A program made the translations under genes and the position numbers. A model generated the notes under the pieces. That model ran no database searches. It saw only the letters and a program-made list of their open reading frames with translations, and was not told where the DNA came from. Below are positions 1 through 64,000 of a DNA stretch of 64,000 bases, in pieces. The number at the start of each line of letters is the position of its first letter. Position 1 is the first letter of the stretch. Origin of the DNA: an uncultured Gaiellales bacterium (GTDB lineage: Bacteria > Actinomycetota > Thermoleophilia > RBG-16-64-13); assembly GCA_964497095.1 (NCBI GenBank), contig CAZCCL010000001.1, positions 348 through 64,347 of the forward strand, in the 5' to 3' direction.

Positions 1-93
1 ACCAGGGAGCCGTTCATCCGGCGCCGATCCCGCCGGCCATCATGCCGCCGCCGACGGCTTGGGCGAGGATCCCGATCGCAAGGAGCCGGGGGT

Positions 94-357
94 ATGAGTT
101 CCTTGGCCCAGCTTCCCTGCGGCGCGCGGGCCGTGGTCGCAGCGCTACCTCACTCCCACGGGCTGGCGAAGCGCCTGATCGCCCTGGGACTCATCCCCGG
201 AGCGGAGGTGCACGTCCTGCAGAACCGGGGGCGGGGGGCGATCATCGTCGAGGTGCACGGGGCCAGATTGGCCTTGGGCCGCGGCCAGGCGGAGCGCGTC
301 GCGGTAGACCCCGCCGCCGGCCCCGTCCCCGCGGGAGCCTGCCCGCCTGAGGAATAG
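94..357 (+). CDS. feoA: Ferrous iron transport protein A (FeoA, SH3-like)
   Basis: 87-aa ORF with the FeoA pattern (…RLIALGLIPGAEVHV…IIVEVHGARLALGRGQAERVAV). AAGGAG RBS 8 nt upstream of ATG. Directly precedes feoB. Confidence 0.75.
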   Translation: MSSLAQLPCGARAVVAALPHSHGLAKRLIALGLIPGAEVHVLQNRGRGAIIVEVHGARLALGRGQAERVAVDPAAGPVPAGACPPEE

Positions 358-362
358 CGGAC

Positions 363-2372
363 TTGGCGGTCCAGCGCCCCGCCGGTCTCACCCTGGCCCT
401 GGCGGGCCAGCCCAATGTGGGGAAGAGCACCGTCTTCAATGTCCTCACCGGGCTCAACCAGCATGTGGGCAACTGGCCGGGAAAGACGGTCGAGCAAAAG
501 ATCGGCCACTTCACCCACGGAGGCCGGCGGGTCGAGATCGTCGACCTCCCCGGGACGTACAGCCTCACTTCGGGGTCTGAAGAGGAACGGGTAGCCCGAG
601 ACTATCTGATCAAAGGATCGCCGGACGCGGTGATCGCCATCATCAATGCGGCTTCGCTGGAGCGCAATCTCTACCTGGTGGCCGAGCTGCTGAAACTTCC
701 CGTCCCGGTGGTCGTGGGTCTCAATATGGTGGATGTGGCCCAGTCCCACGGGGTGCACGTGGAGGCGCGGGTGCTGGAGGCGGCTCTGGGGCTGCCGGTG
801 ATAGAGCTGGTGGCCAGCAAGCGGAAAGGCATCCGCGACCTGGTCGACGCCGCCGCAGCCTTGGCCGCCGACCCGGGATCCTTCGAACCCAACCGGCCGA
901 CCATCCGGGCCAAACACCAGCCCGTGCTCGAGGAGATCGAGGGGTTGCTCGCCGGCCGCTCTTTGAACGGCTATCCGGTCCCGTGGGTGGCCCTCAAGCT
1001 CCTGGAGGGTGACGAAGACGTGGCTCGGCTGGTGCAGACCTACGCCCCCGATGTCTGGGAGCCCATCTACGAGATCCTCGGACAGCACGAGGACGCCTAT
1101 CTCGATATCGCCGGCGGTCGCTACGACTGGGTGGCGCGCATGGTGCGGGCGGCGGTCGTCCACCCAAGGCGGGGGATCACGGTGGTCACCGACCGCGTCG
1201 ATCGGGTGGTGACCCACCCCTTCTGGGGCCTTCTGTCGCTGCTGGTCGTGCTGGCGGCGCTGTTCTGGGTTACCTACTCGGTGGCAGGCCCGGCGGCAGG
1301 CGCTCTGAACGGGGCGATCACCGGGTGGTTCTCCGAAGTGCTCAGAAACCTTCTCGAGTTCGCGCCGGAGTGGCTGAGCGGCTTGATCGTCGATGGGGTG
1401 GTGGCCGGCGCTGGGACGGTGCTCTCTTTCGTGCCCATACTGGTGATCTTCTTTGCCGCGCTGGGTTTCCTCGAGGACACCGGCTACATGGCTCGGGCGG
1501 CCTACGTCATGGACCGCTACATGCACTGGATGGGCCTGCACGGGAAGTCCTGCATGCCGTTGCTGCTGGGATTCGGCTGCAACGTACCCGCCATCCTGGG
1601 CACGCGCATCATCGAGGAGCGGCGGGCCCGCCTGCTCACCATGATGCTCACTCCCTTCGTGCCCTGCACGGGTCGGCTGGCCGTCTTGGCCTTCCTTGCC
1701 CCGGCCTTCTTCGGTAGCGCGGCTCCGTGGGCCCTGCTCCTGCTGGTGGGGGGCAATCTGGTGGTGCTCGGCGCGGTCGGGGTGAGCGTCAACAAGCTGG
1801 TGTTCAAGGGGGAGCGGAGCACCTTCATCATGGAGATGCCGCTCTATCACACCCCCAATGCCCGTACGATCGGTCTGTACGTGTGGCGTAACACGCTGGC
1901 CTTCGTCAAGAAGGCGGGCACCTTGATAGTCATCGTCTCCGCGATCGTGTGGGCGCTCTCCAACTTCCCGGGGTCGGACCCGGCCGATAGTGTGCTGGGA
2001 GTCATCGGGACGGCGCTGCAACCGGTCTTAGTCCCCATGGGCCTGGGAGATTGGCGGCTGATCGTGGCCTTGCTCTCCAGCTTCGTCGCCAAGGAGAACA
2101 GCGTGGCGACGTTGGGAGTGCTGTTCGGTGGAGCGGGGACGGCGGGGGCGGCCAACGCTACTTTGGCCGCCCAGGTGGCGGCCGTGTTGACTCCGGCCGC
2201 CGCCGCCGCCTTCCTAGTGGTGCAGATGACCTTCGTTCCCTGTGTGGCCACGGTGGCGGCCATTCGCCAGGAGTCCAAGTCCTGGCGTTGGACGGGGGCC
2301 AACGTGGGTCTCATGCTCGTGGTCGCGTACGTGCTGGGGGTCCTGGTGTACCAGGTGGGATCACTGCTGTAG
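363..2372 (+). CDS. feoB: Ferrous iron transporter B (FeoB), G-domain plus polytopic membrane domain
   Basis: N-terminal GTPase motifs (GQPNVGKSTVFN, DLPGTYSL) followed by a long hydrophobic C-terminal half. TTG start 5 nt after the feoA stop. Confidence 0.9.
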   Translation: MAVQRPAGLTLALAGQPNVGKSTVFNVLTGLNQHVGNWPGKTVEQKIGHFTHGGRRVEIVDLPGTYSLTSGSEEERVARDYLIKGSPDAVIAIINAASLERNLYLVAELLKLPVPVVVGLNMVDVAQSHGVHVEARVLEAALGLPVIELVASKRKGIRDLVDAAAALAADPGSFEPNRPTIRAKHQPVLEEIEGLLAGRSLNGYPVPWVALKLLEGDEDVARLVQTYAPDVWEPIYEILGQHEDAYLDIAGGRYDWVARMVRAAVVHPRRGITVVTDRVDRVVTHPFWGLLSLLVVLAALFWVTYSVAGPAAGALNGAITGWFSEVLRNLLEFAPEWLSGLIVDGVVAGAGTVLSFVPILVIFFAALGFLEDTGYMARAAYVMDRYMHWMGLHGKSCMPLLLGFGCNVPAILGTRIIEERRARLLTMMLTPFVPCTGRLAVLAFLAPAFFGSAAPWALLLLVGGNLVVLGAVGVSVNKLVFKGERSTFIMEMPLYHTPNARTIGLYVWRNTLAFVKKAGTLIVIVSAIVWALSNFPGSDPADSVLGVIGTALQPVLVPMGLGDWRLIVALLSSFVAKENSVATLGVLFGGAGTAGAANATLAAQVAAVLTPAAAAAFLVVQMTFVPCVATVAAIRQESKSWRWTGANVGLMLVVAYVLGVLVYQVGSLL

Positions 2373-2499
2373 GTCAGGAGACGGCCCGGCTGTGGACGGT
2401 TCCACGGGTGGCGGCGCGGCGGTCCCGGCCGGGAGTGGACCAGATTTTGTATACTCTGGTTCTCTATGGAGCGGCCCGGACGGGCTCAGGGAGGCTCAC

Positions 2500-3381
2500 A
2501 TGCAGATCTATATCGACGGCGAGTTCTACAGCAAGGAAGACGCCAAGATCAGCGTCTTCGACCACGGTCTTCTCTACGGGGACGGGGTGTTCGAAGGGAT
2601 CCGGGTCTATGAGGGCCGGGTATTCGAACTCGATCCCCATATCGACCGGCTGTACGCCTCGGCCCAGGCGCTCGCTCTCGAGATCCCCCTGCCCCGGGCG
2701 GACTTAGTGGAAGCCCTGATGGAGACCATCCGCCGCAACGAGATCCACAACGGGTACGTACGCCTGGTGGTCACCAGGGGCATCGGCGATCTGGGACTGA
2801 ACCCGGTGAAGTGCCCCAAGGCCACGGTGTTCTGCATCGCCGACGGCATCACGCTCTACCCGGCGGACGTCTATGAGAAGGGCTTCAAAGTGGCTACGCT
2901 GGCCACGCGCCGGAACGATCCCCAGACCGTCAATCCCGCCGTCAAGAGCCTCAACTACCTGAACAACGTCTACGGCTCCCTGGAACTGCGGGGCAGGCCG
3001 GTCAACGAAGGCCTCTTCTTGACCACTTCGGGCTACGTGTGCGAGTTGACCGCCGACAATTTCTTCCTGATCAGGGGACGGAGGCTGATGACCCCGCACC
3101 CCGTTCTCGGTGCTCTTCGCGGGATCACCCGGGCGGTGGTCCTCAGACTGGCCGCGGACATAGGGTTGGAAACGGAAGAGGGCTTCTACACCCTGTACGA
3201 CGTGTACAACGCCGACGAGGCCTTCCTCACCGGGACGGCCGCGGAAGTGGGGCCGGTGGTGGAGGTCGACAAGCGACCCATAGGTGCGGGCGTTCCCGGG
3301 CCCATCACCCGCGAAATCATTTCCCGGTTCCGCGAGTACGCGCTCAGCACCGGCACTCCGGTTAATGCGGTCAACGGCTAG
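2500..3381 (+). CDS. ilvE: Branched-chain amino acid aminotransferase, class IV fold
   Basis: MQIYIDGEFY…DHGLLYGDGVFEGIRVYEGRVFELDPHIDRL… is typical of class IV BCAT/D-AAT. ATG at 2500 preceded by GGGAGG. The ORF-track N-terminal extension from 2242 is rejected. Confidence 0.8.
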   Translation: MQIYIDGEFYSKEDAKISVFDHGLLYGDGVFEGIRVYEGRVFELDPHIDRLYASAQALALEIPLPRADLVEALMETIRRNEIHNGYVRLVVTRGIGDLGLNPVKCPKATVFCIADGITLYPADVYEKGFKVATLATRRNDPQTVNPAVKSLNYLNNVYGSLELRGRPVNEGLFLTTSGYVCELTADNFFLIRGRRLMTPHPVLGALRGITRAVVLRLAADIGLETEEGFYTLYDVYNADEAFLTGTAAEVGPVVEVDKRPIGAGVPGPITREIISRFREYALSTGTPVNAVNG

Positions 3382-3390
3382 ACGGCAGCA

Positions 3391-5016
3391 GTGATGGTCG
3401 CCCGCCCCCTTATGCTGTACGACACCACGCTGCGCGATGGGATGCAGCGTGAGGGGCTGAGCATCTCGGTCGACGAGAAGGTCCGTATCGCCGCTCGGAT
3501 CGCCGATGTGGGCGTCCACGTGATCGAAGGCGGCTTCCCTGGCTCCAACCCCAAGGACCAGGAGTTCTTCCACACATTGGAGAACGTGCCGCTGGCCGGG
3601 GCGGTGGTGGCGGCCTTCGGGATGACCAGGGGCAGGGGAGTGACCGCCGAGAATGACTTCCAGCTACGGGCATTGGCCGAGTGCTGGGCTCCGGTCGCGG
3701 CCGTCGTGGGTAAGACCTGGGACCTCCACCTGGAGAAGGTCCTCCGCGTGGACCGCGAGGAGAACCTGCGCATGATCGCCGAGTCGGTGGCCTTCCTGCG
3801 GGGCGAGGGGAAGCGCGTCTTCTACGACGCCGAGCACTTCTTCGACGCCTTTGCGGCCCACCCCGACTACGCCTTGGCCTGTCTCCGGGCTGCGGCGGAG
3901 GCCGGGGCGGAGGCCGTCTGTCTGTGCGACACCAACGGAGCCGCTCTTCCCACCCAAGTGGCCCAGGTGGTGGAGCGGGTGGGGTTGGAGGTGGGCGCCG
4001 TCTGCAGGGTGGGCATCCATACCCACAACGACGCGGGCTGCGCGGTGGCCAACTCCCTGGTCGCGGTGGAGCGGGGGGCCGACATGGTGCAGGGCACTAT
4101 CAACGGCTATGGCGAGCGGTGCGGCAACGCCGACCTCTGCGCCGTCATCCCGGCGCTGAAGCTCAAGATGGGCATCGACTGCGTATCGGACCGGGATCTG
4201 GCGCAACTCACCGATGCCGCTCATTTCGTGGCCGAACTCTGCAACGTGTCGCCCGACCCACATCAGCCCTACGTGGGTCGGAACGCCTTCGCCCACAAAG
4301 GGGGCATGCACGTAGCGGCGGTGGAGCGGGATCCCAGTACCTTCGAGCACGTTGATCCGGCCCTGGTAGGGAACGCTCCCCACGTGTTGGTGTCGGAGCT
4401 GTCCGGGCGCGCCACCATCGCCCAGCGGGCCCAAGAGCTGGGCTATCCCTTGGAGGACGACGAGGAACTGCTGGACCGGGTGCTGAACAGCGTGAAGCGG
4501 AAAGAGCATGTGGGCTATCACTACGAGGCCGCCGACGCCTCGTTCGAGTTGCTCCTGCGAACCGAGATGGGCCTGCAGGTGGAACTGTTCCATCTGGAGA
4601 CCTTCCGCATCATCGTGGAGAAGCGGGAAGACGGCGAGACGGTGAGCGAAGCCACGGTCAAGGTGCACGTGGGTGGGGACCGCTTCATAGAGACCGCCGA
4701 GGGCAACGGTCCGGTCAATGCCCTTGACAAGGCCCTGCGCATGGCCATCGAGCGCAGGTTCCCCGAGGTGCACGATATCCGCCTCGTGAACTATAAGGTG
4801 CGTATCCTGGACGAGGACAAGGGCACGGCCGCGAAGACCCGGGTGCTGATCGACAGCTCCGATGGTCGTGACAGCTGGGGCAGCGTGGGGGTGAACGTCA
4901 ACGTGGTCGAAGCCTCGTGGCAGGCTTTGGTGGACTCCATCACCTACGGTCTACTGCGTGTCGCCGGCCCAGGACCCGTTCCGGAAGCGGAGAGTGAGAA
5001 CGAGGAGAGCGCATGA
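3391..5016 (+). CDS. cimA: (R)-citramalate synthase / 2-isopropylmalate synthase family (LeuA-related, CimA-type)
   Basis: N-terminus LYDTTLRDGMQREGLSISVDEKVRIA…IEGGFPGSNPKDQEFF matches the citramalate-synthase branch of the LeuA/HMGL-like family. C-terminal LeuA-dimer-like region. Adjacent to ilvE. Confidence 0.75.
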   Translation: MMVARPLMLYDTTLRDGMQREGLSISVDEKVRIAARIADVGVHVIEGGFPGSNPKDQEFFHTLENVPLAGAVVAAFGMTRGRGVTAENDFQLRALAECWAPVAAVVGKTWDLHLEKVLRVDREENLRMIAESVAFLRGEGKRVFYDAEHFFDAFAAHPDYALACLRAAAEAGAEAVCLCDTNGAALPTQVAQVVERVGLEVGAVCRVGIHTHNDAGCAVANSLVAVERGADMVQGTINGYGERCGNADLCAVIPALKLKMGIDCVSDRDLAQLTDAAHFVAELCNVSPDPHQPYVGRNAFAHKGGMHVAAVERDPSTFEHVDPALVGNAPHVLVSELSGRATIAQRAQELGYPLEDDEELLDRVLNSVKRKEHVGYHYEAADASFELLLRTEMGLQVELFHLETFRIIVEKREDGETVSEATVKVHVGGDRFIETAEGNGPVNALDKALRMAIERRFPEVHDIRLVNYKVRILDEDKGTAAKTRVLIDSSDGRDSWGSVGVNVNVVEASWQALVDSITYGLLRVAGPGPVPEAESENEESA

Positions 5017-5813
5017 AGCTGGCCCGCGTGGAGTATGGAGGTGAGGTCTACGAGACCGCCGTCACCTGCGACGGATACATGGTCGAGGCGACGAGCGCCG
5101 GTCCCGGGGGCGCAGTCCCCGCCGGCACGGTGATCTCCGAGGCCGAGGCCCGTCTGTTGCCGCCGGCGGTCCCGGGAAAGATCCTGGGGGTGGGCTGGAA
5201 CTTCCGCGAGCACATCAAGGAGATGATCACCCGGCTCAGGGGGACGCCGACCCCCGAGCGCAAGGACGACCACGTGCCCCGTCCGCTGCTGTTCCTCAAG
5301 CCGCCCTCCAGCCTCATCGGGCACGGGGAGGCCATCATCTACCCCAAGGACGCTACGCGCGTGGAATACGAAGGTGAGCTGGCGGTGGTGATCGCCCGGG
5401 AGACGCGGAGGGTGACGCCCGAAGAGGCGCGACTGTGCGTGCTCGGCTGGACCTGCGCGAACGACGTGACGGAGCGCGATCTACAGCAGGAGGACAAGCA
5501 GTGGTGGCGGGCCAAGGGCTTCGACACCTTCGCCGTGGCCGGGCCCTATCTGGAGACCGAGGCTCCCCGACCCGAAGCCTGGCTGCGCACCCGGGTGAAC
5601 GGGGAGCTCCGCCAGGAAGCTCAGATGCTGGACATGATCCGCGACCCTTTCGAGATCATCTCCCTCGTCAGTCAGGCCATGACCCTCGAGCGGGGCGACA
5701 TGATCATGCTGGGGACCCCTTCGGGTGTGGGCGAACTGCACCCCGGGGACGAGGTGGAGGTCGAGATCGACGGGGTGGGCTACCTGCGCAATCCGGTCGA
5801 GTCGGAGCGGTAG
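5013..5813 (+). CDS. Fumarylacetoacetate hydrolase (FAH) family protein
   Basis: …FLKPPSSLIGHGEAIIYP…YEGELAVVIA…GWTCANDVTERDLQ…KGFDTFAVAGPYL… is an FAH/HpcE-like fold. ATG overlaps the cimA stop (ATGA). Confidence 0.8.
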   Translation: MKLARVEYGGEVYETAVTCDGYMVEATSAGPGGAVPAGTVISEAEARLLPPAVPGKILGVGWNFREHIKEMITRLRGTPTPERKDDHVPRPLLFLKPPSSLIGHGEAIIYPKDATRVEYEGELAVVIARETRRVTPEEARLCVLGWTCANDVTERDLQQEDKQWWRAKGFDTFAVAGPYLETEAPRPEAWLRTRVNGELRQEAQMLDMIRDPFEIISLVSQAMTLERGDMIMLGTPSGVGELHPGDEVEVEIDGVGYLRNPVESER

Positions 5814-6571
5814 TGAGCGGCCCGCCTTCCCGGGACGAGGCGTCGGACTTCTCTCGGGCGGGGCTCTCACCGGCTGGGAAGGAAGTCCTGGACCGTGTGG
5901 CCGGCGGGGCCTCGGCGGCTGAGGTGGCCGAGGCGCTGGCCCTCAGGCCTCATCGCGAGGGCGGGTTCTTCCGGGAGACCTACCGATCGCCGCTCACGCT
6001 CCCTACCAGTCTCGGCGAGCGCTGCCTCGCGACCTCGATCCTATACCTCCTGACCTGCGAGAGTCCCAGTCGTTTCCATCGGCTGCGTTCGGACGAGATC
6101 TGGTTCTACCACGCGGGCTGCCCTGTGGAACTGGCTTTGCTGCCGGTGGACCGCGGCCGGCAGCCGGAGGTGGTGCCGCGCCCAACGGGGCTGCAGTCAG
6201 CGTTGCGCCCAATGGGGCCGCAGGGAGCGTCGCGCCCAACGTGGCCGCCACGGCCGCCCGGTGGGCAAGAAGGCCGGCTGCGACTCCATCTCCTGGGCCC
6301 GGAGCGGCCCCAGGTGTTTGTTCCCGGCGGCTGGTGGTTGGGTGCGCGGGTGGCGCCCGGAGGACCGAGCGGTGAGGGAGCGGGTGGGCTGGGCGACGGA
6401 ATCGGCGACGGGGCGGGCGAAGACGAGAGGGCCGGAGCGGGACGGGACTGGACCCTGGTCGGCTGCGTGGTCACACCCGGTTTCGAGTACGAGGACTTCG
6501 AACCGGCGGAGCCCGCGTCCCTACTGCGGGAGTTCCCGGAAGCGGCGGACATCATCAGGGCTCTGACCTGA
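5813..6571 (+). CDS. Cupin-fold protein (DUF985/cupin_5 family) with internal 9-aa tandem repeat insertion
   Basis: …RPHREGGFFRETYRSP…ATSILYLLT…SRFHRLRSDEIWFYHAGCPVEL…DWTLVGCVVTPGFEYEDFE matches DUF985 cupins. GTG overlaps the FAH stop (TAGTG). The upstream part of ORF 5435..6571 is a shadow frame. Confidence 0.6.
   Translation: MSGPPSRDEASDFSRAGLSPAGKEVLDRVAGGASAAEVAEALALRPHREGGFFRETYRSPLTLPTSLGERCLATSILYLLTCESPSRFHRLRSDEIWFYHAGCPVELALLPVDRGRQPEVVPRPTGLQSALRPMGPQGASRPTWPPRPPGGQEGRLRLHLLGPERPQVFVPGGWWLGARVAPGGPSGEGAGGLGDGIGDGAGEDERAGAGRDWTLVGCVVTPGFEYEDFEPAEPASLLREFPEAADIIRALT
6178..6258 (+). repeat. Three tandem imperfect 27-bp repeats (GCGCCCAAYGKGGCYGC…) inside the cupin gene, encoding APNGAAVSV / APNGAAGSV / APNVAATAA
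   Basis: Direct reading of sequence 6178-6258; the repeats are in frame. Confidence 0.7.
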
Positions 6572-6677
6572 GACCGGCGTCGGGCCCGGGGCCGTGGAGC
6601 CCGGTCGAGGGGCCGTCTCACGGGCGACGGAAACCCGCTCTCAGCGGATTTTGTTCACCACCAGCCGCCGTCTCGGC

Positions 6678-6706
6678 TTGAGGGGGCCGGAACCTTCCGG
6701 TAGAAT
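6678..6706 (+). promoter_or_regulatory. Putative sigma-70-type promoter for dnaE: TTGAGG-17 nt-TAGAAT, spacer contains palindrome CCGGAAccTTCCGG
   Basis: Hexamers with 17-nt spacing about 50 nt upstream of the dnaE RBS (AAGGAG at 6743). Confidence 0.3.
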
Positions 6707-6758
6707 CGAGCGATAGAGGGGCGTCCGCCCTGGGGTGTTTCCAAGGAGATAGGTCGTT

Positions 6759-9700
6759 TTGTCGTCCGTTTTGCCGCCCGTCGCAGGCGAGACCATCGGG
6801 GGTAGTCCTATTCCCACTGCTGAAGAGACTGCGGGTGGAGCCGCCGCGGCGCCGGTCGATGCGGCTGCGGGCGGATCGGCTGCAGGGACGAGCCCCGGGC
6901 CGGCGGGCGAGACGGACCCCGCCCGCCCGGCCGCCGGCTTCTGCCACCTGCACGTGCACACTCACTACTCCGCTCTGGACGGGGCCTGCAAGGTGGAGGA
7001 CCTGGTGGCTCGGGCTGCTGAGCTCGGCATGCCCGCGCTGGCCATCACCGATCACGGGGTGCTTTCGGGTGCCATCAAGTTCTACGAAGAGTGTCTCAAG
7101 GCCGGCGTCAAGCCCATCATCGGACTCGAGACCTATGTGGTGGACGACCGCTTGCGCAAGGAGGGGATGAACGAGGAGCGCTGGCACCTCACCCTTCTCG
7201 CCCGGGACGACACGGGCTATCGCAACCTGCTCAAGCTGGGCAGCCTCGCCTTCCTCGAGGGCTACTACTACAAGCCGCGCCTCGACTACCAGGTCCTCAG
7301 GGAGCACGCAGAGGGCCTCATCTGCCTGACGGGATGTGCAAGCGGGCGGCTGTCGCGCGCCCTCCAGAACGGGCAGACAGCCGCCGCCGAGGCCGAAGTG
7401 CAGCGACTGGTCGGCATCTTCGGCGAGGGGAACGTGTATCTGGAGATGCAGGAGACCGGTATCCGCGAGTTGGCGGAAGTGAACCCGCGGATGGGGGAAC
7501 TGGCCGAGCGCACGGGCCTGAAGTTGGTGGCCACCAACGACGTGCACTACCTCCGCGAGGGCGACGCCGACGCGCATGACGTGCTGCTCTGCATCCAGAC
7601 GGGATCCCGGCTGTCGGAGGAGAACCGCCTGCGGTTCAACTCGCAGGAGTTCTACTTCAAGAGCCCAGAAGAGATGAGGGCCGTGTTCTCCGATCACCCG
7701 GAGGCCGTCTCGAACACCCTGGAGGTGGCGGACCGCTGCAACGTGCATATCGCGCTCGACGAGATGCTCATCCCCCGGTTCCCGGTACCGGAAGGGTACG
7801 ACGAGTCTTCGTATCTGCGGGAGCAATGCGAAAGAGGACTGGTCCGCCGCTACGGGGATGCGGTGACATCCGAGATAAGGGAACGGCTCGAAAGCGAACT
7901 GGAAGTGGTGGAGAAGATGGGCTTCCCGCCCTACTTCCTCATCGTGTGGGATTTCGTCACGTTCGCAAAGGAGGCCGGTATCCCCGTGGGACCCGGCCGC
8001 GGCTCGGCGGCGGGCTCTCTGGTGTCGTACCTGCTGGGTATCACCGACCTCGATCCCATCGCCTACGACCTGCTCTTCGAGCGATTCCTCAACCCCGACC
8101 GTATCAGCATGCCCGATATCGACATCGACTTCTCCGTGAACGGACGCGAGAGGGTGATCGAGTATGTGGCCGACAAATACGGACGCGACCGGGTGGCTCA
8201 GATCGCCACTTTCGGCACCATCAAGGCCCGGCAGGCCATTCGGGACGCTGCCCGGGTGATGGATGTGCCCTACGGGCAGGCCGACCGTATCGCCAAGCTG
8301 GTGCCCGAAGTGCTCAACATCACTTTGGATCAGTGCCTGCGAGACCCGAAGTGCGAGCTGCGCGCCGCCTACGACGGCGACGAGTTGGTCCGCGAGGTGG
8401 TGGACATGGCCCGGCCTCTGGAAGGGCTCATCCGCCAAGATTCCATCCATGCCGCCGGGGTGGTCATCTCCATGGGGCCCCTCACCGATCATCTTCCCCT
8501 CATGCAGAAGGGGGACGCCGAGGTGGTCACCCAGGTCTCCATGGGGGACGTGGAGAGGCTGGGCCTGCTCAAGATGGACTTCCTAGGACTGCGAAACTTG
8601 GACGTCATCGACAGCGCCGTCGGCATCATCCGAGACGGGGGTCACCCGGAATTCGACATCGAATCGATCCCCCTGGACGACGCCCGGACGTACCAGATGT
8701 TGGCCAAGGGGGACTCGGAAGGGGTGTTCCAGTTCGAATCCAGCGGGATGCGGGAAGCCTTGCGCGAGATCCAGCCTACGCGGCTGGACGATCTGATTGC
8801 GCTCGTCGCCCTGTATCGGCCTGGGCCGATGGAGTTCATCCACGACTACGCGCGCAACAAGCGCGATCCCGAGAGCATCAGGTACGAGGACGAGCGGTTG
8901 CAGTCCATCCTCAGCCCCACCTACGGAGTGGCCATCTATCAGGAACAGCTGATGGAGATCTCCAAGCGGATCGGTGGGTTCAGCCCCGCGGAAGCCGACG
9001 ACCTGCGCAAAGCCATCGGCAAGAAGATCCGGGCAAAGATGGACCGGCTCGAGCCCAAATTCCGCGCCGGAGCGGCCGCTTCAGGAACGTCACCGCGGGT
9101 GATCGATCACCTGTGGTCGCTGATGGAGAAGGCGGGGGATTACTCGTTCAACAAGTCACACGCCGCCTGCTACGCCCTCATCTCCTATCGCACCGCCTAC
9201 CTCAAAGCCAAGTTCCCCGTGCAGTACATGGCCGCGCTCATCTCCAGCGTCATGGACACCAAGGACAAGGTCCCCTTCTACGTGACGGTGGCCAACGAGA
9301 TGGGCATCGAGGTGTTGCCTCCGGACATCAACGAGTCGGTCCTCGACTTCCGCGGCGTGGAGGGGCGCATCCGCTTCGGTCTGAACGCGGTCAAGAACGT
9401 GGGGGAGACGGCCATCCGCGTCATCCTGGACGCCCGGCGAAGCGGCGGACCATTCCTGGATCTGTTCGACTTCTGCGAACGCGTCGACCTGGGCGTGGTG
9501 AACGGGCGGGCTATCGAGAGCCTTATCAAGTCGGGGGCCATGGATTCCGTCGGCCCTTCGCGGCGGGGGATGCTCCTCGTCATGCAGCAGGCGATGGCCC
9601 ACGGCAAGAAGGTCAGGGCCGACGCCGATAGAGGCCAGGGATCCATCTTCGATCTCATGCCGGAGCCGGAAGCGCCGGCGGCCGATAGCCGGGGTGCCGC

Positions 9701-10478
9701 CGCCGAGTCCGACTCTCCGGCAGGCGCCCGCGTCGGGACGAACGGCTCGCCGGGGAACGGGTCTCGGGGCAATGGACGGCCGCCGGTGGAGATACCCCCC
9801 GATGACTTCAGCCGGGAAGAGCTTCTGGCATTGGAGAAGGAGACGTTGGGACTGTATGTGAGCTCGCACCCCCTGAAGGATCTCCGGCAGCACATCAAGA
9901 GAGAGGCAGGCCATTTGATCTCCCAACTAGGGGAACTGCCGGACGGCACGGTCACTACCATCGTGGGCATGGTGACGGCGGTGAAGCGGATCACCACGAA
10001 GAAATCGGGCGAGCTCATGGCCTTTGTCACCGTCGAGGGTATGGAAGGCTCCGTCGAGATCATCTGTTTCCCGGCGATCTACCAGGAGAACAAGGAGATC
10101 CTGATACAGGACAAGGTGGTGAAGATCAAGGGCCGGGTGGATCACAAGGACGAGGCCGAGACCAAGTTCATCCCCATGGCCATCGAAACGTTCTCGCCCC
10201 GGACGGGACTGGAGCCTCTGGCTCTTTCCGTCGATGGCGACAGCTTCCCCAGCACGGTCATAGAGGACCTCAAGCGTATCCTGGCCCGCTTCCCCGGGCA
10301 GTGTTCCGTCGACATGTACGTGCAGGTGGGGGCGGATGCGCGCCGCCTGCGTTTCGGGAACGGCTACCGGGTCGACCCCCAAGCCAGTCTTTTCGCGGAA
10401 CTGAAGGAATTGCTGGGGGAAAGCTGTGTGCTGCACGGGTCGGGATCGTCGACCCTCGGCAACGGTTCCGCGAGGTAG
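6759..10478 (+). CDS. dnaE: DNA polymerase III alpha subunit (PHP + polymerase + OB domains)
   Basis: FCHLHVHTHYSALDGA… PHP N-terminus with a long polymerase core. TTG start with AAGGAG RBS. The first about 55 aa are a low-complexity Ala/Gly/Pro extension, so the true start could be later. Confidence 0.9.
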   Translation: MSSVLPPVAGETIGGSPIPTAEETAGGAAAAPVDAAAGGSAAGTSPGPAGETDPARPAAGFCHLHVHTHYSALDGACKVEDLVARAAELGMPALAITDHGVLSGAIKFYEECLKAGVKPIIGLETYVVDDRLRKEGMNEERWHLTLLARDDTGYRNLLKLGSLAFLEGYYYKPRLDYQVLREHAEGLICLTGCASGRLSRALQNGQTAAAEAEVQRLVGIFGEGNVYLEMQETGIRELAEVNPRMGELAERTGLKLVATNDVHYLREGDADAHDVLLCIQTGSRLSEENRLRFNSQEFYFKSPEEMRAVFSDHPEAVSNTLEVADRCNVHIALDEMLIPRFPVPEGYDESSYLREQCERGLVRRYGDAVTSEIRERLESELEVVEKMGFPPYFLIVWDFVTFAKEAGIPVGPGRGSAAGSLVSYLLGITDLDPIAYDLLFERFLNPDRISMPDIDIDFSVNGRERVIEYVADKYGRDRVAQIATFGTIKARQAIRDAARVMDVPYGQADRIAKLVPEVLNITLDQCLRDPKCELRAAYDGDELVREVVDMARPLEGLIRQDSIHAAGVVISMGPLTDHLPLMQKGDAEVVTQVSMGDVERLGLLKMDFLGLRNLDVIDSAVGIIRDGGHPEFDIESIPLDDARTYQMLAKGDSEGVFQFESSGMREALREIQPTRLDDLIALVALYRPGPMEFIHDYARNKRDPESIRYEDERLQSILSPTYGVAIYQEQLMEISKRIGGFSPAEADDLRKAIGKKIRAKMDRLEPKFRAGAAASGTSPRVIDHLWSLMEKAGDYSFNKSHAACYALISYRTAYLKAKFPVQYMAALISSVMDTKDKVPFYVTVANEMGIEVLPPDINESVLDFRGVEGRIRFGLNAVKNVGETAIRVILDARRSGGPFLDLFDFCERVDLGVVNGRAIESLIKSGAMDSVGPSRRGMLLVMQQAMAHGKKVRADADRGQGSIFDLMPEPEAPAADSRGAAAESDSPAGARVGTNGSPGNGSRGNGRPPVEIPPDDFSREELLALEKETLGLYVSSHPLKDLRQHIKREAGHLISQLGELPDGTVTTIVGMVTAVKRITTKKSGELMAFVTVEGMEGSVEIICFPAIYQENKEILIQDKVVKIKGRVDHKDEAETKFIPMAIETFSPRTGLEPLALSVDGDSFPSTVIEDLKRILARFPGQCSVDMYVQVGADARRLRFGNGYRVDPQASLFAELKELLGESCVLHGSGSSTLGNGSAR

Positions 10479-10508
10479 CGGCAGGTAGCGCATCCGGGCC
10501 GCAGCCGA

Positions 10509-10547
10509 CCCTGCCGGCGAAAGGTCATTCTGAAACGAGTTCTAAGG
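10509..10547 (+). promoter_or_regulatory. Copy A of conserved 39-nt motif CCCTGCCGGCGAAAGGTCATTCTGAAACGAGTTCTAAGG, 29 nt upstream of the Mo-oxidoreductase ATG
   Basis: 36/39 identical to 33417..33455 upstream of selD. Same orientation and same distance to the RBS and start codon. Confidence 0.5.
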
Positions 10548-10576
10548 TGGGGCACCACAACCGGAAGGAGCGGGGC

Positions 10577-13219
10577 ATGAACGGGGGCGGGTGCGGCGGC
10601 AAGGACACTCCCGGTTCGGAAGCGCCCGGCGCAGAAGTGCGCGGTGAGAGGACGCTCATCCGGGACATCAGCTTCTGTGGCGTGGCCAACGGCGCGAACT
10701 CCTGCCTGGTGGATATCGCCGGCGGCAAGATCCTGCGTATCCGGCCCATGCACTACGACTGGAAGTACCGCCTCGACGAACTGGGTCAATGGGAGATGCA
10801 CGCCCGGGGCATGACTTTCAGGCCCACCACCAAGAGCCTGATCCCTCCGCTCAGCCTCGCGTACAAGAAACGGGTGCAATCTCCAGCCCGGATCAGGTTC
10901 CCGATGAAGCGGGTCGACTTCGATCCAGACGGGGAGCGGAACATCCAGAACCGGGGTGTGAGCAAATACGTACGCATCTCCTGGGACGAGGCTCTCGACA
11001 TCATCACCGGCGAGATGCTGCGCGTTCGGGAGAAGTACGGGCCTACCGCCATCCTGTATCAGGCCGACCAGCACGGCGAGAACAAGGTCGTTCACGGTCC
11101 CCACGGCTGCGGGAGGAAGCTCCTACGGTTGTTCGGGGGGTTCACGCTCCAGGCCCGGCAGCCGGACAGCTGGGAAGGCTGGTGCTGGGGGGCGAAGCAC
11201 GTATGGGGCATGGAGCCGGTCGGGCAGCAGGTGCCACAGAGCAACTTGGTCTATGACATCGCCAAAAACACGGAGTTGTTGCTCTTCTGGGGCTGCGACC
11301 AGGAGACGACCACCTGGGGTTGGATGGGGCAACTACCCAGCCGTCTCAGCTTCTGGTTCACGGAGTTGGGGATCAGACAGGTCTATATCGCGCCCGACCT
11401 CAACTACGCGGCGGCGGTGCATGCCGACCGCTGGATCCCCATACTCCCCAACACCGATGCCGCTCTCTACCTGGCCATCGCCTATCAGTGGTTCGAGGAG
11501 GGCACCTACGACAAGGAGTACCTCGAGACCCACGCCTGCGGCGTCGAAGCATTCGAGGCATATGTGATGGGAGTGCAGGACGGGGTTCCCAAGAGCCCGG
11601 CGTGGGCGGCCCCGATTACCGGTGTGCCGTCGCGCATCATCAAAGCGCTGGCTCGGGAGTGGGCGTCCAAGCGAACGACGATCGCCATCGGGAACGGGGG
11701 ACCGATGATCCGCGGCCCCTACTCGAGCGAGCCGGCCCGCCTGCAGGTGCTCTGCCTGGCCATGCAGGGATTGGGCGGACCTGGGGCCAATCAGGCCAAG
11801 ATGGAGGATTGGGGCTTCATGGACGATCTGGCCCAGGTCGGGTGCCCCGAACCCGTCATGATTCCCAGCCTGTTCGCCGCCTACACCGGGGGCACCGGCG
11901 GCGAGACCAACCATGCCTTCGTGCCGAAGACCCTGGTCCCCAAAGCCATCATGGAGGGGAGCTGCGAGTGGTGGGGCAACGAGCACGAGATGGCCCCCCG
12001 GGAGAACCAGTTCGTCCACTACCGTTATCCGGCCGAGGGATGTTCCCGGATCCACATGGTCTGGACCGACTCCCCCTGTTTCATGACCTGCTGGAACGAC
12101 GGCAACAGCTTCGTGCGGGCCATGCGCCACCCCGATATCGAGTTCGTCTTCGCCCAGCATCCCTGGTGGGAAAACGATTGCCTCCTGGCCGACGTGATCC
12201 TGCCGGTCAGCACCAAGCTGGAGGAAGACGACATCAACGCCGACCTCTACAGCGGCCAGTCCATCCTGGTCTTCCCGGAGGAGCGATGCGTGGAACCGGT
12301 CGGGGAGTCCTTCAGCGACTACGAGATCGTCTGCAAGATTGCGGAGAGGCTGGGACTGCTCGAGGCATACACCGGGGGCAGGTCCGTCGACGACCTGAGG
12401 CGCCTGGGTTTCGAGACCTCCGGGGTCCGGGACCTGGCGGCCGGTGGGCCTGCAACGTGGGAGGAGTTCGTGGAGCAAGGCTATGTCACGCTTCCCACCA
12501 ACCCGGAGTGGGAGAAGGTGCCCGCCGGTCTCATCGACTTCTATCGCGACCCCGAGAGCCATCCGCTCAGCACTCCCACCGGCAAGATCGAGTTCTACGC
12601 TACCGGTCTGGCCGAGCACTTCCCCGACGACGAGGAGAGGCCGCCGGTACCCCGGTGGATCCCAGCCGGTCCCACCCACCAGGAGACGCTGGGGACAGAG
12701 CGGGCCAAGAGGTTTCCCCTGCTGGTGGTGTCGAACCACCCTCGTTGGGGCATACACGCCCAGCACGAAGACATCACGTGGCTCCGCGAGATCGAGACCT
12801 GCAAGGTCGGCGGCCCAGACGGCTACAAATACCAGCCTCTGTGGGTCCATCCCAGGGATGCAGCCACCCGGGGCATCGAGCACGGTGATGTGGTCATCAT
12901 CCACAACGAGCGCGGGGCGGTCTTGGCCGGCGCGTACGTGACCGAACGCATCATTCCTGGGGCGGTAAGCATGGACCACGGGGCCAAGTTCGACCCGATC
13001 GTCCCTGATGCTCTCGACCGGGGAGGCAACATCAACGCAATCGTACCCGGCCACACCACCTCCAAGAACGCGGTGGGCATGGCGGTGAGCGGTTTCCTGG
13101 CTGAGGTGGAGAAGGCCGACCTGGCGGGTCTCAGGGCCAAGTACGCCGAGGCATTTGCCCGGCCGTTCCACGCAGACGCCGGTCCGGGCGTGGAGGCATG
13201 GCTTGAAGCCGACACGTAG
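10577..13219 (+). CDS. Molybdopterin-dependent oxidoreductase, DMSO-reductase superfamily (catalytic subunit without N-terminal Fe-S motif; BisC/TorA/pyrogallol-transhydroxylase-like)
   Basis: 880-aa protein with molybdopterin-oxidoreductase-like organisation (…IAIGNGGPMIRG…, MDHGAKFDP…). GGAAGGAG RBS then ATG at 10577. No Tat motif, no CxxCxxxC. Confidence 0.65.
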   Translation: MNGGGCGGKDTPGSEAPGAEVRGERTLIRDISFCGVANGANSCLVDIAGGKILRIRPMHYDWKYRLDELGQWEMHARGMTFRPTTKSLIPPLSLAYKKRVQSPARIRFPMKRVDFDPDGERNIQNRGVSKYVRISWDEALDIITGEMLRVREKYGPTAILYQADQHGENKVVHGPHGCGRKLLRLFGGFTLQARQPDSWEGWCWGAKHVWGMEPVGQQVPQSNLVYDIAKNTELLLFWGCDQETTTWGWMGQLPSRLSFWFTELGIRQVYIAPDLNYAAAVHADRWIPILPNTDAALYLAIAYQWFEEGTYDKEYLETHACGVEAFEAYVMGVQDGVPKSPAWAAPITGVPSRIIKALAREWASKRTTIAIGNGGPMIRGPYSSEPARLQVLCLAMQGLGGPGANQAKMEDWGFMDDLAQVGCPEPVMIPSLFAAYTGGTGGETNHAFVPKTLVPKAIMEGSCEWWGNEHEMAPRENQFVHYRYPAEGCSRIHMVWTDSPCFMTCWNDGNSFVRAMRHPDIEFVFAQHPWWENDCLLADVILPVSTKLEEDDINADLYSGQSILVFPEERCVEPVGESFSDYEIVCKIAERLGLLEAYTGGRSVDDLRRLGFETSGVRDLAAGGPATWEEFVEQGYVTLPTNPEWEKVPAGLIDFYRDPESHPLSTPTGKIEFYATGLAEHFPDDEERPPVPRWIPAGPTHQETLGTERAKRFPLLVVSNHPRWGIHAQHEDITWLREIETCKVGGPDGYKYQPLWVHPRDAATRGIEHGDVVIIHNERGAVLAGAYVTERIIPGAVSMDHGAKFDPIVPDALDRGGNINAIVPGHTTSKNAVGMAVSGFLAEVEKADLAGLRAKYAEAFARPFHADAGPGVEAWLEADT

Positions 13220-13225
13220 CGGGGC

Positions 13226-14332
13226 TTAGGGTGTTTCCTCCTCGCGGAGGATGCGCAGGCCTTCCGTCCTGAGGCTGATACGGATCGGGGCCCCTTTGCT
13301 CAGGTCGAGTTGCTGATAGAAGTAGTTCGCGCCCCGCGCCTCCAACTCGTGGCCGTTCGTGAGAGACAACCGGATGACCCGCATCTCCCGCTGGTTCTCA
13401 ACACCGAGCACGGTGGCGTCCAGTTGATTGAAGGCCAGTCCGCCGAGCGCCGGCCGGTCGGGGTAGAGGATCTTGACGTCCTCCGGAGCGATGTAGACGG
13501 GGACTATCTCGCCCGGAGAGCTGGGCTGGGCAGGCGCGTACAGCTTGAGGCCGTCCCACACGAGGGTCACGTGGTCGGCGGTCGCGGCGGAGACCCGGGC
13601 GTGGAAGATGTTGCGGATGGCAAGCACTTCAGCCGCCCGCATGCTGGAGGGCCGACGGAACACGTCACCCACCGCTCCGACCTGCTGTAGCTCCCCGTCC
13701 CGCAAGACCGCGAGTCGGTCACCGAGCGCGAAGGCGTCCTCCACGTTGTGAGTGACGCAGATCACTATGAGGCTTCTCTCCACCTGGAGCGCCCTCAGAT
13801 CGGTCCTGAGCCTCTCCCGAAGCCCCGGGTCGAGTGCGGAGAAGGGCTCGTCGAGCAGCAGGACTTCGGGGTCCCTGGCCAGGGCTCGGGCGATGGCTAC
13901 TCGTTGCTGCTGCCCCCCGGAAAGCTGGTGCGGGAGACGGTCGACCAGCGGACCCAGGCCCATCTGGTCGACCAGAGTCAGGGCCCGCTCGCGGCTGTTC
14001 GAATCGCGACCCAGCGGATAGCGCACGTTCTGAAGGACGGTCAGGTGGGGGAAGAGCGCGTAGCTCTGGAAGACGTACCCGATGCCGCGTTTGCGCGCGG
14101 GCAGATTCACATGCTCTCCGGCCGTTCCTCGCCGGAACAAGACCTGGCCGTCCAGGACTATCTCTCCCTCGTCGGGTGACACCAGGCCGGCTATCGACTC
14201 CAAGGTCATGGTCTTGCCGGATCCGGACGGACCGAAGAGGACCAGGACCTCCTCTTCCACCTGAAGACTCAGATCCAAAGTGAAAGAGGGCAGCCGTCTG
14301 TGGATATCCACGGTAAGTTGACGTTCTTTCAT
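13226..14332 (-). CDS. ABC transporter ATP-binding protein, ModC/WtpC-like with C-terminal TOBE/MOP domain
   Basis: Walker A GPSGSGKT, signature [15 protein letters not shown], Walker [12 protein letters not shown], then a roughly 110-aa TOBE-like tail. ATG at 14332 with AGGAG RBS. The upstream part of the called ORF is rejected. Confidence 0.75.
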
Positions 14333-14627
14333 GCGCTCCTGACAAGACGCAGAGCGTGGCGCGGGCGGGTGCGACGGTCCCGCCACCAGCCGGTTACCCC
14401 GCGGCCGGATCGGGCCTGCCCCGGCCGGACCCTGACCGTCCCGAGCCTCCTTCCTGGTTCCTCCGGTTATCCGCCGAGAAGTATAACGACTGGGAAACCC
14501 CATTCCTAGCTCCGTTGGACGGCGAAGGACGGATCCGGCACCGGGGCCCGCCGCGATCGCCGGGAGCAGCCGGTACGGTATTCTTAGGCGGCGTGCCCGA
14601 GCGATCCGACGGTCCGGAGTCCGCAGC

Positions 14628-15944
14628 ATGAGGATCAAAGAACTGAGCACCGCCTCCGTGTCCGATGAGGTAACCGCTTTGCGGGTGCCGGAGTCGGCGA
14701 ACCGGGAGGTAGCGGCGACTGTGGCCGCCCTGATCGCCGACGTGCGCCTGAGGGGCGATGCTGCCGTGGTGGAAGCCAGCGTTCGGTTCGACTGGGAAGG
14801 GGCGAGCGCCTCGGAATTGGTGGTGGCGGTCGATGACCTGGAGGCAGCCTACCGCCGGGTCGATCCCCGAGTGATGGCTGCGCTTGAAACCGCCCGCGAC
14901 AACTGCACCTTCTTCCACGAGCACGAGCTGAGGCCGGACTGGGAGGACGAGGGCGCCCAGGGGCAGAGGCTGGGTATGCGCTACCGTCCGGTGGAGCGCA
15001 CCGGTCTGTACGTGCCGGGCGGGCTGGGCTCCTATGCCTCCACGGTCATCATGAACGCCGTCCCTGCGCGCGTGGCCGGAGTGAAGGAACTCGTCATCTG
15101 CACCCCTCCTGGCCGGGACGGAGCCGTCGACCTCGCTGTGCTGGCCGCGGCCCGGCTCATGGGCATAGAGCGGGTGTTCCGAGCGGGCGGCGCCCAGGCT
15201 ATCGCGGCCCTGGCCTACGGGACCGAGACGATCCCGCGGGTGGATGTGATCTGCGGGCCCGGCAACGCCTACGTGATGGAGGCCAAGCGCCAGGTCTACG
15301 GGGCCGTAGGCATCGACAGTCTGGCCGGCCCGAGCGAGGTACTGGTGGTGGCCGATGGAACGGCCCGCCCTGATTGGATCGCCGCAGACATGCTCGCCCA
15401 GGAGGAGCACGGGAGCGGGGCCCAGGCGGTCCTGATAGCCGAGTCGGAACGTCTCTGTCTGGAGGTGGGCGACGCCCTCGAGCGCCTGCGTCCCGCCACC
15501 CTGGCCGGCGGCCCCGACCGCATCCGGACCGGGCGCGAAGACGACGGCCTCCGGGCTTTCTATCCCGCAGCGGACGAGGAGTTTCTGGATCTCGCGGCCC
15601 GGTTCGTCAACTCCTACGCCCCCGAGCATCTCGAGATCCAACTGGCCGAGCCCGGGGCCTTTCTTCCCGGGGTGAGGTCGGCGGGCGCCATATTCGCCGG
15701 CCATTTGACGGCGACGGCCTTCGGCGACTACGTGGCCGGCAGCAACCATGTGCTCCCCACCGGAGGGACGGCCCGTTTCGCCTCTCCGCTCTCGGTGGAT
15801 ACGTTCATGCGCAGATCGTCGCTCGTGGAGATGACGCCCGAGGCGGTGGCGGCCCTTGCTCCTCACCTCGCCGAATTGGCGGACAGTGAGGGTTTCTCGT
15901 TTCACCGCGTGTCCGCCGAGTTGCGCGCCGCCGACACGCACTGA
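14628..15944 (+). CDS. hisD: Histidinol dehydrogenase
   Basis: Full-length HisD pattern (…GGAQAIAALAYGTETIPRVDVICGPGNAYV…HLE…). Confidence 0.9.
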   Translation: MRIKELSTASVSDEVTALRVPESANREVAATVAALIADVRLRGDAAVVEASVRFDWEGASASELVVAVDDLEAAYRRVDPRVMAALETARDNCTFFHEHELRPDWEDEGAQGQRLGMRYRPVERTGLYVPGGLGSYASTVIMNAVPARVAGVKELVICTPPGRDGAVDLAVLAAARLMGIERVFRAGGAQAIAALAYGTETIPRVDVICGPGNAYVMEAKRQVYGAVGIDSLAGPSEVLVVADGTARPDWIAADMLAQEEHGSGAQAVLIAESERLCLEVGDALERLRPATLAGGPDRIRTGREDDGLRAFYPAADEEFLDLAARFVNSYAPEHLEIQLAEPGAFLPGVRSAGAIFAGHLTATAFGDYVAGSNHVLPTGGTARFASPLSVDTFMRRSSLVEMTPEAVAALAPHLAELADSEGFSFHRVSAELRAADTH

Positions 15945-16067
15945 TTCCGGCGGGACGACCGGGAGCGGCCCTGTGCTATCCTCCTCGGGTCGCTTCGGAA
16001 GCCGGCTCCGTGCCCGAGGAAAGACTGGGCCCAAGGATTGGCCGAAGGGCTCGTCCCGATCAGATTC

Positions 16068-16703
16068 ATGGAGGAGACAGTGCAGCCCGATAGCTCCACG
16101 CGCCCTCTCGATACCGCTCCCCGGGGGGCCACCATAGAGCGGAAGACCCGGGAGACCACGGTCCGGGTCAAACTCGACCTCGAAGGTTCGGGTCAGAGCA
16201 AGGTCAAGACCGGTCTGGGCTTCTTCGATCACATGCTGGAACTCGTGGCCGGCCACGGTCTGTTCGACATCACCGTGGAAGCGAGCGGTGATCTGCAGAC
16301 GGGCGGACACCACACGGTCGAGGATGTCGGCATCTGTCTCGGGTTGGCTCTGGCCGAAGCCGTGGGCGACAAGAAAGGCATCTACCGCTACGGGAACATG
16401 GTCGTGCCCATGGACGAGGCCTTGGTCCTGGTCGCCTTGGATCTGAGCGGGCGACCCTACTTCGCTTACGAGGGAGGCCCCGTGGGGGAGAGCATCGCCG
16501 GGTTCGACAGCAGCTTGGTGGCGGAGTTCTTCCGGGCATTGGCCAACAACGCCCGCATGACCATGCACGCACGCGTGCTCTCCGGGGGAGACGCCCACCA
16601 CACCATCGAAGCCGTCTTCAAAGCCTTCGCCAAGGCCCTGAGGCAGGCGGTCTCTCTCGACCCGCGGGCCACCGGCGTCCCCTCTACCAAAGGGGTCTTG
16701 TGA
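16068..16703 (+). CDS. hisB: Imidazoleglycerol-phosphate dehydratase
   Basis: …RKTRETTVRVKLDLEGSG…GFFDHMLELVAGHGLFDITVEASGDLQTGGHHTVEDVG… An alternative TTG start at 16038 is possible. Confidence 0.85.
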   Translation: MEETVQPDSSTRPLDTAPRGATIERKTRETTVRVKLDLEGSGQSKVKTGLGFFDHMLELVAGHGLFDITVEASGDLQTGGHHTVEDVGICLGLALAEAVGDKKGIYRYGNMVVPMDEALVLVALDLSGRPYFAYEGGPVGESIAGFDSSLVAEFFRALANNARMTMHARVLSGGDAHHTIEAVFKAFAKALRQAVSLDPRATGVPSTKGVL

Positions 16704-17353
16704 GCGGTCTCGGACCCGCGGGTGGAGCCCGGTCCCTCTACATCGTCGACTACGGTTCCGGGAACCTTCGCTCGGTACAAAAAGCGTTCGAGCACGTGGG
16801 GGTGACGGCGGTCGTAGGGCACGATCCCCGGGGGATGGCCGGCGCCGCCGGTGTGGTTCTGCCCGGAGTGGGGGCTTTCGGTGCGGCGATGGAACAACTG
16901 GAGGAAAAGGGCCTGGTGGAGCCGCTTCTTGAGCGGATCGAGGCCGGGGTGCCGTTCCTAGGGGTCTGCCTGGGTCTGCAGCTTCTCTTCGAGAGCAGCG
17001 AGGAGGACCCCGGGGTCTCGGGGCTGGGGTTGGTGCGCGGGGACGTCCGGGCGCTGCCGCCCACGGTCAAGGTGCCCCACATCGGTTGGAACCAAGTGCA
17101 GGTGTGCACGTGCTCCGATCTGTTCGAGGGGATCCCCGACGGGTCGGCCTTCTACTTCGTACACGGCTACGCCGTGGTGCCCCGCTCGCCTTCGGACGTG
17201 CTGGGCATAACCGACTACGACGGGGTGGCCTTCACCTCGGCGGTGGAGGTGGACAATGTGGCGGCTGTGCAGTTCCACCCGGAGAAATCGAGCAGCCTTG
17301 GCCTTCGCTTCTATCGCAACTTCGCCAAGCGCGCCGGGCTGGTAGACGGATGA
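16700..17353 (+). CDS. hisH: Imidazole glycerol phosphate synthase, glutamine amidotransferase subunit
   Basis: …YIVDYGSGNLRSV…GVGAFG… class I GATase. GTG overlaps the hisB stop (GTGA). Confidence 0.85.
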   Translation: MSGLGPAGGARSLYIVDYGSGNLRSVQKAFEHVGVTAVVGHDPRGMAGAAGVVLPGVGAFGAAMEQLEEKGLVEPLLERIEAGVPFLGVCLGLQLLFESSEEDPGVSGLGLVRGDVRALPPTVKVPHIGWNQVQVCTCSDLFEGIPDGSAFYFVHGYAVVPRSPSDVLGITDYDGVAFTSAVEVDNVAAVQFHPEKSSSLGLRFYRNFAKRAGLVDG

Positions 17354-17381
17354 TGCCGCGGCCGATGCCGACCACGGACTG

Positions 17382-18155
17382 ATGCGACTCATCCCTGCCA
17401 TCGACATCCGGGGAGGGCGCTGCGTGCGCCTGCGCAGGGGCGACTTCGCCGACGAGACCGTGTTCGGGGACGATCCCGTGGCTATGGCCAAGCACTGGGT
17501 GAGCGAAGGAGCCCGCTACCTGCACGTGGTCGATCTCGACGGGGCCCGCGAAGGGGCACTGCGCAATTTCGACCTAGTGCGAGCGATCGCCGAGGCGGTG
17601 CCGGTGCCCGTGCAGACCGGGGGAGGCATCCGCACCGAAGCGGCCCTGGAGTCGATCGCCGGCAGCCCGGTGGCCAAGGCGGTCATAGGGACGAGCGCAG
17701 TGGAGGACGAGGCCTTTTTAGAACGCGCGCTTGCCGTCCTGGGGGCCGGGCGGGTGGTGGTGGCCCTCGACGCCGAGCAGGGGTTCGTCAAGACCAAAGG
17801 CTGGCAGGAGAGAAGCGAGATATCGGCGCTGGATCTTGCCCGCAGGCTGCGAGAGAAGGGCGTGCGCGAGATCCTGTACACGGACATCAGCCGGGATGGG
17901 ATGATGCAGAGCGTGAACCTGGAGGGCGTCCGGGAAATGGCCTTGGGCAGCGGGTTGGAGGTCATAGCCTCGGGCGGGGTCAGCAGCCTCGACGATCTGC
18001 GGGCTCTGGTGGCGCTGGAGCCTGTGGGCGTGACGGCGGTCATCATCGGTCGCGCCCTCTACGAGCAGCGGTTCACAGTGGCGGAAGCCCTGGCGGTCCT
18101 CGACCATTCGCCGGACGGCCGGTCCGGTGGCGACGAGTCCGGGAGGGGGCGCTGA
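17382..18155 (+). CDS. hisA: ProFAR isomerase (phosphoribosylformimino-5-aminoimidazole carboxamide ribotide isomerase)
   Basis: [22 protein letters not shown]… HisA TIM barrel. Confidence 0.9.
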
Positions 18156-18949
18156 TGCTGCTCAAGCGGATCATTCCCTGCCTGGACGTGGACAAAGGCC
18201 GAGTCGTGAAGGGCACCAACTTCGTCGACATCCGCGATGCCGGCGACCCGGTGGAGTTGGCGTCGCGGTACGACCGAGAAGGGGCCGACGAGGTGGTCTT
18301 CCTCGATATCACCGCTTCGCACGAGAAGCGCGACACCATCGTGGAACTGGCTCGGCACTGCGCCGAAGAGCTGTTCATACCGTTCACCATCGGGGGCGGC
18401 ATCCGCGGCGAGGAGGACGTGCGCGAACTCCTGGGGGCCGGTGCCGACAAGGTGTCGCTGAACTCGGCGGCCATCCGGGACCCATCTCTCATCACCACGT
18501 GTGCCCGCCGCTTCGGCTCTCAGTGCGTGGTCATCGCCATCGACGCGAAGCGGGTAGAGGCGGCCGAGGGGCGGGCGACGCCCGATCCGGCCTCGCCGCT
18601 ACGGTGGGAGGCGTACCTCAACGGCGGGCGCGTGCCTACCGGGCTGGACGCGGTGGAGTGGGCCGTCCGGGCCGTCGGAATGGGGGCTGGGGAGATCCTG
18701 CTCACCTCGATGGACCGGGATGGGACCAAGGACGGGTACGATCTGGAGCTGACCCGGGCCGTGGCGGAGGCCGTCAACGTGCCCGTGATCGCCAGCGGGG
18801 GAGCGGGGACGCTCGACCATCTGGTGGAAGTGATCCAGGAGGGCAAGGCCGATGCGGTCTTGGCCGCGTCGATATTCCACTACGGGGAGTTCAGCATCCA
18901 TCAGGCCAAGGAACACATGGCGGCTCGGGGTATCCCGGTCCGCGTGTAG
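18155..18949 (+). CDS. hisF: Imidazole glycerol phosphate synthase cyclase subunit
   Basis: [23 protein letters not shown]… ATG overlaps the hisA stop (TGATG). Confidence 0.9.
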
Positions 18950-19001
18950 CCGGAGCGCTGCCGGTCGGCTCCAAGCCTCTTGTAGACCGATGCTTCATAT
19001 T

Positions 19002-19016
19002 TTGCTAGAATAGCAA
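19002..19016 (+). promoter_or_regulatory. Extended -10 promoter element TGcTAGAAT embedded in palindrome TTGCTA-GAA-TAGCAA, 10 nt before the peptidase ATG (leaderless-type)
   Basis: AT-rich island in a GC-rich genome. The TGn-TAGAAT extended -10 sits in a perfect 6-3-6 inverted repeat. Confidence 0.35.
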
Positions 19017-19021
19017 GTTGT

Positions 19022-20197
19022 ATGAGCCTTACCCGGACACCGGAAGCGCATACACGGCGGGCCGTGAAGTGGGTTATCCCGTCCCTCCTCGCCTTGATGG
19101 CGCTCGTCTTCTTGCCGGCATCGCCCTGGCTCTCTCCTGCACAGGGCTCTACGCTCACGCAGAAACAGGCCGAGCTCAGAGAGGCCAGTGCCCAGCTCAG
19201 CAAGTTGCAGGACTCCCTGGACGAGCTGGCTGTGAACTACAACAATGCCGAGGTCCGGCTCGCCGCTCTCGACGACGCCATCGCGGAGATCGAGAACGAC
19301 ATCGCCCGCTCGGAGAAAGACTACGGGATCGCGCAGGCCCAGCTGGCGAAGCGTCTGGTAGACCTCTACAAGAACGGAGGCTCGGCCACTCCGGGATATC
19401 TGGAGGTCCTTTTCTCGGACAGCGATATGGGCTCCATCCTCCAGCGGTTCTCTCTGCTCAGCAAAGTGGCGGACGACGACCAGGAGCTCTTCGACGAGAT
19501 CAAGGCCCACATCCAGAAGTCTGAAGAGCGTCAGGCGACCCTCGCAGAGAAGAAGCAGGCTCAGGCCGCCCAGGTGAAGGAACTGCAGGCGCTTCAGGCC
19601 GAGATGAACGACAAGATGAAAGCCTCGGCCAAGGAGTATAGACGGCTCAAGAATCAGGTGGCGGCGCTCAAAGAGGCGGAGCGCAAGGCGGCCGAAGCTG
19701 CGGCCAGGGCCAAGGCGGCAGCTGCCGCGGCCGCCGCGGCCAAGAAGAGGAGCAGCAGCGGCGGAGGCAGCAGCGGCGGGACGGTGCAGTCCGGTTCTTT
19801 CGTGTTCCCAGTGGACGGGCCGCATAGCTTCACGGACACGTGGGGCGCGCCTCGTTCAGGCGGCCGCACGCACAAGGGTACCGACATCATGGCGCCGCAC
19901 GGGACCCCGGTGGTGGCCTGTGTGAGCGGGACCATCCTCCGCACCAATCCCACCAACAGCGGATTGGGGGGGATCACCATCTGGCTGCGGGGCAAGAACG
20001 GCTCCAGCTACTACTACGCGCACCTGGACGGCATCGCTTCCGGCATCCACGGGGGAGTCTCGGTGGGGGCCGGACAGACGATCGGGTGGGTCGGCTGTAC
20101 GGGGAACGCCAACGGCTGCTATCACCTGCACTTCGAGATACACCCCGGAGGCGGGGCGGCCGTCAACCCGTACGCGACCTTGCGGGCGGCCGACTAA
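19022..20197 (+). CDS. M23 family metallo-endopeptidase (murein hydrolase activator type) with N-terminal signal/anchor and long coiled-coil
   Basis: Hydrophobic N-terminus, about 200 aa of coiled coil, C-terminal LytM/M23 domain (HKGTDIMAPHGTPVVA…YAHL…GCTGNANGCYHLHFEIH). Confidence 0.8.
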   Translation: MSLTRTPEAHTRRAVKWVIPSLLALMALVFLPASPWLSPAQGSTLTQKQAELREASAQLSKLQDSLDELAVNYNNAEVRLAALDDAIAEIENDIARSEKDYGIAQAQLAKRLVDLYKNGGSATPGYLEVLFSDSDMGSILQRFSLLSKVADDDQELFDEIKAHIQKSEERQATLAEKKQAQAAQVKELQALQAEMNDKMKASAKEYRRLKNQVAALKEAERKAAEAAARAKAAAAAAAAAKKRSSSGGGSSGGTVQSGSFVFPVDGPHSFTDTWGAPRSGGRTHKGTDIMAPHGTPVVACVSGTILRTNPTNSGLGGITIWLRGKNGSSYYYAHLDGIASGIHGGVSVGAGQTIGWVGCTGNANGCYHLHFEIHPGGGAAVNPYATLRAAD

Positions 20198-20206
20198 CAA
20201 CTCGTT

Positions 20207-23200
20207 CTAAGACATCGCTTCTGCTACGAGCGCCTGTCCGTTTGAGTCCGGGCCGGTTCCCGGCTTCAGGATCACCCCGCGCTGATGCTTCCCGTCTATC
20301 TTGATGACCAAGGGGTGGGAGAAGTGGAGGTGCCGGACGAAGGCAGCCTCCTGCATAGACGACTGTCCCTCCAGCCATTCCCAATCGAGTATGCCCTCTC
20401 CGCTTTCCGGGTTGACCGTGAAGTACCCGACTCGGAAGGAGGTCAGGTTCTGGAAGAAGTGGCTGCCCTGGGAAGGGGTGACCTTGATGTCCTTCAGGCC
20501 TGATTCCACGATCACCCGGGCCCCGGAGATCTGCTCCCAGGTGACGGGGATGCCCAGCCAAGGATCGGCCGAGCCCCAGCGGCCCAACCCGATCAGGATG
20601 TAGGGGACGCCCCGGGCGGCCAATCCCGCGTTGAAGCGGGCGACCTCCATCGCGATGTCCTGGCATTTGGCCCGGTCGAAACTGGCGTGGTCCACCATGA
20701 CCACGTCTCTGATGTGCACAAGCGTGCCGTTACCGAGCACGCTGCTCGACCACACCAGCACCTTTTCCGGCTCGACGTCTTCGGTATCCAACTCCTCCGA
20801 CTCTCGGGACAGAGCCATGGGACGCATCTGCAGGAAGCCGAAATCTGCCAGGGCGTCGGTCGATTCGGGCAACTGGACGGCGAACTCTATCTCTACTTCC
20901 GTGTTCATCCCCCAGCGTCCCAACTCCAGCAGTCGGTCCAGCGCCGCGGGGAGGGGGACGCTGCGCTGCTTGAGGATGGGGGCAAAACTGACCAAGCGGA
21001 TGCCCGGCCGGGAGATGCCGTCGTAAACCGCGTCGTTCTCGGGCGAATAGGTGGAGGCGACCGGGCCCAGGGTGCCGTCGGTCTCGGCGACGGCCAGGGG
21101 ATGAGGCTGTTCGGTGGTCTCGTCGCTATTGCTGTGGAGTTCCAGAGCAATGAACTGCCGCTGCGAGTTGGCGAGCATGTCCTCGGGCGTCGAGAAGTGC
21201 ATGAGGTGCTGGGGATGGCGGGGGCTGAACGAAAGAGCCCGGCCCCCATCGACGACCGTGCGGCCGAGACCCAGCGCCATCGTCACCACCCCGTCCGCCG
21301 CCTCCAGAGGGGGAGAGGGGTAGAAGTTGTGCGAGCGGGCCACTCCGGCGAGCGACGGGTAGAAACGGGTCCCGTGCTGCGCTCCCACTAGCCTCTGGAC
21401 GATCACCGCCATCTTCTCTTCCTCCAAGAGGTATGGCGTGACTTTGAAGTAATTCTTGGCGTAGGTCAGGAAGGTGGAAGCGAAGACGCGTTTGACCGCT
21501 CCGATCAACTGACGGAGCCGGACCGCGCGTTCCGGGTGGTTGTTGGGCAGCATGTAAGTCTTGTACACGCCGGCCAGCGGCTGATACTGGGAATCCTCGA
21601 GCAGGCTGGACGAGCGGACCGCCAGGGGGTAGGGGACCAGGTCGAGGAAAGCTGCCAGTTTGCTCTCGATCTCCTCGGGGAACGAAGCAGCGAGGAACCG
21701 CTCCTCGATCCCCCGGTCGTCCTCGGTCCCCATCGCGAACGGACGGAGGTCGTTCTCTTGGAGAAAGCGGTCGAAGACGTCCGTGCCCAGCACTACGCAG
21801 GGGGGGACGGTTATCTGCATCCCCGGGAATTGCTCTATCACGCCGAAATCACGGAGTAGGTGGCGCACGAACGCTAAGGCTCTGGCCTTGCCGCCGAGCG
21901 ACCCCTCGCCGATGCGGGCGAAACTGTTCTCGGGATCGAAGGTGGCCGGGTCGAAATCGGTCACCGATTCCCTGGTCCGCTCGCGTCGGTAGGTGTCTAT
22001 CTGCTCGATGAGATAGCGGCGGCGGCTCTCGATGGTGTCGTAGTCGGCGGAAGTACGCGGCCGCAGGTGATGCGCCAAGCGGAACTCCGTGCGTGCCTTC
22101 AACCAGCGCGAGAAGTCGTTTCGCTCCGCATGCAAGGCGATCGATTCGGCCGGCACGGTCCGCAGCATCTCCAGCAGGCTCTTCATATCCTTGGCCCGGC
22201 CCACCGGGGTGCCGTCGGGCAGGCTAAAGACGAAGTCACCGAAGAAGAAGTTGTCCACCACGAACCGGCGGAGGTCTTGCAGGAGCGTCGGGGAGCCCTT
22301 CAGGAGAAAATCGGCTCCCATCTTCCGGGCCAGGGCTTCGCTCTCGGGACGGCTCGACTGGAGGAGGATGGGGATGTCCTTCCAGGCCTCCTTCACTCTG
22401 CGGGCGAACTCCATCCCCGCCTCGGGGTTCAAAGTGCCCTCTTGGGGGAACTCGATGTCGGAGATGACTCCGAGCACCTCCTCTTGATACGCGGAGAAAT
22501 ACTCCCATGCCTCCTCGAACGTGCTGCAGAGGAGGATCTTGGGGCGCGCCCGCATGCGGAGGATCTTGTGGGCCGTGTTGACGCCTTCGGCTATGAGGCT
22601 CTGGGAGTGGTGGATGATCTCCGTGTAGATCATGGGCAGGAAGGCAGAGTAGTAGCGGATGTTGTCCTCGATGAGGAGGATGACCTGGATGCCCGCCACA
22701 CCCGTGTCGTAGGCGACGTTCAGCTTGTCCTCGATGTACTTGGTGATGGCCAGGAGGATGCGGGAGTCCCCTTCCCAGAGGAAGATGCGCTCGATCTCCG
22801 AGGTATCGCGGTGAGACATGAACTCGGCCAGCTCGCCGCCGTCGTAGGCCAGGATGACCACGGGGATGTCGAGACCTGCCGCTCGGGCCTCGCGCGCCAA
22901 CTCGACGGCGTTCATGTCGCCCAAGTTCACCGCGCTTACGATGAGATTGAAGCGGCTCTCCGCCTTGGCCAGGGCGATGGCCTCGGCGCCGCTGGACACG
23001 TGGGTGAGCCCGGTCGTGTGGTGAAGGTTCAGGTCGAGGAACTCGCCCAGTAGCAACTCGCTCAGTTGGCCGTCTTCCTGCAGGATGAAGGTGTCGTAGG
23101 TGCTCGACACCAGGATGATGTTCTCAACCCGGCGGGCCATGAGGTACTGGAAGTCGTATGCGTGACTCCAGTCCAGCTTCATCGGCTGGGTCGCTTCGGA

Positions 23201-23236
23201 CATGTCCCGCGCGCCGGCCTCGATGGCTACCGGCAC
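20207..23236 (-). CDS. Large PEP/pyruvate-binding (PPDK_N-type ATP-grasp) domain protein with two N-terminal receiver-like domains
   Basis: C-terminal half has a PPDK_N-like nucleotide-binding signature (IGEGSLGGKARALAFV…VVLGTDVFDRFL…). The N-terminal half contains two CheY-like segments (…ILLIEDNIRYYSAF…VISDIEFP…). No swivel His domain is recognised. Confidence 0.5.
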   Translation of the reverse strand: MPVAIEAGARDMSEATQPMKLDWSHAYDFQYLMARRVENIILVSSTYDTFILQEDGQLSELLLGEFLDLNLHHTTGLTHVSSGAEAIALAKAESRFNLIVSAVNLGDMNAVELAREARAAGLDIPVVILAYDGGELAEFMSHRDTSEIERIFLWEGDSRILLAITKYIEDKLNVAYDTGVAGIQVILLIEDNIRYYSAFLPMIYTEIIHHSQSLIAEGVNTAHKILRMRARPKILLCSTFEEAWEYFSAYQEEVLGVISDIEFPQEGTLNPEAGMEFARRVKEAWKDIPILLQSSRPESEALARKMGADFLLKGSPTLLQDLRRFVVDNFFFGDFVFSLPDGTPVGRAKDMKSLLEMLRTVPAESIALHAERNDFSRWLKARTEFRLAHHLRPRTSADYDTIESRRRYLIEQIDTYRRERTRESVTDFDPATFDPENSFARIGEGSLGGKARALAFVRHLLRDFGVIEQFPGMQITVPPCVVLGTDVFDRFLQENDLRPFAMGTEDDRGIEERFLAASFPEEIESKLAAFLDLVPYPLAVRSSSLLEDSQYQPLAGVYKTYMLPNNHPERAVRLRQLIGAVKRVFASTFLTYAKNYFKVTPYLLEEEKMAVIVQRLVGAQHGTRFYPSLAGVARSHNFYPSPPLEAADGVVTMALGLGRTVVDGGRALSFSPRHPQHLMHFSTPEDMLANSQRQFIALELHSNSDETTEQPHPLAVAETDGTLGPVASTYSPENDAVYDGISRPGIRLVSFAPILKQRSVPLPAALDRLLELGRWGMNTEVEIEFAVQLPESTDALADFGFLQMRPMALSRESEELDTEDVEPEKVLVWSSSVLGNGTLVHIRDVVMVDHASFDRAKCQDIAMEVARFNAGLAARGVPYILIGLGRWGSADPWLGIPVTWEQISGARVIVESGLKDIKVTPSQGSHFFQNLTSFRVGYFTVNPESGEGILDWEWLEGQSSMQEAAFVRHLHFSHPLVIKIDGKHQRGVILKPGTGPDSNGQALVAEAMS

Positions 23237-23266
23237 CTCCTACTTGAGGGGTCTCGGACCGCCCCG

Positions 23267-24733
<1,467 letters not shown>

Positions 24734-25162
24734 TCACCCGGCCGACACGAGCAAGAGGGCGATCATCCCCAGAACGAGAACCAGTTGCACGGTCATGCCG
24801 ACCAGGGGACCGGCCTTGCCGTGAGGGAATCCCTTCCAGTGACTGGGGAACCAGCGCCTGCGCTTCGCGCCGGGTAGAAGCGCGTCGAACACGTCGAGGT
24901 CGGGGGCGGCGGAGACGATGGCGGCGACCAGCGCCCGACCGGGCAGGTCGAGAAGAAGGAAGAGCGCCGGGACGGCGGCGACGGAAACGGTGACGTCCAA
25001 GAGCGCCCACAGGGTGCGCCGGCGGTCGCGTGTGTAGTCCCAGTGGGGCACGAGGTCCAGCAGGAGATGCAGGAAGAGGGCGCAAACGACCGTGAGGACG
25101 ATCCCCAGAGGAACCCGAGCGCCCAGCGCAAGACCGGTCAAGGCGTGTACGATGACCCACAT
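24734..25162 (-). CDS. Small polytopic membrane protein (DUF457/YdjM-like?)
   Basis: 142 aa with three or four hydrophobic helices. Weak resemblance to LexA-regulated membrane hydrolase-like proteins. Confidence 0.35.
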   Translation of the reverse strand: MWVIVHALTGLALGARVPLGIVLTVVCALFLHLLLDLVPHWDYTRDRRRTLWALLDVTVSVAAVPALFLLLDLPGRALVAAIVSAAPDLDVFDALLPGAKRRRWFPSHWKGFPHGKAGPLVGMTVQLVLVLGMIALLLVSAG

Positions 25163-25245
25163 GCGTGGGATTCTAATGCGTCGGGAAAGGGAAGACTAAC
25201 GCGTTGCCCGCTTGAGTACTGTGGTTGTCTGTGCGGGAGTCGAAG

Positions 25246-26463
25246 ATGGAGCTTGTACAGGTCGATCGGGGACGGATCGAAGGCCTGCGCGAAGAGAGAC
25301 GGCGCGAGTCGTCTCCGATCATCGTGCCCGGCTTCTACTCCCGCCTGGCCGAAGAAGCCGTGGCCCACCTGGTGCAGGAGACAGGGCGAGATGAGGGATC
25401 CCCTGAGGACGTCGGCTATGTGCTTGCGGTCGAGAGGCCCCACGGCGGTCACACACACATCACGCTGGTAGAACTGTATGTGACTGCGGCTTATGGGACG
25501 CGCCTCGAGGACTTGCTCGACCTGGTCCGGGAGCATCTGAAGCCCACCGCCTACCTGGTCCGCACCGACGACTGCCGGCTGAATGCCACCCTCCTTGCCA
25601 GGGGACACCAGGTGGAGGCGGCCGCCTTGGTCATGCTGGCGGAGGAGGCGGGTGGTCCTGTCGAGGACGAGGCGGCGCCAACCCCGGCGGATGCCACGCT
25701 GGCCGCGTTCGGTCTTGAGCATTTGGTCGGGCTTCGAGAATTGCTGGAGGGCGCCGCCGGCGGGCAGAGAGAGGACGGTGGAGCGCACCATCACGAAGGC
25801 GGCGATCAGGCTTCGATGGTCGATCAACTGGATGCCTTGGCCCGGCAGGGACACAACTGGGTGCTGCTGGTGGGCGGGCGTCCTGTGGCCGTGGTCGCCC
25901 GGCTGGACGGAGGAGACGGGAGGCACGAGCTGCTCGACTTGGTCGTCGCCCGCGCCGACGAAGACGTCTTGGCCTGGGCCGTCGAGCGCTGCACGGACGA
26001 GCTGCGGAGGGAAGGCCGCCGGCCTGCCGCGGTCATCGATGCGGCTGAGCCCGCCCGGAGGCGTACCTTTCGAAAGGCCGGATACTACAGCGCCGCCGCC
26101 TACATGGTCTTCTACGATCCCGAGGCCGGCAGACCCAGTGTGGGCACGATGGCGGTGCAGGAACTGCGCGAACTCATGGACGGGCGGGAGCACTTCCGGC
26201 TAATCGATGTGCTCGGGGAGAAGCACTGGCGGGCGGGTCATCTCCCCGGATCCGAGTGGATGGACTTCAGGGGTCTGGCCCGGGAGGCTCGGCGCCGGTT
26301 CGAGGTCGACGAGCCCGTCATCCTCTACTGCGACGGCTTCACCTGAGAGGCGAGCGCGATCGCAGCTGATAAGCTGCGACAGTTGGGTTTCACGAACGTG
26401 CGCGATTTCGCCGGCGGCGTGGGCGAATGGGTGGCGGCCGGCTTCCCCTTGGAGGAGTCATGA
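25246..26463 (+). CDS. GNAT-like N-terminal region fused to C-terminal rhodanese domain; in-frame TGA (26344-26346) in the rhodanese active-site loop (…VILYCDGFT-TGA-EASAIAADKLRQLGFTNVRDFAGGVGEWVAAGFPLEES). Candidate selenocysteine; alternatively a nonsense pseudogene
   Basis: The reading frame continues for 38 codons after the TGA with canonical rhodanese C-terminal residues, then ends at a proper stop at 26461. Hairpin 13 nt after the TGA. ATG at 25246 with GGGAG RBS. Confidence 0.5.
26360..26379 (+). other. SECIS-like hairpin (7-bp stem TCGCAGC / GCTGCGA, loop TGATAA) starting 13 nt after the in-frame TGA of the rhodanese ORF
   Basis: Perfect inverted repeat read from the sequence. Same 13-nt offset as the selD hairpin. 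Confidence 0.4.
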
Positions 26464-27446
26464 AGGACTCGTTGGTGGACGGCGCGGCCGTGGAGCGGCT
26501 CCTGCTGTTCTCGGGCGCTCTGCGCGCCGGTCTGATCGACGCACTGGCGAACGGAGAAGCTTCGACGGTCGAGGAGGTTTCTCGAAGAGCGGAGACCGAT
26601 CCTCGGGCTACTCAGATCGTGCTCGAGGCTCTGGCGGCGGAAGGCGTGGTCGAGCGCCTGCAGGTGGAGCCGGCGACCACAGCGGAAGAAAGCGTCCGCT
26701 ACCGCCTCTCGGAGGTGGGGAGGGAGCATCTTCTCGGCGGCGGTGCGCAGGTGGAGCGCTTCGGTCTGATGCACCAGGTGAACAAGCTGCGGGGCTGGCT
26801 CGAGCTGCCGGAGGTCATCCGCACAGGACGGCCCGTGCCTCGTGATCCGGCCAAACGCGACGTCCGCACCATGGTGGGCGCGATGGGAGAGCGCGATCCG
26901 GCCCTGCTCGATGAGATCGTGGAGAGGTGTCTGGCCTATTCCGGTCCCATCCACACCATGTTGGACGTCGGGGGCGCCGTCGGTCACGTGGCCCGGCACT
27001 TCGCGCGCTGTGGCGTGCGTGCGACCTTGTACGACCGAGAGAATGTGATCCCGTTGGCTCGCGAGTTTCTGGGAGACGAGGGCGGTGACATCGCGCTGGT
27101 AGCAGGAGACTTCACCGAGTCTCTTCCCGCCGGGCCCTTCGACCTCGTCTACTTGGGCAATGTCCTTCACATCTACAGTCCGGCCACCAACGCGCGCGTG
27201 ACCCGGTCGGTCTTCCCGATCCTTCCTCCGGGGGGGACGATCGCCGTCCAGGACCACATGTGGGGACGGAGCCCCCGGGCGGCACGGTTCGCGGTGAACA
27301 TGCTACAGGCGACCGAGGAAGGTGGGGTCCGGACGGAGGCGCAGTACCGTGAGTGGCTGACGACGGCCGGGTTCGTGAAGATCGAGGTCTTGGACCTAGA
27401 GGCGGCCGCGGTGCAGCTCATCCTGGGCATGCGGCCGCGGATCTGA
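26460..27446 (+). CDS. SAM-dependent O-methyltransferase (class I MTase with N-terminal winged-helix dimerisation domain)
   Basis: N-terminal wHTH (…LIDALANGEASTVEEVSRRAE…) and Rossmann MTase motifs (MLDVGGAVGHVARHF…). ATG overlaps the rhodanese-ORF stop (ATGA) with GGAGGAG RBS. Confidence 0.75.
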   Translation: MKDSLVDGAAVERLLLFSGALRAGLIDALANGEASTVEEVSRRAETDPRATQIVLEALAAEGVVERLQVEPATTAEESVRYRLSEVGREHLLGGGAQVERFGLMHQVNKLRGWLELPEVIRTGRPVPRDPAKRDVRTMVGAMGERDPALLDEIVERCLAYSGPIHTMLDVGGAVGHVARHFARCGVRATLYDRENVIPLAREFLGDEGGDIALVAGDFTESLPAGPFDLVYLGNVLHIYSPATNARVTRSVFPILPPGGTIAVQDHMWGRSPRAARFAVNMLQATEEGGVRTEAQYREWLTTAGFVKIEVLDLEAAAVQLILGMRPRI

Positions 27447-27524
27447 GCGGGCGTGGGTAGGTTTACGAAAACGTCCTAGCGGGCAGCCCAGATTAGACTG
27501 TGGCTTCGAACCGAGGAGGTGATC

Positions 27525-27737
27525 ATGGGCAAGGTGCCGGACACGGAAGAGAACATGGCGAAGTGCATCTGCGGGGAATGCCCGTCGAAACCTCATGACG
27601 ACATGAGCTTCTACTGTGCCAAGGGCAAGAGTCGCCAACACGTGCGCCGCCGGGGCTGTGCCTGCGGTGACTGTCCGCTCTGGCCGGCATATGGGTTGAC
27701 CAAGGGTTACTACTGTGACGAAGGTGTGACCGAGTAG
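27525..27737 (+). CDS. Small Cys-rich protein, DUF2769 family (KCICGECP…GCACGDCP motifs)
   Basis: 70 aa with two CxCGxCP motifs plus extra Cys, characteristic of DUF2769. GAGGAGG RBS. Confidence 0.6.
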   Translation: MGKVPDTEENMAKCICGECPSKPHDDMSFYCAKGKSRQHVRRRGCACGDCPLWPAYGLTKGYYCDEGVTE

Positions 27738-27745
27738 GAGCGTGC

Positions 27746-28951
27746 ATGGAGCGATATCTACTAAGGGACGACATATGGTGGGCGGGTGCCATCGATTGGG
27801 ACGTCCGTGATTTCCACGGCTACGAGACCCCGCGGGGGACCACATACAACGCTTACCTGATCCTGGATGAGAAGGTGGCCCTGGTCGATGGCTGCCGGGA
27901 GGGCTTCGGCCCGGAGGTGTTGGCCCGGATCCGCGGCTGCTGTGGCATGCGCCCGGTAGACTACCTGGTCGTCAACCACGTGGAGCCCGATCATTCGGGG
28001 GCGATCCCCTGGCTGGTGGAGCGACTGAGACCTGAGCGGATCTTCTGCTCGAAGCGGGCGAGGGACGTGCTGGGCCTTTACTACGGGGCGGAGACGGTGG
28101 ACGGCTGGAATATCCAGACGGTCGCCACCGGGGACGAGGTCTCCCTCGGGCGCAACACGTTGCAGTTCATCGAAGCGCCCATGCTGCATTGGCCGGACAG
28201 TATGTTCACCTACGTCAGAGAGGCCAAGACCCTCCTGCCCAACGACGGTTTCGGCCAGCACCTGGCCACGTCCAAGCGTTTCGCCGACGAAGTCGACATG
28301 AGCTTGGTCATGGAGGAGGCCAGCAAGTACTACGCCAACATCCTCATGCCGTTCGGGGGACAGATCCAGAAGATGCTGGCCAAGATAGGCGAGCTGGGCC
28401 TGGAGATCGAGACGATCGGCCCCAGCCACGGGGTGATATGGCGCCGGCCCGAGGACGTGTCCCGCATCGTGGAGTCGTACGCTGCGTGGAGCGACTTCCA
28501 GGCGCCGGAGCGGGTGTCGCTGATCTACGACACCATGTGGCACGCCACCGAGCAGATGACCATGGCCATCGCGGACGGCGTGGCTCAGCAGGGAGTGGAC
28601 TGCGTGGTCGCCAGACTCAGCAGCAACCCCCGGTCCGAGATGGCACGCCTGGTTCTCGAGTCCAGGGCCTTCCTGGTGGGGTCGCCCACCCTGAACAACA
28701 ATATGTTCCCGACCGTCGGGGAATTCCTCACCTACATCAAGGGTCTCCGGCCGCGTAGGCGTGTGTCCGGCGCCTACGGCTCCTGCGGGTGGGCAGGAGG
28801 GGCGGTGAAGCAGCTCGACGCGGAGCTCACGGCCCTGGGTCTCGACATGGTGGAGCCCATCGAAGTCAAGTACAGGCCGAGCAAGGCCGAGTTGGAGACG
28901 TGCGTGGAACTGGGCCGGCAGGTGGCCCGCAAAGTCAGGACCACCGGATAG
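27746..28951 (+). CDS. Flavodiiron protein (FprA/rubredoxin:oxygen oxidoreductase type; metallo-beta-lactamase plus flavodoxin domains)
   Basis: …LVNHVEPDHSGAIPWL… di-iron site region. C-terminal flavodoxin-like domain (…FLVGSPTLNNNMFPTV…). 401 aa. Confidence 0.85.
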   Translation: MERYLLRDDIWWAGAIDWDVRDFHGYETPRGTTYNAYLILDEKVALVDGCREGFGPEVLARIRGCCGMRPVDYLVVNHVEPDHSGAIPWLVERLRPERIFCSKRARDVLGLYYGAETVDGWNIQTVATGDEVSLGRNTLQFIEAPMLHWPDSMFTYVREAKTLLPNDGFGQHLATSKRFADEVDMSLVMEEASKYYANILMPFGGQIQKMLAKIGELGLEIETIGPSHGVIWRRPEDVSRIVESYAAWSDFQAPERVSLIYDTMWHATEQMTMAIADGVAQQGVDCVVARLSSNPRSEMARLVLESRAFLVGSPTLNNNMFPTVGEFLTYIKGLRPRRRVSGAYGSCGWAGGAVKQLDAELTALGLDMVEPIEVKYRPSKAELETCVELGRQVARKVRTTG

Positions 28952-28966
28952 CGGGGGAGTAGAGGC

Positions 28967-29566
28967 GTGAGCGTTACCGTGCTCGGCTTGGCAGGCAGCG
29001 CCCGCCGCGGGGGGAACACCGAGACCCTCCTCGACTGGTGTCTGGCGGCAGCTGCAGGGGAGGGTGCCGAGGTGGTCAAGTTCCGGCTCTGCGACCTCGA
29101 ACTTCACGGCTGCCGGGCCTGCGAGTCCTGCTCGCGTGACGGCGTGTGCGTGGTCAAGGACGACATGCAGTCGCTCTATCCGCACCTTAGAAGGGCCGAC
29201 TCTATCGTGCTGGCCGCCCCGGTCTACTCCATGGGCATACCGGCGGTACCCAAGATGGTCATCGACCGCTGCCAGCCCTTCTGGGCGCTCAAGTACGTGC
29301 TCAAGCAGGCCGTCGCCGAGCCGGGTGGCCGGCAGAGGTTGGGGGCGTTCCTCAGTTGTGCCGGGACCTCGTTCAGCTATGTCTTCGACGGCTGCCGGCT
29401 GGTGATGCGCACCTTCTGGCACATGCTGGAGGTGTCGCCGGCCGGAGACCTGCTCTGCCCGGGAGTGGATGCCAAGGGAGACATACTCGAGCATCCCGAG
29501 GCCCGGGAGGTGGCCGAGGATATCGGTCGGCGTCTGGGGCGCGGGCGGGGTCCGCGCACGGGTTGA
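28967..29566 (+). CDS. Iron-sulfur flavoprotein (Isf-like NADPH-dependent FMN reductase fold with compact Cys motif)
   Basis: MSVTVLGLAGSARRGGNTETLL… flavodoxin-like start. CRACESCSRDGVC compact 4-Cys motif typical of Isf. Confidence 0.7.
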   Translation: MSVTVLGLAGSARRGGNTETLLDWCLAAAAGEGAEVVKFRLCDLELHGCRACESCSRDGVCVVKDDMQSLYPHLRRADSIVLAAPVYSMGIPAVPKMVIDRCQPFWALKYVLKQAVAEPGGRQRLGAFLSCAGTSFSYVFDGCRLVMRTFWHMLEVSPAGDLLCPGVDAKGDILEHPEAREVAEDIGRRLGRGRGPRTG

Positions 29567-29591
29567 ACACGCGATCTAGGAAGGGGGACAG

Positions 29592-29795
29592 GTGGTAGAC
29601 GAGATCAAGACCTGCATCGAGTGCGGCAAGCCTCTCGTTGATCGGGTCGAGGAGGAGGAGCGCACCGGCACGGGCACCAGCCTTTCGACGGGCGAGTGCA
29701 GCACGTATCGGGTCTGGTCCTGCGCGAACAGCGAATGCGTGCTGTACAAGACCGACATATACAGGGACCAGATAGCCGATCGCAGCGACCGCTGA
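29592..29795 (+). CDS. Small zinc-ribbon protein (CxxC…CxxxxC)
   Basis: 67 aa: TCIECGKPL…WSCANSECV. GTG start with AAGGGGGA RBS. Confidence 0.4.
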   Translation: MVDEIKTCIECGKPLVDRVEEEERTGTGTSLSTGECSTYRVWSCANSECVLYKTDIYRDQIADRSDR

Positions 29796-29821
29796 GCAAG
29801 GCACGACGATAGGAGGCTCAC

Positions 29822-30025
29822 ATGGAGAAACGCTTGCAGCGGTCCCGGACCGAGAAGATGCTCGGCGGGGTTTGCGGAGGTCTGGCGGCTTATTTCGGCG
29901 TGGATCCCACCTTGGTGCGGGTCCTCTGGATCGCCATGACGCTGATCGTCGGGGTGGGGATCCTGCTTTACCTCATCCTGTGGGTGGTGATGCCCCTAGA
30001 GGCTCCCGCGCAGCCCTTGGACTGA
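29822..30025 (+). CDS. PspC-domain membrane protein
   Basis: …[52 protein letters not shown] matches the PspC domain consensus. Confidence 0.65.
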
Positions 30026-30817
30026 CGGCCGGGGCGGGACGAAGCCGTAGGGCAGCTCCAGATCGTAGGCCGCGAGTAGAGGTTCGTTCAGCAGTATCTC
30101 CTCGATCGGCCCGTCCGCTACGACCCGGCCCTCCGCCAGGATAAGCGCGCGCTCGCACAGTTCGTAGGCGACCGGTAGGTCGTGAGTCACGACGATCTTC
30201 GTGACCGGCAGATCCTGCAGGATGTCGATGAGCTGCCGCCGGGACTTGGGGTCCAAGTTGGAGGAGGGTTCATCCAATACGAGGACCTCCGGACGCATGG
30301 CAAGCACGGTCGCCGTGGCCACCCGCTTCTTCTGACCGAAAGAAAGATGATGAGCGGGCCGGTCTTCGTAGCCCTGCATACCCACGGCGGCGAGTGCTTC
30401 TCTGACTCGCAGGAGGATCTCGTCTTTCTCCAGACCCATGTTGACCGGGCCGAACGCCACATCCTGAGCCACGCTGGTGAGGAACAGTTGATCCTCGGGG
30501 TCCTGGAAGACCACCCCTACCCTGCGCCTTATCTCACGCAGATTCTTGTCCTCGACGTTCAGGCCGAACACGCGGAGACTTCCCGTCCCCCGCAGGATGC
30601 CGTTGAGATGAAGGAGAAGGGTGGTCTTGCCGGCTCCGTTCGGACCGATGATGGCCACCGACTCCCCCTGTTGTACGTTGAAACCGACCCCGCGCAACAC
30701 TTCGGTACCGTCCGGATAGGCGAAATGGAGGTCTTCGGCCTCCACAGCCGGCGGCTTTCCTCCGACCAAGGACAGCTCGGTCAAAGGGTGCGGCCTCGGG
30801 CTCCTCCCGTCTTTCAC
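29996..30817 (-). CDS. cbiO: ECF transporter ATPase (CbiO/EcfA)
   Basis: GPNGAGKTT Walker [17 protein letters not shown] signature, [11 protein letters not shown] Walker B. GTG start overlaps the cbiQ stop (GTGA). Confidence 0.85.
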
Positions 30818-31590
30818 AGTGACGACACCGCGCGGACGGAGACAACGAGTAGCAAGAGGCCGCCGAGGAACACGGCGTCGGTGGTCCGAAAGCGGCCCCC
30901 CTCGACCAGTCTCACCGTGCCGTCGTAGCCCCGGCTGAGCATGGCCACGTACACGCGCTCCCCGCGGCTGTAGCTGCGGAGAAACAGCGCGCTCAACATG
31001 TAGCCGAGGGTGGGAGCGTTCCAGAGCCACCGGGCTCGGTAGTTGCGGGCGGTCATGGCTCGGCGCATGCGCCGCAGTTCGTCGGCGAACACAAAACTGT
31101 ACCGGTACATGAAGCTGACTATGAGCACGAAGACCTTGGGTGTCTTCAGGCGCTCGAAACCGGACACCATCTCGGCGAAGGATGTGGTCGAGCTCAGGAT
31201 GATCATGCTGATCACGCCCAGAATGGCTTTCGCTCCCACGTTCCAGAGGACGAGCAGGCCTTCACCCGTGACCCGCATGCCCCCCAGGCTGTAGCCGCCG
31301 CCCCCCGCTTGGTGGAAGAAGGGGAGGAAGATGGCTACCACTAGGATGAAGGGCAACACCACCAGGGCGCGTCGGAGCACGTGCTTGAGGGGGAGGCGCG
31401 AGACCCCGATCAGGAAGAACAGGATGCCGGCGTAGAGCGCGTAGGGCCACATGGGTAGAGCCGGCGTGGTGACCACCACCACCGTGAAGCCGATGAATCC
31501 GAGGATCTTTGCCCGGGGATCGAGACGGTGCAGCGGGCTTTGCTCCGCGCGGATCTCGGTCAGGAAGGAGTCGGCCTCGATCAGCGCCAT
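30814..31590 (-). CDS. cbiQ: ECF transporter transmembrane T component (CbiQ/EcfT)
   Basis: 258-aa polytopic protein with CbiQ-like features (…LDPRAKIL…LSRGYDG…). ATG at 31590. Confidence 0.8.
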   Translation of the reverse strand: MALIEADSFLTEIRAEQSPLHRLDPRAKILGFIGFTVVVVTTPALPMWPYALYAGILFFLIGVSRLPLKHVLRRALVVLPFILVVAIFLPFFHQAGGGGYSLGGMRVTGEGLLVLWNVGAKAILGVISMIILSSTTSFAEMVSGFERLKTPKVFVLIVSFMYRYSFVFADELRRMRRAMTARNYRARWLWNAPTLGYMLSALFLRSYSRGERVYVAMLSRGYDGTVRLVEGGRFRTTDAVFLGGLLLLVVSVRAVSSL

Positions 31591-31622
31591 AGTGCAGTCG
31601 TCCTCACAGGATCGAGCCGGGT

Positions 31623-32693
31623 CTAGGATCGGCCGGAGGGCCCAGAAGGCGGCAAGTCGCGGATCTCGTCGTTCCTCCTCGCAGGCTGGGTGGCTGGGGT
31701 CATGCGCCGGCCTCTTCCACCAAGCGCACGGCCGGCCAGGACCACGAGCCCGAAGAGTACGACCGTGCCCGCCAGACCGGCGATGGCCGTAGCCACCCTC
31801 TCGTTGCCGACTCCGGGCAGCTGGTAGTCGCCGAGTGGAGAAAGACCCCACGTAGGTTCCTCAGCAGCCGCCTGTTCGAATCCCCTGTCCGCTGCGACCT
31901 TCTCCAGGCCATCGGGAGAGCCGGAGGCGAAGGGCGAGACGAACACCGCCAGGGCGACGGCGACGACCAGCGCACCGGCGACGAACGACCAGAAGCGCGC
32001 CCTTCCACTCATGCGCATGCCTGGTCGTCCGGCGGCGCGGCGCACCGTCTCACGAGGTAGGTCGAACGTCTTGACCAGATCGGGGCGGGTGGCCAGGACC
32101 GCAGCCACCACAGCCGTGGTGATCAGGGCCTCGCCGACGGCTATGACCATGTGTACGGAGACCATCGCGGGTAGAGCGATACGGAGCGGCGTGGTCCCGG
32201 AGACGGCCAGTTCGGCCGAAGCCACGGCCGAAGCTGCGACCACCGATATCCAGGAAGCCACGGCTACCGAGACCAAGTAACCGGACAGAGTGCGAGGAAG
32301 GAGCCTCTTCAGTCCAACGAAGACTGCATACCCGACGAAGACCGCGACCACGCCCATGTTGAACACGTTGGCTCCCAAGGCGGTGATGCCCCCGTCGGCC
32401 ATACCCAAGGCCTGGACCACGAGGACGACGGTCATCACAATCGGGGCCGACCACACTCCCAGAAGTGCGACGGCGAACATCGCCCCCAGAAAGTGCCCGC
32501 TTGTGCCGCCGGCGACGGGGAAGTTGAGCATCTGAGCGGCGAAGATGAAGGCCGCACCGACCCCGAGCAGCGGCACGGTCCTCTCGCCCAAGTCGTTCTT
32601 GGTCTTGTGGACCGCGTACGCCACCGTCCCAAGCGATACCGCTCCGGTCGCGACTGCAGTGGGGATGTTTACGAACCCGTCAGGGATGTGCAT
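31623..32693 (-). CDS. cbiM: CbiM/NikM substrate-capture component fused to PDGLE (CbiN-like) domain
   Basis: MHIPDGF… N-terminus diagnostic of CbiM/NikM. C-terminal roughly 130 aa contains the PDGLE motif plus two TM helices. AGGAG RBS. Confidence 0.8.
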   Translation of the reverse strand: MHIPDGFVNIPTAVATGAVSLGTVAYAVHKTKNDLGERTVPLLGVGAAFIFAAQMLNFPVAGGTSGHFLGAMFAVALLGVWSAPIVMTVVLVVQALGMADGGITALGANVFNMGVVAVFVGYAVFVGLKRLLPRTLSGYLVSVAVASWISVVAASAVASAELAVSGTTPLRIALPAMVSVHMVIAVGEALITTAVVAAVLATRPDLVKTFDLPRETVRRAAGRPGMRMSGRARFWSFVAGALVVAVALAVFVSPFASGSPDGLEKVAADRGFEQAAAEEPTWGLSPLGDYQLPGVGNERVATAIAGLAGTVVLFGLVVLAGRALGGRGRRMTPATQPARRNDEIRDLPPSGPSGRS

Positions 32694-32708
32694 CGCTCTC
32701 CTCTGCTC

Positions 32709-33161
32709 CTAGTCTTCCCGGCAGGCGCTGCAGAGGCCGAAGACTGTGACTTCGCGGGTCGCAAAACCCTGGTCTTCAAGCAAGGTGGTACCCAGGCCTC
32801 CCAGATCCTCGTCGTGCACGTGGGTCACCCGACCGCACGTTTCGCAGACCAGGTGGTGATGGGGGACCTCTTCTTCCACCTCGAAGAAGCGCCGAGTGGG
32901 ACCGAGGTGGGTCTCCCGGACCAGATGAAGGTCGACCAGCAACTCCAGAGTGCGGTACACGGTGGACATGTTGATGTTCGGAAACCGGTCCTGCACCCGG
33001 GCACAGACCTCTTCGGCGCTCATATGCGAGCCGTGCTCGCGGAGCACATCCCATACCAAAGTGCGCTGGGGGGTCAGTCTGTACCCCATCTCGTGGAGCG
33101 TGCGGGTGGCATGATGGGTCACGGTTCTTGCAAGCTTATTGCAATAGCCTTTTGTTGTCAA
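32709..33161 (-). CDS. nur: Fur-family metalloregulator, probably nickel-responsive Nur
   Basis: Fur-family DNA-binding helix (…YRLTPQRTLVWDVL…) and metal-site HHH/Cys residues (…HHHLVCETCGRVTHVHDE…). Directly precedes cbiMNQO. Own promoter carries a Nur box. The start is ambiguous: TTG at 33161 or GTG at 33122. Confidence 0.7.
   Translation of the reverse strand: MTTKGYCNKLARTVTHHATRTLHEMGYRLTPQRTLVWDVLREHGSHMSAEEVCARVQDRFPNINMSTVYRTLELLVDLHLVRETHLGPTRRFFEVEEEVPHHHLVCETCGRVTHVHDEDLGGLGTTLLEDQGFATREVTVFGLCSACRED
33128..33144 (-). promoter_or_regulatory. Nur-box-type operator TTGCAA-N5-TTGCAA overlapping the nur promoter -10
   Basis: Perfect TTGCAA-gctta-TTGCAA read from the sequence, matching the published Nur box (tTGCaa-N5-ttGCAA). 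Located in the nur leader. Confidence 0.55.
33133..33161 (-). promoter_or_regulatory. Putative nur promoter TTGACA-17 nt-TAAGCT (valid only if nur starts at GTG 33122)
   Basis: Perfect -35 hexamer with 17-nt spacer read on the minus strand. Under the TTG-start model the -35 is instead codons 1-2. Confidence 0.3.
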
Positions 33162-33280
33162 CAGCAGTCAGGATGCGGGGGACCTTCGCCCCCTTGGCCC
33201 CCAGCGCCTCGGTCTGCTAGTGTCTCGGGTGCTCGCGTATGTGCGGTCCAGGACGCCTACGCAGGCCTCTGAAGGAGCGG

Positions 33281-33314
33281 CGCCTGAGAACTCGTTTCAG
33301 AGTGGCATCTCGGC
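33281..33314 (-). promoter_or_regulatory. Copy C (inverted, partial) of the conserved motif; core CTCTGAAACGAGTTCTCAGG on the minus strand
   Basis: Reverse complement of 33281..33304 matches the cores of copies A and B (14-nt identical run CTGAAACGAGTTCT). Confidence 0.4.
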
Positions 33315-33416
33315 CACCGAGGCCGCGCTTGGCGGCCGGACGCTTCGTTCTTTCGTCGCGTCCGTGTCTCCAGAACGCCTGCTTCCTGCGTCCTTGCCGC
33401 GGGCATGCCAATCTCA

Positions 33417-33455
33417 CCCTGCTGGCGAAAGGTCATTCTGAAACGAGCTCTGAGG
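33417..33455 (+). promoter_or_regulatory. Copy B of conserved 39-nt motif CCCTGCTGGCGAAAGGTCATTCTGAAACGAGCTCTGAGG, 33 nt upstream of the selD ATG
   Basis: See copy A. Followed by AAGGAGG RBS. Confidence 0.5.
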
Positions 33456-33488
33456 GCTATCGAACGGGAAGAAAGGAGGTGATGGTCG

Positions 33489-34556
33489 ATGGAGGCGATC
33501 CCGAGGCTGACCACGCTCTCGCACGGTTCGGGCTGAGCGTGCAAATTGGGCCCCAAGGACTTGGGGCAGGTGATGGAGATGCTGCCACGCGTGGGTGATC
33601 CCGCTCTGCTCGTGGGCGCGGATACGTTGGACGATGCGGCCGTCTACCGCGTGACGGGTGAGATCGCCCTGGTGCAGACGATCGATTTCTTCACGCCGGT
33701 GGTCGACGACCCCTACGATTTCGGTCGTATCGCCGCCGCCAACGCTTTCTCCGACGTCTACGCCATGGGCGGCCGGCCCCTGACCGCGCTCAATATTGTG
33801 TGCTTCCCTTCGGGGGTCCTGCCGTTGGAAACCCTGGGGAGGATCCTGCAGGGCGGGGCGGAGACGGCTCGGCTCGCCGGGGCTACCATCGTTGGTGGGC
33901 ACACCATCGACGACCCCGAACCCAAGTATGGGCTGGCCGTCACCGGCGTGCTGGAGCCGGGCCATGAGCTGACAAACGCCGGCGCCAGGCCAGGCGACGC
34001 CCTCATCCTCACGAAGCCGTTGGGTACCGGGGTGATCTCGACCGCCATCAAGCAGGGGACCGCCTCTGCCGAGGCCATCGCGGCCGCCACCGCCTCCATG
34101 GCGACTCTCAATCGGGGCGGGGCCGAGGTAGCTCGTGCTTGCGGTGCCCATGCGCTCACGGACATCACCGGCTTCGGCCTCCTGGGCCACCTCAGCGAGT
34201 TGTGCCGGGCGAGCGGGGTGCTCGCCGAGGTGTGGTACGACCGGTTGCCCCTGCTGGTCCAAGCAGAAGCACTGGCCCAGACCGGGGTCGTCCCGGGCGG
34301 CACGAGACGCAACCTGGAGTATGTGCAGCCCTGGACGGCGTTCGACCCCGAGTTGGAGCCTTGGCAGCACCTCCTGTGCGCCGATGCGCAGACGTCCGGC
34401 GGTCTCATTCTTGTGGTCTCGCCTGAGAAGGTGCCGGAAGCACTCGAGGCGCTGACGGCCGGAGATACCCCGGCTGCGGTGGTCATCGGCCGGGTCATCA
34501 CCAGGGAGGAAGCAAAGGGGTCCCTACTCACAGTCGGATTCGCCGGAACCGGGTGA
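33489..34556 (+). CDS. selD: Selenophosphate synthetase (selenide, water dikinase), selenocysteine-containing form; UGA-Sec at 33534-33536
   Basis: With ATG at 33489 the N-terminus reads MEAIPRLTTLSHGSG-U-ACKLGPK…, matching the SelD consensus SHGAG(C/U)GCK with TGA at the Cys17 position. The rest is a full AIR-synthase-like SelD body. The ORF caller started at 33546. Confidence 0.9.
33550..33567 (+). other. SECIS-like hairpin GCCCCAA-GGAC-TTGGGGC, 13 nt downstream of the selD UGA
   Basis: 7-bp perfect stem with GGAC loop read from the sequence. Confidence 0.6.
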
Positions 34557-34577
34557 AGGCCACCGGCTGCTGTTGAT

Positions 34578-35042
34578 TCAAACAGGCTGGACCGCGATCC
34601 GGTCGAGCAGCACCGACAGGCTCACCGTGGTGCCTCCCCCGGGAGCACGGGCGAAGCTGACCTCGTCCATGAGCGCCACCATCAGCGGCATCCCCAGACC
34701 CCTGTTTCGGGCGTCTTCCCGGGCTGGGGTTAGCCTGCGGAACGGGCCGTTGTCGGTCACGACGAAGGTCAAACGCCGGGCCTGCAGCCGGGCGCTGATC
34801 TCCAGGGGGAGAGAGTGGCCGCCGGCATGCTCGACGGCGTTGGCGCAGGCCTCGGAGACGGCCACCTTGCAGTCGAAGATCCGCTCCAGGTCGAGCGCGG
34901 CTTCACCAGCGGCCTCCTCCACGAACCGTCTTATCTCCGCGAGACGCGCCGTCTCCGCTTCAACGCGGATGACACGGTGGAACGTGAGATCGTCCGCGGA
35001 TCTCAGATCGTCAAGCGGCCGCAAGTCGTCTGTGGGTATCAA
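34578..35042 (-). CDS. rsbW: Anti-sigma factor / serine protein kinase (RsbW/SpoIIAB-like HATPase_c)
   Basis: …AVSEACANAVEHAGG…LTFVVTDNG…GLGMPLM… is typical of GHKL anti-sigma kinases. Overlaps the upstream antagonist gene. Confidence 0.7.
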   Translation of the reverse strand: MIPTDDLRPLDDLRSADDLTFHRVIRVEAETARLAEIRRFVEEAAGEAALDLERIFDCKVAVSEACANAVEHAGGHSLPLEISARLQARRLTFVVTDNGPFRRLTPAREDARNRGLGMPLMVALMDEVSFARAPGGGTTVSLSVLLDRIAVQPV

Positions 35043-35392
35043 GCCGTCACTTGTCCCTCTAGGGCGGCAGAAGCCGTCCCTTTATCCTCAAACAATTGAA
35101 AGCTGGGGTCGACGAGCAACCCCACGATCTCCAGCAGACGACGGACGTTCGCATTCGGGCCGATGACCCCGAGCGTCCCACGGTCCCGCATGAGGCGCAC
35201 CCCGGTGAGAAGCACCGACAGCCCGCCGCTATCGATGTACGTGACTTGACTCAGATCGAGAAGGACATTGCCGCTGCCCGTCTCCAGAGCCTCGGCAAGG
35301 GCCGTCTCGATGGAGCCGCAGGTACTGTGATCTATGTCTCCCCAAGCCTCGATGAGCGGCGTCTCGCCGAGACTGGTCACCCTTACATCCAT
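35039..35392 (-). CDS. rsbV: Anti-sigma factor antagonist (STAS domain, RsbV/SpoIIAA-like)
   Basis: 117-aa STAS protein with the conserved phospho-Ser context (…LDLSQVTYIDSGGLSVLL…). Confidence 0.75.
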   Translation of the reverse strand: MDVRVTSLGETPLIEAWGDIDHSTCGSIETALAEALETGSGNVLLDLSQVTYIDSGGLSVLLTGVRLMRDRGTLGVIGPNANVRRLLEIVGLLVDPSFQLFEDKGTASAALEGQVTA

Positions 35393-35431
35393 AGCCGCCA
35401 GGTCGATCGGGTTTCGCTCAATGTGTCGCTA

Positions 35432-35456
35432 ATACCCGCGTGACGACATACTAAAC
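35432..35456 (-). promoter_or_regulatory. Sigma-B/sigma-F-type promoter GTTTAG-13 nt-GGGTAT upstream of rsbV
   Basis: Read on the minus strand: GTTTAGtatgtcgtcacgcGGGTAT. Matches the GTTTAA-N12-14-GGGTAT consensus of the general-stress sigma. Lies about 40 nt before the rsbV ATG. Confidence 0.55.
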
Positions 35457-35501
35457 ACGGAGCCCGAAACTTCGGCGATGGAGCATACTTCTCGGCGCGC
35501 G

Positions 35502-36629
35502 TCAAAGCAGCTGTTCCACCGTGGTCAAGGAATAGCCGTGGGCGAAGAGCCAGTCGACGATGACCGGGATGGCCGCCACCGTCTGCGAGCGGTTCTTTCC
35601 GCCATCGTGCATGAGGACGATGGCGCCCGGTTTGGTCTGGGCTTTGACATAGGACATGATGGAGTCCACGTCGGGATACTCCCAGTCCCGGGTGTCTACG
35701 GTCCACATGGCTATACGCAGTCCCTGCGCGCGGGCCTCGGCCGCCACGGCGGCGTCGTATATACCGTAGGAGGGCCGCAGGAAGCGGCACCCTCCGATCA
35801 CGGCATTGGTCCGCGAGATCTCGCTGCGCAGTCTCTCCGGACTCACCTCGGTGAGGATGACGTGGCTCCAGGTGTGGTTCTCCACCTCGTGACCGGCGGC
35901 CTTCATCTCCTTGATCATGGCTTTGTTTCCGGCGGCAGCGCTGCCCAAGACGAAGAAGGTGGCCGGCACGTGCTTGGCCGCCAGAGCATCCAGCACCGCC
36001 TGTGTGAACTCACCCGGACCGTCGTCGAAGGTCAGGGCGGCCAGCTTCTGTCCCGGCTTCGCCGACGTGCTGAGTTGGACGACCATGTTCTGCGGAGGCG
36101 ACAGCATGAACGCCGCCGCCTGCTTTCCGCTGGCCGACCCCACAAAAAGCTGCCGCTCGCCCGAGGTGCCGGACTGCACGAGGCTGACGATGGGTCCGCT
36201 GCCTTCGTAGACGGTCTCGAAGGGTATGGCTTGAGTCTTCTGCTTTATGGTCTCGAGCCTGTGCTCGCCGTGGCGTACCTGCACGAGGGCTCCGTCGGTG
36301 AGAACGGAGCCTTCGGACAGCGGGAGGCCGTCGATCTCTCGCGTGGCCGGGACCCCCTGCCCCATGGATAGCACGTCCCCCGTTAGGTCCAGAGTCGATC
36401 CGGGTCGGGCGAGCAGGGCCGAGATCTCGCCGAGGTCGGCGGCTGTAACGGCCGGGGGGACAGAGTAGGTCCCGCCGTTGACTTGAACCAAACTGCGGGT
36501 GTTGAGGTGGGCAGTCGGTAGTAGCAGGTAGGCCAGAGCTGAAAGGACGACCACGCCGACTATCAACAGCGGTAGATGTCGGCGGGATCTACGGCCTGGA
36601 GGGCGCTGGGTCGCGATGCTGGTCTCCAT
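35502..36629 (-). CDS. Polysaccharide deacetylase family protein (NodB domain) with N-terminal membrane anchor
   Basis: …ALTFDDGPGEFT…FFVLG…HEVENHTWSHV… NodB motifs. N-terminal TM helix. Confidence 0.8.
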   Translation of the reverse strand: METSIATQRPPGRRSRRHLPLLIVGVVVLSALAYLLLPTAHLNTRSLVQVNGGTYSVPPAVTAADLGEISALLARPGSTLDLTGDVLSMGQGVPATREIDGLPLSEGSVLTDGALVQVRHGEHRLETIKQKTQAIPFETVYEGSGPIVSLVQSGTSGERQLFVGSASGKQAAAFMLSPPQNMVVQLSTSAKPGQKLAALTFDDGPGEFTQAVLDALAAKHVPATFFVLGSAAAGNKAMIKEMKAAGHEVENHTWSHVILTEVSPERLRSEISRTNAVIGGCRFLRPSYGIYDAAVAAEARAQGLRIAMWTVDTRDWEYPDVDSIMSYVKAQTKPGAIVLMHDGGKNRSQTVAAIPVIVDWLFAHGYSLTTVEQLL

Positions 36630-36909
36630 GGTGGCGCCTGATTATCCCCCAAACCTCGATGGGCGGCAAATCGGAGAAGTCGGCCAAGGCCCGGATCCTC
36701 AATAGGGCCGCTGCGGACGTCAGAGTAGTCCGCGTTCAGGGCTGCTTCCTCGCCGCGAGTCTCATAGCGCATCATGGTCCGCTCGGACTGTGAGGTGCGC
36801 GATCTTGTTGGATATTTCGGGATTTGTTAACAGTTCCCTCATATTCCTGCACGAGACTGGACCCGGCAACGCGGTATCGGCGAACAAGGAGGTGTGTGCC
36901 TTGAGGGGT

Positions 36910-37317
36910 ATGTGGAAACGCAGATGGCTCTTGATAGTCCTAGCGCTGGTGATCTTCTTGTCGGTGGGGGCAGTGGCTTGGGCCGCCGGCAACGATGACG
37001 ACCAGCCGGTTGCGGGCGGCCCCCAGGTCGCGGCCGATCTGAAAGTCCTGACCGCCGCCGGCGGGCCGGGGCCACTGACGCGGGAGGCACTGAAGGAGAA
37101 GCGGCAGCAACGGGCCGAGCGCCGGAAGGCGATGCTGGAACTGGTCGAGGAAAAGATGAGCGCCGAAGACCAGGCAGCATATGACCGGCTGGTCAAAACG
37201 GCCGAAGAGCAGCGTGAGGCGCTGAAACAGGCCAGGGAGGCTCTCAAGTTCACTCTCGAAGAGCTCCGTGATCTGACCGATAAGTATCTTGGCTTGGGCG
37301 ACGGGCCGGCCGGCTAG
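36910..37317 (+). CDS. Small secreted/anchored coiled-coil protein of unknown function
   Basis: Signal-peptide-like MWKRRWLLIVLALVIFLSVGAVAWA then a charged helical region. The start is uncertain. Confidence 0.35.
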   Translation: MWKRRWLLIVLALVIFLSVGAVAWAAGNDDDQPVAGGPQVAADLKVLTAAGGPGPLTREALKEKRQQRAERRKAMLELVEEKMSAEDQAAYDRLVKTAEEQREALKQAREALKFTLEELRDLTDKYLGLGDGPAG

Positions 37318-37564
37318 ACCGGGCCGGCGCCGGCGACGGACTGAACCAGAGAATCCGCGACGCCGAGGCGGGGCGCCCGCGATCATGAGATCGCGGGCGC
37401 CCCGGCCCCAACCCTGGCCGCAGAGACCTGCTCCCCGCGGCCGGGGTAGACTGCGCTCGAGCGCCTGCAGGACGGGGGAAAAGGGCAGAGCGAGGTAAAG
37501 TACTAGTGCGCCCCCGACCGGCGGGCAGTGGCGGATCGAGGAGCCGAGGAGGGCAAGACCAGAG

Positions 37565-38293
37565 GTGCTTCCCGGCGAAGGAGCGACAAGTGAGCAGGTC
37601 GTCGTTGTGGTGGAGGACGACCCTTCCATCTCGGAGTTGCTCGAGCTCTATCTGAGCCGAGAGGGCTACGTGGTGCACGTCACTCCCCTGGGCGAGGACG
37701 GCATCGACCTTGTGAAGCTCAAGGCCCCGGCTCTCGTGGTGCTGGACCTGATGCTGCCGGACCGGTCCGGCTTCGAAGTATTGAAAGCCATAAGACGGTC
37801 TTCACCGGTGCCGGTGATCATCCTCACTGCCAGAGACGCGGAGCAGGACAAGATCCTGGGTCTCGAGCTGGGAGCCGACGATTACATGGTCAAGCCGTTC
37901 AGCCCGGGTGAGCTGGTCGCCAGGACGAGAGCCGTTCTCCGCAGGGTGGCGGCGCCAGTGGAGCTTTCGATTGACGACCAGGCCTTACGGGGGATCGAAG
38001 TCCTGGGAGGGATCGAAGTGTCGCTCCTCGAGCACACGGTGCGGGTCGACGGCCGGTCGGTGGACCTTACTCCCAAGGAGTTCGAGCTCCTGCACTACCT
38101 GCTTCTGAACCGGGGTCTGGCCCTGACCCGGGAAAGGTTGTTGGAAGAGGTATGGGGCTACAGCTTCTACGGGGATGCCCGCACGGTGGACGTCCACATC
38201 GGCCAGCTACGCAAGAAGCTGGGGCCTTGGGGCCGGGTCATCCAGACGGTGTGGGGTCTCGGATATCGAGTCGACCCGGAAGCGTCGCCATGA
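37565..38293 (+). CDS. Two-component response regulator, OmpR/PhoB family
   Basis: Receiver (…VVVVEDDPSISELL…VLDLMLPDRSGFEVL…) plus winged-helix trans_reg_C (…LTPKEFELLHYLL…VWGLGYRV). Confidence 0.85.
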   Translation: MLPGEGATSEQVVVVVEDDPSISELLELYLSREGYVVHVTPLGEDGIDLVKLKAPALVVLDLMLPDRSGFEVLKAIRRSSPVPVIILTARDAEQDKILGLELGADDYMVKPFSPGELVARTRAVLRRVAAPVELSIDDQALRGIEVLGGIEVSLLEHTVRVDGRSVDLTPKEFELLHYLLLNRGLALTRERLLEEVWGYSFYGDARTVDVHIGQLRKKLGPWGRVIQTVWGLGYRVDPEASP

Positions 38294-39726
38294 GCGGGAG
38301 TCGGTCCATCCGAGTGCGCCTGGTGCTTGCCTTGGCCGGAGTCTCGGTCTTCACCCTCGTGGTGGTGGGCCTTGTCTTCTACTTCTTCCTGGGAGGGTAC
38401 ATCCTCGACCGCCAGAAGGAGATACTGCTCGACCAAGCCGTCCAGGTGGCGGAACAGGTGGAAGGTCTGGACCAGTCCCTACCTGGGGGACTTGCCGGGC
38501 CAGGACTCCTGAACATCCTCTTGCGCTCCGATGTGCGGGGTTTACCGAATGGAGCAGGGATCCTGGTCTTTCGGGGCTCGGACATGGTGGCGAAGGCGGG
38601 AGTCGTCCCCGTAAGAGCGCAGAACCTGGACCGGCTCCGGGAGCAGGCGGAGTCGATCGGGGATGCCGGTGCGGGCGCCGAGAGGGTGAGATCCGTGGTC
38701 GATGCTACAGGCGGACGGACCGACCTACTGGTGGCGGCCGCTCCCATCCGGCTTGGCGACGCGAATCAAGGCCAAGCCGTGGTCACCCTGGCCGTGGCCG
38801 ACGCCTTCTCAGGTCGGCGAGACCTTTTTCGAGTCCTGTTCTTCTCCGGAGTGGTCGCGGTGGCTCTGGCAGTGGCGGTGGGCCTGGGACTGGGATCCTG
38901 GATGACCCGGCCGCTTCGCAGGCTCTCGACGGCCGCTCGGGCCATGGCCGCAGGCTCGTACGACCAACCGGTAACCGGCACGTATCCGGGGGAAGTCCAG
39001 GAACTGGCGACCAGCCTCGAGACCATGCGCCGGGAGGTCAGGCACAGCGAGGAATCGCTGCGTGGATTCGTGGGATCCGCCGCTCACGAGCTACGTACTC
39101 CGCTCACGTCCATACAAGGTTTCGCCCAGGCGCTTCTCGACGGGACGGCGGCCACGCCGGAGCAGAGACAGCGCTCAGCGGCGGCTGTCTACCGCGAGTC
39201 GTCGAGGCTGCAAAGACTGGTGGATGCTCTTCTTACCCTCTCCCGCTACGATTCCGGCGAATATCAGCCCATCTTCACGGCCGTATCGGTGGAAGCCCTG
39301 GCACAGGAAGAGGTCGATCGGCTCGTTACGGCCGGTCTGGCCGCGCCGGACCGTGTCGCTGTGGAGGCCGTTGGGCATACCCGGGCCGTCACCGACCCCG
39401 ACATGCTCCGCCAGGTCGTCGGGAACCTCCTTCGCAACGCTGTACTGTATGGAGGCGACGACCCGGTGACGGTCCAGGTGTGGACCCAGGGGACGGAGCT
39501 CGTGTTCCAGGTCTCCAACGGGGGTCCAGCCTTGGGAGACGAAGAAAGGGCGCATATCTTCGAACGCTTCTACCGCGGACAGGAGGGTCGGCGTAAGGAC
39601 GGGTTCGGACTTGGGCTGGCGCTCACGCGCGAGATCTGCGCCGTGCTCGGCGGCCGGGTGGAGCTCATGGATGAAGGACCTTCCACCGTGTTCCGGGTGA
39701 CGCTCCCCCTGGCTCCCAAGGGGTAG
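38290..39726 (+). CDS. Sensor histidine kinase (2 TM, periplasmic loop, HAMP, HisKA, HATPase)
   Basis: H-box SAAHELRTPLTSIQGF, then N, G1 and G2 boxes (…NLLRNAVLYG…GFGLGLAL…). ATG overlaps the RR stop (ATGA). Confidence 0.85.
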   Translation: MSGSRSIRVRLVLALAGVSVFTLVVVGLVFYFFLGGYILDRQKEILLDQAVQVAEQVEGLDQSLPGGLAGPGLLNILLRSDVRGLPNGAGILVFRGSDMVAKAGVVPVRAQNLDRLREQAESIGDAGAGAERVRSVVDATGGRTDLLVAAAPIRLGDANQGQAVVTLAVADAFSGRRDLFRVLFFSGVVAVALAVAVGLGLGSWMTRPLRRLSTAARAMAAGSYDQPVTGTYPGEVQELATSLETMRREVRHSEESLRGFVGSAAHELRTPLTSIQGFAQALLDGTAATPEQRQRSAAAVYRESSRLQRLVDALLTLSRYDSGEYQPIFTAVSVEALAQEEVDRLVTAGLAAPDRVAVEAVGHTRAVTDPDMLRQVVGNLLRNAVLYGGDDPVTVQVWTQGTELVFQVSNGGPALGDEERAHIFERFYRGQEGRRKDGFGLGLALTREICAVLGGRVELMDEGPSTVFRVTLPLAPKG

Positions 39727-39813
39727 AAGGCAGGACCGGGTAGCGGGGGGTCCGGCGGGGGGCTTGTGCTACCATACTTTGCGCGCGATGAATCGAGTAT
39801 CTGCGAGGTTAGC

Positions 39814-41259
39814 GTGCACATCACCTTCATCGAACCCGCCGCTCCCGGCTTCCACGTATACAGCTTTGTGAAGCAGCTGCGACTGGGTCTGCCGCTCCTG
39901 GGTGCCATGATGGCCCAGCGCGGGCATCAGGTGCGCGTATATGCGGAGAGTCTCTCCGAGATCGATTGGGACGACGTGCTCTCCTCCGACCTGGTGGGCA
40001 TCTCCTCCACTACCTCCACAGCCGTGCGCGCCTATCGCTACGCGCGCCGGGTACGGGATGCGGGCGTGCCCGTGGTCATGGGCGGACCCCATGTGACCTT
40101 CTTGGCCGACGAGGCCATGGACTTCTGCGACTACGTGGTCCGTAACGAAGGGGAGGAGACCCTTGTAGAGTTGGTCGACTACCTTCACGGCCGCGGTTCG
40201 CTGGAAACGATTTTGGGTCTCACCTACCGTGACGGCCAGGGCCAGGTCGTGCACAACCCGTCGCGTCCTCTTCTCACTTCGCTCACCGACCTCCCCTGGC
40301 CGGACATGAGTCTGGTGGTCGGTGGCGAGCAGGTGAAGCCCACGCCGATCCTGGCGTCACGGGGTTGCCCGTTCGGATGCGAATTCTGCTCGGTGGTCCT
40401 CATGTTCGGCCGCCGGGTGCGTACCGTCGAGCCGGTCGAGGTCGTGAAGCAGATAAAGAGGATAAAACCGAAGAAGCTCTTCTTTTACGACGACAACTTC
40501 TTCATCAGCAAGCGGCGGGGCAAAGAGCTGCTGACAGAGATGATCCGGCAAAAAGCGCAAGTGGAGTTCTTCGCCCAGATCAGGGCCGATTCCGTCTGCA
40601 AAGACGGGAAGGTCGACCGGGAGCTGCTGGACCTGCTGTGGAACGCGGGCTGCACCATCGTCTACTTGGGGCTGGAGTCCGTCAACCCGGCTACCCTCAA
40701 GGAGTACCACAAGGAATCGAGCATAGACGATATGGCCGGAGGGCTGGAGGCCCTGGCGCAGAGAGGCATCAAGACCCACGGCATGTTCGTGTTCGGCGCC
40801 GACTCCGACACCCCGGAATCGCTGCAGAAGACCGCAGATTTCGCCACTCAGCACGGACTGAACAGCATACAGTTCCTGGCTCTGACTCCCCTGCCCGGTA
40901 CCAGGCAGACGGCCCAGTTCGAAGCCGAGGGGCGTATCTTCACCAAGAATTGGAGTCTCTACGATGGGCACCACGTGGTGTTCTGGCCCAAGCAGATGAC
41001 CCCCTTCGAGCTGCAAGAGATAATCCTTCAGGCTCACAAGCGCTTCTACAAAGGGCGCCGGGTGTTTGCGGTCAGACACAGAGCCCCCATGTTCCACAAG
41101 CACCAGCTTCAGGGATACCTGCTCAGCCGGGCCTGGGAGCACGTGCGCGAGAACCGCGAGTTCTTGCGCGAACTGAAGGACTTCTCCGAGTCGCACACGC
41201 CACCCGTAGCGGTGGGTCGGGGTTTCCTCAAATCTGGGTTGGAGACGGTCACGCGATAG
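39814..41259 (+). CDS. B12-binding-domain radical SAM protein (class B rSAM)
   Basis: N-terminal cobalamin-binding-like domain, then CPFGCEFCS radical-SAM cluster motif (CxxxCxxC variant). About 480 aa. Confidence 0.7.
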   Translation: MHITFIEPAAPGFHVYSFVKQLRLGLPLLGAMMAQRGHQVRVYAESLSEIDWDDVLSSDLVGISSTTSTAVRAYRYARRVRDAGVPVVMGGPHVTFLADEAMDFCDYVVRNEGEETLVELVDYLHGRGSLETILGLTYRDGQGQVVHNPSRPLLTSLTDLPWPDMSLVVGGEQVKPTPILASRGCPFGCEFCSVVLMFGRRVRTVEPVEVVKQIKRIKPKKLFFYDDNFFISKRRGKELLTEMIRQKAQVEFFAQIRADSVCKDGKVDRELLDLLWNAGCTIVYLGLESVNPATLKEYHKESSIDDMAGGLEALAQRGIKTHGMFVFGADSDTPESLQKTADFATQHGLNSIQFLALTPLPGTRQTAQFEAEGRIFTKNWSLYDGHHVVFWPKQMTPFELQEIILQAHKRFYKGRRVFAVRHRAPMFHKHQLQGYLLSRAWEHVRENREFLRELKDFSESHTPPVAVGRGFLKSGLETVTR

Positions 41260-41421
41260 CGGTTCGTTCGCGTTCGGAGCGGAATGAGTGCTTGGAAATG
41301 AAGCGACCTCTGCTGCCCGCCGCCGATGGCAGGCTCCAGCAGAGAGGATTCCGGGGCTTTCTTTCGAAAAGGTAATCATTCTAGACCTAGGCAATCCCCA
41401 TTCGACCAAAGGGAGCGTTGT

Positions 41422-42180
41422 TTGGCCAAAGTATTGGCCTTCGCGAACCAGAAGGGCGGCGTGGCGAAGACCACGACCACTCTCAATCTGGGCGTAGCGT
41501 TCCAAGAGTTGGGTCACCGGGTGCTCACGGTGGACATGGATCCCCAGGGCAATCTCACCATGAGCTTGGGGCTGAATCCCAACGACGCGCGGCCCAGCAT
41601 GTTCGACGTCCTCGTGAACGGGGTGAGCATAGAGGACGTTCTCGTTCAGCGGGAACTGGATGTAGCGGTGGCGAGCATCGATCTGGCCGCGGCGGAGATC
41701 TCGCTGAGCTCGTTGATCGGCAGGGAGAGGATGCTGAGCAAGGCGCTGCTCGAGGTGCGCGACCGCTATGATTTCATTCTGATCGACACGCCTCCCTCTT
41801 TGGGCCTGCTGACGGTGAACGCGCTCACTGCTGCCGACGGGGTGATCGTCCCCGTGCAGTGCGAATACCTCTCGCTACGGGGTCTGGCTCAATTGGAGCG
41901 GACTCTCGAGCTGGTACGAGACAATCTCAATCCCAAGGTCCATATTGCCGGGATCGTGGCCACTATGTACGATTCTCGTACGATTCATGGACGGGAGGCC
42001 GTCGAGGTGCTCAGGAACAGCTTCGGCGACCTCGTGTTCGAGACGACGATCATGAAGACCATCAGGTTTGCGGAGGCGCCGGTCAAAGGGGAATCGGTGC
42101 TCAAGTACGCTCCAGGAAGCAAGGCCGCTCAGGCGTATCGGCAGCTCGCGAGAGAGGTGCTCAATGGAAAAGAGATCTAG
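41422..42180 (+). CDS. ParA/MinD-family P-loop ATPase (orphan ParA-like)
   Basis: MAKVLAFANQKGGVAKTTTTLNLG… deviant Walker A. 252 aa. TTG start with GGGAG RBS. No parB nearby. Confidence 0.8.
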   Translation: MAKVLAFANQKGGVAKTTTTLNLGVAFQELGHRVLTVDMDPQGNLTMSLGLNPNDARPSMFDVLVNGVSIEDVLVQRELDVAVASIDLAAAEISLSSLIGRERMLSKALLEVRDRYDFILIDTPPSLGLLTVNALTAADGVIVPVQCEYLSLRGLAQLERTLELVRDNLNPKVHIAGIVATMYDSRTIHGREAVEVLRNSFGDLVFETTIMKTIRFAEAPVKGESVLKYAPGSKAAQAYRQLAREVLNGKEI

Positions 42181-42181
42181 C

Positions 42182-43519
42182 ATGAAAGACAGCGGCCTCA
42201 GCTCTCTGTTCAGGGCGACGGAGGCGGGTAAGCCCGGCGAGGAGCAGGCCTCCGTCGCCGCCGAAGGCGAGGCCGATCTCACGGCTCAGGCCGCGACGCA
42301 GGCAGAGGATGGACCCGAGGCCGAGAGCGCAGTCTCCGAGGACGTGGAAAGCCCTTGGGACATGCCGTCCCACCCCAGCACCGGCCGTCGGACCCTGATT
42401 CAGCCTTCACGGAGCTTTCCTGCCGTCATCCGGGTCGTCGGGGTGGGGGGCGCGGGAACGAACGCCATCAACCGCATGCTCGAGGCCGGGCTGGAAGGGG
42501 TGGAGTTCATCGCCATCAACACGGACGCCCAGGCGCTCAACATGTGCGAGGCCGACCACAAGCTGCGCATCGGTCGGGAGCTGACCAAGGGCTTAGGAGG
42601 CGGCTCCGACCCGAGGGTAGGACGGGAGGCGGCCGCCGCTGCCTACGACGAGATCAAAGGCGTGCTCAAGGGCAGCGATATGGTGTTCATCACGGCCGGT
42701 GAAGGGGGCGGCACCGGTACCGGTGCCGCGCCGGTGGTGGCCGAGATAGCCAAGTCCTTGGGCGCGCTCACCATCGGGGTGGTGTCGCGGCCGTTCATCT
42801 TCGAGGGCAAGCGCCGTGGCCTGCAGGCTCTCGAGGGCGTCCGGGTCCTACGGCAGAAGGCCGACACGGTCATCGTCGTCCCCAACGACAAGCTTCTCGA
42901 GGTCGCCGACAGAGGCACCTCGATGGTGGCGGCGTTGCGGCTGGCGGATGACGTGCTCCGTCAGGGCGTGCAGGGGATCTGCGACCTGGTCACCGTTCCG
43001 GGGCTCATCAATCTCGACCTGGCCGACGTGCGCACCATCATGACCGGCGCGGGCACGGCCCACATGGGGATCGGCCGCGCGCGAGGCGAGCAACGTTCTC
43101 AGAAGGCGGCGGAGATGGCCATCAACTCCTCTTTGCTGGAGAGCTCGATCGAGGGTGCCCGGGGGATCCTGCTCAACGTCAGCGGGGGGCAGGATCTGTC
43201 GCTTCACGAGGTCAACGAGGTGGCGGAGATCGTCAATGCCGCTGCCGATCCGGAGGCCAACATCATCTTCGGCGCTGTCGTGGACGAAGCTTTGGGCGAT
43301 ACTCTATGGGTGACGGTGGTCGCCGCCGGGTTCGATGCGACAAGCGAAGAGATCTTGACCGAGCAGGTGGTCAGCGCCACGAGACATGATCATCCCCAGG
43401 CGGTGGGCACCCCTCAGCGAGTCGCTCCCGAGTTTGTCCCCACTGAGGAGGTCCGTGCGGAGCCCGACGGGATCGCGGGCCCCGAGGACGAGCTGGAGGT
43501 CCCGCCGTTCCTAAGGTAG
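42182..43519 (+). CDS. ftsZ: Cell division GTPase FtsZ with about 90-aa acidic N-terminal extension
   Basis: GGGTGTG tubulin signature, T7 loop, C-terminal conserved peptide DELEVPPFLR. ATG 2 nt after the parA-like stop. Confidence 0.9.
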   Translation: MKDSGLSSLFRATEAGKPGEEQASVAAEGEADLTAQAATQAEDGPEAESAVSEDVESPWDMPSHPSTGRRTLIQPSRSFPAVIRVVGVGGAGTNAINRMLEAGLEGVEFIAINTDAQALNMCEADHKLRIGRELTKGLGGGSDPRVGREAAAAAYDEIKGVLKGSDMVFITAGEGGGTGTGAAPVVAEIAKSLGALTIGVVSRPFIFEGKRRGLQALEGVRVLRQKADTVIVVPNDKLLEVADRGTSMVAALRLADDVLRQGVQGICDLVTVPGLINLDLADVRTIMTGAGTAHMGIGRARGEQRSQKAAEMAINSSLLESSIEGARGILLNVSGGQDLSLHEVNEVAEIVNAAADPEANIIFGAVVDEALGDTLWVTVVAAGFDATSEEILTEQVVSATRHDHPQAVGTPQRVAPEFVPTEEVRAEPDGIAGPEDELEVPPFLR

Positions 43520-43540
43520 GCCGCCGGCCTGGCCGGGTCC

Positions 43541-43990
43541 TCAGTCGATTAGGGCGCGCTCGAAGTAGAGGCAGGTCTTTTCTGCCAGACCCAGACTGCG
43601 GTAGAAGGCGTGAGCCTCGAGGTTCCAGGCCTCGGCCAGGAGGAACACCCGGCTGCATCCCCGGGCCTGGGCAAGAGACTCCGCAGCGTCGACGAGACCC
43701 CGGCCCACGTGCTCGCGGCGACGGATCTCCGTGACCACGACGTCCTGCAATTCGCATACCAGTGAACTCGACCACGTGCTGTAGGAGAATATGAGGACGC
43801 ACATGCCTATCAGGCGGCCGTCGGCCTCGGCCACCAGTAGGGAATGGCCGGACGAGGAGAGTATGGTCTCGATGATCGTCTCGAGGCGGTCCTTCGAGGG
43901 AGGTGATACCCCGTGGTGCTGCATGATCTCGGCGAGGAGAGGAAGCAGTTGCGAGATGTCCGCACGCGAGGCTGGGCGGTAGTCGATCAT
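43541..43990 (-). CDS. GNAT family N-acetyltransferase
   Basis: 149 aa with GNAT motif A (…VVVTEIRRREHVGRGLV…) and C-terminal …AHAFYRSLGL…. Confidence 0.75.
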   Translation of the reverse strand: MIDYRPASRADISQLLPLLAEIMQHHGVSPPSKDRLETIIETILSSSGHSLLVAEADGRLIGMCVLIFSYSTWSSSLVCELQDVVVTEIRRREHVGRGLVDAAESLAQARGCSRVFLLAEAWNLEAHAFYRSLGLAEKTCLYFERALID

Positions 43991-44007
43991 GGACGTGAGG
44001 GTAGCAG

Positions 44008-44931
44008 ATGGATGACGAGTTGCTGTATTTGAACGGGAGATTCATGCCCCTTTCCGAAGGTCGGATCGGCGTGGAGGACCGCGGTTTCCAACTTGGTGAC
44101 GGGGTGTACGAGGTCATCAAGGTCATGAACGGCCGGCTCGTCTGGCTGGACGACCACCTCGACCGGTTGCGACGTAATCTGGAGGCATTGAGGCTGGCGG
44201 AGGCTCTCGAGAGCCACTCCCTCGAGGAGGTCCTGCCCGATCTGGTTCGGCGTTCAGGAGTCACCGAAGGTATGGTCTACGCCCAGGTGACCCGGGGGAC
44301 GTCGCCCCGGGAGTTCGTGTTCCCCGACCCTCCTCGTCCCACCGTGCTGGCCTACACGAGGAGCAAGGCTCCTCCCGAGGTCGTCGAGATCATGGCGGGG
44401 ATGGTCCTTCACCCTGTTGAGGATCAGCGCTGGGCTCGAAGCGACATCAAGTCGACCAACCTGCTGGCCACGGTGCTGGCCAAGGAAGCGGCCTACGAGG
44501 CCGGGGCGGATGAGGCCCTCCTGCTGAGCCCCGAGGGATTGGTCCGCGAGGGGGGGTCGTCCAGCATCTTCGCCGCACTGGGAGGTGTCGTCCGCACCCA
44601 TCCGCTGGACAACCGGATCCTGGGCGGCATCACCCGCAAGCACGTGCTCGAGATAGCCCGGCGTCTGGGCTACCAGGTGGAAGAGCGGGCCTTCACTCTC
44701 GAGGAGGTCATCGAAAGCGGTGGAGGCACGGCCGCCGATGATGCTCGTGAGATGTTCGCGGCCTCGACCCTCAAGGACATCCACCCCGTGGTCCGCATCG
44801 GCACCCATGTGGTTGGCGACGGCCGCCCGGGCCCCGTAACGTTGGCGTTGCTGGACGCTATGCGCCGCGAGCAGGCCCTCTCCGTCGGGCTGTCGCCTCC
44901 CGCCGCATTAGCTTCACTAGGGCCACGTTAG
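44008..44931 (+). CDS. Class IV aminotransferase (D-amino-acid / branched-chain transaminase-like)
   Basis: …NGRFMPLSEGRIGVEDRGFQLGDGVYEVIKV… class IV PLP fold. Second paralog in this window. Confidence 0.7.
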   Translation: MDDELLYLNGRFMPLSEGRIGVEDRGFQLGDGVYEVIKVMNGRLVWLDDHLDRLRRNLEALRLAEALESHSLEEVLPDLVRRSGVTEGMVYAQVTRGTSPREFVFPDPPRPTVLAYTRSKAPPEVVEIMAGMVLHPVEDQRWARSDIKSTNLLATVLAKEAAYEAGADEALLLSPEGLVREGGSSSIFAALGGVVRTHPLDNRILGGITRKHVLEIARRLGYQVEERAFTLEEVIESGGGTAADDAREMFAASTLKDIHPVVRIGTHVVGDGRPGPVTLALLDAMRREQALSVGLSPPAALASLGPR

Positions 44932-45820
44932 CCGCATCCGGCCCGTGGCCGTCCTCGCCCGGAACCTCCAGTACGAACGGGACGGCAGCAAACGCCGGGT
45001 GCCGGACGACGCGGCCCAGCCCGGGCCGGCCTATGTAACCGGCACCAGGGTTCTCATGTTGGTCGCGCTTCGAGGCGAAAGGCGTCTTCGAATCATTGAG
45101 ATGGATCAGCGACAACCGCTCCAAGAGGCTGTCGTCGCGGAGCCCCGTCACGAAGCGCTCGAGCCCCGCCGTGGTGTGTACCGGGTAGCCTGCGGCGAAG
45201 AGATGAGCCGTGTCGAGACAAAGACCGCACGACGAGGGAAGGGCTTCCAGGAGTGCGGACAACTCCTCGAGATCGCCGCCCACGGTATGGCCCGAACCCG
45301 CGCTGTTTTCCAGGAGCAGGGGCGGGAGAGCGTGCCCGCAACCGGTCATCGTCAGAGAACGGCGGGCCTGGTCGATCGCCGCCTGCACCGTTTCGCGGAT
45401 CCGCGCCAAAGCGGCGCGGAAGCCGTCTCCCCGGTGGGAGCCCAAGTGGGTGACCACCCCAGCCGCGAGAGTGAGGGCGCCGACGGCGAGCGCCGTGGAA
45501 AGGGCATCGCGGGACCGGCGGCGGAGCTCATCGTCCGGCGAGGCGAGGTTGAGCAGGTAGATCGTATGAAGGTAGAGCGGGATCCCGTTGCGTCGCAGGC
45601 CTGCAACCAAGGCCGCGATCTCCTCAGGTGAGGGAGAGCGCGGCCGCCACGTCCGGGGATTGGAGGAGAAGATCTGCGCCACTTCGGCACCGATCGTGAC
45701 GGCTCGCTCCGGGACCGGGGCGAAACCTCCGGCCGTGGAGAGTTGGGCTCCGATGAGAGGGAGGAGAGCGCGACCCGCCCGCCGCGTCTCAACGGTCTTT
45801 CTCATCGTTTTCCGGGCCAT
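44858..45820 (-). CDS. nfo: Endonuclease IV (AP endonuclease family 2)
   Basis: …IGAQLSTAGGF…IHLNDSK… TIM-barrel AP endonuclease motifs. ATG at 45820 with GGGGGAGAGGG RBS. Confidence 0.85.
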   Translation of the reverse strand: MARKTMRKTVETRRAGRALLPLIGAQLSTAGGFAPVPERAVTIGAEVAQIFSSNPRTWRPRSPSPEEIAALVAGLRRNGIPLYLHTIYLLNLASPDDELRRRSRDALSTALAVGALTLAAGVVTHLGSHRGDGFRAALARIRETVQAAIDQARRSLTMTGCGHALPPLLLENSAGSGHTVGGDLEELSALLEALPSSCGLCLDTAHLFAAGYPVHTTAGLERFVTGLRDDSLLERLSLIHLNDSKTPFASKRDQHENPGAGYIGRPGLGRVVRHPAFAAVPFVLEVPGEDGHGPDAANVALVKLMRREATARRRGPARGA

Positions 45821-45993
45821 CCCTACGGTCCCTCTCCCCCCACGCTCACTGTGTCTCGGCCGAGTCAGCATATAGAATCAGCAACGTAGCCGCCAGGGGC
45901 GCGCCGGGGTACCGCAGGCCCGCGAGTTGAGAGGACGCTCTTGACCGGGCCGACCGAGTGTCGAAAAGGGCGCAGAGGAGACGAGAAGAACAC

Positions 45994-47250
45994 ATGGACC
46001 ACGTGGACCGGCAAGCGGGACTCGAGGTCTGGGCGCTCGAGCCCTACTTCGGAGGCTCTCACAAGTACTTCTTGGAGGGGCTGTCGAGGCAGTCCGCCCA
46101 TCGTTTCAAGCTGTTCACCCTCCCTGGCCGGCACTGGAAGTGGCGGATGCACGGAGGGGCTCTATCGTTGGCTCAAAGGGTGAGTGAAGAGGGTCGCTTG
46201 GGATCTGCACCCGACTCGGCCGCCCCAGGACCCGATGTGCTGTTCGTGTCCGATATGCTCGATCTAGCCGTCTTCTTAGCGGCGGTCGAGCCGGGGATCG
46301 CCGGCGCCCCGGCGATCGCCTACTTCCACGAGAACCAGCTCACGTATCCCCTGCCCCCGGGCGTCGAGCGAGACCTGAGTTACGGCTTCAAGAACTTGAC
46401 CACAGCAGTAGCGGCCCGCACCGTCCTCTTCAACAGCGAATACCATCGCCGGGAATTCCTGGAGGCCTGCTCGGCTCTGCTGAAGGCGATGCCGGACAAG
46501 ATCCCCCACTCGTATCTGGAGGAGATCGAGGCGAAATCAAGGGTTCTGCCGATCGGCTGCGACCTGCGCCGGTTCGACCGCCATCGGCCGACGGGGAGAT
46601 CGCAGGCGGCGAACGGTCGCTGGGGCGATCCCCAAGCCGGACCCCTCATCGTGTGGAACCAGCGCTGGGAATACGACAAGGCCCCGGGGGCTCTCTTCGC
46701 GGCCCTGTACGAGCTGAAGGCTCGGGGGGTACGGTTCCGCCTGGCGATGGCGGGGCCCAACCAAGGCACACCGACGGCGGAGTTCCTGCGCGCCAGGCGA
46801 GAGTTGAAGGACGAGATCGTGCAGTGGGGGAGGGTCACACGAGCCACCGATTATGCGTGTCTTCTATGGTCTTCCGACGTAGTGGTCTCCACGGCCGTCC
46901 ACGAGTTCTTCGGCATAGCGGTGGTCGAAGCTCTCTACTGCGGGTGCCGGCCGGTCCTGCCTCGCCGGCTCAGCTACCCGGAGATCATCCCACCCGAGGT
47001 GCATGAAGATGTCTTGTACGGGGAAGGTGAGCTGGTAGGAGCCCTCGCCGGAGCGTTGGCTCGGCCGCGCGGCTGGTCGGAGGACTGGCAGAGGACGTGG
47101 GTGAGCCGCTTCGATTGGGCGAGCCTTCGGACTCGCTACGATGAAGAGATCCGGCGGTGTTGGGAGAACGAGGCACGCACCCGGAGCCCGCGGCGCCGGG
47201 TCGGTGACCAAGTGGGAGGGAGAGACGGTGGCGGAGAGACTATCGCTTGA
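45994..47250 (+). CDS. Glycosyltransferase family 4 with N-terminal DUF3524 domain (tRNA-queuosine mannosyltransferase-like architecture)
   Basis: …VWALEPYFGGSHKYF… DUF3524 start and C-terminal GT1 fold (…EFFGIAVVEALYCGCRPVLP…). Confidence 0.6.
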   Translation: MDHVDRQAGLEVWALEPYFGGSHKYFLEGLSRQSAHRFKLFTLPGRHWKWRMHGGALSLAQRVSEEGRLGSAPDSAAPGPDVLFVSDMLDLAVFLAAVEPGIAGAPAIAYFHENQLTYPLPPGVERDLSYGFKNLTTAVAARTVLFNSEYHRREFLEACSALLKAMPDKIPHSYLEEIEAKSRVLPIGCDLRRFDRHRPTGRSQAANGRWGDPQAGPLIVWNQRWEYDKAPGALFAALYELKARGVRFRLAMAGPNQGTPTAEFLRARRELKDEIVQWGRVTRATDYACLLWSSDVVVSTAVHEFFGIAVVEALYCGCRPVLPRRLSYPEIIPPEVHEDVLYGEGELVGALAGALARPRGWSEDWQRTWVSRFDWASLRTRYDEEIRRCWENEARTRSPRRRVGDQVGGRDGGGETIA

Positions 47251-48625
47251 TATCGGGCGTTGCTTGGCAGGGGCCGGCGGAGAAGAAGTGTCGATGCCCG
47301 GGGGACTGGAGCCCGTCGCGCTGACCCCCGCCATGCTGGCGGAGCTCCGGCCTCGCCTCGAGGAAGCCCGCAAGGTGCTGCTGGAGCGGGCCGGAACAGG
47401 GATGCTGGGCTGGATGGAACTGCCGTACCAAGATCCATCCGAGATTCTGACCTTTGTGGATCGGAACCGAGCCAACTTCGACTCCTTGCTGGTCATCGGG
47501 ATCGGCGGGTCGGCTCTGGGGATCGCCGCCCTGGCGACCGCCCTTCTGCCCTTCCACTACAACGAGCTCGACCCTGCCGAGCGCGGTCAGAGGCCTCGTC
47601 TCTACGTGCTCGACAACGTCGATCCGGACGAGACGGCCGCCATCCTCAGCCGCCTCGATCCGGAGCGCACCTTGGTGAACGTCATCTCGAAATCGGGGAC
47701 GACGGGCGAGACCATGGCCGGGTATCTGGTGGTCCGGGAGCGATTCGAAGCCGCCCTAGGAGCGGAAGCGCTGAAAGACCATCTGGTGTTTACCACCGAC
47801 CCGACGAGCGGAGTGCTTCGCAAGATCGGGGACGCGTCGGCAGTACCCATGTTCGACCTCCCCCCGGGGGTGGGTGGGCGTTTCTCGGTCCTCAGCCCGG
47901 TGGGACTACTGCCGGCCGCACTGACGGGGATGGACATCGGCGCGCTTCTCGCCGGGGCTCGGGATATGGCCGGGTGGATCGCGGACAGCGAGGGGTGGGA
48001 GAATCCGGCCTGCGCCTTCGCGGGGGTCCACTATGTGGAAGACACCGGCCTCGGACGGAGGGTGAGCGTCATGATGCCATACTCCGCCCGCCTCCGCGAC
48101 CTGTCCGACTGGTATCGGCAGCTGTGGGCGGAGAGCCTGGGCAAAGCTCTCGACCGGCGCGGACGCCAGGTCAACGTGGGGCCTCTGCCGGTCAAGGCGC
48201 TCGGCGTGACCGACCAGCACTCCCAGCTGCAGTTGTACGCGGAGGGCCCGGACGACAAAGTGATCACATTCGTGGGAGTCGGAGAGTTCACGGAGAAGGT
48301 ATCCATACCCATTCCGGGCCCCGACGCGGAGGAGCTCGGGTATCTCGGGGGTCACAGTCTGGCCGAGTTGCTCTGGGCCGAGCAGAAGTCCACCGCATGG
48401 GCGTTGGCGCAGAAGGGCAGGCCTTCGCTCACGGTCAGCCTGCCCCGGGTCGACGCTTTTTCGGTGGGGGGTCTGCTCTACCTGCTGGAGATGGCGACGG
48501 CGATCGCCGGCGAACTGTACGATATCGACGCTTTCGACCAACCCGGAGTGGAGCTGAGCAAGCAGGCTACTTACGCCTTGATGGGGCGTCCCGGCTACGG
48601 GGCCTTGGCCGGAGAAATCGCCTGA
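47228..48625 (+). CDS. pgi: Glucose-6-phosphate isomerase (short bacterial/archaeal PGI type)
   Basis: …VIGIGGSALG…ISKSGTTGET…GGRFSVLSPVG… SIS domain motifs. GTG at 47228 with GGGAGGG RBS; overlaps the upstream GT by 23 nt. Confidence 0.8.
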   Translation: MAERLSLDIGRCLAGAGGEEVSMPGGLEPVALTPAMLAELRPRLEEARKVLLERAGTGMLGWMELPYQDPSEILTFVDRNRANFDSLLVIGIGGSALGIAALATALLPFHYNELDPAERGQRPRLYVLDNVDPDETAAILSRLDPERTLVNVISKSGTTGETMAGYLVVRERFEAALGAEALKDHLVFTTDPTSGVLRKIGDASAVPMFDLPPGVGGRFSVLSPVGLLPAALTGMDIGALLAGARDMAGWIADSEGWENPACAFAGVHYVEDTGLGRRVSVMMPYSARLRDLSDWYRQLWAESLGKALDRRGRQVNVGPLPVKALGVTDQHSQLQLYAEGPDDKVITFVGVGEFTEKVSIPIPGPDAEELGYLGGHSLAELLWAEQKSTAWALAQKGRPSLTVSLPRVDAFSVGGLLYLLEMATAIAGELYDIDAFDQPGVELSKQATYALMGRPGYGALAGEIA

Positions 48626-48648
48626 GGTGAACCCCTGGTGAGGCGGAG

Positions 48649-49245
48649 GTGACGCTGGTCCGGCGGGCGTTGTGGTTGGTCGGCGCGACCCTCGTCTACA
48701 ACGTCATCGAGGCCGTCATCGCCGTCTGGGCGGGGACGGAAGCCGATAGCATCGCCCTCCTCGGCTTCGGTCTGGACAGTGTCATCGAGTGCGCGGCGGC
48801 AGCGGTGCTGCTGTGGCGGCTCTGGGTCGAGACGGGCTCGCACGACGCGGAGCGCATCGAGAAGGCAGAGCGTCGGGCGCATCGCTTCGTGGGCCTGACC
48901 TTTCTCGCTTTGGCCGCGTACGTGGTCGTGCAGGCTGCCCTCAACGTGGCCTCGGGGGATCGTCCGGAAAGCAGTACGGTGGGCATCGTGCTGGCTGCGG
49001 CCTCGCTGGTCGTCATGCCTCTTTTGGCTTGGGCCAAGCTGCGGACCGCCGCCGGCCTGGGTAGTGGGGCGCTCCGGGCCGAGGCCAGAGAGACGCTCGC
49101 CTGCGCCTATCTGTCGTTCACCCTTCTTCTCGGCCTTACGCTCAACGCGGCCGCCGGTTGGTGGTGGGCCGACCCGGTCGCTGCCTTGTTCATGGTGCCC
49201 TGGTTGATCAGGGAGGGTCTGGAAGGAGTACGGGGCGAAGACTGA
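48649..49245 (+). CDS. Cation-diffusion-facilitator-like membrane protein (TM domain only, no C-terminal cytoplasmic domain)
   Basis: 198 aa with 5-6 TM helices and CDF-like polar residues in the helices. Confidence 0.45.
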   Translation: MTLVRRALWLVGATLVYNVIEAVIAVWAGTEADSIALLGFGLDSVIECAAAAVLLWRLWVETGSHDAERIEKAERRAHRFVGLTFLALAAYVVVQAALNVASGDRPESSTVGIVLAAASLVVMPLLAWAKLRTAAGLGSGALRAEARETLACAYLSFTLLLGLTLNAAAGWWWADPVAALFMVPWLIREGLEGVRGED

Positions 49246-49439
49246 GCGGCTCCGAGGACCGGGTGTTTCGGGCCAGGCGGCCGCTGAGTGGGCGGCGGGC
49301 ACCCGGCAGCCGCCGGCTGGGCACCCGATTGGCGGCCGCTCAAGAGGCACCCACTAGGGGGCCGGTAGACACTCGTTGGCTGCGTAGCGACCCCGTTGGC
49401 GGCGTGGCGCACCCCTCCTTTGAGTAGCCCCCTTGTCAG

Positions 49440-49453
49440 CGAACATATGTTCG
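49440..49453 (+). promoter_or_regulatory. LexA/SOS box (Cheo-type) CGAACATATGTTCG inside the dinB promoter (TTGTCA … TATATT)
   Basis: Perfect CGAAC-N4-GTTCG palindrome between a -35-like TTGTCA (49433) and a -10-like TATATT (49454), 15 nt before the dinB ATG. Confidence 0.7.
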
Positions 49454-49468
49454 TATATTCTGGGGACC

Positions 49469-50773
49469 ATGGAGGGACGGATCACATCCGCCGGACTCAG
49501 CACCGAACTCAGCACCGGACTCGATGCCGGCAGCGGCGCCGGTGCCATCGTGCGGCCGCGCGCCGCTCATCGGGTGATAGCCCACCTGGACTTCGACGCT
49601 TTCTTCGCCGCGGTGGAAGAGAACCGGGATCCTTCGCTACGAGGCAAGCCTGTTATCGTCGGCGGCGGGGAGCGGGGAGTGGTCTCCACCGCCAATTACG
49701 TGGCCCGGCGGTACGGCATACATTCGGCTATGCCCCTCCGCACCGCCAGGCGCCTCTGCCCCCATGGGGTGTATCTCACCGGACATCACCGGCTCTACCT
49801 CGAGTACTCCCGCCGTCTGATGGCCATGCTGGACGGCTACTCGCCCTTGGTTGAGCAGATGAGCCTGGACGAGGCCTATCTCGACCTCACCGGCACCGAG
49901 CGGCTGTTCGGGTCGCCGGTCCGGACGGCCCGGCTCATCCAACGGCGGGTGGAGGACGAACTTGATCTGACCATCTCCGTGGGGCTGGCTACGAACAAGC
50001 TGGTGGCCAAGGTGGCTTCCGATCATCACAAGCCGGCCGGCTTCACCGTGATCCCGCCGGGAAAGGAGGCGGAGTTCCTAGCCCCTCTGCCCGTGGAGCG
50101 ACTGCCGGGGGTAGGGCCGGCACTGCTGGAAAAGCTGCGAGACCGGGGGGTAGCTACCGTGGGTGATCTGGCCCGGGTCCCGCCGCATCTATTGCGTCTT
50201 TCTTTTGGCGAATGGGGAGAACTACTCGCCCACCGGGCCCGGGGTGAAGACCTGCGCCGGGTGATACCCCACGAAGAAGTGAAGTCCATCTCCCGGGAGC
50301 ACACCTTCGAAGAAGACGTCTCCGACGTGAGCCTGCTCGAGTCGACACTGATCGCGCTCACCGAGGATGTCTGCCGCCGCCTGCGCCGCAGGCGGTTGGA
50401 GGCCCGTACGGTGACCGTCAAGATCCGCTACTCGGACTTCGTCACCCATACCTGTTCGCACACCTTGTCCCGGCCGCTGGATGTGGACGAGACGTTCTTC
50501 AAGGAAGTACTGGCTCTCTTCCGCCAGGGGCGTCGCAGGCGCTATCACCTGAGGTTGGTGGGGGTGGGGCTCAGCAATCTGGTGCCGCGCGCCTGGCAGG
50601 ACGACCTCTTCGACCAAGAACTGCCTTTGCTGAGAGAACTCGATCTCAAGGTGGATACCATCCGGGAGAAGTACGGAAAGCAGGCCGTGTGCCGGGGGGC
50701 GGCGCTCCCCTACTGCTCGTTGGGCACCGCGTATATGCGTACCTCGGAAAGGGCCGCATCCTCCCACTCGTAG
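49469..50773 (+). CDS. dinB: DNA polymerase IV (Y-family translesion polymerase)
   Basis: …VIAHLDFDAFFAAVEENRDPSLRGKPVIVGG… with palm, fingers and little-finger regions. An alternative in-frame GTG start at 49574 gives the canonical MIAHLDFDAFF N-terminus. Confidence 0.85.
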   Translation: MEGRITSAGLSTELSTGLDAGSGAGAIVRPRAAHRVIAHLDFDAFFAAVEENRDPSLRGKPVIVGGGERGVVSTANYVARRYGIHSAMPLRTARRLCPHGVYLTGHHRLYLEYSRRLMAMLDGYSPLVEQMSLDEAYLDLTGTERLFGSPVRTARLIQRRVEDELDLTISVGLATNKLVAKVASDHHKPAGFTVIPPGKEAEFLAPLPVERLPGVGPALLEKLRDRGVATVGDLARVPPHLLRLSFGEWGELLAHRARGEDLRRVIPHEEVKSISREHTFEEDVSDVSLLESTLIALTEDVCRRLRRRRLEARTVTVKIRYSDFVTHTCSHTLSRPLDVDETFFKEVLALFRQGRRRRYHLRLVGVGLSNLVPRAWQDDLFDQELPLLRELDLKVDTIREKYGKQAVCRGAALPYCSLGTAYMRTSERAASSHS

Positions 50774-51507
50774 TCCGGATAGACGGAAACGATGGTCAGC
50801 TTGATCCACTCGGTGGCTCTGTGTGTGGTGGTGACGGACTGAAGATCCTTGGTATCCAGTAGCTCGACCAGCTGAGTGGCCCCGTTCGAGTATTCAACCT
50901 TCAATGACTTGACACGGGCGGCGCTGAAGAAACGATCGTCGTCTTTCTGATAGCCGTTCGCGATCTCGAGATGGTCGACGACCACCGGCTCCAAGAACTC
51001 GAAGCGCACCCATTCACCCGTCCCCGGCCCCTTCCTGCCTTCGGACCACGCCGTGGTCAGGTCGCCGTCCACCAGGTTGGGTGGGCGGAAGTTGCTGGTC
51101 GCGGTCGGTTCCAGCACCGAGGAAGCGGAGGTGGCCCGAGGCCGGATGAGCATGGCCGCCTTGGTCGAAGATGAACTGCCGGGGTTGCTGCCGCCACCGC
51201 CGGGATTGGCGGAGGACTCGGTGACGATGGTGGCCGTGGTGCCGGTGCGACCGGCGTAGGGGTCGACCGTCTTGCCCAGATCGAGCCCGCGGTAGACGAT
51301 GAAACCCAGACTGAACGTCGTGGCCAGCAGAACGAGGAAGAGGGCGAACCCCATCGCCACCCCGGCGGGCGTGACCCGGCTGCCCCGGGGCAACGCCCCC
51401 CCAGGGACCGAGCCGGTGAGAGAAGCGCCGCAGCGGCTGCAGAACAGCGCACCGGGCTCGTTCGGAGTCCGACATTGGCGACACCTTATGTAGTCAGCGG
51501 GGCTCAT
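50710..51507 (-). CDS. Zinc-ribbon membrane protein with C-terminal discoidin (F5/8 type C)-like domain
   Basis: CRQCRTPNEPGALFCSRCG zinc ribbon, one TM helix, Ser/Thr/Gly-rich linker, C-terminal beta-rich domain (…NLVDGDLTTAWSEG…). Confidence 0.45.
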   Translation of the reverse strand: MSPADYIRCRQCRTPNEPGALFCSRCGASLTGSVPGGALPRGSRVTPAGVAMGFALFLVLLATTFSLGFIVYRGLDLGKTVDPYAGRTGTTATIVTESSANPGGGGSNPGSSSSTKAAMLIRPRATSASSVLEPTATSNFRPPNLVDGDLTTAWSEGRKGPGTGEWVRFEFLEPVVVDHLEIANGYQKDDDRFFSAARVKSLKVEYSNGATQLVELLDTKDLQSVTTTHRATEWIKLTIVSVYPDYEWEDAALSEVRIYAVPNEQ

Positions 51508-51695
51508 CGGTGGTTGCCGTTCCCGTGATCGCGTGATCGCAGTCGTCGTCGCACAAGCAGCAGCCTTCCCCGGCCATTATGGCAGGAAGAGCCGGTCTTC
51601 CGGAATACCCAGTCTTGCCAAGGACCCGGTCGGTCGTTCCCCCTCTGCTAGAATCTGCTGGTCCGTTCAATGCCGGCTCATATGGAGAACCATCC

Positions 51696-52580
51696 ATGCC
51701 AGATATCGACAGCCTCAAGGAATCCAAGAACTACTATCTCGACATACCGCAGCGGCATGAGGCCTTCTTCCTCAAGGGTTCCGTTTCGCTCGACTGGGGC
51801 ATGCAGAGCCGGCTGGCTCGTATATTCCGCCCTGAATCCGGCCGCACGGTGATGCTCGCCGTCGACCACGGCTACTTCCAGGGACCCACTTCAGGTCTGG
51901 AGAGAGTGGACGTCAACATCCTTCCGCTGGCCCCGTACTCCGATGCCCTGATGCTCACGAGGGGCATCCTGCGCTCTATCGTCCCCCCGACCTACGAGCG
52001 CGGTGTAGTCATGCGGGCGAGCGGAGGGCCGAGCGTCCTGCGGGAGCTTTCGAACGAGCAACTGGCGGTCGACATGGAGGACGCGGTACGCATGAACGTG
52101 TCCGCCGTTGCGGTCCAGGTCTTCATCGGCGGGGAATACGAGACTCAGTCGATCTACAACATGACCCGTCTGGTCGACATGGGCTACCGCTACGGCATCC
52201 CCGTCCTAGGCGTCACTGCGGTGGGCAAGGATATGACCCGGGATGCCCGCTACTTCCGGCTGGCCTGCCGCATGGCGGCCGAACTGGGCGCGAATTTCGT
52301 CAAGACGTACTACATCGAAGAAGACTTCGAGACCGTGACCGCTTCCTGTCCGGTCCCCATCGTGATGGCGGGCGGTAAGAAACTCCCCGAGCTGGACGCC
52401 CTCACCATGGCGTACAAGGCGGTGAGCGAAGGCGCCTCGGGTGTGGACATGGGCCGCAACATCTTCCAGTCGGACGCCCCGGTGGCCATGATCCAAGCGG
52501 TGAACAAAGTCGTGCACGAGTTCATGAAGCCTGCAGAGGCCTACGAGCTCTTCCAGACCTTGAGGAACGAGAAGAAGTAG
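51696..52580 (+). CDS. Class I aldolase of the DhnA/LsrF/FbaB family
   Basis: …[12 protein letters not shown]… and the Schiff-base Lys region (…ANFVKTYY…) are typical of the DeoC/FbaB family. GGAGAA RBS. Confidence 0.7.
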
Positions 52581-52671
52581 GGCCACGTTGGGCGGCGTTG
52601 ACAGGGGCGGCTCCGGGGCCGGCGACTCCTCACCGGGGGGTCCCGTGACCGTACCTGCTGTCGTTAGCACC

Positions 52672-53382
52672 TTGGAGCGCCTGCGGTCGCTGTGTCCCAC
52701 GGTCAGCGTGGGCACTCTCACCGCCGATCTCATGCATCTGGGGGACGAGCTCGCACTGCTCGAGGAAGCGGGCGTGGGAATGGTGCACGTGGACGTCATG
52801 GACGGCTGCTTCTGCCCCGCGCTCACCGTCGGCCCGCCGTACATCAAGGGCCTACGCACGCCACTCCTCAAAGATGTGCATCTGATGGTGCACGAGCCTC
52901 TTGATCGACTGGGGGACTACGTGGCCGCGGGGGCCGATATCATAACGGTCCAGGTGGAGTCGGCGGTCCACATCCACCGGGTGCTTCAGCATCTCGGCTC
53001 GATGGAACATGTGTCCGGGCCGGGCCGGGGCCTGGTGCGAGGATTGGCGCTCAACCCTGGCACCGCCCTGGAGTGGTTGACCGGACCTCTGCTCGACGAG
53101 ATCGATCTGATCGTGCTTCTGGCCGTGGATCCCGGGTGGAGTGGGCAGGCGCTTTCCCCCGCTATCTACTCCCGGGTGGCCAAGGTGAAGGAACTGATCG
53201 CATCCTCGGGTAGAGAGATCCTGGTTTCCGTCGACGGCGGGGTCACACGAGACAACATCGCCGGTCTGGCCGCCTCCGGGGCGGATATCGTCGTCACGGG
53301 CAGTGCCGTCTTCGATGGAAAGGCGGCGCTGGCGAATGCCAGGCTCATGCTCTCGGCCATGCAGGGGGCGGGAGCGGAGTAG
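52672..53382 (+). CDS. rpe: Ribulose-phosphate 3-epimerase
   Basis: …HVDVMDGCFCPALTVGPPYIKGLR…VDGGV… RPE motifs. The start (TTG 52672) is uncertain. Confidence 0.75.
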   Translation: MERLRSLCPTVSVGTLTADLMHLGDELALLEEAGVGMVHVDVMDGCFCPALTVGPPYIKGLRTPLLKDVHLMVHEPLDRLGDYVAAGADIITVQVESAVHIHRVLQHLGSMEHVSGPGRGLVRGLALNPGTALEWLTGPLLDEIDLIVLLAVDPGWSGQALSPAIYSRVAKVKELIASSGREILVSVDGGVTRDNIAGLAASGADIVVTGSAVFDGKAALANARLMLSAMQGAGAE

Positions 53383-53405
53383 CTCGAGAGCAGAGGTGGC
53401 TGTTC

Positions 53406-55652
53406 ATGCGGTCGAAGTGGTCGGAGGAAGAAGCCGCCGGGTTCGTCGCCCGGTACGCGGCTGAGTGGGGAGAGCCGCTTGCTCTCCGCACCTATTCCAG
53501 CCGGCTGCTGGGGGGCGAGCCGACGCTGGTGCTGCATGGGGGCGGCAATTCCTCGGTCAAGACTCCGTGGAAGAACATCCTCGGGGAGACGGTGGCCGCC
53601 GTATTCGTGAAGGCTTCGGGGGTGGACATGGCCCTCATGGAGCCGGGTGATCACACCGGTCTCGAGCTGGACTACCTGAGGCGCCTGCGGTTGCTGGCAG
53701 GCTTGGACGATGGGCAGATGGTCGACCAACTGAGGACCCATCGGCTGCGGGCGGACGGCTTGACTCCGTCGATCGAGGCGCTGGTTCATGCGTTTCTCCC
53801 GGCCTCCTATGTGGACCACACTCATGCCGACCACATCTTGGCGCTCACGAACCGGCCTGACGGTGAGGCCCTGGCAGGGCGGGTCCTCGGAGAAGAAGTC
53901 ATCGTGCTCCCTTACGTCACTCCGGGCTTCGACCTGGCCTTGGCGGCGGTTGCGGCCCTGGAGGGCCGGACTTCCGCTAGAGGGATGGTCTGGGCGCATC
54001 ACGGCCTCACGACCTGGGGCGAGTCGGCCCGGGAGTCGTACGAGGCCACGGTCGACTTGGTATCGCGGGCGGAGCAGTTCCTTGAGGCACATAGGGTGCC
54101 ACGTCGACCGCCGGCCCATGGCTCCGCGGACCCCGCGCCGCCGACTTTCCCCGGGGCAGAGGTCGACGCGCCGGCTGTGGAGCCTACGCCCGCCGAGACG
54201 CCCTCCGTTGCGGCTACGCCGGCGGAGACCGGAGAGGCCGAAGAGAGACTGGCGGCGGTGGCGCCGGTGATACGCGGGCTGTTGGCCGCCCGCACCGATG
54301 ACTGCGACCGGCCCTACCAGCGGGTGGTGCTACAGACGCTCACCGGGCGCGGGGTCCTAGCTGCTCTCGCCGCACCGGGAGCGCGCGACATGCTGGTCAG
54401 CCCGCCGCTCACCACCGATCACCTGATCCGCACCAAAGCGCTGCCGTTGTGGGTGGAGGGGCTTCCGTACGAGGATCCCGTTGCGCTCCACGAGCGACTC
54501 GAGGCGGCGGTCGAAGGCTACTGCACTTCCTACGCGGCCTATCTCGAACGCCACGCTCAAGACATGCCACCGGGCATCGAGCCCTTCGATCCTCGGCCGC
54601 GGGTGGTTCTCATCCCCGGCCTGGGCGCGCTCTGCGCGGGACCGGACCTGCGCGAGTCCGTCATCGCCCGTGACATAACCGAGCACGCTCTGGCCGTGAA
54701 GACCCTGGTCGCAGAGACCTCTGCGGTGGGAGGCCCGTACCAAGGGTTGCACGAGGACGAGCTGTTCCGCATGGAGTATCGGCCTCTGCAGCACGCCAAG
54801 CTGGCTTCGAGCGCGCCCAAAGCTACTTCGGGCAAAGGCAGGTCCTCGGAGCTTAGTGGGCAGGTGGCTCTCATCACCGGAGCGGCGGGAGCCATCGGGA
54901 CCGGCGTCTGCCGGGGTCTTCTGGAGGCCGGCTGCCTGGTAGCCGCCACCGATCTGAACGGCGCCCCTCTCGATACCTTGCTTGGGGATATGGAGCGTGA
55001 TTTCCCCGACAACGTGATCGGCGTACCCCTCGACGTGACGGACGCGGCCTCTGTGTCGGCCGCTTTCGCCCAGGTGTCGCGCACCTGGGGCGGCATCGAT
55101 CTGGTGATCGCCAATGCCGGTATCGCCATGGTGGCGCCGCTCACCGAACTGGATCTGGAGCGCTATCGCAAGCTCGAACGGGTCAATGTCGAAGGCACTC
55201 TGCTGGTCCTTGCCGAGGCGGCTCGATTGTTCCGGCGCCAGAGGACCGGGGGAGACATCGTGCTCGTCTCCACCAAGAACGTCTTTTCCCCGGGGGCCAG
55301 TTTCGGCGCCTACAGCTCTACCAAAGCAGCGGCTCATCAGCTGGCCCGTATCGCCAGCTTGGAACTGGCCGGGGACGACGTACGGGTCAACATGGTCTCA
55401 CCCGATGCCGTGTTCTCGTGCGGCACCTGCCGCTCCGGTCTATGGGCGGAGGTCGGCCCCGAACGGATGAAAGCCCGGGGGTTGGATGAGGCCGGTCTCG
55501 AAGCCTACTACCAGAGCAGGAACCTACTGAAGACTCAAGTCACAGCCGCCCATGTGGCGAACGCGGTGCTCTTCTTCGCCACCCGCCAGACTCCGACCAC
55601 CGGGGCCACCATCCCCGTGGATGGCGGACTACCCGATTCGACGCCTCGCTAG
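53406..55652 (+). CDS. Bifunctional class II aldolase (adducin-like) / short-chain dehydrogenase (rhamnulose-1-phosphate aldolase / lactaldehyde dehydrogenase type)
   Basis: N-terminal aldolase_II domain (…[12 protein letters not shown]…) and C-terminal SDR (…[13 protein letters not shown]…YSSTKAA…). 748 aa. Confidence 0.8.
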
Positions 55653-55662
55653 GGAGGGAGGG

Positions 55663-56730
55663 ATGACGCTTCTCGCCCAACCGATTGATCTGCGCAGTGA
55701 CACGGTCACCAGGCCGAGTCCGGAGATGCGCCGGGCCATGGCCGAGGCTGAGGTCGGGGACGACGTCTACCGCGAGGACCCGACCATCAACCGTCTCCAG
55801 GATCTGGTGGCGGACATGCTGGGTAAGGAAGCGGCCCTTTTCGTGCCTTCGGGGACGATGAGCAACCAACTTTGCCTGCGCACCTTGACCCGCCCGGGCG
55901 ACGAAGTCATCGTCCACGAGGACGCCCACGTGCTGCATTATGAGGGTGGTTCCGCGGCGGCCCTGTCCGGCCTGCAACTGAGGCCGCTTGCCGGGGAACA
56001 CGGTATCCTCGACCCCGGAGCGGTGGAGGGGGCCATCCGGCCGCTGGGGGAACATTTTGCCCGCACGGGCGCCGTGGAGATGGAGAACACCCACAATCGG
56101 TGCGGCGGCACCATCTGGCCCCTGGAAGCGATGGAGGCGGTCGCGCGGCTGGCTCGAAGGCGCAACATAGGCGTGCATCTGGACGGCGCCCGCATCTGGA
56201 ACGCCCACAGGGCCACGGGGAGCCCGCTTCGAGCGTATGCGGCCGCGGCCGACTCCGTGTCGGTGTGCTTCTCGAAGGGGCTGGGGGCTCCGGTCGGCTC
56301 GGCTTTGGCCGGATCGGTCGAGTTCGTGGAGGAAGCACGCGACAATCGCAAGCGCTACGGCGGAGCGATGCGGCAGGCCGGCATCTTGGCGGCCGCCGCC
56401 CTCTATGCGCTGGAGCACAACCTCGATCGTCTGGGGGAGGACCATGAGAAGGCCCAGGTGTTGGCGGACCTTCTGGGGGAGGTCCCCGGACTCGAGATCG
56501 TGCATCCGGTGCAGACCAACATCCTCATCGTCGACGTCGGTCCCTTGGGTGTGACGGCGGAGCAGGCGGTGACGGCGCTGCGAGAGCGGGGCGTATGGTG
56601 TGGGGAGGCTGCGCCCACCCGAGTGCGGTTCGTGACCCATCTCGATGTCAGCGCTCGGCAGGTGCGCCTCGCAGCCGAGGAAGCGGCGCGGCTCCTGCCC
56701 ACGCTCGCTGCCGCGGGGAAGGACAGATGA
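55663..56730 (+). CDS. ltaE: Low-specificity L-threonine aldolase (PLP fold type I)
   Basis: …[38 protein letters not shown]… and the PLP-Lys region (…[11 protein letters not shown]…). Confidence 0.8.
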
Positions 56731-57209
56731 GTCCCACCGGACCCGCGGGCGACCCTCGAGCGCCGTACGCCCGGGTCGCCGTGGTCGGCCTGGTTTCTCG
56801 TCACGACGAGCGTTCAGGCGACGACAGATGGCTCCTCGTCCATCGCGAACAGCCCGCGGACGCCTGGGACCCGCCCGGGGGTCGGATGGAGAAAGACGAA
56901 GACCTTGCGGCGGCTGTGATTCGGGAGGTCGCCGAAGAGACCGGGCTGCAGATCGAGGTGGGCGGCCCGTGCTACGCACTCTTGACCGTATACAAGGGCG
57001 AGCGTCTTCTAGCCGTGAGCATGGCCTGCCGCCCGGCGAGCCACCCCGACCATCTGCACCTCGACCCTGAGGCGGCGAGCGAGTGGCACTGGGTCTCATC
57101 CGAGGAGTGGGAGCGGCTGGCAGGCCTCGGCGGGAGCAGTTGGTCTGTCGACGACGTAAGGAGAGCGACCCGGATGGCCAGGGTCTTGTGGCAAACGGAG
57201 GAGCGGTGA
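56727..57209 (+). CDS. NUDIX hydrolase
   Basis: Nudix box [27 protein letters not shown] overlaps the ltaE stop (ATGA). Confidence 0.7.
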
Positions 57210-57760
57210 ACAGGGACGACGCGCTACGGATCGTGCAGACTCGTGTCGAAAACGAGAACCTGGTCAAGCACATGCTGGCCGCCGAGGCGATAATGGGGGC
57301 ACTGGCGCGGCGACTGGGGGAGGACGAGGGATCGTGGCGGCTGGCCGGACTGCTCCACGACCTGGATGCCGAAATGACCGCCGATACCATGGAAATGCAC
57401 GGGGTCCTGACCGTCCAGTGGCTGCGGGAGGAGGGGCTGGACGACGAGGCCGTCCTGCACGCGATCGCCGCTCACAACTCCGCGAACGGCTCGAGCGTGG
57501 AGAGCCGGATGGACAGGGCGCTTTTCGCCGGCGACCCCTTGACCGGCCTGGTGACGGCGGCAGCCCTGATCAGACCGGAGAAACGGCTCGAGGCGGTGGA
57601 GTTGAAGAGCCTCAAGAAGCGATTCAAGGAGCCCTCGTTCGCCAAGGGGGCCCGCAGGGAGGACATGATGACCTGTACGGAACTCGGCATCGACCTCGAG
57701 GAATTCCTGGCGATAGGACTGGAGGCCATGAAGGAGATAAGCGATGACCTCGGACTCTGA
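57206..57760 (+). CDS. HD-domain phosphohydrolase
   Basis: …KHMLAAEAIMGALARRLGEDEGSWRLAGLLHDLD… H…HD motif. GTG overlaps the NUDIX stop (GTGA). Confidence 0.6.
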   Translation: MNRDDALRIVQTRVENENLVKHMLAAEAIMGALARRLGEDEGSWRLAGLLHDLDAEMTADTMEMHGVLTVQWLREEGLDDEAVLHAIAAHNSANGSSVESRMDRALFAGDPLTGLVTAAALIRPEKRLEAVELKSLKKRFKEPSFAKGARREDMMTCTELGIDLEEFLAIGLEAMKEISDDLGL

Positions 57761-58124
57761 GACGAGCCTTCCTGTTCTTCTGACCACGGTCTTCGATCCC
57801 CTGGAGGCCGAGATCATCGTGGGCAAGTTGCGCAGCGCCGGGATCGAAGCCATGGTCCGCCATGAGGCGCTGTCGGTGGTGTACGGCTTGACCGTGGACG
57901 GTTGCGGCCAGCAGGATATCCTGGTGCGCCCCTCCGACCTCGAAGTGGCCCGAGCGGCCCTCGAGCCGGCGGTCGAGGGCTCGGAGGGCGTGGGTTCCCT
58001 AGAGGAGCTCGCGGGTGATGACTCGAGCGCGCCGGACGAGATGGGCGCGCCCGCAGGTGCCGACCGGTCCGCGGCTGCCGAGCCGCCCGCAGGTGCCGAG
58101 CCGCCCGAGGAGGCGAGACGATGA
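57744..58124 (+). CDS. DUF2007-like small protein (putative signal-transducing domain) with acidic Ala/Pro-rich tail
   Basis: N-terminal roughly 70 aa resemble DUF2007 (…LEAEIIVGKLRSAGIEAMV…). Overlapping start and stop contexts on both sides. Confidence 0.45.
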   Translation: MTSDSETSLPVLLTTVFDPLEAEIIVGKLRSAGIEAMVRHEALSVVYGLTVDGCGQQDILVRPSDLEVARAALEPAVEGSEGVGSLEELAGDDSSAPDEMGAPAGADRSAAAEPPAGAEPPEEARR

Positions 58125-59077
58125 AGTCGGTGCTGGGCGTGGATGTCGGGGGGACGAAGGTCGCTGTGGGTCCCGTGGACCGGACCGGCAGGCAGTTGGC
58201 CCGGCCGCTCATCGAGTCCAGTCAGGCGGTAGGGACGGCGGCCTTCATCGGCGGTCTGGAGGCCACGTTGCGCAAGGCGATGGCGGATTTCTCGAAGTTC
58301 GAACCGGAAGCGGTGGGCTTGGCCTGCGCCGGGACCGTGGACGGCGCCGAGGGCCTCGTATACTCCTCCCCCAACCTCCCGCTCAAAGAAGTGCCTCTGG
58401 CCGGGATACTCCAGAGAGCTCTGGGGATTCCCGTGGTTCTCGAGAACGACGCCAATGCGGCCGTCCTGGGAGAGGCGGTAGCGGGCGCCGCCGCCGGGTT
58501 GCGGCATGTAGTCATGCTGACTCTAGGCACTGGGGTGGGTGGTGGCCTCTTCTTGAACGGCCGCCTCTACCGGGGCGCGAGCGGCGGGGCCGGCGAGCTA
58601 GGGCACGTCATCGTCCAGGCCGATGGCCTGCCCTGCCGATGTGGTAACAACGGTTGCCTGGAGATGTACGCCTCCGGGATGGCGTTGGGGCGGTTCGCGG
58701 AGGTCCGGGCCGGAGATGAGAGAACGGATCCCACGGGCGCCCTAAGCAGACTACGAAAACAGGGTCGGCTGACCGGGCGTGAGGTGAGTCGTCTCGCGCG
58801 TGAGGGAGACACGGGAGCGCTGGGTGTGGTGCAGGAGTTGGCCGGATGGTTGGGTATCGGTCTTGTGAACATCACCCATGTCTTCGACCCGGAGATGATC
58901 GTGGTCGGCGGAGGGGTGGGAGAACTGGGCGAGTTGCTCATAGGCCCGGCCCGGGCATTCGTGCAGGAGCATGCCATGCCTCCGGCGCGGGATCGCGTTC
59001 GCGTGGCCCCGGCCAAGCTGGGGAACAAGGCCGGTCTCGTCGGTGGCGGGCTGGCCGCCTGGGAGGCTTTCGGGTGA
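58121..59077 (+). CDS. glcK: ROK family glucokinase
   Basis: …LGVDVGGTKVAVG… ATP site and ROK zinc motif CRCGNNGCLE. Confidence 0.8.
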   Translation: MKSVLGVDVGGTKVAVGPVDRTGRQLARPLIESSQAVGTAAFIGGLEATLRKAMADFSKFEPEAVGLACAGTVDGAEGLVYSSPNLPLKEVPLAGILQRALGIPVVLENDANAAVLGEAVAGAAAGLRHVVMLTLGTGVGGGLFLNGRLYRGASGGAGELGHVIVQADGLPCRCGNNGCLEMYASGMALGRFAEVRAGDERTDPTGALSRLRKQGRLTGREVSRLAREGDTGALGVVQELAGWLGIGLVNITHVFDPEMIVVGGGVGELGELLIGPARAFVQEHAMPPARDRVRVAPAKLGNKAGLVGGGLAAWEAFG

Positions 59078-59080
59078 GGG

Positions 59081-59971
59081 ATGCTGTACATCTGCCCGAC
59101 ACCCATCGGTAACCTCGGGGACGTCACTCTGCGCGTCCTGGAGACTCTGGGGCGGGCAGATCTGATCGCCTGCGAGGACACCAGGCGCACCAGGGTCCTA
59201 CTCGCCCACCACGAGGTCGACGCCGGGCGGCTAATGAGTTTCCACGATCACAACGAGGAGCAGAGACTTCAAATGCTGCTCGCGCCCCTCCGCGAGGGCA
59301 AAGATGTGGCCCTCGTCTCGGATGCGGGAATGCCGGGGCTCTCGGACCCCGGCTTCAGCCTGGTGCGGGCATGTGCCGCGGAAGGCATCCCGGTGACGGT
59401 GCTCCCGGGCGCTTCGGCCGTCTCGACGGCGCTGGTCCTCTCGGCCGTGCCCGCCGACCGCTTCGCCTTCGTCGGTTTTCTCGCTCGGGGTAAGCACAAG
59501 CTGCAGGCCCAGTTGGAGCTCTTCGAGGGGACGGGGGCCGCTCTGGTGGCCTTCGAGTCACCTCGGCGGATCCGGACCTCTCTCGCGACCATCGCCGAAC
59601 GCTGGCCCCAACGCCGCCTCGCTGTGTGCCGAGAGCTGACGAAGCTGCACGAGGAGGTCGTCCGGGGGACGGCCGCGGAAGTGCTCTGCCGGCTCGGGGA
59701 TCCCGTGCGGGGCGAGATCGTCGTGGTCTTGGAGGCTCATGGCGAGACCAGGAGGGAAAGGCCGATCGCCGGCGGGCAAGGCGCACGCGGTACGGGCACC
59801 GGCTTGAGCGGTGGGAGAGACTTGGAGGAGCGGGCTGAAGAAGCCCTCGCCCAGTTGATGGACTCGGGAGTGGGTACCAAGTCGGCGGCCCGGATCACGG
59901 CCGATCTGACCGGACTCTCGACTCGGAAGGCATACGCTCTGGCGCTGAAGGCCAAGGAGCGGGACCGGTGA
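59081..59971 (+). CDS. rsmI: 16S rRNA (cytidine1402-2'-O)-methyltransferase
   Basis: MLYICPTPIGNLGDVTLRVLETL…DAGMPGLSDPG… tetrapyrrole-methylase fold typical of RsmI. Confidence 0.85.
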   Translation: MLYICPTPIGNLGDVTLRVLETLGRADLIACEDTRRTRVLLAHHEVDAGRLMSFHDHNEEQRLQMLLAPLREGKDVALVSDAGMPGLSDPGFSLVRACAAEGIPVTVLPGASAVSTALVLSAVPADRFAFVGFLARGKHKLQAQLELFEGTGAALVAFESPRRIRTSLATIAERWPQRRLAVCRELTKLHEEVVRGTAAEVLCRLGDPVRGEIVVVLEAHGETRRERPIAGGQGARGTGTGLSGGRDLEERAEEALAQLMDSGVGTKSAARITADLTGLSTRKAYALALKAKERDR

Positions 59972-60077
59972 TAGGCACTGCAGGCGGTCCACTCTGCCAC
60001 CCCGGCTGAGGCGGGCATGGCCGCTCCCGGCCGGGCCGCCCCGGGCCTGGGCCGCGAGCGGTGGCCTACAGACCATC

Positions 60078-60086
60078 TGTTAGAAT
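60078..60086 (+). promoter_or_regulatory. Extended -10 element TGtTAGAAT 9 nt upstream of the metG ATG (leaderless-type)
   Basis: AT-rich motif read from the sequence, same TAGAAT hexamer as at dnaE and the M23 gene. Confidence 0.3.
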
Positions 60087-60095
60087 AGCGCGGCC

Positions 60096-61712
60096 ATGGG
60101 CCGCTTCTACATCACCACTCCCATCTACTATGTCAACGACGTGCCTCATATCGGGCACGCCTACACCACTACGGCGGCCGATGTGGCGGTCCGTTTCCAC
60201 AGACAGATCGGAGACGACGTCTATTTTCTCACCGGCACCGATGAGCACGGCAGCAAGATCGAGCAGGCCGCTCTCGCCCGGGGCGTGACTCCCAAGCAGC
60301 ACGCCGACGAGATCGTGGTCAAGTTCCGCGAGGTCGCTCAGAAGGTGGATGCCAGCATCGACTTCCTGGTGCGGACCACCGACCCGGAGCACGAGAGGTT
60401 CGTGCAAGACTTTGTCCAACGCTGCTACGACAACGGCGATATCTACACCAGCTCCTATGCCGGTCTCTATTGCTCGGCCTGCGAGGCCTACTACACCGAA
60501 GAGAACCTGGTGGACGGGCTTTGCCCGGACCACGGCACGGCTCCGGTGCGGATGGAGGAGCAGAACTACTTCTTTCGCCTCTCCGACTATCAGGGCCGGC
60601 TGATCGAGCACTACAGGCGGCGTCCCGATTGGATTCGTCCCCGGCACCGCTACAACGAGGCCCTCTCCTTCATCGAGCAAGGCCTGGAAGACATCTCCAT
60701 CTCTCGAGCGACGCTCAAGTGGGGGATCACCGTCCCTTGGGACTCCTCGCAGGTGATCTATGTGTGGATCGACGCGCTCATCAGCTACATGAGTGCTCTG
60801 TATTTCGCTCCCGGTCAAGATCTTGTCTCCCGCTTCTGGCCGGCGACGTACCACCTGATGGCCCAGGACATCCTCAAGTTTCACGCGATCATCTGGCCGG
60901 CCCTGCTGATGTCGGCCGGATACGAACTGCCGGAACATCTGTTCATACATGGATACTTGAAGCTGGGCGGCGAGAAGATGTCGAAGACCCGGGGCAACGT
61001 CATGGATCCCTTCCCGCTCATCGAGAAGTACGGGGCCGACCCGTTCCGGTTCTACTGCCTGCGTGAGGTAAGCTTCGGTCAGGACGGGATGGTGAGCGAG
61101 GAGGGCTTCAAAGCCCGCTACAACGCGGAGCTGGCCAACGAGCTGGGCAACCTGGTGTCGCGGACTACTTCGATGATCGGCAAATACCGGGGCGGCGCCG
61201 TTCCGGCGCCGCCCCCCGGCCGCACCCCGACCGATTCGCCGCTGGCCGCCGAGGCGGTGGCGACCGCCAAGACGGCGCGGATCCAACTGGAGGAGATGGA
61301 CCTGAGCGCCGCCTTGGACACCATCTGGGGCTTCGTGCGCCGGCTCAACCGCTACGTGGAAGAACAGGCGCCTTGGAAGCTGGCCAAGGAGGCTGGCGCC
61401 CAGTCCAGCGGTGGGGCCGGAGACGCCGGGGCGGCAGGGCGAGGGGCCCCCGAGCCTGCGCAGCCCGCCTCCGGTGCAGCTGCCGAGCTTGACGCCACTC
61501 TCTGGGATCTGGCGGAGGGCCTCCGTCTGCTCACCGTTCTCCTCTATCCGTTCATCCCGGAGACCGCGCTGGCCATCCGGGGGCGGCTCGGGCTACAGCC
61601 GGACCTTGTGTCCGCTCGAGCACCCGGATGGGGCGAGGCCCGCTGGGGCCTGCTGCCCGAAACGGCGGCCGTGATCGGCGGCGCCCCTCTGTTCCCCCGC
61701 ATCGAGGACTGA
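60096..61712 (+). CDS. metG: Methionyl-tRNA synthetase (short form, no C-terminal dimerisation domain)
   Basis: HIGH motif (PHIGHAYTT), KMSKS (KMSKTRGN), Zn-knuckle-like CPDHG. Low-complexity Gly/Ala insertion at 61381-61490. Confidence 0.9.
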   Translation: MGRFYITTPIYYVNDVPHIGHAYTTTAADVAVRFHRQIGDDVYFLTGTDEHGSKIEQAALARGVTPKQHADEIVVKFREVAQKVDASIDFLVRTTDPEHERFVQDFVQRCYDNGDIYTSSYAGLYCSACEAYYTEENLVDGLCPDHGTAPVRMEEQNYFFRLSDYQGRLIEHYRRRPDWIRPRHRYNEALSFIEQGLEDISISRATLKWGITVPWDSSQVIYVWIDALISYMSALYFAPGQDLVSRFWPATYHLMAQDILKFHAIIWPALLMSAGYELPEHLFIHGYLKLGGEKMSKTRGNVMDPFPLIEKYGADPFRFYCLREVSFGQDGMVSEEGFKARYNAELANELGNLVSRTTSMIGKYRGGAVPAPPPGRTPTDSPLAAEAVATAKTARIQLEEMDLSAALDTIWGFVRRLNRYVEEQAPWKLAKEAGAQSSGGAGDAGAAGRGAPEPAQPASGAAAELDATLWDLAEGLRLLTVLLYPFIPETALAIRGRLGLQPDLVSARAPGWGEARWGLLPETAAVIGGAPLFPRIED

Positions 61713-61770
61713 TCGGGTCGGGGTCGTCCCACCGAACAGGCTACTTCACCGGGGCAGCACGGCCGCGATC

Positions 61771-62550
61771 ATGCTCATCGACTCCCACACCCACCTCGAT
61801 CACTGCCGGGAGGATGCCGCCGACCTCATCGCCGACGCCCGCCAGGCCGGGGTGGGTCTCATCATCCAAGCGGGAATCGACCTGACCCGATCCCGCTGGT
61901 CGGTCGAGCTGGCCGAGCAGAACCCGGGAGTCTTCGCTACGGTCGGTTTCCACCCGCACGAGGCGGGCCACGCCACGGATGAGCAGATCGCCGCCATCGA
62001 ACAACTGACGGCACATCCTCGCGTGGTCGCGGTGGGGGAGACCGGCTTTGACTTCTTTCACGACTTCTGGCCGCATGACATCCAGGAAGACGTGTTCGTG
62101 CGTCATATCGAACTGGCCAGACGAGCCGGCCTCCCGGTGGTGATCCACACGCGGGAGGCGGCTGAACCCACTCTTTCGGTGCTGGCCGAGCATGCCTTAG
62201 GGATGAACGTGGTGCTCCACTGCTTCTCGCTACCCGAACATCTGGACGCGGTGGTCGAACGGGGGTACTACGTCAGCTTCGCGGGCAACGTGACCTACAA
62301 GAACGCGGTCGATCTGCAGGCCGCCGCCGCCGCGGTCCCCGCTGACCTCATCCTGCTGGAGACGGACGCCCCCTGGCTCACCCCGGTGCCTGTGCGGGGC
62401 CGTCCCAACCGCCCGGCGCTGGTGGCGAAGACCTACGAGTTCGTGGCCGACCTACGGGGGGTCACGGCGGATGAGCTCGCGACGCAGATCGAGTCGAACG
62501 TACGCGCGGCGTTTCCGCGGCTGGCGGTACCGCTTGGGGGCCTTGAGTGA
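61771..62550 (+). CDS. tatD: TatD-family metal-dependent hydrolase
   Basis: MLIDSHTHLD…VAVGETGFDF…HCFS…ETDAPWL TatD motifs. Confidence 0.85.
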   Translation: MLIDSHTHLDHCREDAADLIADARQAGVGLIIQAGIDLTRSRWSVELAEQNPGVFATVGFHPHEAGHATDEQIAAIEQLTAHPRVVAVGETGFDFFHDFWPHDIQEDVFVRHIELARRAGLPVVIHTREAAEPTLSVLAEHALGMNVVLHCFSLPEHLDAVVERGYYVSFAGNVTYKNAVDLQAAAAAVPADLILLETDAPWLTPVPVRGRPNRPALVAKTYEFVADLRGVTADELATQIESNVRAAFPRLAVPLGGLE

Positions 62551-63476
62551 CCGCGCGTGATCCCGCCCGAGGAAAGACTCCCCGGAGGGAGCACGGCGCG
62601 GGCGGCGCGGGCGCAGGCGGCGTCGGCGATGACCCGAGGCCGTCTTCCGGCCTGCGTCAGATCTCGCTTGCCCGGCTGGCGGAGTTCGGGGTCACGCCCA
62701 AGAGGGATCTGGGACAGAACTTCCTCATCGACGACAATATCCTGGGGGTGATCCTCGGCTATCTGGGATGTGGTGCCGAGGACGTGGTCCTTGAGGTCGG
62801 TGCCGGGTTGGGGGTGCTCACCAGCGCGCTGGCCGGGGTTGCCAAGCATGTGCACGCGTTCGAGGTGGACAGAAGTCTGGAAGCGCCCCTCACCGCGACC
62901 CTGCAGGGCGATCCCAAAGTGAGCCTCCACTTCGAGGATGTGCTGAAGGCTCCTCTCGACGACTTGGCACCGTCTCCCAGCCTGTGCGCGAGTAATCTCC
63001 CGTATTCGGTGGCCGGCCCTTTCGTCATCGAGTCGCTCCAGCGACTGCCCGACGTGCGCCGCTACTGCCTCATGGTCCAGCGCGAGGTGGCCGAGCGCAT
63101 GGCCGCGGTACCCGGGACCAAGGCCTACGGCGTGCTTTCCGTATGGGTACAGCTCTACGCCCGGATCGTCCGTGTGAGGCCGCTGGCGCGGTCTATCTTC
63201 TATCCGCAGCCCCACGTGGACTCGAGCCTGGTGGTGCTCGACCGACTCCCCCGCGAGGAACTGCCGCGCACCGACCCGGAGGATCTGCGGGCGGTGGTCC
63301 AGGCGGCCTTCGGACAGCGGAGGAAGATCTTGGTCAACGCGCTGAGCGGGGGATTGGGCGTGCCCCGGGATTACGCGCTGCAAGCCGTCAGGAAGCTCGA
63401 CCTGCCCGAGGGTGTGCGCGCGGAGCGCCTGGCGCCGGGGCAGTTCGTTCTGTTGGCCGGAGAGCTCTTCCCTTAG
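62547..63476 (+). CDS. rsmA: 16S rRNA (adenine1518/1519-N6)-dimethyltransferase
   Basis: …LGQNFLIDDNIL… SAM site …LEVGAGLGVLT… …NLPYSV… The first about 50 aa are low-complexity, so the real start may be later. GTG overlaps the tatD stop. Confidence 0.85.
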   Translation: MTARDPARGKTPRREHGAGGAGAGGVGDDPRPSSGLRQISLARLAEFGVTPKRDLGQNFLIDDNILGVILGYLGCGAEDVVLEVGAGLGVLTSALAGVAKHVHAFEVDRSLEAPLTATLQGDPKVSLHFEDVLKAPLDDLAPSPSLCASNLPYSVAGPFVIESLQRLPDVRRYCLMVQREVAERMAAVPGTKAYGVLSVWVQLYARIVRVRPLARSIFYPQPHVDSSLVVLDRLPREELPRTDPEDLRAVVQAAFGQRRKILVNALSGGLGVPRDYALQAVRKLDLPEGVRAERLAPGQFVLLAGELFP

Positions 63477-63546
63477 CCGGAGCCGCGCTCGGCCTCGGCG
63501 GAGGCGGTTCGTCCGGACTCGTCTTCGGCCGGTGCCCGGCAGGCGG

Positions 63547-63930
63547 TCAGACGGAGTACGGTACCAACACGAAGGGGAATCTGTCGGGCCCCAGGTGGCG
63601 AGTGTCACGAGTCACGAGCCTGAGGCGGTGCTGAACCGCTAAAGCTACCTGGAACGCGTCGGGCAATCTGAGTCCATGCTCGCGTCTGAGCCGCGCGGCG
63701 CCGTCGGCAGTGTCCGAATCGATGCGTAGAATGGGGAAGAAGTCGACCAGCCGTTTCGGTAAGTCGATGTCTTCTGCGTCAAACCCTGCGAGGACCTCCG
63801 CTCGGGTGATGACCGAGATAGAGATCCTGTTGCGGTTGCTGCGCAGGAACTGGGTGGCCTGAGGAAGCCCGGCGAGGTGATCGATGAGAATGACCGAGTC
63901 GATGAGGAGGGTCAAGCCCCGGACTCCCAT
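63547..63930 (-). CDS. vapC: PIN-domain toxin, VapC family (type II TA)
   Basis: 127 aa. LLIDSVILID… N-terminal PIN Asp, …VITRAEVL…, C-terminal …LVTRDTRHL… PIN acidic residues. Confidence 0.7.
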   Translation of the reverse strand: MGVRGLTLLIDSVILIDHLAGLPQATQFLRSNRNRISISVITRAEVLAGFDAEDIDLPKRLVDFFPILRIDSDTADGAARLRREHGLRLPDAFQVALAVQHRLRLVTRDTRHLGPDRFPFVLVPYSV

Positions 63931-63937
63931 TCGTCTC

Positions 63938-64000
63938 TCAGGCGCTGCTGGTAGTGGAGACCATCAGCGCCGGGCCACATCCCTCGAGTCCTTTCGAGCA
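63938..64000 (-). CDS. 3' end of a truncated ORF immediately upstream of vapC (possible cognate antitoxin; 5' part outside window)
   Basis: Open frame from the window edge ending …PALMVSTTSSA* with stop at 63938-63940, 8 nt before the vapC ATG. Confidence 0.2.
   Translation of the reverse strand, partial: CSKGLEGCGPALMVSTTSSA

Follow-up and report, generated by a model that had tools for sequence, protein, structure and literature searches.

The window analyzed here, a stretch of 64,000 nt from an uncultured Gaiellales bacterium, contains two loci at which nearly the same short sequence precedes a gene (Table 1). The gene context was established by translation and Pfam. At the first locus, dnaE is followed by the gene for a molybdopterin oxidoreductase (Mo enzyme) whose first domain is AhtL-like and which lacks an obvious Tat signal. 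No database record was identical to its protein sequence. The best 120 of more than 6,000 database relatives of this enzyme are all at least 68% identical to it, and the few named relatives among these 120 belong to Thermoleophilia, Dehalococcoidales and Thermodesulfobacteriota. In all syntenic relatives, the Mo enzyme gene is followed by a convergent gene for an ABC ATPase with a TOBE domain (modC-like; 13226-14650 on the minus strand of the window).

At the second locus, selD lies next to a FUR-family gene and cbiM-PDGLE. The in-frame TGA of selD is codon 16 (…HGSG-U-ACK…) and is also present in the orthologues at L078, L079 and L080, which indicates that SelD itself is a selenocysteine protein; gene callers place the start of the ORF after this TGA. 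A tRNA/tmRNA scan of the whole window found none, and thus there is no tRNA-Sec gene (selC) nearby. The region between the two divergent genes harbors a GTCTGCTAGTGTCTC box (33211-33226) that is kept in all selD orthologues, as is the AAGGAGGTGATG start region. The box, conserved in all four orthologous loci, contains the -10-like hexamer TAGTGT and is a candidate selD promoter. A palindrome-like sequence (TTGCAAGCTTATTGCAA) beside the start of the FUR-family gene (region 33162-33230) is likewise conserved in all four loci and is a candidate Fur-type box.

The original prediction drew attention to a stretch at 10509-10547 that agrees in 36 of 39 positions with 33417-33455. This identity was verified, none being expected by chance, and it extends to a 40-mer (37/40 between 10508-10547 and 33416-33455). 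The 24-mer GGCGAAAGGTCATTCTGAAACGAG is shared without any mismatch (10516-10539 and 33424-33447); it occurs exactly twice in the window and was found in none of 100 dinucleotide-preserving shuffles. The accompanying description of the two copies is also accurate. Both are on the plus strand as are the downstream genes, they end 29 nt (Mo enzyme ATG, 10577) and 33 nt (selD ATG, 33489) before the start codon, an AGGAG-type ribosome-binding site follows 3' of each of them, and the peptide RFRMTFRRQG can be read straight off the reverse strand (CGT TTC AGA ATG ACC TTT CGC CGG CAG GG). What had been overlooked is a third copy of the core, which is inverted (CACTCTGAAACGAGTTCTCAGG on the minus strand; 33283-33312) and precedes the copy next to selD by 113 nt. 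Hence, the repeated unit near selD is an element of 163 nt, and the 39-mer is only its right end.

Table 1. Features of the two loci in the window and spans bounded by the same terminal repeats in metagenomes
Feature	Position in the window or span	Strand	Remarks
dnaE	6759-10478	+	
35-nt solo terminal fragment of the MITE	10508-10542	-	dnaE-Mo enzyme intergenic region
TAA triplet beside the solo end, retained copy of the target triplet	10543-10545	.	position and form as in the TNA duplications of the family
AhtL-like molybdopterin oxidoreductase (Mo enzyme)	10577-13219	+	
cbiM-PDGLE	31626-32693	-	
FUR-family gene	32709-33161	-	between cbiM and selD, divergent from selD
Left target-site duplication TGA	33285-33287	.	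direct repeat of 33451-33453
Full-length 163-nt MITE	33288-33450	-	fur-selD intergenic region, inside the probable selD 5' UTR
Left terminal inverted repeat GAACTCGTTTCAGAGTGG	33288-33305	+	core of the overlooked inverted copy
Right terminal inverted repeat TCATTCTGAAACGAGCTC	33433-33450	+	
Right target-site duplication TGA	33451-33453	.	
selD	33489-34556	+	in-frame TGA at 33534-33536
MITE	161-165 bp		
Same-ended spans	215 and 245 bp		
Same-ended span	410-434 bp		one ORF of ~97 aa, no Pfam match
Same-ended span (L115)	492 bp		shorter variant, ends as in the 614-bp element
Same-ended span	510 bp		cupin
Same-ended span	614 bp		
Same-ended span	685 bp		ORF of ~200 aa
Same-ended span	717-725 bp		signal-peptide protein
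Autonomous IS (L199)	901 bp		
Same-ended span	1063 bp		alpha/beta hydrolase

The two copies of the 39-mer turned out to be different parts of the same kind of sequence. The copy upstream of selD (33417-33455) is composed of the right terminal repeat, a subterminal arm, the TGA duplication and two bases of the flank. The complete element at this site matched a profile built from 28 full-length copies over positions 1-162 (nhmmer, E = 6.6e-32) and could be aligned with 29 other full-length copies; the minus strand of the window corresponds to the more stably folding ("forward") strand of the family. The copy upstream of the Mo enzyme gene is composed of a 35-nt fragment and TAAGG. This fragment contains one terminal inverted repeat with the first part of the arm, and it matched positions 1-35 of the profile only (E = 1.7e-6). 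What looked like a leader motif of the Mo enzyme is thus a solo terminal fragment with a TAA triplet behind it. Solo ends of 30-55 nt were detected by nhmmer at several other loci as well. It is assumed that the fragment at the Mo enzyme locus would be the remnant of a full insertion that has suffered a deletion. The 64-kb window thus contains one full copy of the element and one fragment.

To describe the family, one genome per bacterial and archaeal species was scanned with the pattern TCTGAAACGAGYTCTNAGG, which fits all three copies of the window. Of the 73 loci obtained, about 60 belong to MAGs that bear the labels Gaiella, Gaiellaceae, Gaiellales, Thermoleophilia or "uncultured Actinomycetes"; a single MAG contains as many as 11. 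The remaining 13 loci are in other phyla; their flanks are unrelated, the arms of the element are absent and their number is below the rough chance expectation (~35) for a pattern of this information content. No transposase adjoins the matches in Blastococcus and Promicromonospora (L057, L058), which were taken as chance. When the sites were lined up, about 140 nt upstream of the motif were conserved and the conservation stopped sharply after ...GAGTTC-TNA. Pairing of outward-facing ends in the fetched loci gave 37 inverted pairs, 27 of which span 161-166 nt, and 28-30 full-length copies align from end to end. The terminal inverted repeats comprise about 18 nt (GAACTCGTTTCAGAATGA ... TCATTCTGAAACGAGTTC) and form the first helix of the alignment, which is 96% paired over 19 pairs. 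With about 163 nt, the element folds back on itself, has no coding capacity and is too short for a transposase; its GC content is about 65%. Eight further contigs of the metagenome that contains a selD region 100% identical to that of the window carry the window's own subfamily (86-91% identity). At one locus (L015:4597-6153), an IS256-family IS with a transposase of 406 aa has inserted into a copy with a TTA/TTA duplication, which represents a nested insertion.

Of the 37 pairs, 19 are flanked by identical triplets; if only the 22 pairs with TNA on both sides are considered, the triplets agree in 19. They are direct repeats with a variable N (TTA, TAA, TGA, TCA), which identifies them as a target-site duplication, not as an extension of the inverted repeat. 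The next base at unconstrained ends is usually G, and so the target is roughly C-TNA-G. The original prediction had also likened ATTCTGA...GTTCTAA to OmpR/PhoB-type direct repeats. It is not a pair of operator half-sites; the final TAA is the target triplet in the flank and lies outside the element. The duplications bear, moreover, on the idea that the element is an extragenic palindrome of the REP/REPIN type, mobilized by a RAYT (Y1) transposase and not derived from a DDE transposon. A long imperfect hairpin, the extragenic position and the presence of multiple copies would suit such a palindrome, and the strand asymmetry of the fold described below would fit a single-strand mechanism. However, REP/REPIN insertion is not known to generate target-site duplications, and the matching N at 19/22 both-TNA pairs as well as the occurrence of identical ends on an IS5-family DDE element (see below) make this origin extremely improbable. 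No RAYT gene was noticed at the loci inspected. A CRISPR-like solitary repeat (...ATTCTGAAAC ending) was considered too and rejected; there is no array, and the sequence is explained by duplications and inverted ends.

The environment of the insertions was examined at 94 classifiable ends, 50 of which point toward the 3' end and 44 toward the 5' end of a gene. In 21 cases, the duplicated triplet is the stop codon of the neighboring gene (TTA/TCA on the strand of the element correspond to TAA/TGA on the opposite one), while many 5'-facing ends read TAAGGAG..ATG and abut the Shine-Dalgarno sequence. The downstream genes include those for a methyltransferase, a cupin, an OYE-type flavin oxidoreductase, signal peptidase I, a hydantoinase, RecA, a cell-wall-binding protein, DUF1844, DUF1269 and DUF1684 proteins, undecaprenyl-diphosphate synthase and a thiolase. 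These genes are functionally unrelated and without a common theme. It had been proposed that a generic repeat would be recognized by its occurrence at dozens of sites without positional bias. Dozens of sites with unthemed downstream genes were indeed found, as is typical of a generic repeat, but a positional bias does exist, toward stop codons and TNA triplets close to Shine-Dalgarno sequences. This bias is attributable to the choice of the target site and not to regulation. In a genome with a GC content of about 70%, C-TNA-G sites would be concentrated at stop codons (TAA/TGA) and immediately 5' of Shine-Dalgarno sequences (TAAGGAG), and a TNA target together with selection against gene disruption can account for insertions at just these positions. 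Copies would thereby accumulate beside the ends and starts of genes and leave the genes unbroken.

Between some convergent gene pairs (L005, L007, L012, L021, L027, L053 and others), the element fills nearly the whole intergenic space, and the stop codons of both neighbors lie within a few bases of its ends. Another copy (L059:4397-4557) ends 9 nt before the start codon of recA (4567-5697) and abuts its AGGAGG ribosome-binding site. Evidently, an insertion beside the translation start of an important gene is tolerated.

Orthologous loci were compared to determine whether the sequence belongs to the two leaders. In relatives with 81-89% protein identity, the element is absent from both the selD and the Mo enzyme site, although the flanks are conserved. 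Synteny (dnaE, Mo enzyme, modC-like gene, his operon) is kept in the closest relatives whose contigs were usable. In one of them (L002, Mo enzyme 87% identical), both flanks are kept and "GC" is found in place of the 35-nt fragment; in a second one (L003, 84%), the spacer is different and the motif is absent, but the genome carries the family elsewhere, on the same contig (L020) and on other contigs of the same MAG (L030, L053, L070). The contig of a third relative (L001, 95%) begins precisely with TAAGG, immediately behind the element, which is the kind of assembly break caused by repeats. At selD, a locus 100% identical to that of the window (L077) has the same element, while nhmmer revealed empty sites at L078 (89%), L079 (81%) and L080 (85%). 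The sequence at L078 is ...GGTGCC-CGA-GGGCTGTCGATGG..., compared to ...GCGCC-TGA-(163 nt)-TGA-GGGCTATCGAACGG... in the window. L078 is a clean empty site with an uninterrupted target. Because the GTCTGCTAGTGTCTC box and the AAGGAGGTGATG start region are kept across the orthologues, the element of the window must have landed between the probable promoter and the ribosome-binding site, i.e. in the 5' UTR of selD. The selD copy is a full insertion with TGA duplication, which is probably carried passively in the leader.

These data are hardly compatible with the original prediction that the 39-mer is a shared operator or an alternative-sigma promoter, bound by a transcription or sigma factor that co-regulates selD and the Mo enzyme gene. 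Such a function is suggested by the same orientation of the two copies 29-33 nt upstream of the start codons, and MITEs are in principle able to bring regulatory sequences to genes (PMC10969869). On the other hand, the orthologous leaders lack the motif while their flanks, ribosome-binding sites and promoter-like box are conserved, the same sequence is found beside dozens of unrelated genes, at 3' ends as often as at 5' ends, and part of the supposed second half-site is the target triplet. Scans of both sites for sigma-70-like promoters and intrinsic terminators gave no hit. An ECF-sigma promoter with GAAAC as the -35 element was rejected, as the region 16-17 nt downstream of it, in which the -10 element would be expected, is not conserved among the copies. 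A common operator or promoter is thus largely refuted, and we give it very little credence. With it falls the hint that the Mo enzyme is related to selenium, for the motif is a mobile repeat and not a link to selD. The two genes very probably share the motif because each of them has acquired an insertion of the same repeat, and not because of a common regulator.

The fold of the element merits separate consideration. The window copy is predicted to fold with -77.6 kcal/mol (z = -4.9). Across 30 copies, the 42 predicted pairs consist of standard pairs in 93.7% of the cells, compared to 86.9% with shuffled partners and 27-49% when the partners were slid by 1-3 columns. Compensatory (both-side) changes were observed in 21 of the 42 pairs, mostly in the internal helices, and G.U-type cells outnumber A.C-type cells 143 to 20. 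It is always the same strand that folds more stably (30/30 copies, mean difference 17 kcal/mol), and the consensus energy of the alignment is -45.6 on this strand versus -11.7 on the other. Paired columns show a transition bias (136 vs. 80), with none comparable in the unpaired columns (101 vs. 85). The orientation of the element relative to flanking genes is not biased (17 vs. 21 facing 3' ends, 15 vs. 11 facing 5' ends), hence co-transcription with host genes does not account for the asymmetry. These values have to be read with the structure being predicted on the stronger strand and the copies being related by descent; in addition, hairpin-templated repair could mimic compensation.

The stable and strand-asymmetric fold with its compensatory changes could also be taken as a sign that the motif belongs to a cis-regulatory structured RNA, a riboswitch-like leader or attenuator common to both mRNAs. 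Yet the 35-nt fragment in the Mo enzyme leader cannot form the structure, and in the selD leader it is the less stable strand that is transcribed. Furthermore, the orientation to neighboring genes is random, half of the ends abut the 3' ends of genes, and the duplications, the empty sites and the transposase-bearing relative are those of mobile DNA. Rfam gave no match at gathering thresholds in the whole window and none at E <= 10 over 33230-33500. A regulatory RNA leader as the origin of the motif is therefore very unlikely. The asymmetry of the fold is nevertheless the only point for which a MITE does not account; it leaves the main conclusion unchanged. Together with the internal compensatory changes, it is not obviously predicted by purely selfish DNA, and there may be room for an additional role at the RNA level or of the single strand. 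That the family is a mobile structured-RNA module, one strand of which would be under selection to fold, appears rather unlikely. Such a module might be a small RNA damping the parent transposase or a portable hairpin for mRNA stability or processing. If this were true, the expression of selD in this lineage would be measurably changed by the copy in its 5' UTR.

An autonomous copy was found neither in the window nor in close relatives nor at the 73 genome loci. The only credible inverted pair of 600-3000 nt in the genome loci, L015, is not a parent IS but the element interrupted by the IS256-family IS mentioned above; other pairs of this size in the genome loci were dismissed as degenerate (≤5-mismatch) chance matches. 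A metagenome scan with the terminal repeat and one further base chosen to exclude the arms of the MITE (GARCTCGTTTCAGAATGANH) returned at least 120 loci, and pairing of the ends among the matches listed resulted in a series of sizes, nearly all members of which are preceded by TNA (Table 1). An autonomous IS was seen once among these matches. It is located on a contig from a soil metagenome (JGI contig Ga0136846_1195433; L199:45-945, minus strand), has the same ends of 17-18 nt (GARCTCGTTTCAGAATGA) and is flanked by a TAA/TAA duplication. One frame encodes DUF4096 (PF13340, "transposase of IS4/5 family" domain, E = 7e-25), and an overlapping second frame DDE_Tnp_1/DDE_Tnp_1_2 (PF01609/PF13586, E = 2e-22 and 3e-9). 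On the basis of its Pfam domains and the layout with two ORFs, this element is assigned to the IS5 family and is IS427-group-like. IS427-group members possess two overlapping ORFs with a frameshift (PMC3281130), and a 3-nt target is known from the IS1031 group and from ISLxx6, an actinobacterial IS427/IS1031 intermediate (PMC2516522). The soil element resembles the IS427/IS1031 groups in its overlapping ORFs, DUF4096, DDE domain and 3-nt target (PMC3281130, PMC2516522), whereas the MITE encodes nothing. We infer that a transposase of this type could mobilize the MITE in trans, by cut-and-paste into C-TNA-G sites.

In addition to the IS, the size series includes TNA-flanked cassettes of 410-1063 bp which have the same terminal repeats and carry one passenger gene each but no transposase (L031:2158-2573, L049:1226-1652, L069:1479-1894, L102, L122, L127, L144, L145, L148, L149, L084/L146/L154/L155). 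The passengers encode a protein of ~97 aa without Pfam match, a cupin, an alpha/beta hydrolase and signal-peptide proteins. Cassettes with an identified passenger ORF look like relatives of the MITE of the mobile-insertion-cassette type and not like MITEs themselves. The mobile insertion cassettes (MICs) of Bacillus cereus (cited in PMC3281130) are comparable to these cassettes of 410-1063 bp, in which the ends of the MITE enclose one passenger gene and no transposase, but the parent IS family and the host phylum are different.

Taken together, the 39-base motif very probably represents one end of a MITE, a non-autonomous transposable element of ~163 nt. This element has terminal repeats, a target-site duplication, a small size and dispersed copies, there are filled and empty sites, and an autonomous element has the same ends. 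The original prediction had mentioned a short REP/MITE-like repeat as an alternative, which is correct in view of the inverted ends, the duplications and the dispersed copies. Prokaryotic MITEs are defined as elements smaller than 500 bp with terminal repeats of 4-30 bp, flanking direct repeats, an intergenic location, a stable stem-loop and an IS relative (PMC10969869). Judged by its sequence, the element of the Gaiellales shows each of these features. It is similar to Correia, ERIC, Chunjie and QMITE (PMC10969869) in its size below 500 bp, the terminal inverted repeats, the short direct repeats and the lack of a transposase gene. Further similarities to these four are the tens of mostly intergenic copies with size variants and partial copies, the stem-loops predicted for transcripts and the ends in common with an IS able to act in trans. 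By contrast, MITEs are usually described as AT-rich (PMC10969869), and the Gaiellales element differs from IS-derived MITEs in being GC-rich. It also differs from them in its hosts, uncultured actinobacteria of the Gaiellales/Thermoleophilia type, in having its own terminal repeat GAACTCGTTTCAGAATGA, and in a TNA duplication whose triplet is very often the stop codon of the neighbor.

The Tourist-type MITEs of eukaryotes (PIF/Harbinger) are non-autonomous derivatives of IS5-like DDE elements which fold back and have a 3-bp TNA/TAA duplication. The type of mechanism would be the same in the bacterial host discussed here, which is to be understood as an analogy of mechanism and not as membership. 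In this context, it is noteworthy that Harbinger is related to IS5 (PMC12730594). A literature search of limited extent found no published description of this MITE family in Gaiellales or Thermoleophilia. Within this search, the family is an unreported member of the familiar type of IS-derived MITEs.

For the organism studied here, the main consequence is that a false lead has been removed, since these data provide no connection between the cytoplasmic Mo-bisPGD enzyme and selenium metabolism or a regulon in common with selD. For the annotation of Gaiellales-type genomes, the family accounts for contig breaks (for instance where L001 begins), for spurious ORFs with a common peptide on the reverse strand, and for recurrent "motifs" adjacent to start and stop codons. 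When the genome is GC-rich, a preference for TNA targets directs insertions to stop codons and Shine-Dalgarno-proximal sites and can thus mimic a leader motif. Finally, the family demonstrates that one set of ends can exist in several forms, as a MITE, as an autonomous IS and as cargo cassettes with a single gene.

Follow-up and report, generated by a model that had tools for sequence, protein, structure and literature searches.

A widespread receiver and ATP-grasp protein encoded beside glutamate dehydrogenase, probably an undescribed regulator of the enzyme

Dikinases that combine an ATP-grasp domain with a phospho-His swivel domain carry the loop motif T/SxxGGxxxH in the swivel, and the characterised ones phosphorylate small molecules, not proteins (PMC12167813). 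Compared with rifampin phosphotransferase (RPH) and the two-component small-molecule dikinases HpeHI, CreHI and PpsAB, the protein described here, termed X, has no RIF-binding-like substrate domain, and its swivel-like domain is undetectable by sequence and does not contain this motif. Two N-terminal receivers and an OrfY-like domain are added in X, and its gene is linked to gdhA rather than to resistance or catabolic genes. Nor is X an orthologue of PEP synthase (PEPS) or PPDK: it lacks their PEP/pyruvate-binding TIM barrel (PEP-utilizers_C), and only some 150 residues, all of them in the ATP-grasp domain, show sequence likeness. PleD-type regulators share with X two consecutive receiver folds with one acceptor Asp, N-terminal to an enzymatic output. 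However, the order is reversed in X, where the pseudo-receiver comes first, and the output is an ATP-grasp/His module in place of GGDEF. In Enzyme I-Ntr (PtsP), the donor is PEP in a TIM barrel and the sensor is a GAF domain, whereas X has an ATP-grasp domain and receivers; an HPr/NPr-like partner was not seen near X. PpsR/PDRP beside ppsA (ppsR adjoins ppsA in E. coli) and DraT/DraG beside nifH offer a parallel to the arrangement proposed for X, in that a modifying enzyme adjoins its metabolic target; this is an analogy only, with sequence and fold unrelated.

The post-translational control of bacterial NADP-glutamate dehydrogenase (GDH) is poorly understood compared with that of the glutamine synthetase/PII system. 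X, which is co-inherited with gdhA across phyla, is a concrete candidate for such control, and is probably an undescribed regulator of GDH.

The gene and its pairing with glutamate dehydrogenase

In the window, the whole 64,000-nucleotide stretch analysed, the pair is laid out as follows.

23267..24628, minus strand: gdhA, NADP-specific glutamate dehydrogenase, the conserved partner (453 aa from ATG 24628; ORF up to 24703)
23237..23266, minus strand: spacer between gdhA and X (30 nt to the GTG, 63 nt to the ATG; contains GGAGG)
20207..23236, minus strand: ORF of X (1009 aa from GTG 23236, stop codon included)

The gdhA gene, identified by its match to NF006929 (746 bits), lies directly upstream of X on the same strand. 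For X, the likelier start is ATG 23203, on which the database call and the homologue alignment agree, yielding a protein of 998 aa. Two numberings are hence in use; residues below follow the 1009-aa ORF from the GTG unless the 998-aa numbering from the ATG is indicated, H926 of the former being His915 of the latter. The 30-nt gap originally reported after gdhA is exact to the GTG and becomes 63 nt if ATG 23203 is the start. A reading of 20207-23236 on the plus strand was rejected, as it is full of stops. No terminator-like hairpin was found between gdhA and X in the window, and an Rfam search of the whole window, covering regulatory RNA near gdhA, returned zero matches. Comparison of X with the PADLOC models of anti-phage defence gave 0 families at E<=1.

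The original prediction considered the architecture uncommon and poorly characterised. The former does not hold, given that the family occurs in at least 594 species genomes of more than ten phyla and comprises at least 1312 clusters at 50% identity (E<1e-30); the carriers include Actinomycetota, Acidobacteriota, Bacteroidota, Ignavibacteria, Gemmatimonadota, Planctomycetota and Myxococcota. The latter does, since the family is uncharacterised though widespread: literature searches on DUF5752, PPDK_N, OrfY and GDH with pyruvate-binding, dikinase or receiver found nothing relevant. Thousands of X-family database entries could be given a coherent re-annotation.

Lack of synteny with gdhA in other genomes would have refuted the same prediction. 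Neighbourhood analysis of 82 loci revealed very strong synteny instead, with gdhA within 6 kb of X in 59 and any GDH-family ORF in 73, across more than ten phyla. GDH is the sole conserved neighbour of X in these loci; no histidine kinase gene is conserved near X across the 82 neighbourhoods, and GltD-like and NfnA-like genes occur at only 7-8 of them. The two genes are arranged in four relative orientations, including upstream co-directional, convergent and divergent ones, some Acidobacteria have variable genes separating gdhA from X, and gdh-X pairs are tandemly duplicated as units. At 23 of the 82 loci gdhA is absent from the flanks; one of these belongs to a 76%-identical homologue, whose neighbours are toxin-antitoxin and transporter genes. 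The X-linked GDHs form a tight subfamily, with a median pairwise identity of 75.7% across phyla versus 57.6% to E. coli GdhA. They differ from E. coli GdhA at 35 positions, which are not interpretable with this single outgroup.

Domain composition of X

Combining sequence models, family profiles and an AlphaFold model of full-length X (pLDDT 89, pTM 0.78), we divided the ORF into five segments.

22694..23128, minus strand: REC1, pseudo-receiver with a (beta-alpha)5 fold (ORF residues 37-181)
22250..22690, minus strand: REC2, canonical receiver (ORF residues 183-329; E190/D191, D260, S294, K313)
21968..22243, minus strand: small beta-hairpin plus helical domain, DUF5752/OrfY-like (ORF residues 332-423; invariant W378)
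20771..21901, minus strand: PPDK_N-type ATP-grasp nucleotide-binding domain (ORF residues 446-822)
20264..20767, minus strand: C-terminal candidate domain of divergent swivel (phospho-histidine-like) type (ORF residues 824-991)

The N-terminal half, for which two CheY-like segments had been proposed, is receiver-like. The model contains two (beta-alpha)5 units at residues 28-170 and 174-318 (998-aa numbering), and a Foldseek search with it retrieved the tandem REC-REC structures of PleD (9g85/1w25) and 3mf4/3luf with E values from 1e-7 to 1e-5, besides many single REC structures. In addition, the family profile matched REC structures in the PDB, such as 3hv2 at E 3e-6. The Response_reg model (PF00072) matched 40 of 48 family members at E<0.01 (best E 1.4e-12), but the score of X itself, 28.9 bits, is below the Pfam cut-off of 30.2. 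Judged by its residues, REC2 alone has the full receiver catalytic set, which is kept in most of 141 members (E in 136, D in 124, D in 128, S in 131 and K in 133). Its acceptor D260 is encoded at 22457-22459, and within the domain alpha1 is followed by a helical insertion and beta3 by a hairpin. In contrast, a search of REC1 for the acidic pair, the acceptor Asp, the Thr/Ser and the Lys found the set incomplete: the acceptor position holds Ala102 in X and M/A/T in the family as a whole, Trp154 occupies the Lys position, and the beta1 loop reads S-S-x-Y-D, with Y47-D48 conserved. Both folds proposed at the outset are thus present, with REC1 a pseudo-receiver that has no acceptor Asp; the conserved Asp sought in both segments is found in REC2 only. 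Moreover, 13 of the 141 members have lost the REC2 Asp (Asp249 in the 998-aa numbering), often together with D180, and still keep every ATP-grasp residue and the C-terminal His, which indicates that the receiver was added for regulation and takes no part in the core chemistry.

The small domain following REC2 scores 20.4 bits against DUF5752 (PF19027), for which the cut-off is 23. DUF5752 was matched in 24 of 48 family members at E<0.01, and above the cut-off (25.5 bits) in the long member P0176, which lies outside those 48. The family profile also matched T. tenax OrfY (4cso) at E 6e-3.

Pfam domain parsing bore out the PPDK_N-type nucleotide domain predicted for the C-terminal 500 aa or so. 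It spans residues 446-822 and matches PPDK_N (PF01326) at E 3e-34, with 119 bits against a cut-off of 27 and coverage of model positions 3-324 of 328; all 48 of 48 family members are matched as well. The conserved residues are GGK450, R541-S-S, E547/D548, E782/E784 and Q803/R805. Among 141 members, K439, R530, S531, S532 and Q792 (998-aa numbering) are invariant, and conservation is at least 90% at E536, D537, E771, E773 and R794. By analogy with the PPDK and RPH structures, the GGK, RSS, ED, ExE and QxR motifs would provide the contacts with ATP/Mg. Foldseek with the model of X found RPH (5hv2, E 2e-10), HpeI and PPDK, the closest structural matches being RPH and HpeI.

The C-terminal domain, of about 170 aa, is recognised by no sequence model. 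It directly follows the ATP-grasp domain, which is the position of the swivel domain in PpsA, and the chain stops about 20 residues after it. Its motifs are LGNG, GxGRWG[ST]xDxxLGIPVxW, E911 and PSxG[ST]H926FFxN, the codon of H926 lying at 20459-20461. This histidine (His915 in the 998-aa numbering) is kept in 138 of 141 members and sits at the N-terminus of a helix, residues 915-922, in the model. The loop before it reads E900-(x10)-PSxG[ST]H in the 998-aa numbering, not T/SxxGGxxxH. PF00391 (swivel) matched neither X nor any of the 48 family members, and a profile of the domain searched against the PDB gave chance matches to longin domains only. An hhalign comparison with the swivel of E. 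coli PpsA fell short of significance (probability 0.4%), the LGNG/IGAG strand alone being aligned, and Foldseek with the isolated domain of X found nothing significant. X probably carries a divergent phospho-His swivel domain, and the initial statement that such a domain is lacking is probably incorrect.

As to a third, acceptor-binding domain (PEP-utilizers_C TIM barrel, RIF-binding or CBM), Pfam and NCBIfam gave no match in X; PEP-utilizers_C was likewise found in none of the 48 family members, and no RIF-binding-like segment in X. With the acceptor domain absent, the names PEP synthase and PPDK should not be applied to X. Orthology to PEP synthase, PigC or RedH was rejected, as the NCBIfam scores of 30-50 bits are far from the cut-offs of 600-1350. 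Database labels on the family are 'PEP/pyruvate-binding domain-containing protein', 'CheY-like chemotaxis protein' and 'histidine kinase'. The last was also rejected as a description, HisKA/DHp and HATPase_c being absent from X and the 48 members.

Proposed function and alternative readings

The domains and the GDH synteny fit the core of the original prediction, a signal-regulated ATP-dependent phosphotransferase in glutamate/nitrogen metabolism; as to what it does there, we tentatively favour control of the co-encoded GDH by X, acting as an ATP→His phosphotransferase of the response-regulator type. The output module would represent the catalytic core of a dikinase of the PEP-synthase/PPDK/rifampin-phosphotransferase type, whose ATP-grasp domain would bind ATP and phosphorylate His926 on the C-terminal swivel domain. 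Since X has no third domain for an acceptor substrate, the phosphoryl group would be delivered in trans. Its likeliest target would be the co-encoded GDH, be it the enzyme protein or something that the enzyme binds, and the phosphotransfer would switch GDH activity post-translationally. Input would come via REC2, with Asp260 phosphorylated by an unlinked histidine kinase, and REC1 is probably an adaptor or a dimerisation partner, as in PleD. The domain architecture, the conserved residues of catalytic type and the pairing with GDH across phyla are observed; that phospho-His forms, in which direction regulation runs and that GDH is the target are inferred.

The substrate range of the characterised ATP-grasp and swivel dikinases counts against this model. 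To our knowledge, every characterised PEPS, PPDK, RPH and GWD (glucan water dikinase) has a small-molecule or glycan substrate, and none is protein-directed. The loci that have no gdhA in the flanks also speak against it, as do the finding of no X-GDH fusion among the top 150 representatives and the lack of a recurrent histidine kinase gene in the 82 neighbourhoods. A bolder version, which we regard as rather unlikely, makes X the first protein-directed ATP-grasp/swivel-His dikinase, a two-component-controlled 'GDH kinase' that covalently switches GDH isoenzymes. If phosphotransfer to GDH is true, nitrogen assimilation would have a widespread and unnoticed post-translational layer of control, dikinase cores would join the output domains of response regulators, and the PEPS/PPDK/RPH superfamily would gain a member that has no acceptor domain and is possibly protein-directed.

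It is unlikely, though it deserves consideration first among the alternatives, that X is itself a small-molecule dikinase. The phospho-His would then serve a metabolite of the GDH network (e.g. 2-oxoglutarate, glutamate or a nucleotide cofactor), bound at an interface between dimer subunits or in the region of the REC and OrfY-like domains, while the receiver tunes activity. Such a role is in line with the characterised relatives, HpeHI and the glucan water dikinases included, and with RPH and HpeI as the nearest structural matches, and adjacency to a metabolic enzyme suits a pathway partner. However, the chain ends right after the swivel-like domain and leaves X with no domain for an acceptor substrate, pathway enzymes other than GDH do not recur among the neighbours, and a pair of receivers is a typical trait of signalling proteins.

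We are more doubtful that X acts by binding only, on GDH or another partner, with the ATP-grasp domain as a nucleotide sensor and His926 serving structure or ligand binding. In favour of this, X departs from the canonical swivel motif, a true swivel is supported by neither Foldseek nor hhalign, and pseudo-enzymes are common among signalling proteins. Nevertheless, even in members of only 31% identity the GGK, RSS, ED, ExE and QxR residues and the His motif show complete or almost complete conservation, as an active enzyme would be expected to.

Less probable still is a self-contained ATP→His→Asp relay, in which the PPDK-type module stands in for a histidine kinase by phosphorylating Asp260 of its own REC2; the phosphorylated REC pair would then act on GDH by binding, and X would read the ATP/AMP/Pi status directly. 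REC2 has a complete acceptor pocket, a phospho-His-type domain lies in the same polypeptide, no histidine kinase gene is conserved nearby, and some database sources use the name 'histidine kinase'. Yet the Asp cannot be an obligatory end-point, since in members that have lost it neither the ATP-grasp residues nor the His are affected, and response regulators normally have their receivers N-terminal to the enzymatic domain, as X does. Furthermore, phosphotransfer from the His of a swivel domain to the Asp of a receiver has no known precedent.

Finally, that gdhA adjacency reflects chance or hitch-hiking, with X in an unrelated pathway, is suggested by the loci that have no flanking gdhA and by the toxin-antitoxin and transporter surroundings of the 76%-identical homologue, but is highly improbable given an observed frequency of 72% (89% with GDH paralogues) versus well under 1% of genomes expected by our own estimate for a single-copy gene within 6 kb in an assumed genome of a few megabases, together with the spread over phyla and orientations and the duplication of the pair as a unit.

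Returning to X as a GDH-directed phosphotransferase, its orthologue groups track the GDH paralogue groups. In FCB-group bacteria, X sits between GDH-family paralogues, two of GdhA type and a distant one of about 415 aa, and could coordinate several of them if the paralogues differ in role. In the long variants of X, the extra length consists of unannotated sequence at the N-terminus or of a second module of ATP-grasp type.

The X gene and its neighbours

X is encoded next to gdhA, the NADP-specific glutamate dehydrogenase (GDH) gene, among the following features.

14628-19008, plus strand: his operon (hisD, hisB, hisH, hisA, hisF order), followed by the M23 peptidase gene
19022-20197, plus strand: M23 peptidase gene with PcsB-like coiled coil, downstream of X and convergent with it
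20207-23236, minus strand: X, a reading frame of 1009 codons from GTG 23236
23267-24628, minus strand: gdhA
24734-25162, minus strand: small hydrophobic, His/Asp-rich membrane protein of 142 aa, just upstream of gdhA
25138-26193, minus strand, and 26207-26845, plus strand: open reading frames without Pfam match, which may not be genes
26427-27446, plus strand: O-methyltransferase (Methyltransf_2 and dimerisation domain), beyond the gdhA upstream region
27746-28951, plus strand: flavodiiron-type protein (ODP metallo-beta-lactamase fold and flavodoxin), likewise beyond it

The 1009 codons of the original prediction are present, on the minus strand; the plus-strand reading of 20207-23236 is ruled out, its frame being full of stops. 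GTG 23236 overlaps GGAGG, and a second in-frame start, ATG 23203, yields 998 aa, in agreement with the N-termini of aligned homologues; the public-collection protein P0001 is this 998-aa form with 100% identity. X is numbered here from the GTG, and subtracting 11 gives the 998-aa numbering of the alignments. Directly upstream on the same strand, gdhA probably starts at ATG 24628, and its product matches NADP-specific GDH (746 bits to NF006929) as well as the two ELFV dehydrogenase domains of Pfam. The 30-nt same-strand gap expected between gdhA and X holds from the GTG and becomes 63 nt from the ATG; no terminator-like hairpin was found between the two genes.

The his gene order was inferred from the gene table of L001, an 86%-identical relative in which the his operon is likewise followed by an M23 peptidase gene convergent with X, and a Pfam His_biosynth match lies within the operon at 18155-18949. 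The 142-aa membrane protein has no Pfam match; it is kept in L001 (1776-2201) and is not conserved across the wider locus set. A search of the whole 64-kb window with Rfam at gathering thresholds revealed no RNA families, neither tRNA, riboswitch nor sRNA.

Domain architecture of X

Pfam places PPDK_N at residues 446-822 (119 bits), in line with the ATP-grasp domain originally predicted, whereas Response_reg (28.9 bits versus 30.2) and DUF5752 stay below threshold. Of 48 diverse family members, all match PPDK_N, 40 match Response_reg (best E 1.4e-12) and 24 match DUF5752; no match to PEP-utilizers, PEP-utilizers_C, HisKA or HATPase_c occurs in this set. An AlphaFold model of the whole protein, computed from 71 sequences, is confident (pLDDT 89, pTM 0.78) and displays two (beta-alpha)5 units, a beta-hairpin with helices, the ATP-grasp domain and, at the C-terminus, a compact alpha/beta domain. 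In a Foldseek search of the PDB, the N-terminus matched the PleD tandem REC-REC and 3mf4/3luf, and the ATP-grasp domain matched rifampin phosphotransferase (RPH), HpeI and PPDK.

The two predicted receiver-like segments correspond to the two (beta-alpha)5 units, but only the second (REC2) has a conserved acceptor Asp. Judged from its residues, the first (REC1) is a pseudo-receiver, with Ala102 at the acceptor position (M, A or T in the family) and Trp in place of Lys. Residue conservation counted over 141 family sequences showed that E190/D191, D260, S294 and K313 of REC2 are each kept in 88-96% of members, and REC2 is predicted to be phosphorylatable.

By sequence, residues 824-991 match nothing, and yet the best-conserved motifs of X lie here: GxGRWG[ST]xDxxLGIPVxW, E911 and PSxG[ST]H926FFxN. 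This domain directly follows the ATP-grasp domain, as does the swivel domain in E. coli PpsA, and landmarks of X and PpsA can be paired by eye (LGNG/IGAG; [ST]xDPW/TDPDW; VIVE...GSH/AIVTNRGGRTCH421). His926 sits at the N-terminus of a helix in the AlphaFold model, as does the catalytic His of PPDK. Matches of the domain include RPH (6.2), Enzyme I (5.8) and EI-Ntr (5.7); the others are mostly aconitase domain 4, GroEL, thermosome and transferrin-receptor apical domains, putative cyclases and DRTGG, all presumably of the 'swivelling beta/beta/alpha' fold of SCOP. Neither Foldseek with the isolated domain nor hhalign against the PpsA swivel gave a significant match, and a longer loop replaces the canonical swivel His loop T/SxxGGxxxH (PMC12167813). 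Altogether, the C-terminal domain is quite probably a divergent swivel phospho-His-type domain; thus the earlier claim that X lacks a swivel domain is right only at the sequence level.

Since X contains neither a histidine-kinase domain nor a domain for an acceptor substrate, be it the TIM barrel of PEP synthase (PEPS) and PPDK or the RIF-binding domain of RPH, it corresponds to the ATP-to-His 'half' of a dikinase placed under a tandem receiver. Given this missing acceptor domain and orthology scores far below the cut-offs, X falls outside the PEPS, PPDK and RPH enzyme families.

Pairing with glutamate dehydrogenase

The window GdhA was searched by tblastn in 82 loci, of which 80 represent species and two are contigs of close homologues, counting gdhA at ≥62% identity within 6 kb of X. 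It was found in 59 of them.

Arrangement of gdhA relative to X
Directly upstream, same strand: 39 loci
0.6-3 kb upstream, variable genes inserted: 10 loci
Directly downstream, convergent: 5 loci
Downstream, same strand: 4 loci
Divergent: 1 locus

The flanks of the other 23 loci, including that of a 76%-identical homologue, contain no gdhA. For a single-copy gene in a few-megabase genome, we estimate the chance probability of lying this close (6 kb) at well below 1%; the association is thus functional, though not universal. All-against-all clustering of flank ORFs in the 82 loci revealed GDH as the sole conserved neighbour, present in 73 once 30%-identity paralogues are included, and no recurrent histidine kinase gene. 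The next commonest neighbours are GltD-like (8/82) and NfnA/PyrK-like (7/82) genes, which connect X a second time, though less strongly, with glutamate and NADPH metabolism. The GltD-like gene, of glutamate synthase small-subunit type, occurs for example in L026 and L053, with the PyrK/NfnA-like gene as its partner.

In the FCB group, gene clusters hold up to three GDH types, and one or two X genes are interspersed among them. The arrays read GDH-B - X1 - GDH-A - X2 - GDH (415 aa, 31% identity) in L035, L040 and L058, and GDH-A - X - GDH (31%) in L008, L027, L036 and L052; the types comprise two GdhA-like forms (64-75% identity), the ~415-aa form (31%) and a 470-aa form in L008 (3055-10421). 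The presence of these distant paralogues hints at an action of X on the wider GDH family and not just on GdhA. X copies after GDH-B are 66-74% identical among themselves across genomes, but only 57-64% identical to those after GDH-A, the same-genome copy included, which indicates that the gdh-X pair was duplicated and retained as a unit.

X-linked GDH-A forms a tight subfamily across phyla (median pairwise identity 75.7%, minimum 67.6%), to which E. coli GdhA (L084 872-2215), with no adjoining X gene, has a median identity of 57.6%. Against this single outgroup, 35 positions conserved at ≥95% in X-linked GdhA differ, among them W199, R288, D336, E402 and D449 (window GdhA numbering); with one outgroup they cannot be interpreted further than as possible interface or modification-site candidates.

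Proposed action and occurrence of the family

The order of the domains in X is established, as is its pairing with GDH; its ATP-grasp residues are intact, a His is nearly invariant, and of the two receivers one is intact and the other degenerate. In a putative model reminiscent of the first half-reaction of PEPS, PPDK and RPH, His926 would be phosphorylated from ATP. As X has no in-cis acceptor site, the phosphate would be passed to a target in trans, for which the co-encoded GDH would be the best candidate. REC2, phosphorylated by an unlinked kinase, would gate this activity, and REC1 would serve as adaptor, an arrangement resembling that of response regulators with PleD-type tandem receivers.

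As far as is known, all characterised relatives phosphorylate small molecules (PMC12167813). This counts against a protein target, so that the main rival is still a small-molecule dikinase, with a regulator acting by binding only as a further alternative. An obligatory internal His-to-Asp relay has lower odds, because the REC2 acceptor Asp (249 in 998-aa numbering) is lost in 13 of 141 representatives (~9%, alignment A1), all of which retain every ATP-grasp residue and the His. The Asp is replaced by N, S, G, E, Q or C, or in one representative by a gap, and D180 (998-aa numbering) is often lost along with it. These members look like phosphorylation-independent sublineages, and their intact ATP-grasp residues and His support REC2 as a regulator rather than a phosphate end-point.

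What is new in X is the combination of known modules, a putative cryptic swivel domain and a strongly conserved metabolic partner, which specialists in two-component signalling and nitrogen metabolism would find surprising. X, whose function we infer, renders post-translational control of bacterial GDH directly testable. Searches of the literature turned up neither this architecture nor its link to GDH, and the names that databases give to homologues are generic: 'PEP/pyruvate-binding domain-containing protein', 'CheY-like chemotaxis protein' or 'histidine kinase', which X is not.

With phmmer, 4931 of 1.84 billion representatives match at E<1e-3, of which 1312 have E<1e-30; most of the best 150 cover the full length (~1000 aa), with identities reaching as low as about 31-32%. 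When one genome of each GTDB species was scanned with a pattern, at least 594 relatives were confirmed. Among the matches listed are Thermoleophilia/Actinomycetota, Acidobacteriota, Bacteroidota, Ignavibacteria, Calditrichia, Zixibacteria, Eisenbacteria, Gemmatimonadota, Planctomycetota, Myxococcota, Bdellovibrionota, Fibrobacterota and one Syntrophomonadaceae genome. Long variants also occur: P0176 (1557 aa) and P0234 (1524 aa) carry an extra N-terminal ~550-590 aa without Pfam match, P0260 (1523 aa) has two PPDK_N modules and no receiver match, and P0212 has 1145 aa. Tandem X genes are found at L066 (6001-12496) and L082 (6001-11954), with no GdhA-type gene in the flanks. In L066, a 31%-identity GDH paralogue lies between the two copies, the second of which is distant (28% identity) and matches only the ATP-grasp and C-terminal region.

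Follow-up and report, generated by a model that had tools for sequence, protein, structure and literature searches.

The gene at positions 25246-26463 of the window, the whole 64,000-nucleotide stretch of DNA analysed here, very probably codes, as judged from sequence comparison, for a true selenoprotein whose family had not been annotated before. The UGA codon at 26344-26346 would be recoded as selenocysteine (Sec), with the hairpin at 26360-26379 presumably bringing in SelB and its Sec-tRNA(Sec), after which the ribosome would complete a protein of 405 residues (Table 1). The predicted product combines a tandem GNAT module with a rhodanese domain whose active-site loop is two residues longer and would carry the pair Cys362-x4-Sec367. 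Curated models contain neither a Sec at C+5 in a rhodanese loop enlarged in this way nor a tandem GNAT-rhodanese fusion.

This gene brings to light a selenoprotein family that is well supported and comprises about 100 sequence clusters. Nearly all of its members are annotated wrongly, as "hypothetical" or "rhodanese-like" proteins in truncated form, and a family profile would correct the public gene calls. Thermoleophilia and Gaiellales are abundant, poorly studied soil Actinomycetota, and the link of the gene to flavodiiron, rubrerythrin and methyltransferase genes leads to testable hypotheses on selenium-dependent redox defence in soil bacteria.

Table 1 Features of the selenoprotein locus and of selD in the window.
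Feature	Position	Strand	Details
Predicted selenoprotein gene, full CDS	25246..26463	+	405 residues incl. Sec367; stop TGA 26461-26463
Tandem GNAT-fold N-terminal region	25246..26130	+	about 295 residues; conserved HxxHxH..E and TDDC motifs
Rhodanese homology domain	26155..26436	+	residues 304-397, interrupted by the predicted Sec codon
Catalytic Cys codon (Cys362), canonical rhodanese	26329..26331	+	aligned with the catalytic Cys of solved rhodaneses
UGA predicted to be read as selenocysteine (Sec367)	26344..26346	+	5 residues past Cys362; motif C-D-G-F-T-U-E-A-S
Putative SECIS hairpin	26360..26379	+	8-bp stem UCGCAGCU/AGCUGCGA, GAUA loop, 13 nt past UGA
SAM methyltransferase, O-methyltransferase-type, winged-helix dimerisation domain	26460..27446	+	Pfam PF00891, PF08100
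DUF2769 small Cys-rich protein	27519..27737	+	Pfam PF10967, E 1e-12
Flavodiiron-type protein (ODP metallo-beta-lactamase and flavodoxin domains)	27746..28951	+	Pfam PF19583, PF00258
NADPH-dependent FMN reductase	28967..29566	+	Pfam PF03358
selD (selenophosphate synthetase), itself a selenoprotein	33489..34556	+	UGA 33534-33536, SECIS 33550-33567

Reading frame and rhodanese domain

Public gene calls for the window end this gene at 26346 (P0001, 366 aa), and the preliminary description likewise placed its end at the stop-like in-frame TGA directly 3' of the codons for ...ILYCDGFT, in agreement with the sequence. The peptide read beyond this codon is also present as described: the frame runs EASAIAADKLRQLGFTNVRDFAGGVGEWVAAGFPLEES up to the second TGA, there is no frameshift, and the ATG of the next gene at 26460 overlaps this stop in ATGA. 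The start of the gene agrees with the MEL... N-terminus of the homologues. When the window was scanned for in-frame TGA read-through candidates, this gene and selD were the only convincing cases. A separate ORF downstream of the first TGA was rejected, as it would lack a start codon and the frame runs on unbroken. Reassignment of UGA in the genetic code was likewise rejected because the selenoprotein gene itself and many others terminate in TGA.

The stretch past the TGA had been interpreted as the C-terminal part of a rhodanese domain, and the Pfam Rhodanese profile supports this, since positions 2-101 of its 102 are matched only with the TGA read through (E 1.8e-12). Both the score, which lies above the gathering threshold of PF00581, and the fold assign the domain to the rhodaneses. 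Cys362 is at least 90% conserved among 83 homologues, and its distance from Sec367 places the TGA at C+5 of the catalytic loop, as first proposed. The accompanying remark that C+5 is often Arg in rhodaneses does not apply, because the active-site loop of this family contains 2 inserted residues, so that the canonical Arg is aligned with C+7, and C+5 is aligned with the second Cys of C-x4-C rhodaneses. The predicted fold model, computed on the natural Cys form P0010 and not on the Sec protein of the window, is confident; by this model, a rhodanese cut within the active-site loop would be without two helices and one strand of the fold.

Conservation of the UGA codon among homologues

In protein databases, 92 homologues (34-88% identity) all end at exactly the Sec367 codon. 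Five full-length homologues (P0010, P0011, P0023, P0024 and P0076) have Cys aligned with the UGA, encoded by TGT or TGC and followed by the same EA(S/G)xIAADKLRQLGF. Among genome loci chosen by peptide motifs distant from this site, TGA occupies the Sec367 codon in 26 of the 26 Sec-type loci, which belong to Thermoleophilia, Gaiellales and other Actinomycetota, and TAA or TAG never does. Cys, Arg and TGA had all been considered for the orthologues at this position; they carry TGA or Cys, and Arg (CGA) never occurs.

Throughout the 38 codons 3' of the UGA, the 26 loci keep the frame that completes the rhodanese profile, while synonymous change is free outside the hairpin codons. Conserved residues in this stretch use varied codons, Gly +14 for example being encoded by four. 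Related loci share 72-86% DNA identity with the window gene, which excludes that they are copies of one contaminating sequence. Loci L023 and L028 are frameshifted in appearance.

Metagenomes contain 33 more contigs with the TGA-plus-hairpin pattern, every one in the selenoprotein family; as they were picked using the hairpin sequence itself, they are no independent evidence of hairpin conservation. One of these contigs matches the window gene at 99.9% identity and has the same TGA, though it is possibly not independent of the window assembly, and the same TGA also occurs in genes only about 80% identical to it in DNA. The codon is therefore not a read error.

The downstream hairpin as a probable SECIS element

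A perfect 7-bp hairpin beginning 13 nt after the TGA had been described previously. The offset stands, but the stem is really 8 bp long and carries a GAUA tetraloop. The hairpin, which encodes the peptide I-A-A-D-K-L-R, has a folding energy of -13.9 kcal/mol (z = -5.4), and 0 of 200 shuffles fold equally well. The published model of bacterial SECIS elements comprises a loop of 3-9 nt, a stem of 4-16 bp, a G at loop position 1 or 2, a distance of 16-37 nt between UGA and loop and an MFE of -7.5 kcal/mol or lower (PMC13188914). In line with the SECIS-like character first ascribed to it, the hairpin falls within all of these ranges, with a 4-nt loop, G as its first base and 21 nt between UGA and loop. 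Most commonly such loops show the pattern G[G/U], to which GAUA does not conform.

The hairpin corresponds to codons +5 and +8 to +12, and it is there that synonymous sites are frozen across the 26 loci. The fixed codons are ATC, GAT, AAG, CTG, CGA (26/26) and CAG, whereas the third positions of neighbouring invariant residues vary freely. At codon +6, 23 of the 26 loci have A or G as third base, and either pairs with U. Compensatory covariation in the stem is almost absent among Sec-type loci and gives no information, since the stem hardly varies, and the RNA argument rests accordingly on the frozen synonymous sites together with the decay of the hairpin in Cys forms. Conservation of the hairpin region must in part be conservation of the protein, since two Cys forms keep the hairpin and the peptide IAADKLRQ is invariant in Cys forms. 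These patterns are an evolutionary signature that strongly supports a role of the hairpin as a bacterial SECIS; SelB would presumably bind to it.

The Cys forms provide a clean natural series for the study of SECIS evolution. Conservation of the hairpin in orthologues was a check proposed in the preliminary description: its synonymous sites are kept in TGA loci, and among the four Cys-form lineages examined it is lost or decayed in two and intact in the other two. In L021 the same peptide is encoded by ATCGCCGCCGACAAGCTGAGGCAA and the hairpin is destroyed (-4.0 kcal/mol, z 0.09), in L034 it is half decayed (-7.2), and in L030 and L032 it is intact. Because of these intact, decaying and destroyed states, the hairpins of the Cys forms look like fossil SECIS elements. 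The nearest relatives of the Cys forms are in each case Sec forms, such as P0013 for P0010 (78%) and P0086 for P0076 (71%). Sec would thus be ancestral in the family, and Cys would have arisen several times independently, with fossil SECIS elements left at different stages of decay.

The selD gene of the same genome offers a second element for comparison. Its in-frame TGA (GSG*ACKLGP), conserved in L004, L021 and L030, lies 7.19 kb downstream of the TGA of the selenoprotein gene, and its 7-bp hairpin with a GGAC loop begins 13 nt past the TGA. A Sec-containing selD 7 kb away, with the same hairpin offset, had indeed been noted before. Both elements share the 13-nt spacer, an uninterrupted stem of 7-8 bp and a 4-nt loop that starts with G, but they differ in loop (GGAC vs GAUA) and show no sequence similarity. 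Presumably, the same SelB would read both. No tRNA-Sec and no Rfam RNA families were found with ARAGORN and Rfam in the window or with ARAGORN in 32 related loci, and Pfam identified neither selA nor selB among the neighbouring genes of the window and the fetched flanks. As selA, selB and tRNA-Sec are absent from the window and flanks, we infer the Sec machinery only from the Sec-type selD.

Alternative explanations for the in-frame UGA

A single nucleotide change could produce the TGA codon, and the preliminary description had accordingly allowed for a CGA-to-TGA pseudogene or a sequencing error. A recent nonsense mutation of this kind (from CGA or TGC), leaving the protein dead or accidentally truncated, might also find some support in the frameshifted appearance of L023 and L028. 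The comparative data nevertheless refute it and make it scarcely credible: the TGA is found in the 26 genome loci and 33 metagenome contigs, which span about 33-88% protein identity, purifying selection acts on the frame past the codon, and Arg stands at the Sec367 position in no orthologue. The almost identical metagenome contig points the same way, to the extent that it is independent of the window assembly.

It is also very improbable that the UGA is a true stop, with a functional product of 366 residues and downstream conservation that serves, for example, an RNA element regulating the methyltransferase gene. Public gene calls all end at the UGA, the methyltransferase start follows the hairpin at a distance of about 80 nt, and some truncated product is to be expected anyway, as Sec insertion is never fully efficient. 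However, conservation of the 38 downstream codons is specific to codon position in the rhodanese frame and completes the Pfam domain, homologues of the Cys form are translated straight past the site, and the truncated rhodanese would miss the parts of its fold named above. Read-through with another residue (Trp, Cys or Gly) has about the same slight chance. Downstream hairpins are able to stimulate stop-codon read-through, here by near-cognate or suppressor decoding, and SelB and tRNA-Sec were not seen in the available sequence. Against this, full-length homologues always have Cys at the site, the classic partner of Sec, the hairpin shares the geometry of the selD SECIS and fits the bacterial model, and the Sec-dependent SelD of the genome makes selenophosphate. 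Recoding of the UGA as Sec is the reading that we retain.

Comparison with known rhodanese selenoproteins

Rhodanese selenoproteins were known before, as the preliminary description pointed out, and its term "candidate new selenoprotein" was fair, as none of the curated selenoprotein models matches the family. Its domain architecture is different from that of the five published rhodanese selenoprotein forms, which are set apart from it partly by their descriptions. Forms 1-4 were predicted from Sec/Cys pairs and SECIS elements, with the motifs UxxS (form 1), UxxG (forms 2 and 4) and CxU (form 3) (PMC13188914, PMC9312934). All four share with the present family a rhodanese domain with Sec in or beside the active-site loop. 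In form 3 (NF041203, LYCAU) Sec is found at C+2, in contrast to the C-x4-U motif here, and the present protein reaches 39.3 bits against a cut-off of 115. The UxxG of forms 2 and 4 resembles the canonical C-x-x-G start and, going by the motif, Sec would there take the position of the catalytic Cys. Form 1 (WP_010941598.1, Geobacter) is described only as a rhodanese-like domain-containing protein (PMC13188914, PMC9312934); compared by motif description only, its UxxS reads like the local U-E-A-S here. The position of its Sec is not stated in the selenoprotein literature searched, and when proteins were searched with just the rhodanese domain, the only 4 matches were of no help in placing it.

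TsoB (NCBIfam NF045694, WP_332113227.1), or "rhodanese form 5", is a rhodanese/DsbD fusion-like selenoprotein with the motif UxxxxU (PMC13188914). It is likewise a rhodanese-domain selenoprotein and, compared by motif spacing alone, its x4 equals the Cys-x4-Sec found here. TsoB, however, has two Sec and a DsbD-like membrane module, while the present protein has Cys first, a single Sec, a tandem GNAT region and a different operon. It scores about 29.3 bits against the NF045694 cut-off of 805, through the rhodanese part only.

Counterparts of the active site are found among C-x4-C rhodaneses with an extended loop, such as P0114 (an ArsR/HTH-rhodanese fusion, YCRGPHCVLA) and P0118 (157 residues, YCSNISCPVA). 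Between the catalytic Cys and the G-F in the following strand their loop is exactly as long as here, and a second Cys occupies the very position of Sec. They differ in having no Sec, other domain partners and only about 35-37% identity in the rhodanese domain, and come from other phyla. Based on this comparison of sequences, such rhodaneses look like relatives of the active-site structure in a Cys version. The selenoprotein literature searched makes no mention of Thermoleophilia or Gaiellales.

Tandem GNAT region and operon

The N-terminal region of the selenoprotein belongs to the GNAT fold. There is no Pfam acetyltransferase match to the protein, and inspection by eye revealed no acetyl-CoA loop (Q/R-x-x-G-x-G/A; RxxGxG/A) in either GNAT half; the stand-alone GNAT relative P0139 has such a loop (RGRGVG). 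Identity to the tandem GNAT proteins 3iwg (Colwellia, uncharacterised), MshD (mycothiol synthase, 1ozp), ORF14 (2wpw) and MAB_4324 (7q3a) is 11-14%. To our knowledge, the His cluster and TDDC motif of this region have no known counterpart.

The methyltransferase gene downstream is translationally coupled to the selenoprotein gene and adjoins it in 28 of 29 genome loci, the remaining one being cut by a contig end. Its link to the selenoprotein gene and that of the flavodiiron gene are kept even in relatives of ~33% identity. The DUF2769 gene is found in many related loci, the FMN reductase gene is conserved in closer relatives, and one distant locus has an added rubrerythrin gene. A role in redox or oxidative-stress chemistry is suggested by the conserved gene content of the operon (methyltransferase, DUF2769, flavodiiron, sometimes rubrerythrin).

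Sec may stand for the second Cys of the C-x4-C rhodanese subclass, and together with Cys362 it could form a redox-active selenenylsulfide or a pair that handles (per)sulfide. The products of the co-transcribed genes, including FMN reductase, would then be its partners in thiol/persulfide or oxidative-stress chemistry. A more far-reaching and rather doubtful proposal is that the family is a new selenoenzyme class of soil and sediment Actinomycetota, in which a Cys-x4-Sec selenenylsulfide centre in the enlarged rhodanese loop and a degenerate tandem GNAT region with a conserved His/Cys cluster might catalyse a reaction new for rhodaneses, as part of a module for O2/peroxide defence. Possibly, a persulfide, a perselenide or a low-molecular-weight thiol conjugate would be reduced or transferred, and then methylated by the coupled methyltransferase. 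One natural variant has Ser in place of the catalytic Cys and keeps Sec, so that the nucleophile essential to catalysis could be Sec instead of the canonical Cys.

A rhodanese domain completed across an in-frame TGA

The ORF beginning at ATG 25246 reaches TGA 26344-26346 immediately 3' of ...PVILYCDGFT and, when this codon is read through, continues in the same frame as EASAIAADKLRQLGFTNVRDFAGGVGEWVAAGFPLEES to TGA 26461-26463, a stop that is overlapped as ATGA by the start of the following gene. On these points, re-reading of the window bore out the preliminary description. The rhodanese domain is likewise completed by read-through, as had been proposed: the TGA must be translated for the Pfam rhodanese profile to be matched over positions 2-101 of its 102 (residues 304-397, E 1.8e-12). 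UGA has not lost its stop function in this genome, since the gene's own end and many other genes use TGA as an ordinary stop. Public records give members of the family as truncated proteins (e.g. HEY5529186.1, 361 aa). Just upstream lies a divergent ORF (24734-25162, minus strand) for a hydrophobic protein of 142 residues without a Pfam match, with 56-75% identity in closer relatives.

Features of the rhodanese-GNAT gene and its surroundings, with positions in the window
Feature	Position	Strand	Description
Tandem GNAT module	25246-26130	+	HxxHxH..E and TDDC motifs conserved
Hairpin of the studied gene	26360-26379		8-bp stem UCGCAGCU/AGCUGCGA, GAUA loop; begins 13 nt past the TGA
Next gene	ATG 26460	+	O-methyltransferase-type enzyme with winged-helix dimerisation domain; translationally coupled
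selD	33489-34556	+	In-frame TGA 33534-33536 in GSG-U-ACKLGP; 7.19 kb downstream of the studied gene
selD hairpin	33550-33567		7-bp stem, GGAC loop; begins 13 nt past TGA 33534-33536

Conservation of the TGA among homologues

When the read-through sequence, in which Cys replaced Sec, was searched against 5.8 billion predicted proteins, about 100 members of the family were recovered, with identities of 34-100%. While 92 of them stop at exactly the TGA codon, as ...YC[NDS]G[FY]T, five are full-length (P0010, P0011, P0023, P0024 and P0076) and read ...YCNGFxC-EA[GS]xIAADKLRQLGF..., which makes a classic Sec/Cys pair. Scanning one genome per species with peptide motifs far upstream of the site gave 29 loci, all from Actinomycetota MAGs labelled Thermoleophilia, Gaiellales or 'Actinomycetes'. 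TGA occupies the site in all 26 Sec-type loci readable through it, and TAA or TAG in none; L029 stands outside the 26 because its contig ends a few codons past its TGA, leaving the downstream frame unreadable. Locus L021 carries TGT. L023 and L028 are frameshifted upstream of the site, within the rhodanese-coding segment, which may reflect either indels from long-read assembly or true pseudogenes. Beyond the TGA, the 26 loci combine invariant residues with varied codons (Gly at codon +14 after the TGA is GGT, GGC, GGG or GGA; Val +18 uses four codons), a pattern indicating that this frame is translated.

The preliminary description had considered that the TGA might be a sequencing error or a one-step change from CGA in a recent pseudogene. 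A metagenome contig that shares 99.9% identity with the window gene, though possibly not from an independent assembly, has the same TGA, as do contigs only ~80% identical at the DNA level; sequencing error and recent nonsense mutation are therefore excluded. A pseudogene is rejected as well, given the uniform TGA of the Sec-type loci and the translated frame that follows it.

A SECIS-like hairpin under selection

The hairpin had been described as a 7-bp stem starting 13 nt past the TGA; the offset stands, but the stem folds as 8 bp. Its folding energy is -13.9 kcal/mol (z = -5.4; 0/200 dinucleotide shuffles fold as well), and z is -3.1 in a 50-nt context. A 2026 review (PMC13188914) gives four criteria for bacterial SECIS elements: loop and stem lengths of 3-9 nt and 4-16 bp, respectively; a G within the first two positions of the loop; a UGA-to-loop distance of 16-37 nt; and an MFE no higher than -7.5 kcal/mol. 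The element agrees with all four, its 4-nt loop starting with G and lying 21 nt from the UGA. For the selD element, the spacing is 20 nt and the energy -12.6 kcal/mol. The two hairpins agree in offset, as previously noted, and in geometry but differ in sequence, the pattern anticipated if a single SelB reads both. SelD itself is a selenoprotein; related genomes (L004, L021, L030) keep its TGA, even where the rhodanese protein is a Cys form.

Codons +5 and +8 to +12 are near-fixed in nucleotide sequence in the 26 loci (in order, ATC, GAT and AAG 26/26, CTG 25/26, CGA 26/26 and CAG 25/26), and the third-position entropy of flanking invariant residues is 1.3-1.8 bits. At the third position of codon +6, 23/26 loci have A or G, either of which pairs with the opposite U, and the third position of codon +7 sets a loop of 4 or 6 nt. 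The stem is so nearly invariant that it shows no true compensatory covariation. Another 33 metagenome contigs were fetched with the hairpin sequence as query and, for that reason, were not counted for its conservation; among them the element is confined to the studied gene family.

Sequence comparison reveals a UGA that is kept, with Cys as its counterpart in homologues, translated sequence beyond it and a SECIS-fitting hairpin selected at the nucleotide level. This supports the selenoprotein interpretation originally put forward, and the rhodanese-GNAT gene very probably contains a genuine Sec codon.

Cys forms and fossil SECIS elements

Among the Cys forms, the hairpin is intact in L030 and L032 (~-13 kcal/mol), carries two changes (GAC, CTC) in L034 (-7.2 kcal/mol) and is missing from L021, where the peptide IAADKLRQ is encoded by ATCGCCGCCGACAAGCTGAGGCAA (-4.0 kcal/mol, z 0.09). 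The closest relatives of Cys forms are Sec forms (P0010-P0013, 78%; P0011-P0013, 71%; P0076-P0086, 71%). Both this proximity and the gradation from intact to lost hairpins argue that Cys forms derived from Sec ancestors at least three times, the hairpins being fossil SECIS elements in varied decay.

Active site and relation to known selenoproteins

AlphaFold2 modelled the natural Cys form P0010 with high confidence (pLDDT 90.9, pTM 0.81). The active-site loop of the protein contains a 2-residue insertion relative to solved rhodaneses and equals in length that of C-x4-C rhodaneses such as P0114 (YCRGPHCVLA) and P0118 (YCSNISCPVA). By this alignment Sec367 takes the place of the second Cys in a C-x4-C pair and not that of the Arg in canonical loops, with which position C+5 had been associated. 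One member (P0016, locus L055) reads YSSGFT-U, with Ser at the canonical catalytic Cys and with UGA and hairpin intact; this hints at Sec as the essential residue, or the variant may be an assembly error.

The GNAT part has no Pfam match, and 1.84 billion representative proteins include only 19 relatives. It apparently lacks the RxxGxG/A acetyl-CoA loop, retained in the stand-alone relative P0139. With its near-invariant HxxHxH..E cluster and its TDDC motif (alignment columns H66, H69, H71, T73, E76, E88, D89, D108, C110), the module may hold a metal or substrate site. In the proposed mechanism, SelB with Sec-tRNA(Sec) would bind the hairpin and insert Sec367; this residue and Cys362 could pair as a redox-active selenenylsulfide or act on sulfane sulfur or selenium. 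Binding of the substrate or a partner would fall to the GNAT module, and the enzyme would work together with the methyltransferase and diiron proteins encoded nearby.

Rhodanese selenoproteins are known in five 'forms', listed as UxxS, UxxG, CxU (NF041203), UxxG and TsoB UxxxxU (NF045694) (PMC13188914). The studied protein scores far below the cut-offs of the curated models (39 vs 115 bits for NF041203; 29 vs 805 bits for NF045694). In TsoB, too, the two motif residues are x4 apart, but both are Sec, and its architecture differs. The single-domain form 1 of Geobacter, compared by motif alone, has a UxxS motif that U-E-A-S also fits, so that a common Sec site is possible. The review does not mention a GNAT or acetyltransferase selenoprotein, and no mention of Thermoleophilia or Gaiellales was found in the selenoprotein literature searched. 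Based on these comparisons, the protein, though not categorically new, represents a new family, architecture and lineage of rhodanese selenoproteins, probably with a new Sec position, which matters for selenium biology and genome annotation.

Gene neighbourhood

The methyltransferase gene is present in 28/29 genome loci, the remaining one being cut by a contig end. It is followed by genes for a small Cys-rich DUF2769 protein, a flavodiiron-type protein and an FMN reductase; the flavodiiron gene occurs in most genome loci, even in relatives only ~33% identical. One such distant operon (L026) has a rubrerythrin gene (at 8505-9104) between methyltransferase and DUF2769, strengthening the oxidative-stress flavour of the cluster. 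Gene content points to a putative redox or oxidative-stress module.

In three Cys-form loci (L021, L030/L031, L034) the flavodiiron gene is absent between DUF2769 and FMN reductase, and it is kept in every Sec-form locus reaching far enough downstream. Cys-form L032 has the flavodiiron gene and lacks the methyltransferase. In this small sample, Sec and the diiron partner may have been lost together. The DUF2769 protein (27519-27737, plus strand) weakly matches TIGR04135, a family of radical-SAM-modified Cys-rich peptides (E 0.0013, 18.7 bits vs a cut-off of 45), probably through mere Cys-richness.

In close relatives, synteny reaches glutamate dehydrogenase, a PPDK-like response regulator, CbiMQ, Fur and selD. 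Directly upstream of selD, the window encodes CbiQ, CbiM (with a PDGLE domain) and a Fur-family regulator (30814-33161, minus strand), an arrangement also kept in the related contigs L021 and L030.

Follow-up and report, generated by a model that had tools for sequence, protein, structure and literature searches.

A selenocysteine-containing GNAT-fold/rhodanese fusion beside redox genes, a predicted Ni/Co transporter operon and selD in an uncultured Gaiellales bacterium

The window analysed here, a 64,000-nucleotide stretch of a contig from an uncultured Gaiellales bacterium, contains two genes with an in-frame TGA codon, which bracket about 9 kb of DNA. They raise the question of whether the genes of this stretch serve one selenium pathway or are separate units that lie next to each other. 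The original prediction took the former view and proposed a dedicated selenium-utilisation or Se-methylation trait. Each gene on its list was found in its place, and the comparison covered 36 loci, all from one lineage of uncultured Actinomycetota, with several records labelled Thermoleophilia or Gaiellales. In our reading, to which we give a probability of about 0.55, the 9.3-kb stretch consists of three units side by side on a lineage-conserved backbone: a redox-defence string, a fur-cbi operon, and selD.

Two selenocysteine-encoding genes

The upstream gene (25,246-26,463, plus strand; referred to as FUS) encodes a fusion of a tandem GNAT-fold domain (approximately residues 1-295) and a rhodanese domain (PF00581, 48 bits vs. 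the Pfam cut-off of 22.2 bits) with the loop YC-DGFT-U-EAS, in which U corresponds to the TGA at 26,344-26,346. Of 27 genomic loci, 26 have TGA at this position and the remaining one, L020, has TGT (Cys). Among 86 homologues, 81 stop precisely at YCxxxx and five continue past the site, all five of these full-length sequences carrying Cys there. The sequence 3' of the TGA, EASAIAADKLRQLGF, is kept among homologues as coding. Folding places a SECIS-like hairpin at 26,360-26,379 (plus strand), beginning 16 nt 3' of the UGA, with an 8-bp stem (UCGCAGCU / AGCUGCGA) and a GAUA loop. It matches no Rfam model; its sequence hardly varies among the 26 TGA sequences but has degenerated in the Cys locus. 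Third-base entropy falls to 0-0.24 bits at codons +8 to +12 after the TGA, compared with approximately 1-1.8 bits in the flanking codons, and within this stretch the rare codons GAT and CGA are present in all 26 TGA sequences, where the Cys locus has GAC and AGG.

The downstream gene (33,489-34,556, plus strand) encodes a Sec-type selenophosphate synthetase, SelD (TIGR00476, 398 bits vs. a cut-off of 125 bits). Its TGA (33,534-33,536) sits in the motif HGSG-U-ACK and is present in 22 of 22 copies (the window plus 21 loci, two of them near-duplicates). The SECIS-like hairpin predicted by folding at 33,550-33,567 (plus strand; GCCCCAA-GGAC-UUGGGGC) is conserved across loci, with one compensatory change (C:G to U:A) in L008. 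Both in-frame TGAs are selenocysteine codons, as originally proposed, and the TGA is not a true stop. Neither selA, selB nor tRNA-Sec was seen in the window, part of whose proteins were scanned.

Gene content of the three units

The N-terminus of FUS, earlier described as GNAT-like, is a tandem GNAT fold according to a structure model and its fold matches. No Pfam GNAT match was obtained for it at E<0.01, and the acetyl-CoA motif Q/R-x-x-G-x-G/A is kept in neither half (no column shows it in more than 12 of 86 sequences). The module instead carries an invariant His-x2-His-x-His cluster, and the alignment of homologues shows invariant His, Asp, and Cys residues in the first half. In P0247, its only distant relative, RGRGVG is retained and the His cluster is absent, and the domain as a whole has just 19 relatives among 1.84 billion representatives. 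In our reading, the module has lost the acetyl-CoA signature and gained the His cluster. A GNAT acetyltransferase was rejected as its identity, the fold being present without the motif or a Pfam match, and the acylation step once proposed for this part is doubtful because the motif is missing from both halves. The rhodanese loop, C-x4-U, is lengthened by two inserted residues when compared with solved rhodaneses.

Six further genes follow FUS on the same strand, with gaps along the string from FUS to PspC of -4, 72, 8, 15, 25, and 26 nt. The first (26,460-27,446) encodes a predicted class I SAM-dependent methyltransferase of O-methyltransferase family 2 with an N-terminal dimerisation domain (PF00891, 62.3 bits; PF08100, 27 bits; both above cut-offs). 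Its ATG overlaps the FUS stop codon (ATGA), many loci likewise show the genes overlapping or nearly abutting, and the two adjoin in 29 of 30 fusion-bearing loci, in agreement with the translational coupling suggested before. The closest solved structure is the tyrosine O-methyltransferase MfnG (7ux6, 1.7e-22), and aromatic small-molecule methyltransferases are its nearest relatives of solved structure; solved relatives more broadly include O-, C-, and S-methyltransferases, among them the S-methyltransferase DsyB (3.6e-4).

Next come a Cys-rich DUF2769 protein (27,519-27,737; PF10967, 49 bits), a family for which our literature search returned no characterisation, and an FprA-type flavodiiron protein without a rubredoxin domain (27,746-28,951; ODP, 66 bits; Flavodoxin_1, 55 bits), which scores 378 bits against the NCBIfam NorV model, under its cut-off of 635 bits. 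The following gene (28,967-29,566) encodes an iron-sulfur-flavoprotein-like FMN reductase (Isf; FMN_red, 72 bits), whose translation has five cysteines spaced C-x6-C-x2-C-x2-C-x5-C, which we take to be an Isf-type Fe-S motif. The string ends with a 67-aa zinc-ribbon-like protein (29,592-29,795) and a PspC-domain membrane protein (29,822-30,025; PF04024, 93.5 bits). The former is recognised from its Cys pairs (CxxC ... CxxxC), has no Pfam match, and shows 60-82% identity in most related loci.

The minus strand carries the second unit, headed by a Fur-family regulator (32,709-33,161), whose best NCBIfam matches, Fur at 97 bits and PerR at 82 bits, are both below cut-off, with no Nur model among the matches listed; Nur, the name originally given to it, is thus no more than a candidate subtype. 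It is followed by CbiM fused to a CbiN-like PDGLE domain, the predicted Ni/Co substrate-capture component (31,623-32,693; PF01891, 191 bits; PF13190, 61 bits), the ECF transmembrane component CbiQ (maximal ORF 30,814-31,851, real start probably near 31,600; PF02361, 135 bits), and a CbiO-type ECF ATPase (maximal ORF 29,996-31,030, real start probably near 30,810; ABC_tran, 100 bits), whose orthologue in L034 has 270 aa. All components of an ECF-type CbiMNQO transporter are thus present, its Ni/Co specificity being predicted. In the window, selD is divergent from this operon, which separates it from the FUS string.

Gene order in related loci

Synteny in relatives spans the whole region: DnaE, His genes, and GDH lie to one side, STAS, GcvP, radical SAM, and FtsZ genes to the other, and gene order is collinear along the backbone between DnaE and FtsZ. 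Because this syntenic backbone includes housekeeping genes, adjacency within it largely reflects common descent, and since all loci come from one lineage, conserved gene order is weak evidence of shared function.

Within this backbone, FUS has no universal partner. FprA follows it in 26 of 28 assessable loci; L020 and L034 lack FprA. Loci L035 and L036 have no methyltransferase gene and FprA comes directly after FUS, and L029, L031, and L032/L033 have the methyltransferase but not FUS. We therefore regard the methyltransferase, a predicted family-2 small-molecule enzyme, as the usual but non-obligatory companion of FUS. Among the genomes seen with the pair, none has been shown to lack Sec. FUS keeps both the methyltransferase and FprA as neighbours down to 38% identity, in a clade in which the upstream GDH synteny is lost.

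In a sister clade, a gene for a Sec-glutaredoxin (PF00462, 52 bits; U-x-x-C) lies between FUS and the methyltransferase in eight loci, so that up to three selenoprotein genes occur in the cluster. The same clade has a rubrerythrin and a Pyr_redox_2/Rubredoxin_C protein resembling rubredoxin reductase. The recurring neighbours of FUS are thus those of oxygen and peroxide defence: flavodiiron protein, iron-sulfur flavoprotein, rubrerythrin, rubredoxin-reductase-like protein, and Sec-glutaredoxin. Genes of the envelope-stress type also belong to the string, PspC and, in relatives, a LiaF/DUF4097-like gene, and for this reason it is not purely redox. The gene content suggests anaerobes.

The fur-cbi module is dispensable: in four loci (L004, L013, L029, and L032) selD stands directly after PspC on the same strand. 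It lies within 10 kb downstream of FUS in 17 loci and, in most loci, still closes the string even where other genes are lost. In L032 the methyltransferase, DUF2769, Isf, zinc-ribbon, PspC, and selD genes persist without FUS and FprA, and selD appears to share their orientation and to be tightly packed with them. This packing and the persistence of selD at the string end leave room for a real functional tie. In three sister-clade loci (L014, L018, and L019), FUS has no selD within 10 kb.

Competing readings and known systems

In the reading that we prefer, the string from FUS to PspC would most likely act in oxygen/peroxide defence or redox homeostasis. We infer that the Cys/Sec pair of FUS may cycle through a selenenylsulfide, or may carry a sulfane or selane atom, and that thiol or flavin partners would restore its reduced form; in the sister clade a Sec-glutaredoxin gene lies immediately 3' of FUS. 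The fur-cbiM(N)QO genes, on the opposite strand and absent in some relatives, would form a Ni/Co uptake operon, and selD would enable Sec incorporation into FUS and into SelD itself. SelD needs no extra explanation because it is itself a Sec protein of a Sec-decoding organism, and its gene is most likely a housekeeping one that forms a separate transcription unit in the window.

These genes could also be neighbours by inherited order only, with FUS a stand-alone thiol/selenol redox or sulfurtransferase protein. The single lineage behind all 36 loci, the collinear backbone, and the dispensability of each FUS partner in some locus agree with this, but the proximity of FUS, methyltransferase, and FprA holds where GDH synteny is lost, start and stop codons overlap, and new redox genes were inserted inside the string and not elsewhere; we consider it rather unlikely. 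The overlap or near-abutment of FUS and the methyltransferase might instead point to joint synthesis or modification of a small antioxidant or low-molecular-weight thiol-like metabolite, in which the rhodanese would insert S or Se, the GNAT fold would bind the substrate (perhaps at a predicted His3 metal site), and capping of the product would fall to the methyltransferase. The family-2 enzyme closest to MfnG, the invariant His, Asp, and Cys, and the redox-defence genes alongside would suit such a role. Since the two genes are separable, the surroundings hold no further biosynthetic genes, the acetyl-CoA motif is missing from the GNAT halves, and nothing hints at a substrate, we regard this as unlikely.

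The selenium-handling trait of the original prediction fares worse, and we judge it very unlikely. Here reduced selenium would be held or passed on by the Sec-rhodanese, methylation by the methyltransferase would fall on a selenium acceptor or on surplus selenide, electrons would come from the flavoproteins, and SelD would either use up the selenide or be in competition for it. Rhodanese is reported to be able to carry selenium in vitro (Ogasawara et al. 2001, PMC55480), the PF00891 fold includes DsyB, and the proximity of selD in many loci, its string in L032, and the up to three selenoprotein genes would also fit. Against it stand the separability of FUS and the methyltransferase, the three loci with a distant selD, synteny that reaches unrelated housekeeping genes, the aromatic small-molecule relatives of the methyltransferase, the redox neighbours, and Pfam/NCBIfam matches that include no selenium-specific enzyme among the neighbours in the region. 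More speculative still, and in our estimate highly improbable, is that the Sec-rhodanese fusion, the Sec-glutaredoxin (where present), and the methyltransferase form a selenium-dependent chalcogen-transfer/methylation route for a methylated S/Se small molecule, tied to selD, with the pseudo-GNAT His cluster as a new metal or substrate site. If true, anaerobic Actinomycetota would have a new selenometabolite or selenium-handling pathway, one that would make or detoxify the product.

Oxygen/peroxide defence clusters of anaerobes combine a flavodiiron protein, rubrerythrin, NADH:rubredoxin oxidoreductase, and iron-sulfur flavoprotein. FprA and Isf in the window, and rubrerythrin and the Pyr_redox_2/Rubredoxin_C protein in the sister loci, resemble this set. 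To our knowledge, no Sec-rhodanese fusion, family-2 methyltransferase, DUF2769, or selD belongs to such clusters. Glutaredoxin selenoproteins (UxxC, PF00462) share their motif with the sister-clade gene, which is not in the window; as far as could be checked, its placement inside the FUS/methyltransferase pair is new.

In selD-adjacent selenometabolite clusters, namely those for selenoneine (senABC) and ovoselenol (PMC13188914), selD likewise lies near genes not involved in translation, which is the argument behind the original prediction. A cluster of this type was rejected, as 25.2-34.6 kb holds no SenA/EgtB-like or SenB glycosyltransferase-like gene: every family-matching gene there belongs to other families, the 67-aa zinc-ribbon protein being unmatched.

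The closest tandem GNAT proteins are PDB 3iwg (uncharacterised, from Colwellia) and mycothiol synthase MshD (1ozp), from which FUS differs in lacking a Pfam GNAT match and the acetyl-CoA motif and in having the His cluster and a C-terminal rhodanese. The 2-selenouridine synthase SelU, which joins a rhodanese to a P-loop domain, was rejected on the basis of the same tandem GNAT partner. A 2026 catalogue lists five forms of rhodanese-like selenoproteins, with UxxS, UxxG, CxU (NF041203), UxxG, and, in TsoB, UxxxxU (NF045694) for forms 1-5, respectively (PMC13188914). They resemble FUS in having a UGA-encoded Sec in or beside the catalytic loop and a hairpin downstream, and TsoB also has two chalcogen residues spaced by four residues (table of PMC13188914). 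Unlike them, FUS has C-x4-U, the two-residue loop insertion, and a tandem GNAT module. It was rejected as form 3 (39.3 bits vs. a cut-off of 115 bits, and the motif C-x4-U) and as TsoB, a rhodanese/DsbD fusion (29.3 vs. 805 bits, and a tandem GNAT partner), matches none of the five forms, and passes no NCBIfam selenoprotein model; the terms GNAT, acetyltransferase, and CxxxxU do not occur in PMC13188914. The architecture of FUS is a rhodanese selenoprotein form new to the catalogues checked, i.e., the forms of PMC13188914 and the NCBIfam selenoprotein models.

Gene organization of the 25.2–34.6 kb region

The gene list originally predicted between 25.2 and 34.6 kb of the window, which has a G+C content of ~65%, was reproduced by ORFs together with Pfam/NCBIfam matches. 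The first gene (25246–26463, forward strand) has 405 codons with an in-frame TGA at 26344–26346 and encodes a tandem GNAT-fold domain fused to a rhodanese domain (referred to as the fusion). A family-2 O-methyltransferase gene starts within the stop codon of the fusion (ATGA at 26460–26463), followed in order by genes encoding a DUF2769 protein, a flavodiiron protein (FprA), an FMN_red protein with an Isf-like cysteine cluster, a 67-aa Cys-pair protein and a PspC-domain protein, with intergenic gaps of 72, 8, 15, 25 and 26 nt from the methyltransferase through PspC. The opposite strand carries cbiM-PDGLE, cbiQ and cbiO with a Fur-family regulator at their head, and selD (33489–34556; TGA at 33534–33536, motif HGSG-U-ACK) is transcribed divergently from the fur gene. 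Among solved structures, the methyltransferase, a small-molecule enzyme of family 2, is closest to the tyrosine O-methyltransferase MfnG; the S-methyltransferase DsyB also has this fold.

Because a tRNA scan and an Rfam search at gathering thresholds, both over the whole window, gave zero matches, tRNA-Sec and a catalogued SECIS model are absent from the window. A promoter/terminator scan returned sites no more numerous than in shuffled sequence. Between a divergent membrane-protein gene and the fusion (~25165–25215), the window shares a conserved intergenic motif, GTGGGATTCTA-TGC--GGGAAAGGGAA, with L001, L003, L016, L022, and L034; it may act as a common promoter or operator. Elsewhere in the window, a glycosyltransferase (45931–47247, +) has a strong match (196 bits) to QTMAN_N, the N-terminal domain of tRNA-queuosine alpha-mannosyltransferase; the first domain of a large molybdopterin oxidoreductase (9806–13216, +, start not defined) is AhtL-like (pyrogallol hydroxytransferase-type); and a 1009-aa protein (20207–23236, -) has a PPDK_N ATP-grasp domain, a weak receiver-like N-terminus, and a position beside GDH that is conserved in relatives.

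Sec codons and architecture of the fusion protein

Judged by comparison of homologous sequences, the TGAs of the fusion and SelD are Sec codons. A protein search found ~100 fusion homologues, almost all of which span 90% of the query and end exactly at the TGA, and five read-through homologues have a Cys at this position followed by a conserved CEAxxIAADKLRQLGF. The species-representative collection provided 27 genomic loci, of which 26 have TGA at this site and one has TGT. By folding, an 8-bp hairpin is possible 16 nt 3' of the fusion UGA. Across the 26 TGA sequences, the third bases of codons +8 to +12 after the TGA are frozen (entropy near 0), and GAT and the rare CGA are present within the hairpin codons of all 26, while flanking codons for invariant amino acids show free third-base variation (1 to 1.8 bits). 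The lone Cys locus has GAC and AGG instead, and the stem is broken. SelD was examined in the window and in 21 loci; TGA is present in all 22 copies, and the selD hairpin, GCCCCAA-GGAC-UUGGGGC, shows one compensatory change from C:G to U:A. A GC3-based ORF scan gave two further in-frame TGA candidates, which are junctions of separate genes (HisD and HisB at ~15942; ROK kinase and RsmI at ~59075) and were discarded.

The N-terminus of the fusion had been described as GNAT-like, which is right at the level of the fold, as judged from a structure model built on P0010, a natural Cys homologue, with an 86-sequence alignment (mean pLDDT 90.5). Pfam GNAT models do not match the fusion, and in the homologue alignment neither GNAT half keeps the acetyl-CoA motif Q/R-x-x-G-x-G/A. 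The first half instead has invariant H66, H69, and H71 at a beta-hairpin, plus E76, D108, and C110. When the N-terminal domain alone was searched exhaustively against 1.84 billion representatives, only 19 proteins were recovered, essentially the fusion family plus fragments of it. Outside that family, the domain has a single detectable relative, P0247, a 283-aa stand-alone tandem GNAT that lacks a rhodanese domain and the His cluster and keeps RGRGVG, which suggests that the GNAT module of the fusion is a degenerate derivative. The catalytic Cys of the rhodanese domain takes its usual place at the strand end. Compared with solved relatives, the rhodanese loop has two extra residues, and Sec lies five positions beyond the Cys. 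A fusion-family profile gave only marginal matches to PDB sequences. Membership in the MshD-like mycothiol synthases was rejected because both the acetyl-CoA motif and a sequence-level match are absent, and identity with SelU because the P-loop domain is absent.

Conservation of the gene cluster and its redox partners

We compared the window with 36 related loci (L001–L036), which all derive from MAGs and metagenome contigs of uncultured Actinomycetota; several carry Thermoleophilia or Gaiellales labels. Targeted tblastn and Pfam were used in place of tblastx between loci, whose noise at 65% GC obscured gene limits. The methyltransferase follows the fusion in 29 of 30 fusion-carrying loci, often with overlapping stop and start codons, and FprA follows it in 26 of 28 assessable loci. 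In L035/L036 the fusion is directly followed by FprA without the methyltransferase, and L020 and L034 have the fusion without FprA. L029, L031, and L032/L033, picked because no fusion was listed on their contigs, have the methyltransferase and no fusion. In a number of long-read MAG loci (L005, L007, L016, L022, L027, L029, and L030), GDH, FprA or the fusion is split over frames in what look like assembly frameshifts, and gene absences in such records therefore need caution.

Immediately upstream of the fusion in L002, L005, L007, L009, L025, and L030 lies a gene for a LiaF-TM/DUF4097 "toastrack" membrane protein. The same gene is present in L031 (8871–10004) and L029 (8786–9982), and in fusion-less loci it has a 4-nt overlap with the start of the methyltransferase gene. 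We considered it as a replacement of the fusion and rejected this, as it is a further upstream member of the cluster that stays when the fusion is lost. Along with PspC, it is a hint that part of the cluster relates to envelope stress.

In a sister clade, whose fusion is 38–42% identical, the upstream synteny is lost, the downstream string is kept, and redox genes are gained. In eight of these loci, the fusion and the methyltransferase flank a glutaredoxin gene (PF00462) whose SPT-U-xx-C motif includes an in-frame TGA (L018:11141–11413, L024:11147–11419, and also in L011, L012, L014, L021, L023, and L026); this third selenoprotein gene of the cluster is absent from the window. This clade has also gained a rubrerythrin and a protein that combines Pyr_redox_2 and Rubredoxin_C domains and has a zinc ribbon as its tail. 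FprA, Isf, glutaredoxin, rubrerythrin, and Pyr_redox_2 plus Rubredoxin_C proteins are types that anaerobes use against oxygen and peroxide. In sister loci, FprA and the rubredoxin-reductase-like gene are also separated by an opposite-strand insertion encoding a DUF5981 (MTHFR C-terminal-like) protein and an HTH_20 regulator (L018:14816–16242, -, with equivalents in L014 and L019).

Proposed role and comparison with catalogued rhodanese selenoproteins

Most likely, the stretch combines a redox-defence gene string, a Ni/Co uptake operon, and a housekeeping Sec-type selD. The first product of the string is a Cys/Sec rhodanese of new architecture, in which the C-x4-U pair may cycle via a selenenylsulfide or relay a sulfane or selane atom, and may be recycled by thiol or flavin partners. 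The putative Ni/Co uptake operon lies on the opposite strand and is missing in some relatives: the cbi-fur module is not found in L004, L013, L029, and L032, where selD directly follows PspC.

The original prediction, made from gene adjacency, was a selenium-utilisation or selenium-detoxification trait. Such a role has a low probability, and is kept alive by the persistence of SelD as the last gene of the string, also where the string is reduced (L032). selD lies within 10 kb in 17 loci; it does not in L014, L018, and L019, where a two-component system ends the string. No selenium-specific enzymes (SenA/B-like, SelU, SelA or SelB) were found in the region, and neither SelA nor SelB among the window proteins scanned. 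Further, the window and its relatives share a backbone order (DnaE, His genes, PPDK-like, GDH, the cluster, HATPase/STAS, deacetylase, GcvP, B12 radical SAM, FtsZ), so that much of the adjacency is inherited gene order. The case is also a caution: closeness to selD within just one lineage does not count as evidence for a selenium pathway. The Thermoleophilia-type Actinomycetota, which are poorly studied and uncultured, are shown here to decode Sec, and their Sec looks to serve oxygen defence.

To our knowledge, rhodanese selenoproteins have so far been predicted families only, with unknown chemistry. The natural Cys variants of the fusion could allow expression in ordinary hosts, and its recurring redox partners, Sec-glutaredoxin among them, hint at which activities to assay. 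The fusion scores far under the cut-offs of both NCBIfam selenoprotein models, NF041203 and NF045694, and neither its C-x4-U motif nor its GNAT fusion is present in any of the five rhodanese selenoprotein forms of the 2026 catalogue (PMC13188914). It is an additional, distinct, and well-supported predicted form of rhodanese selenoprotein, distinguished by a C-x4-U pair in a lengthened loop and a degenerate tandem GNAT module.
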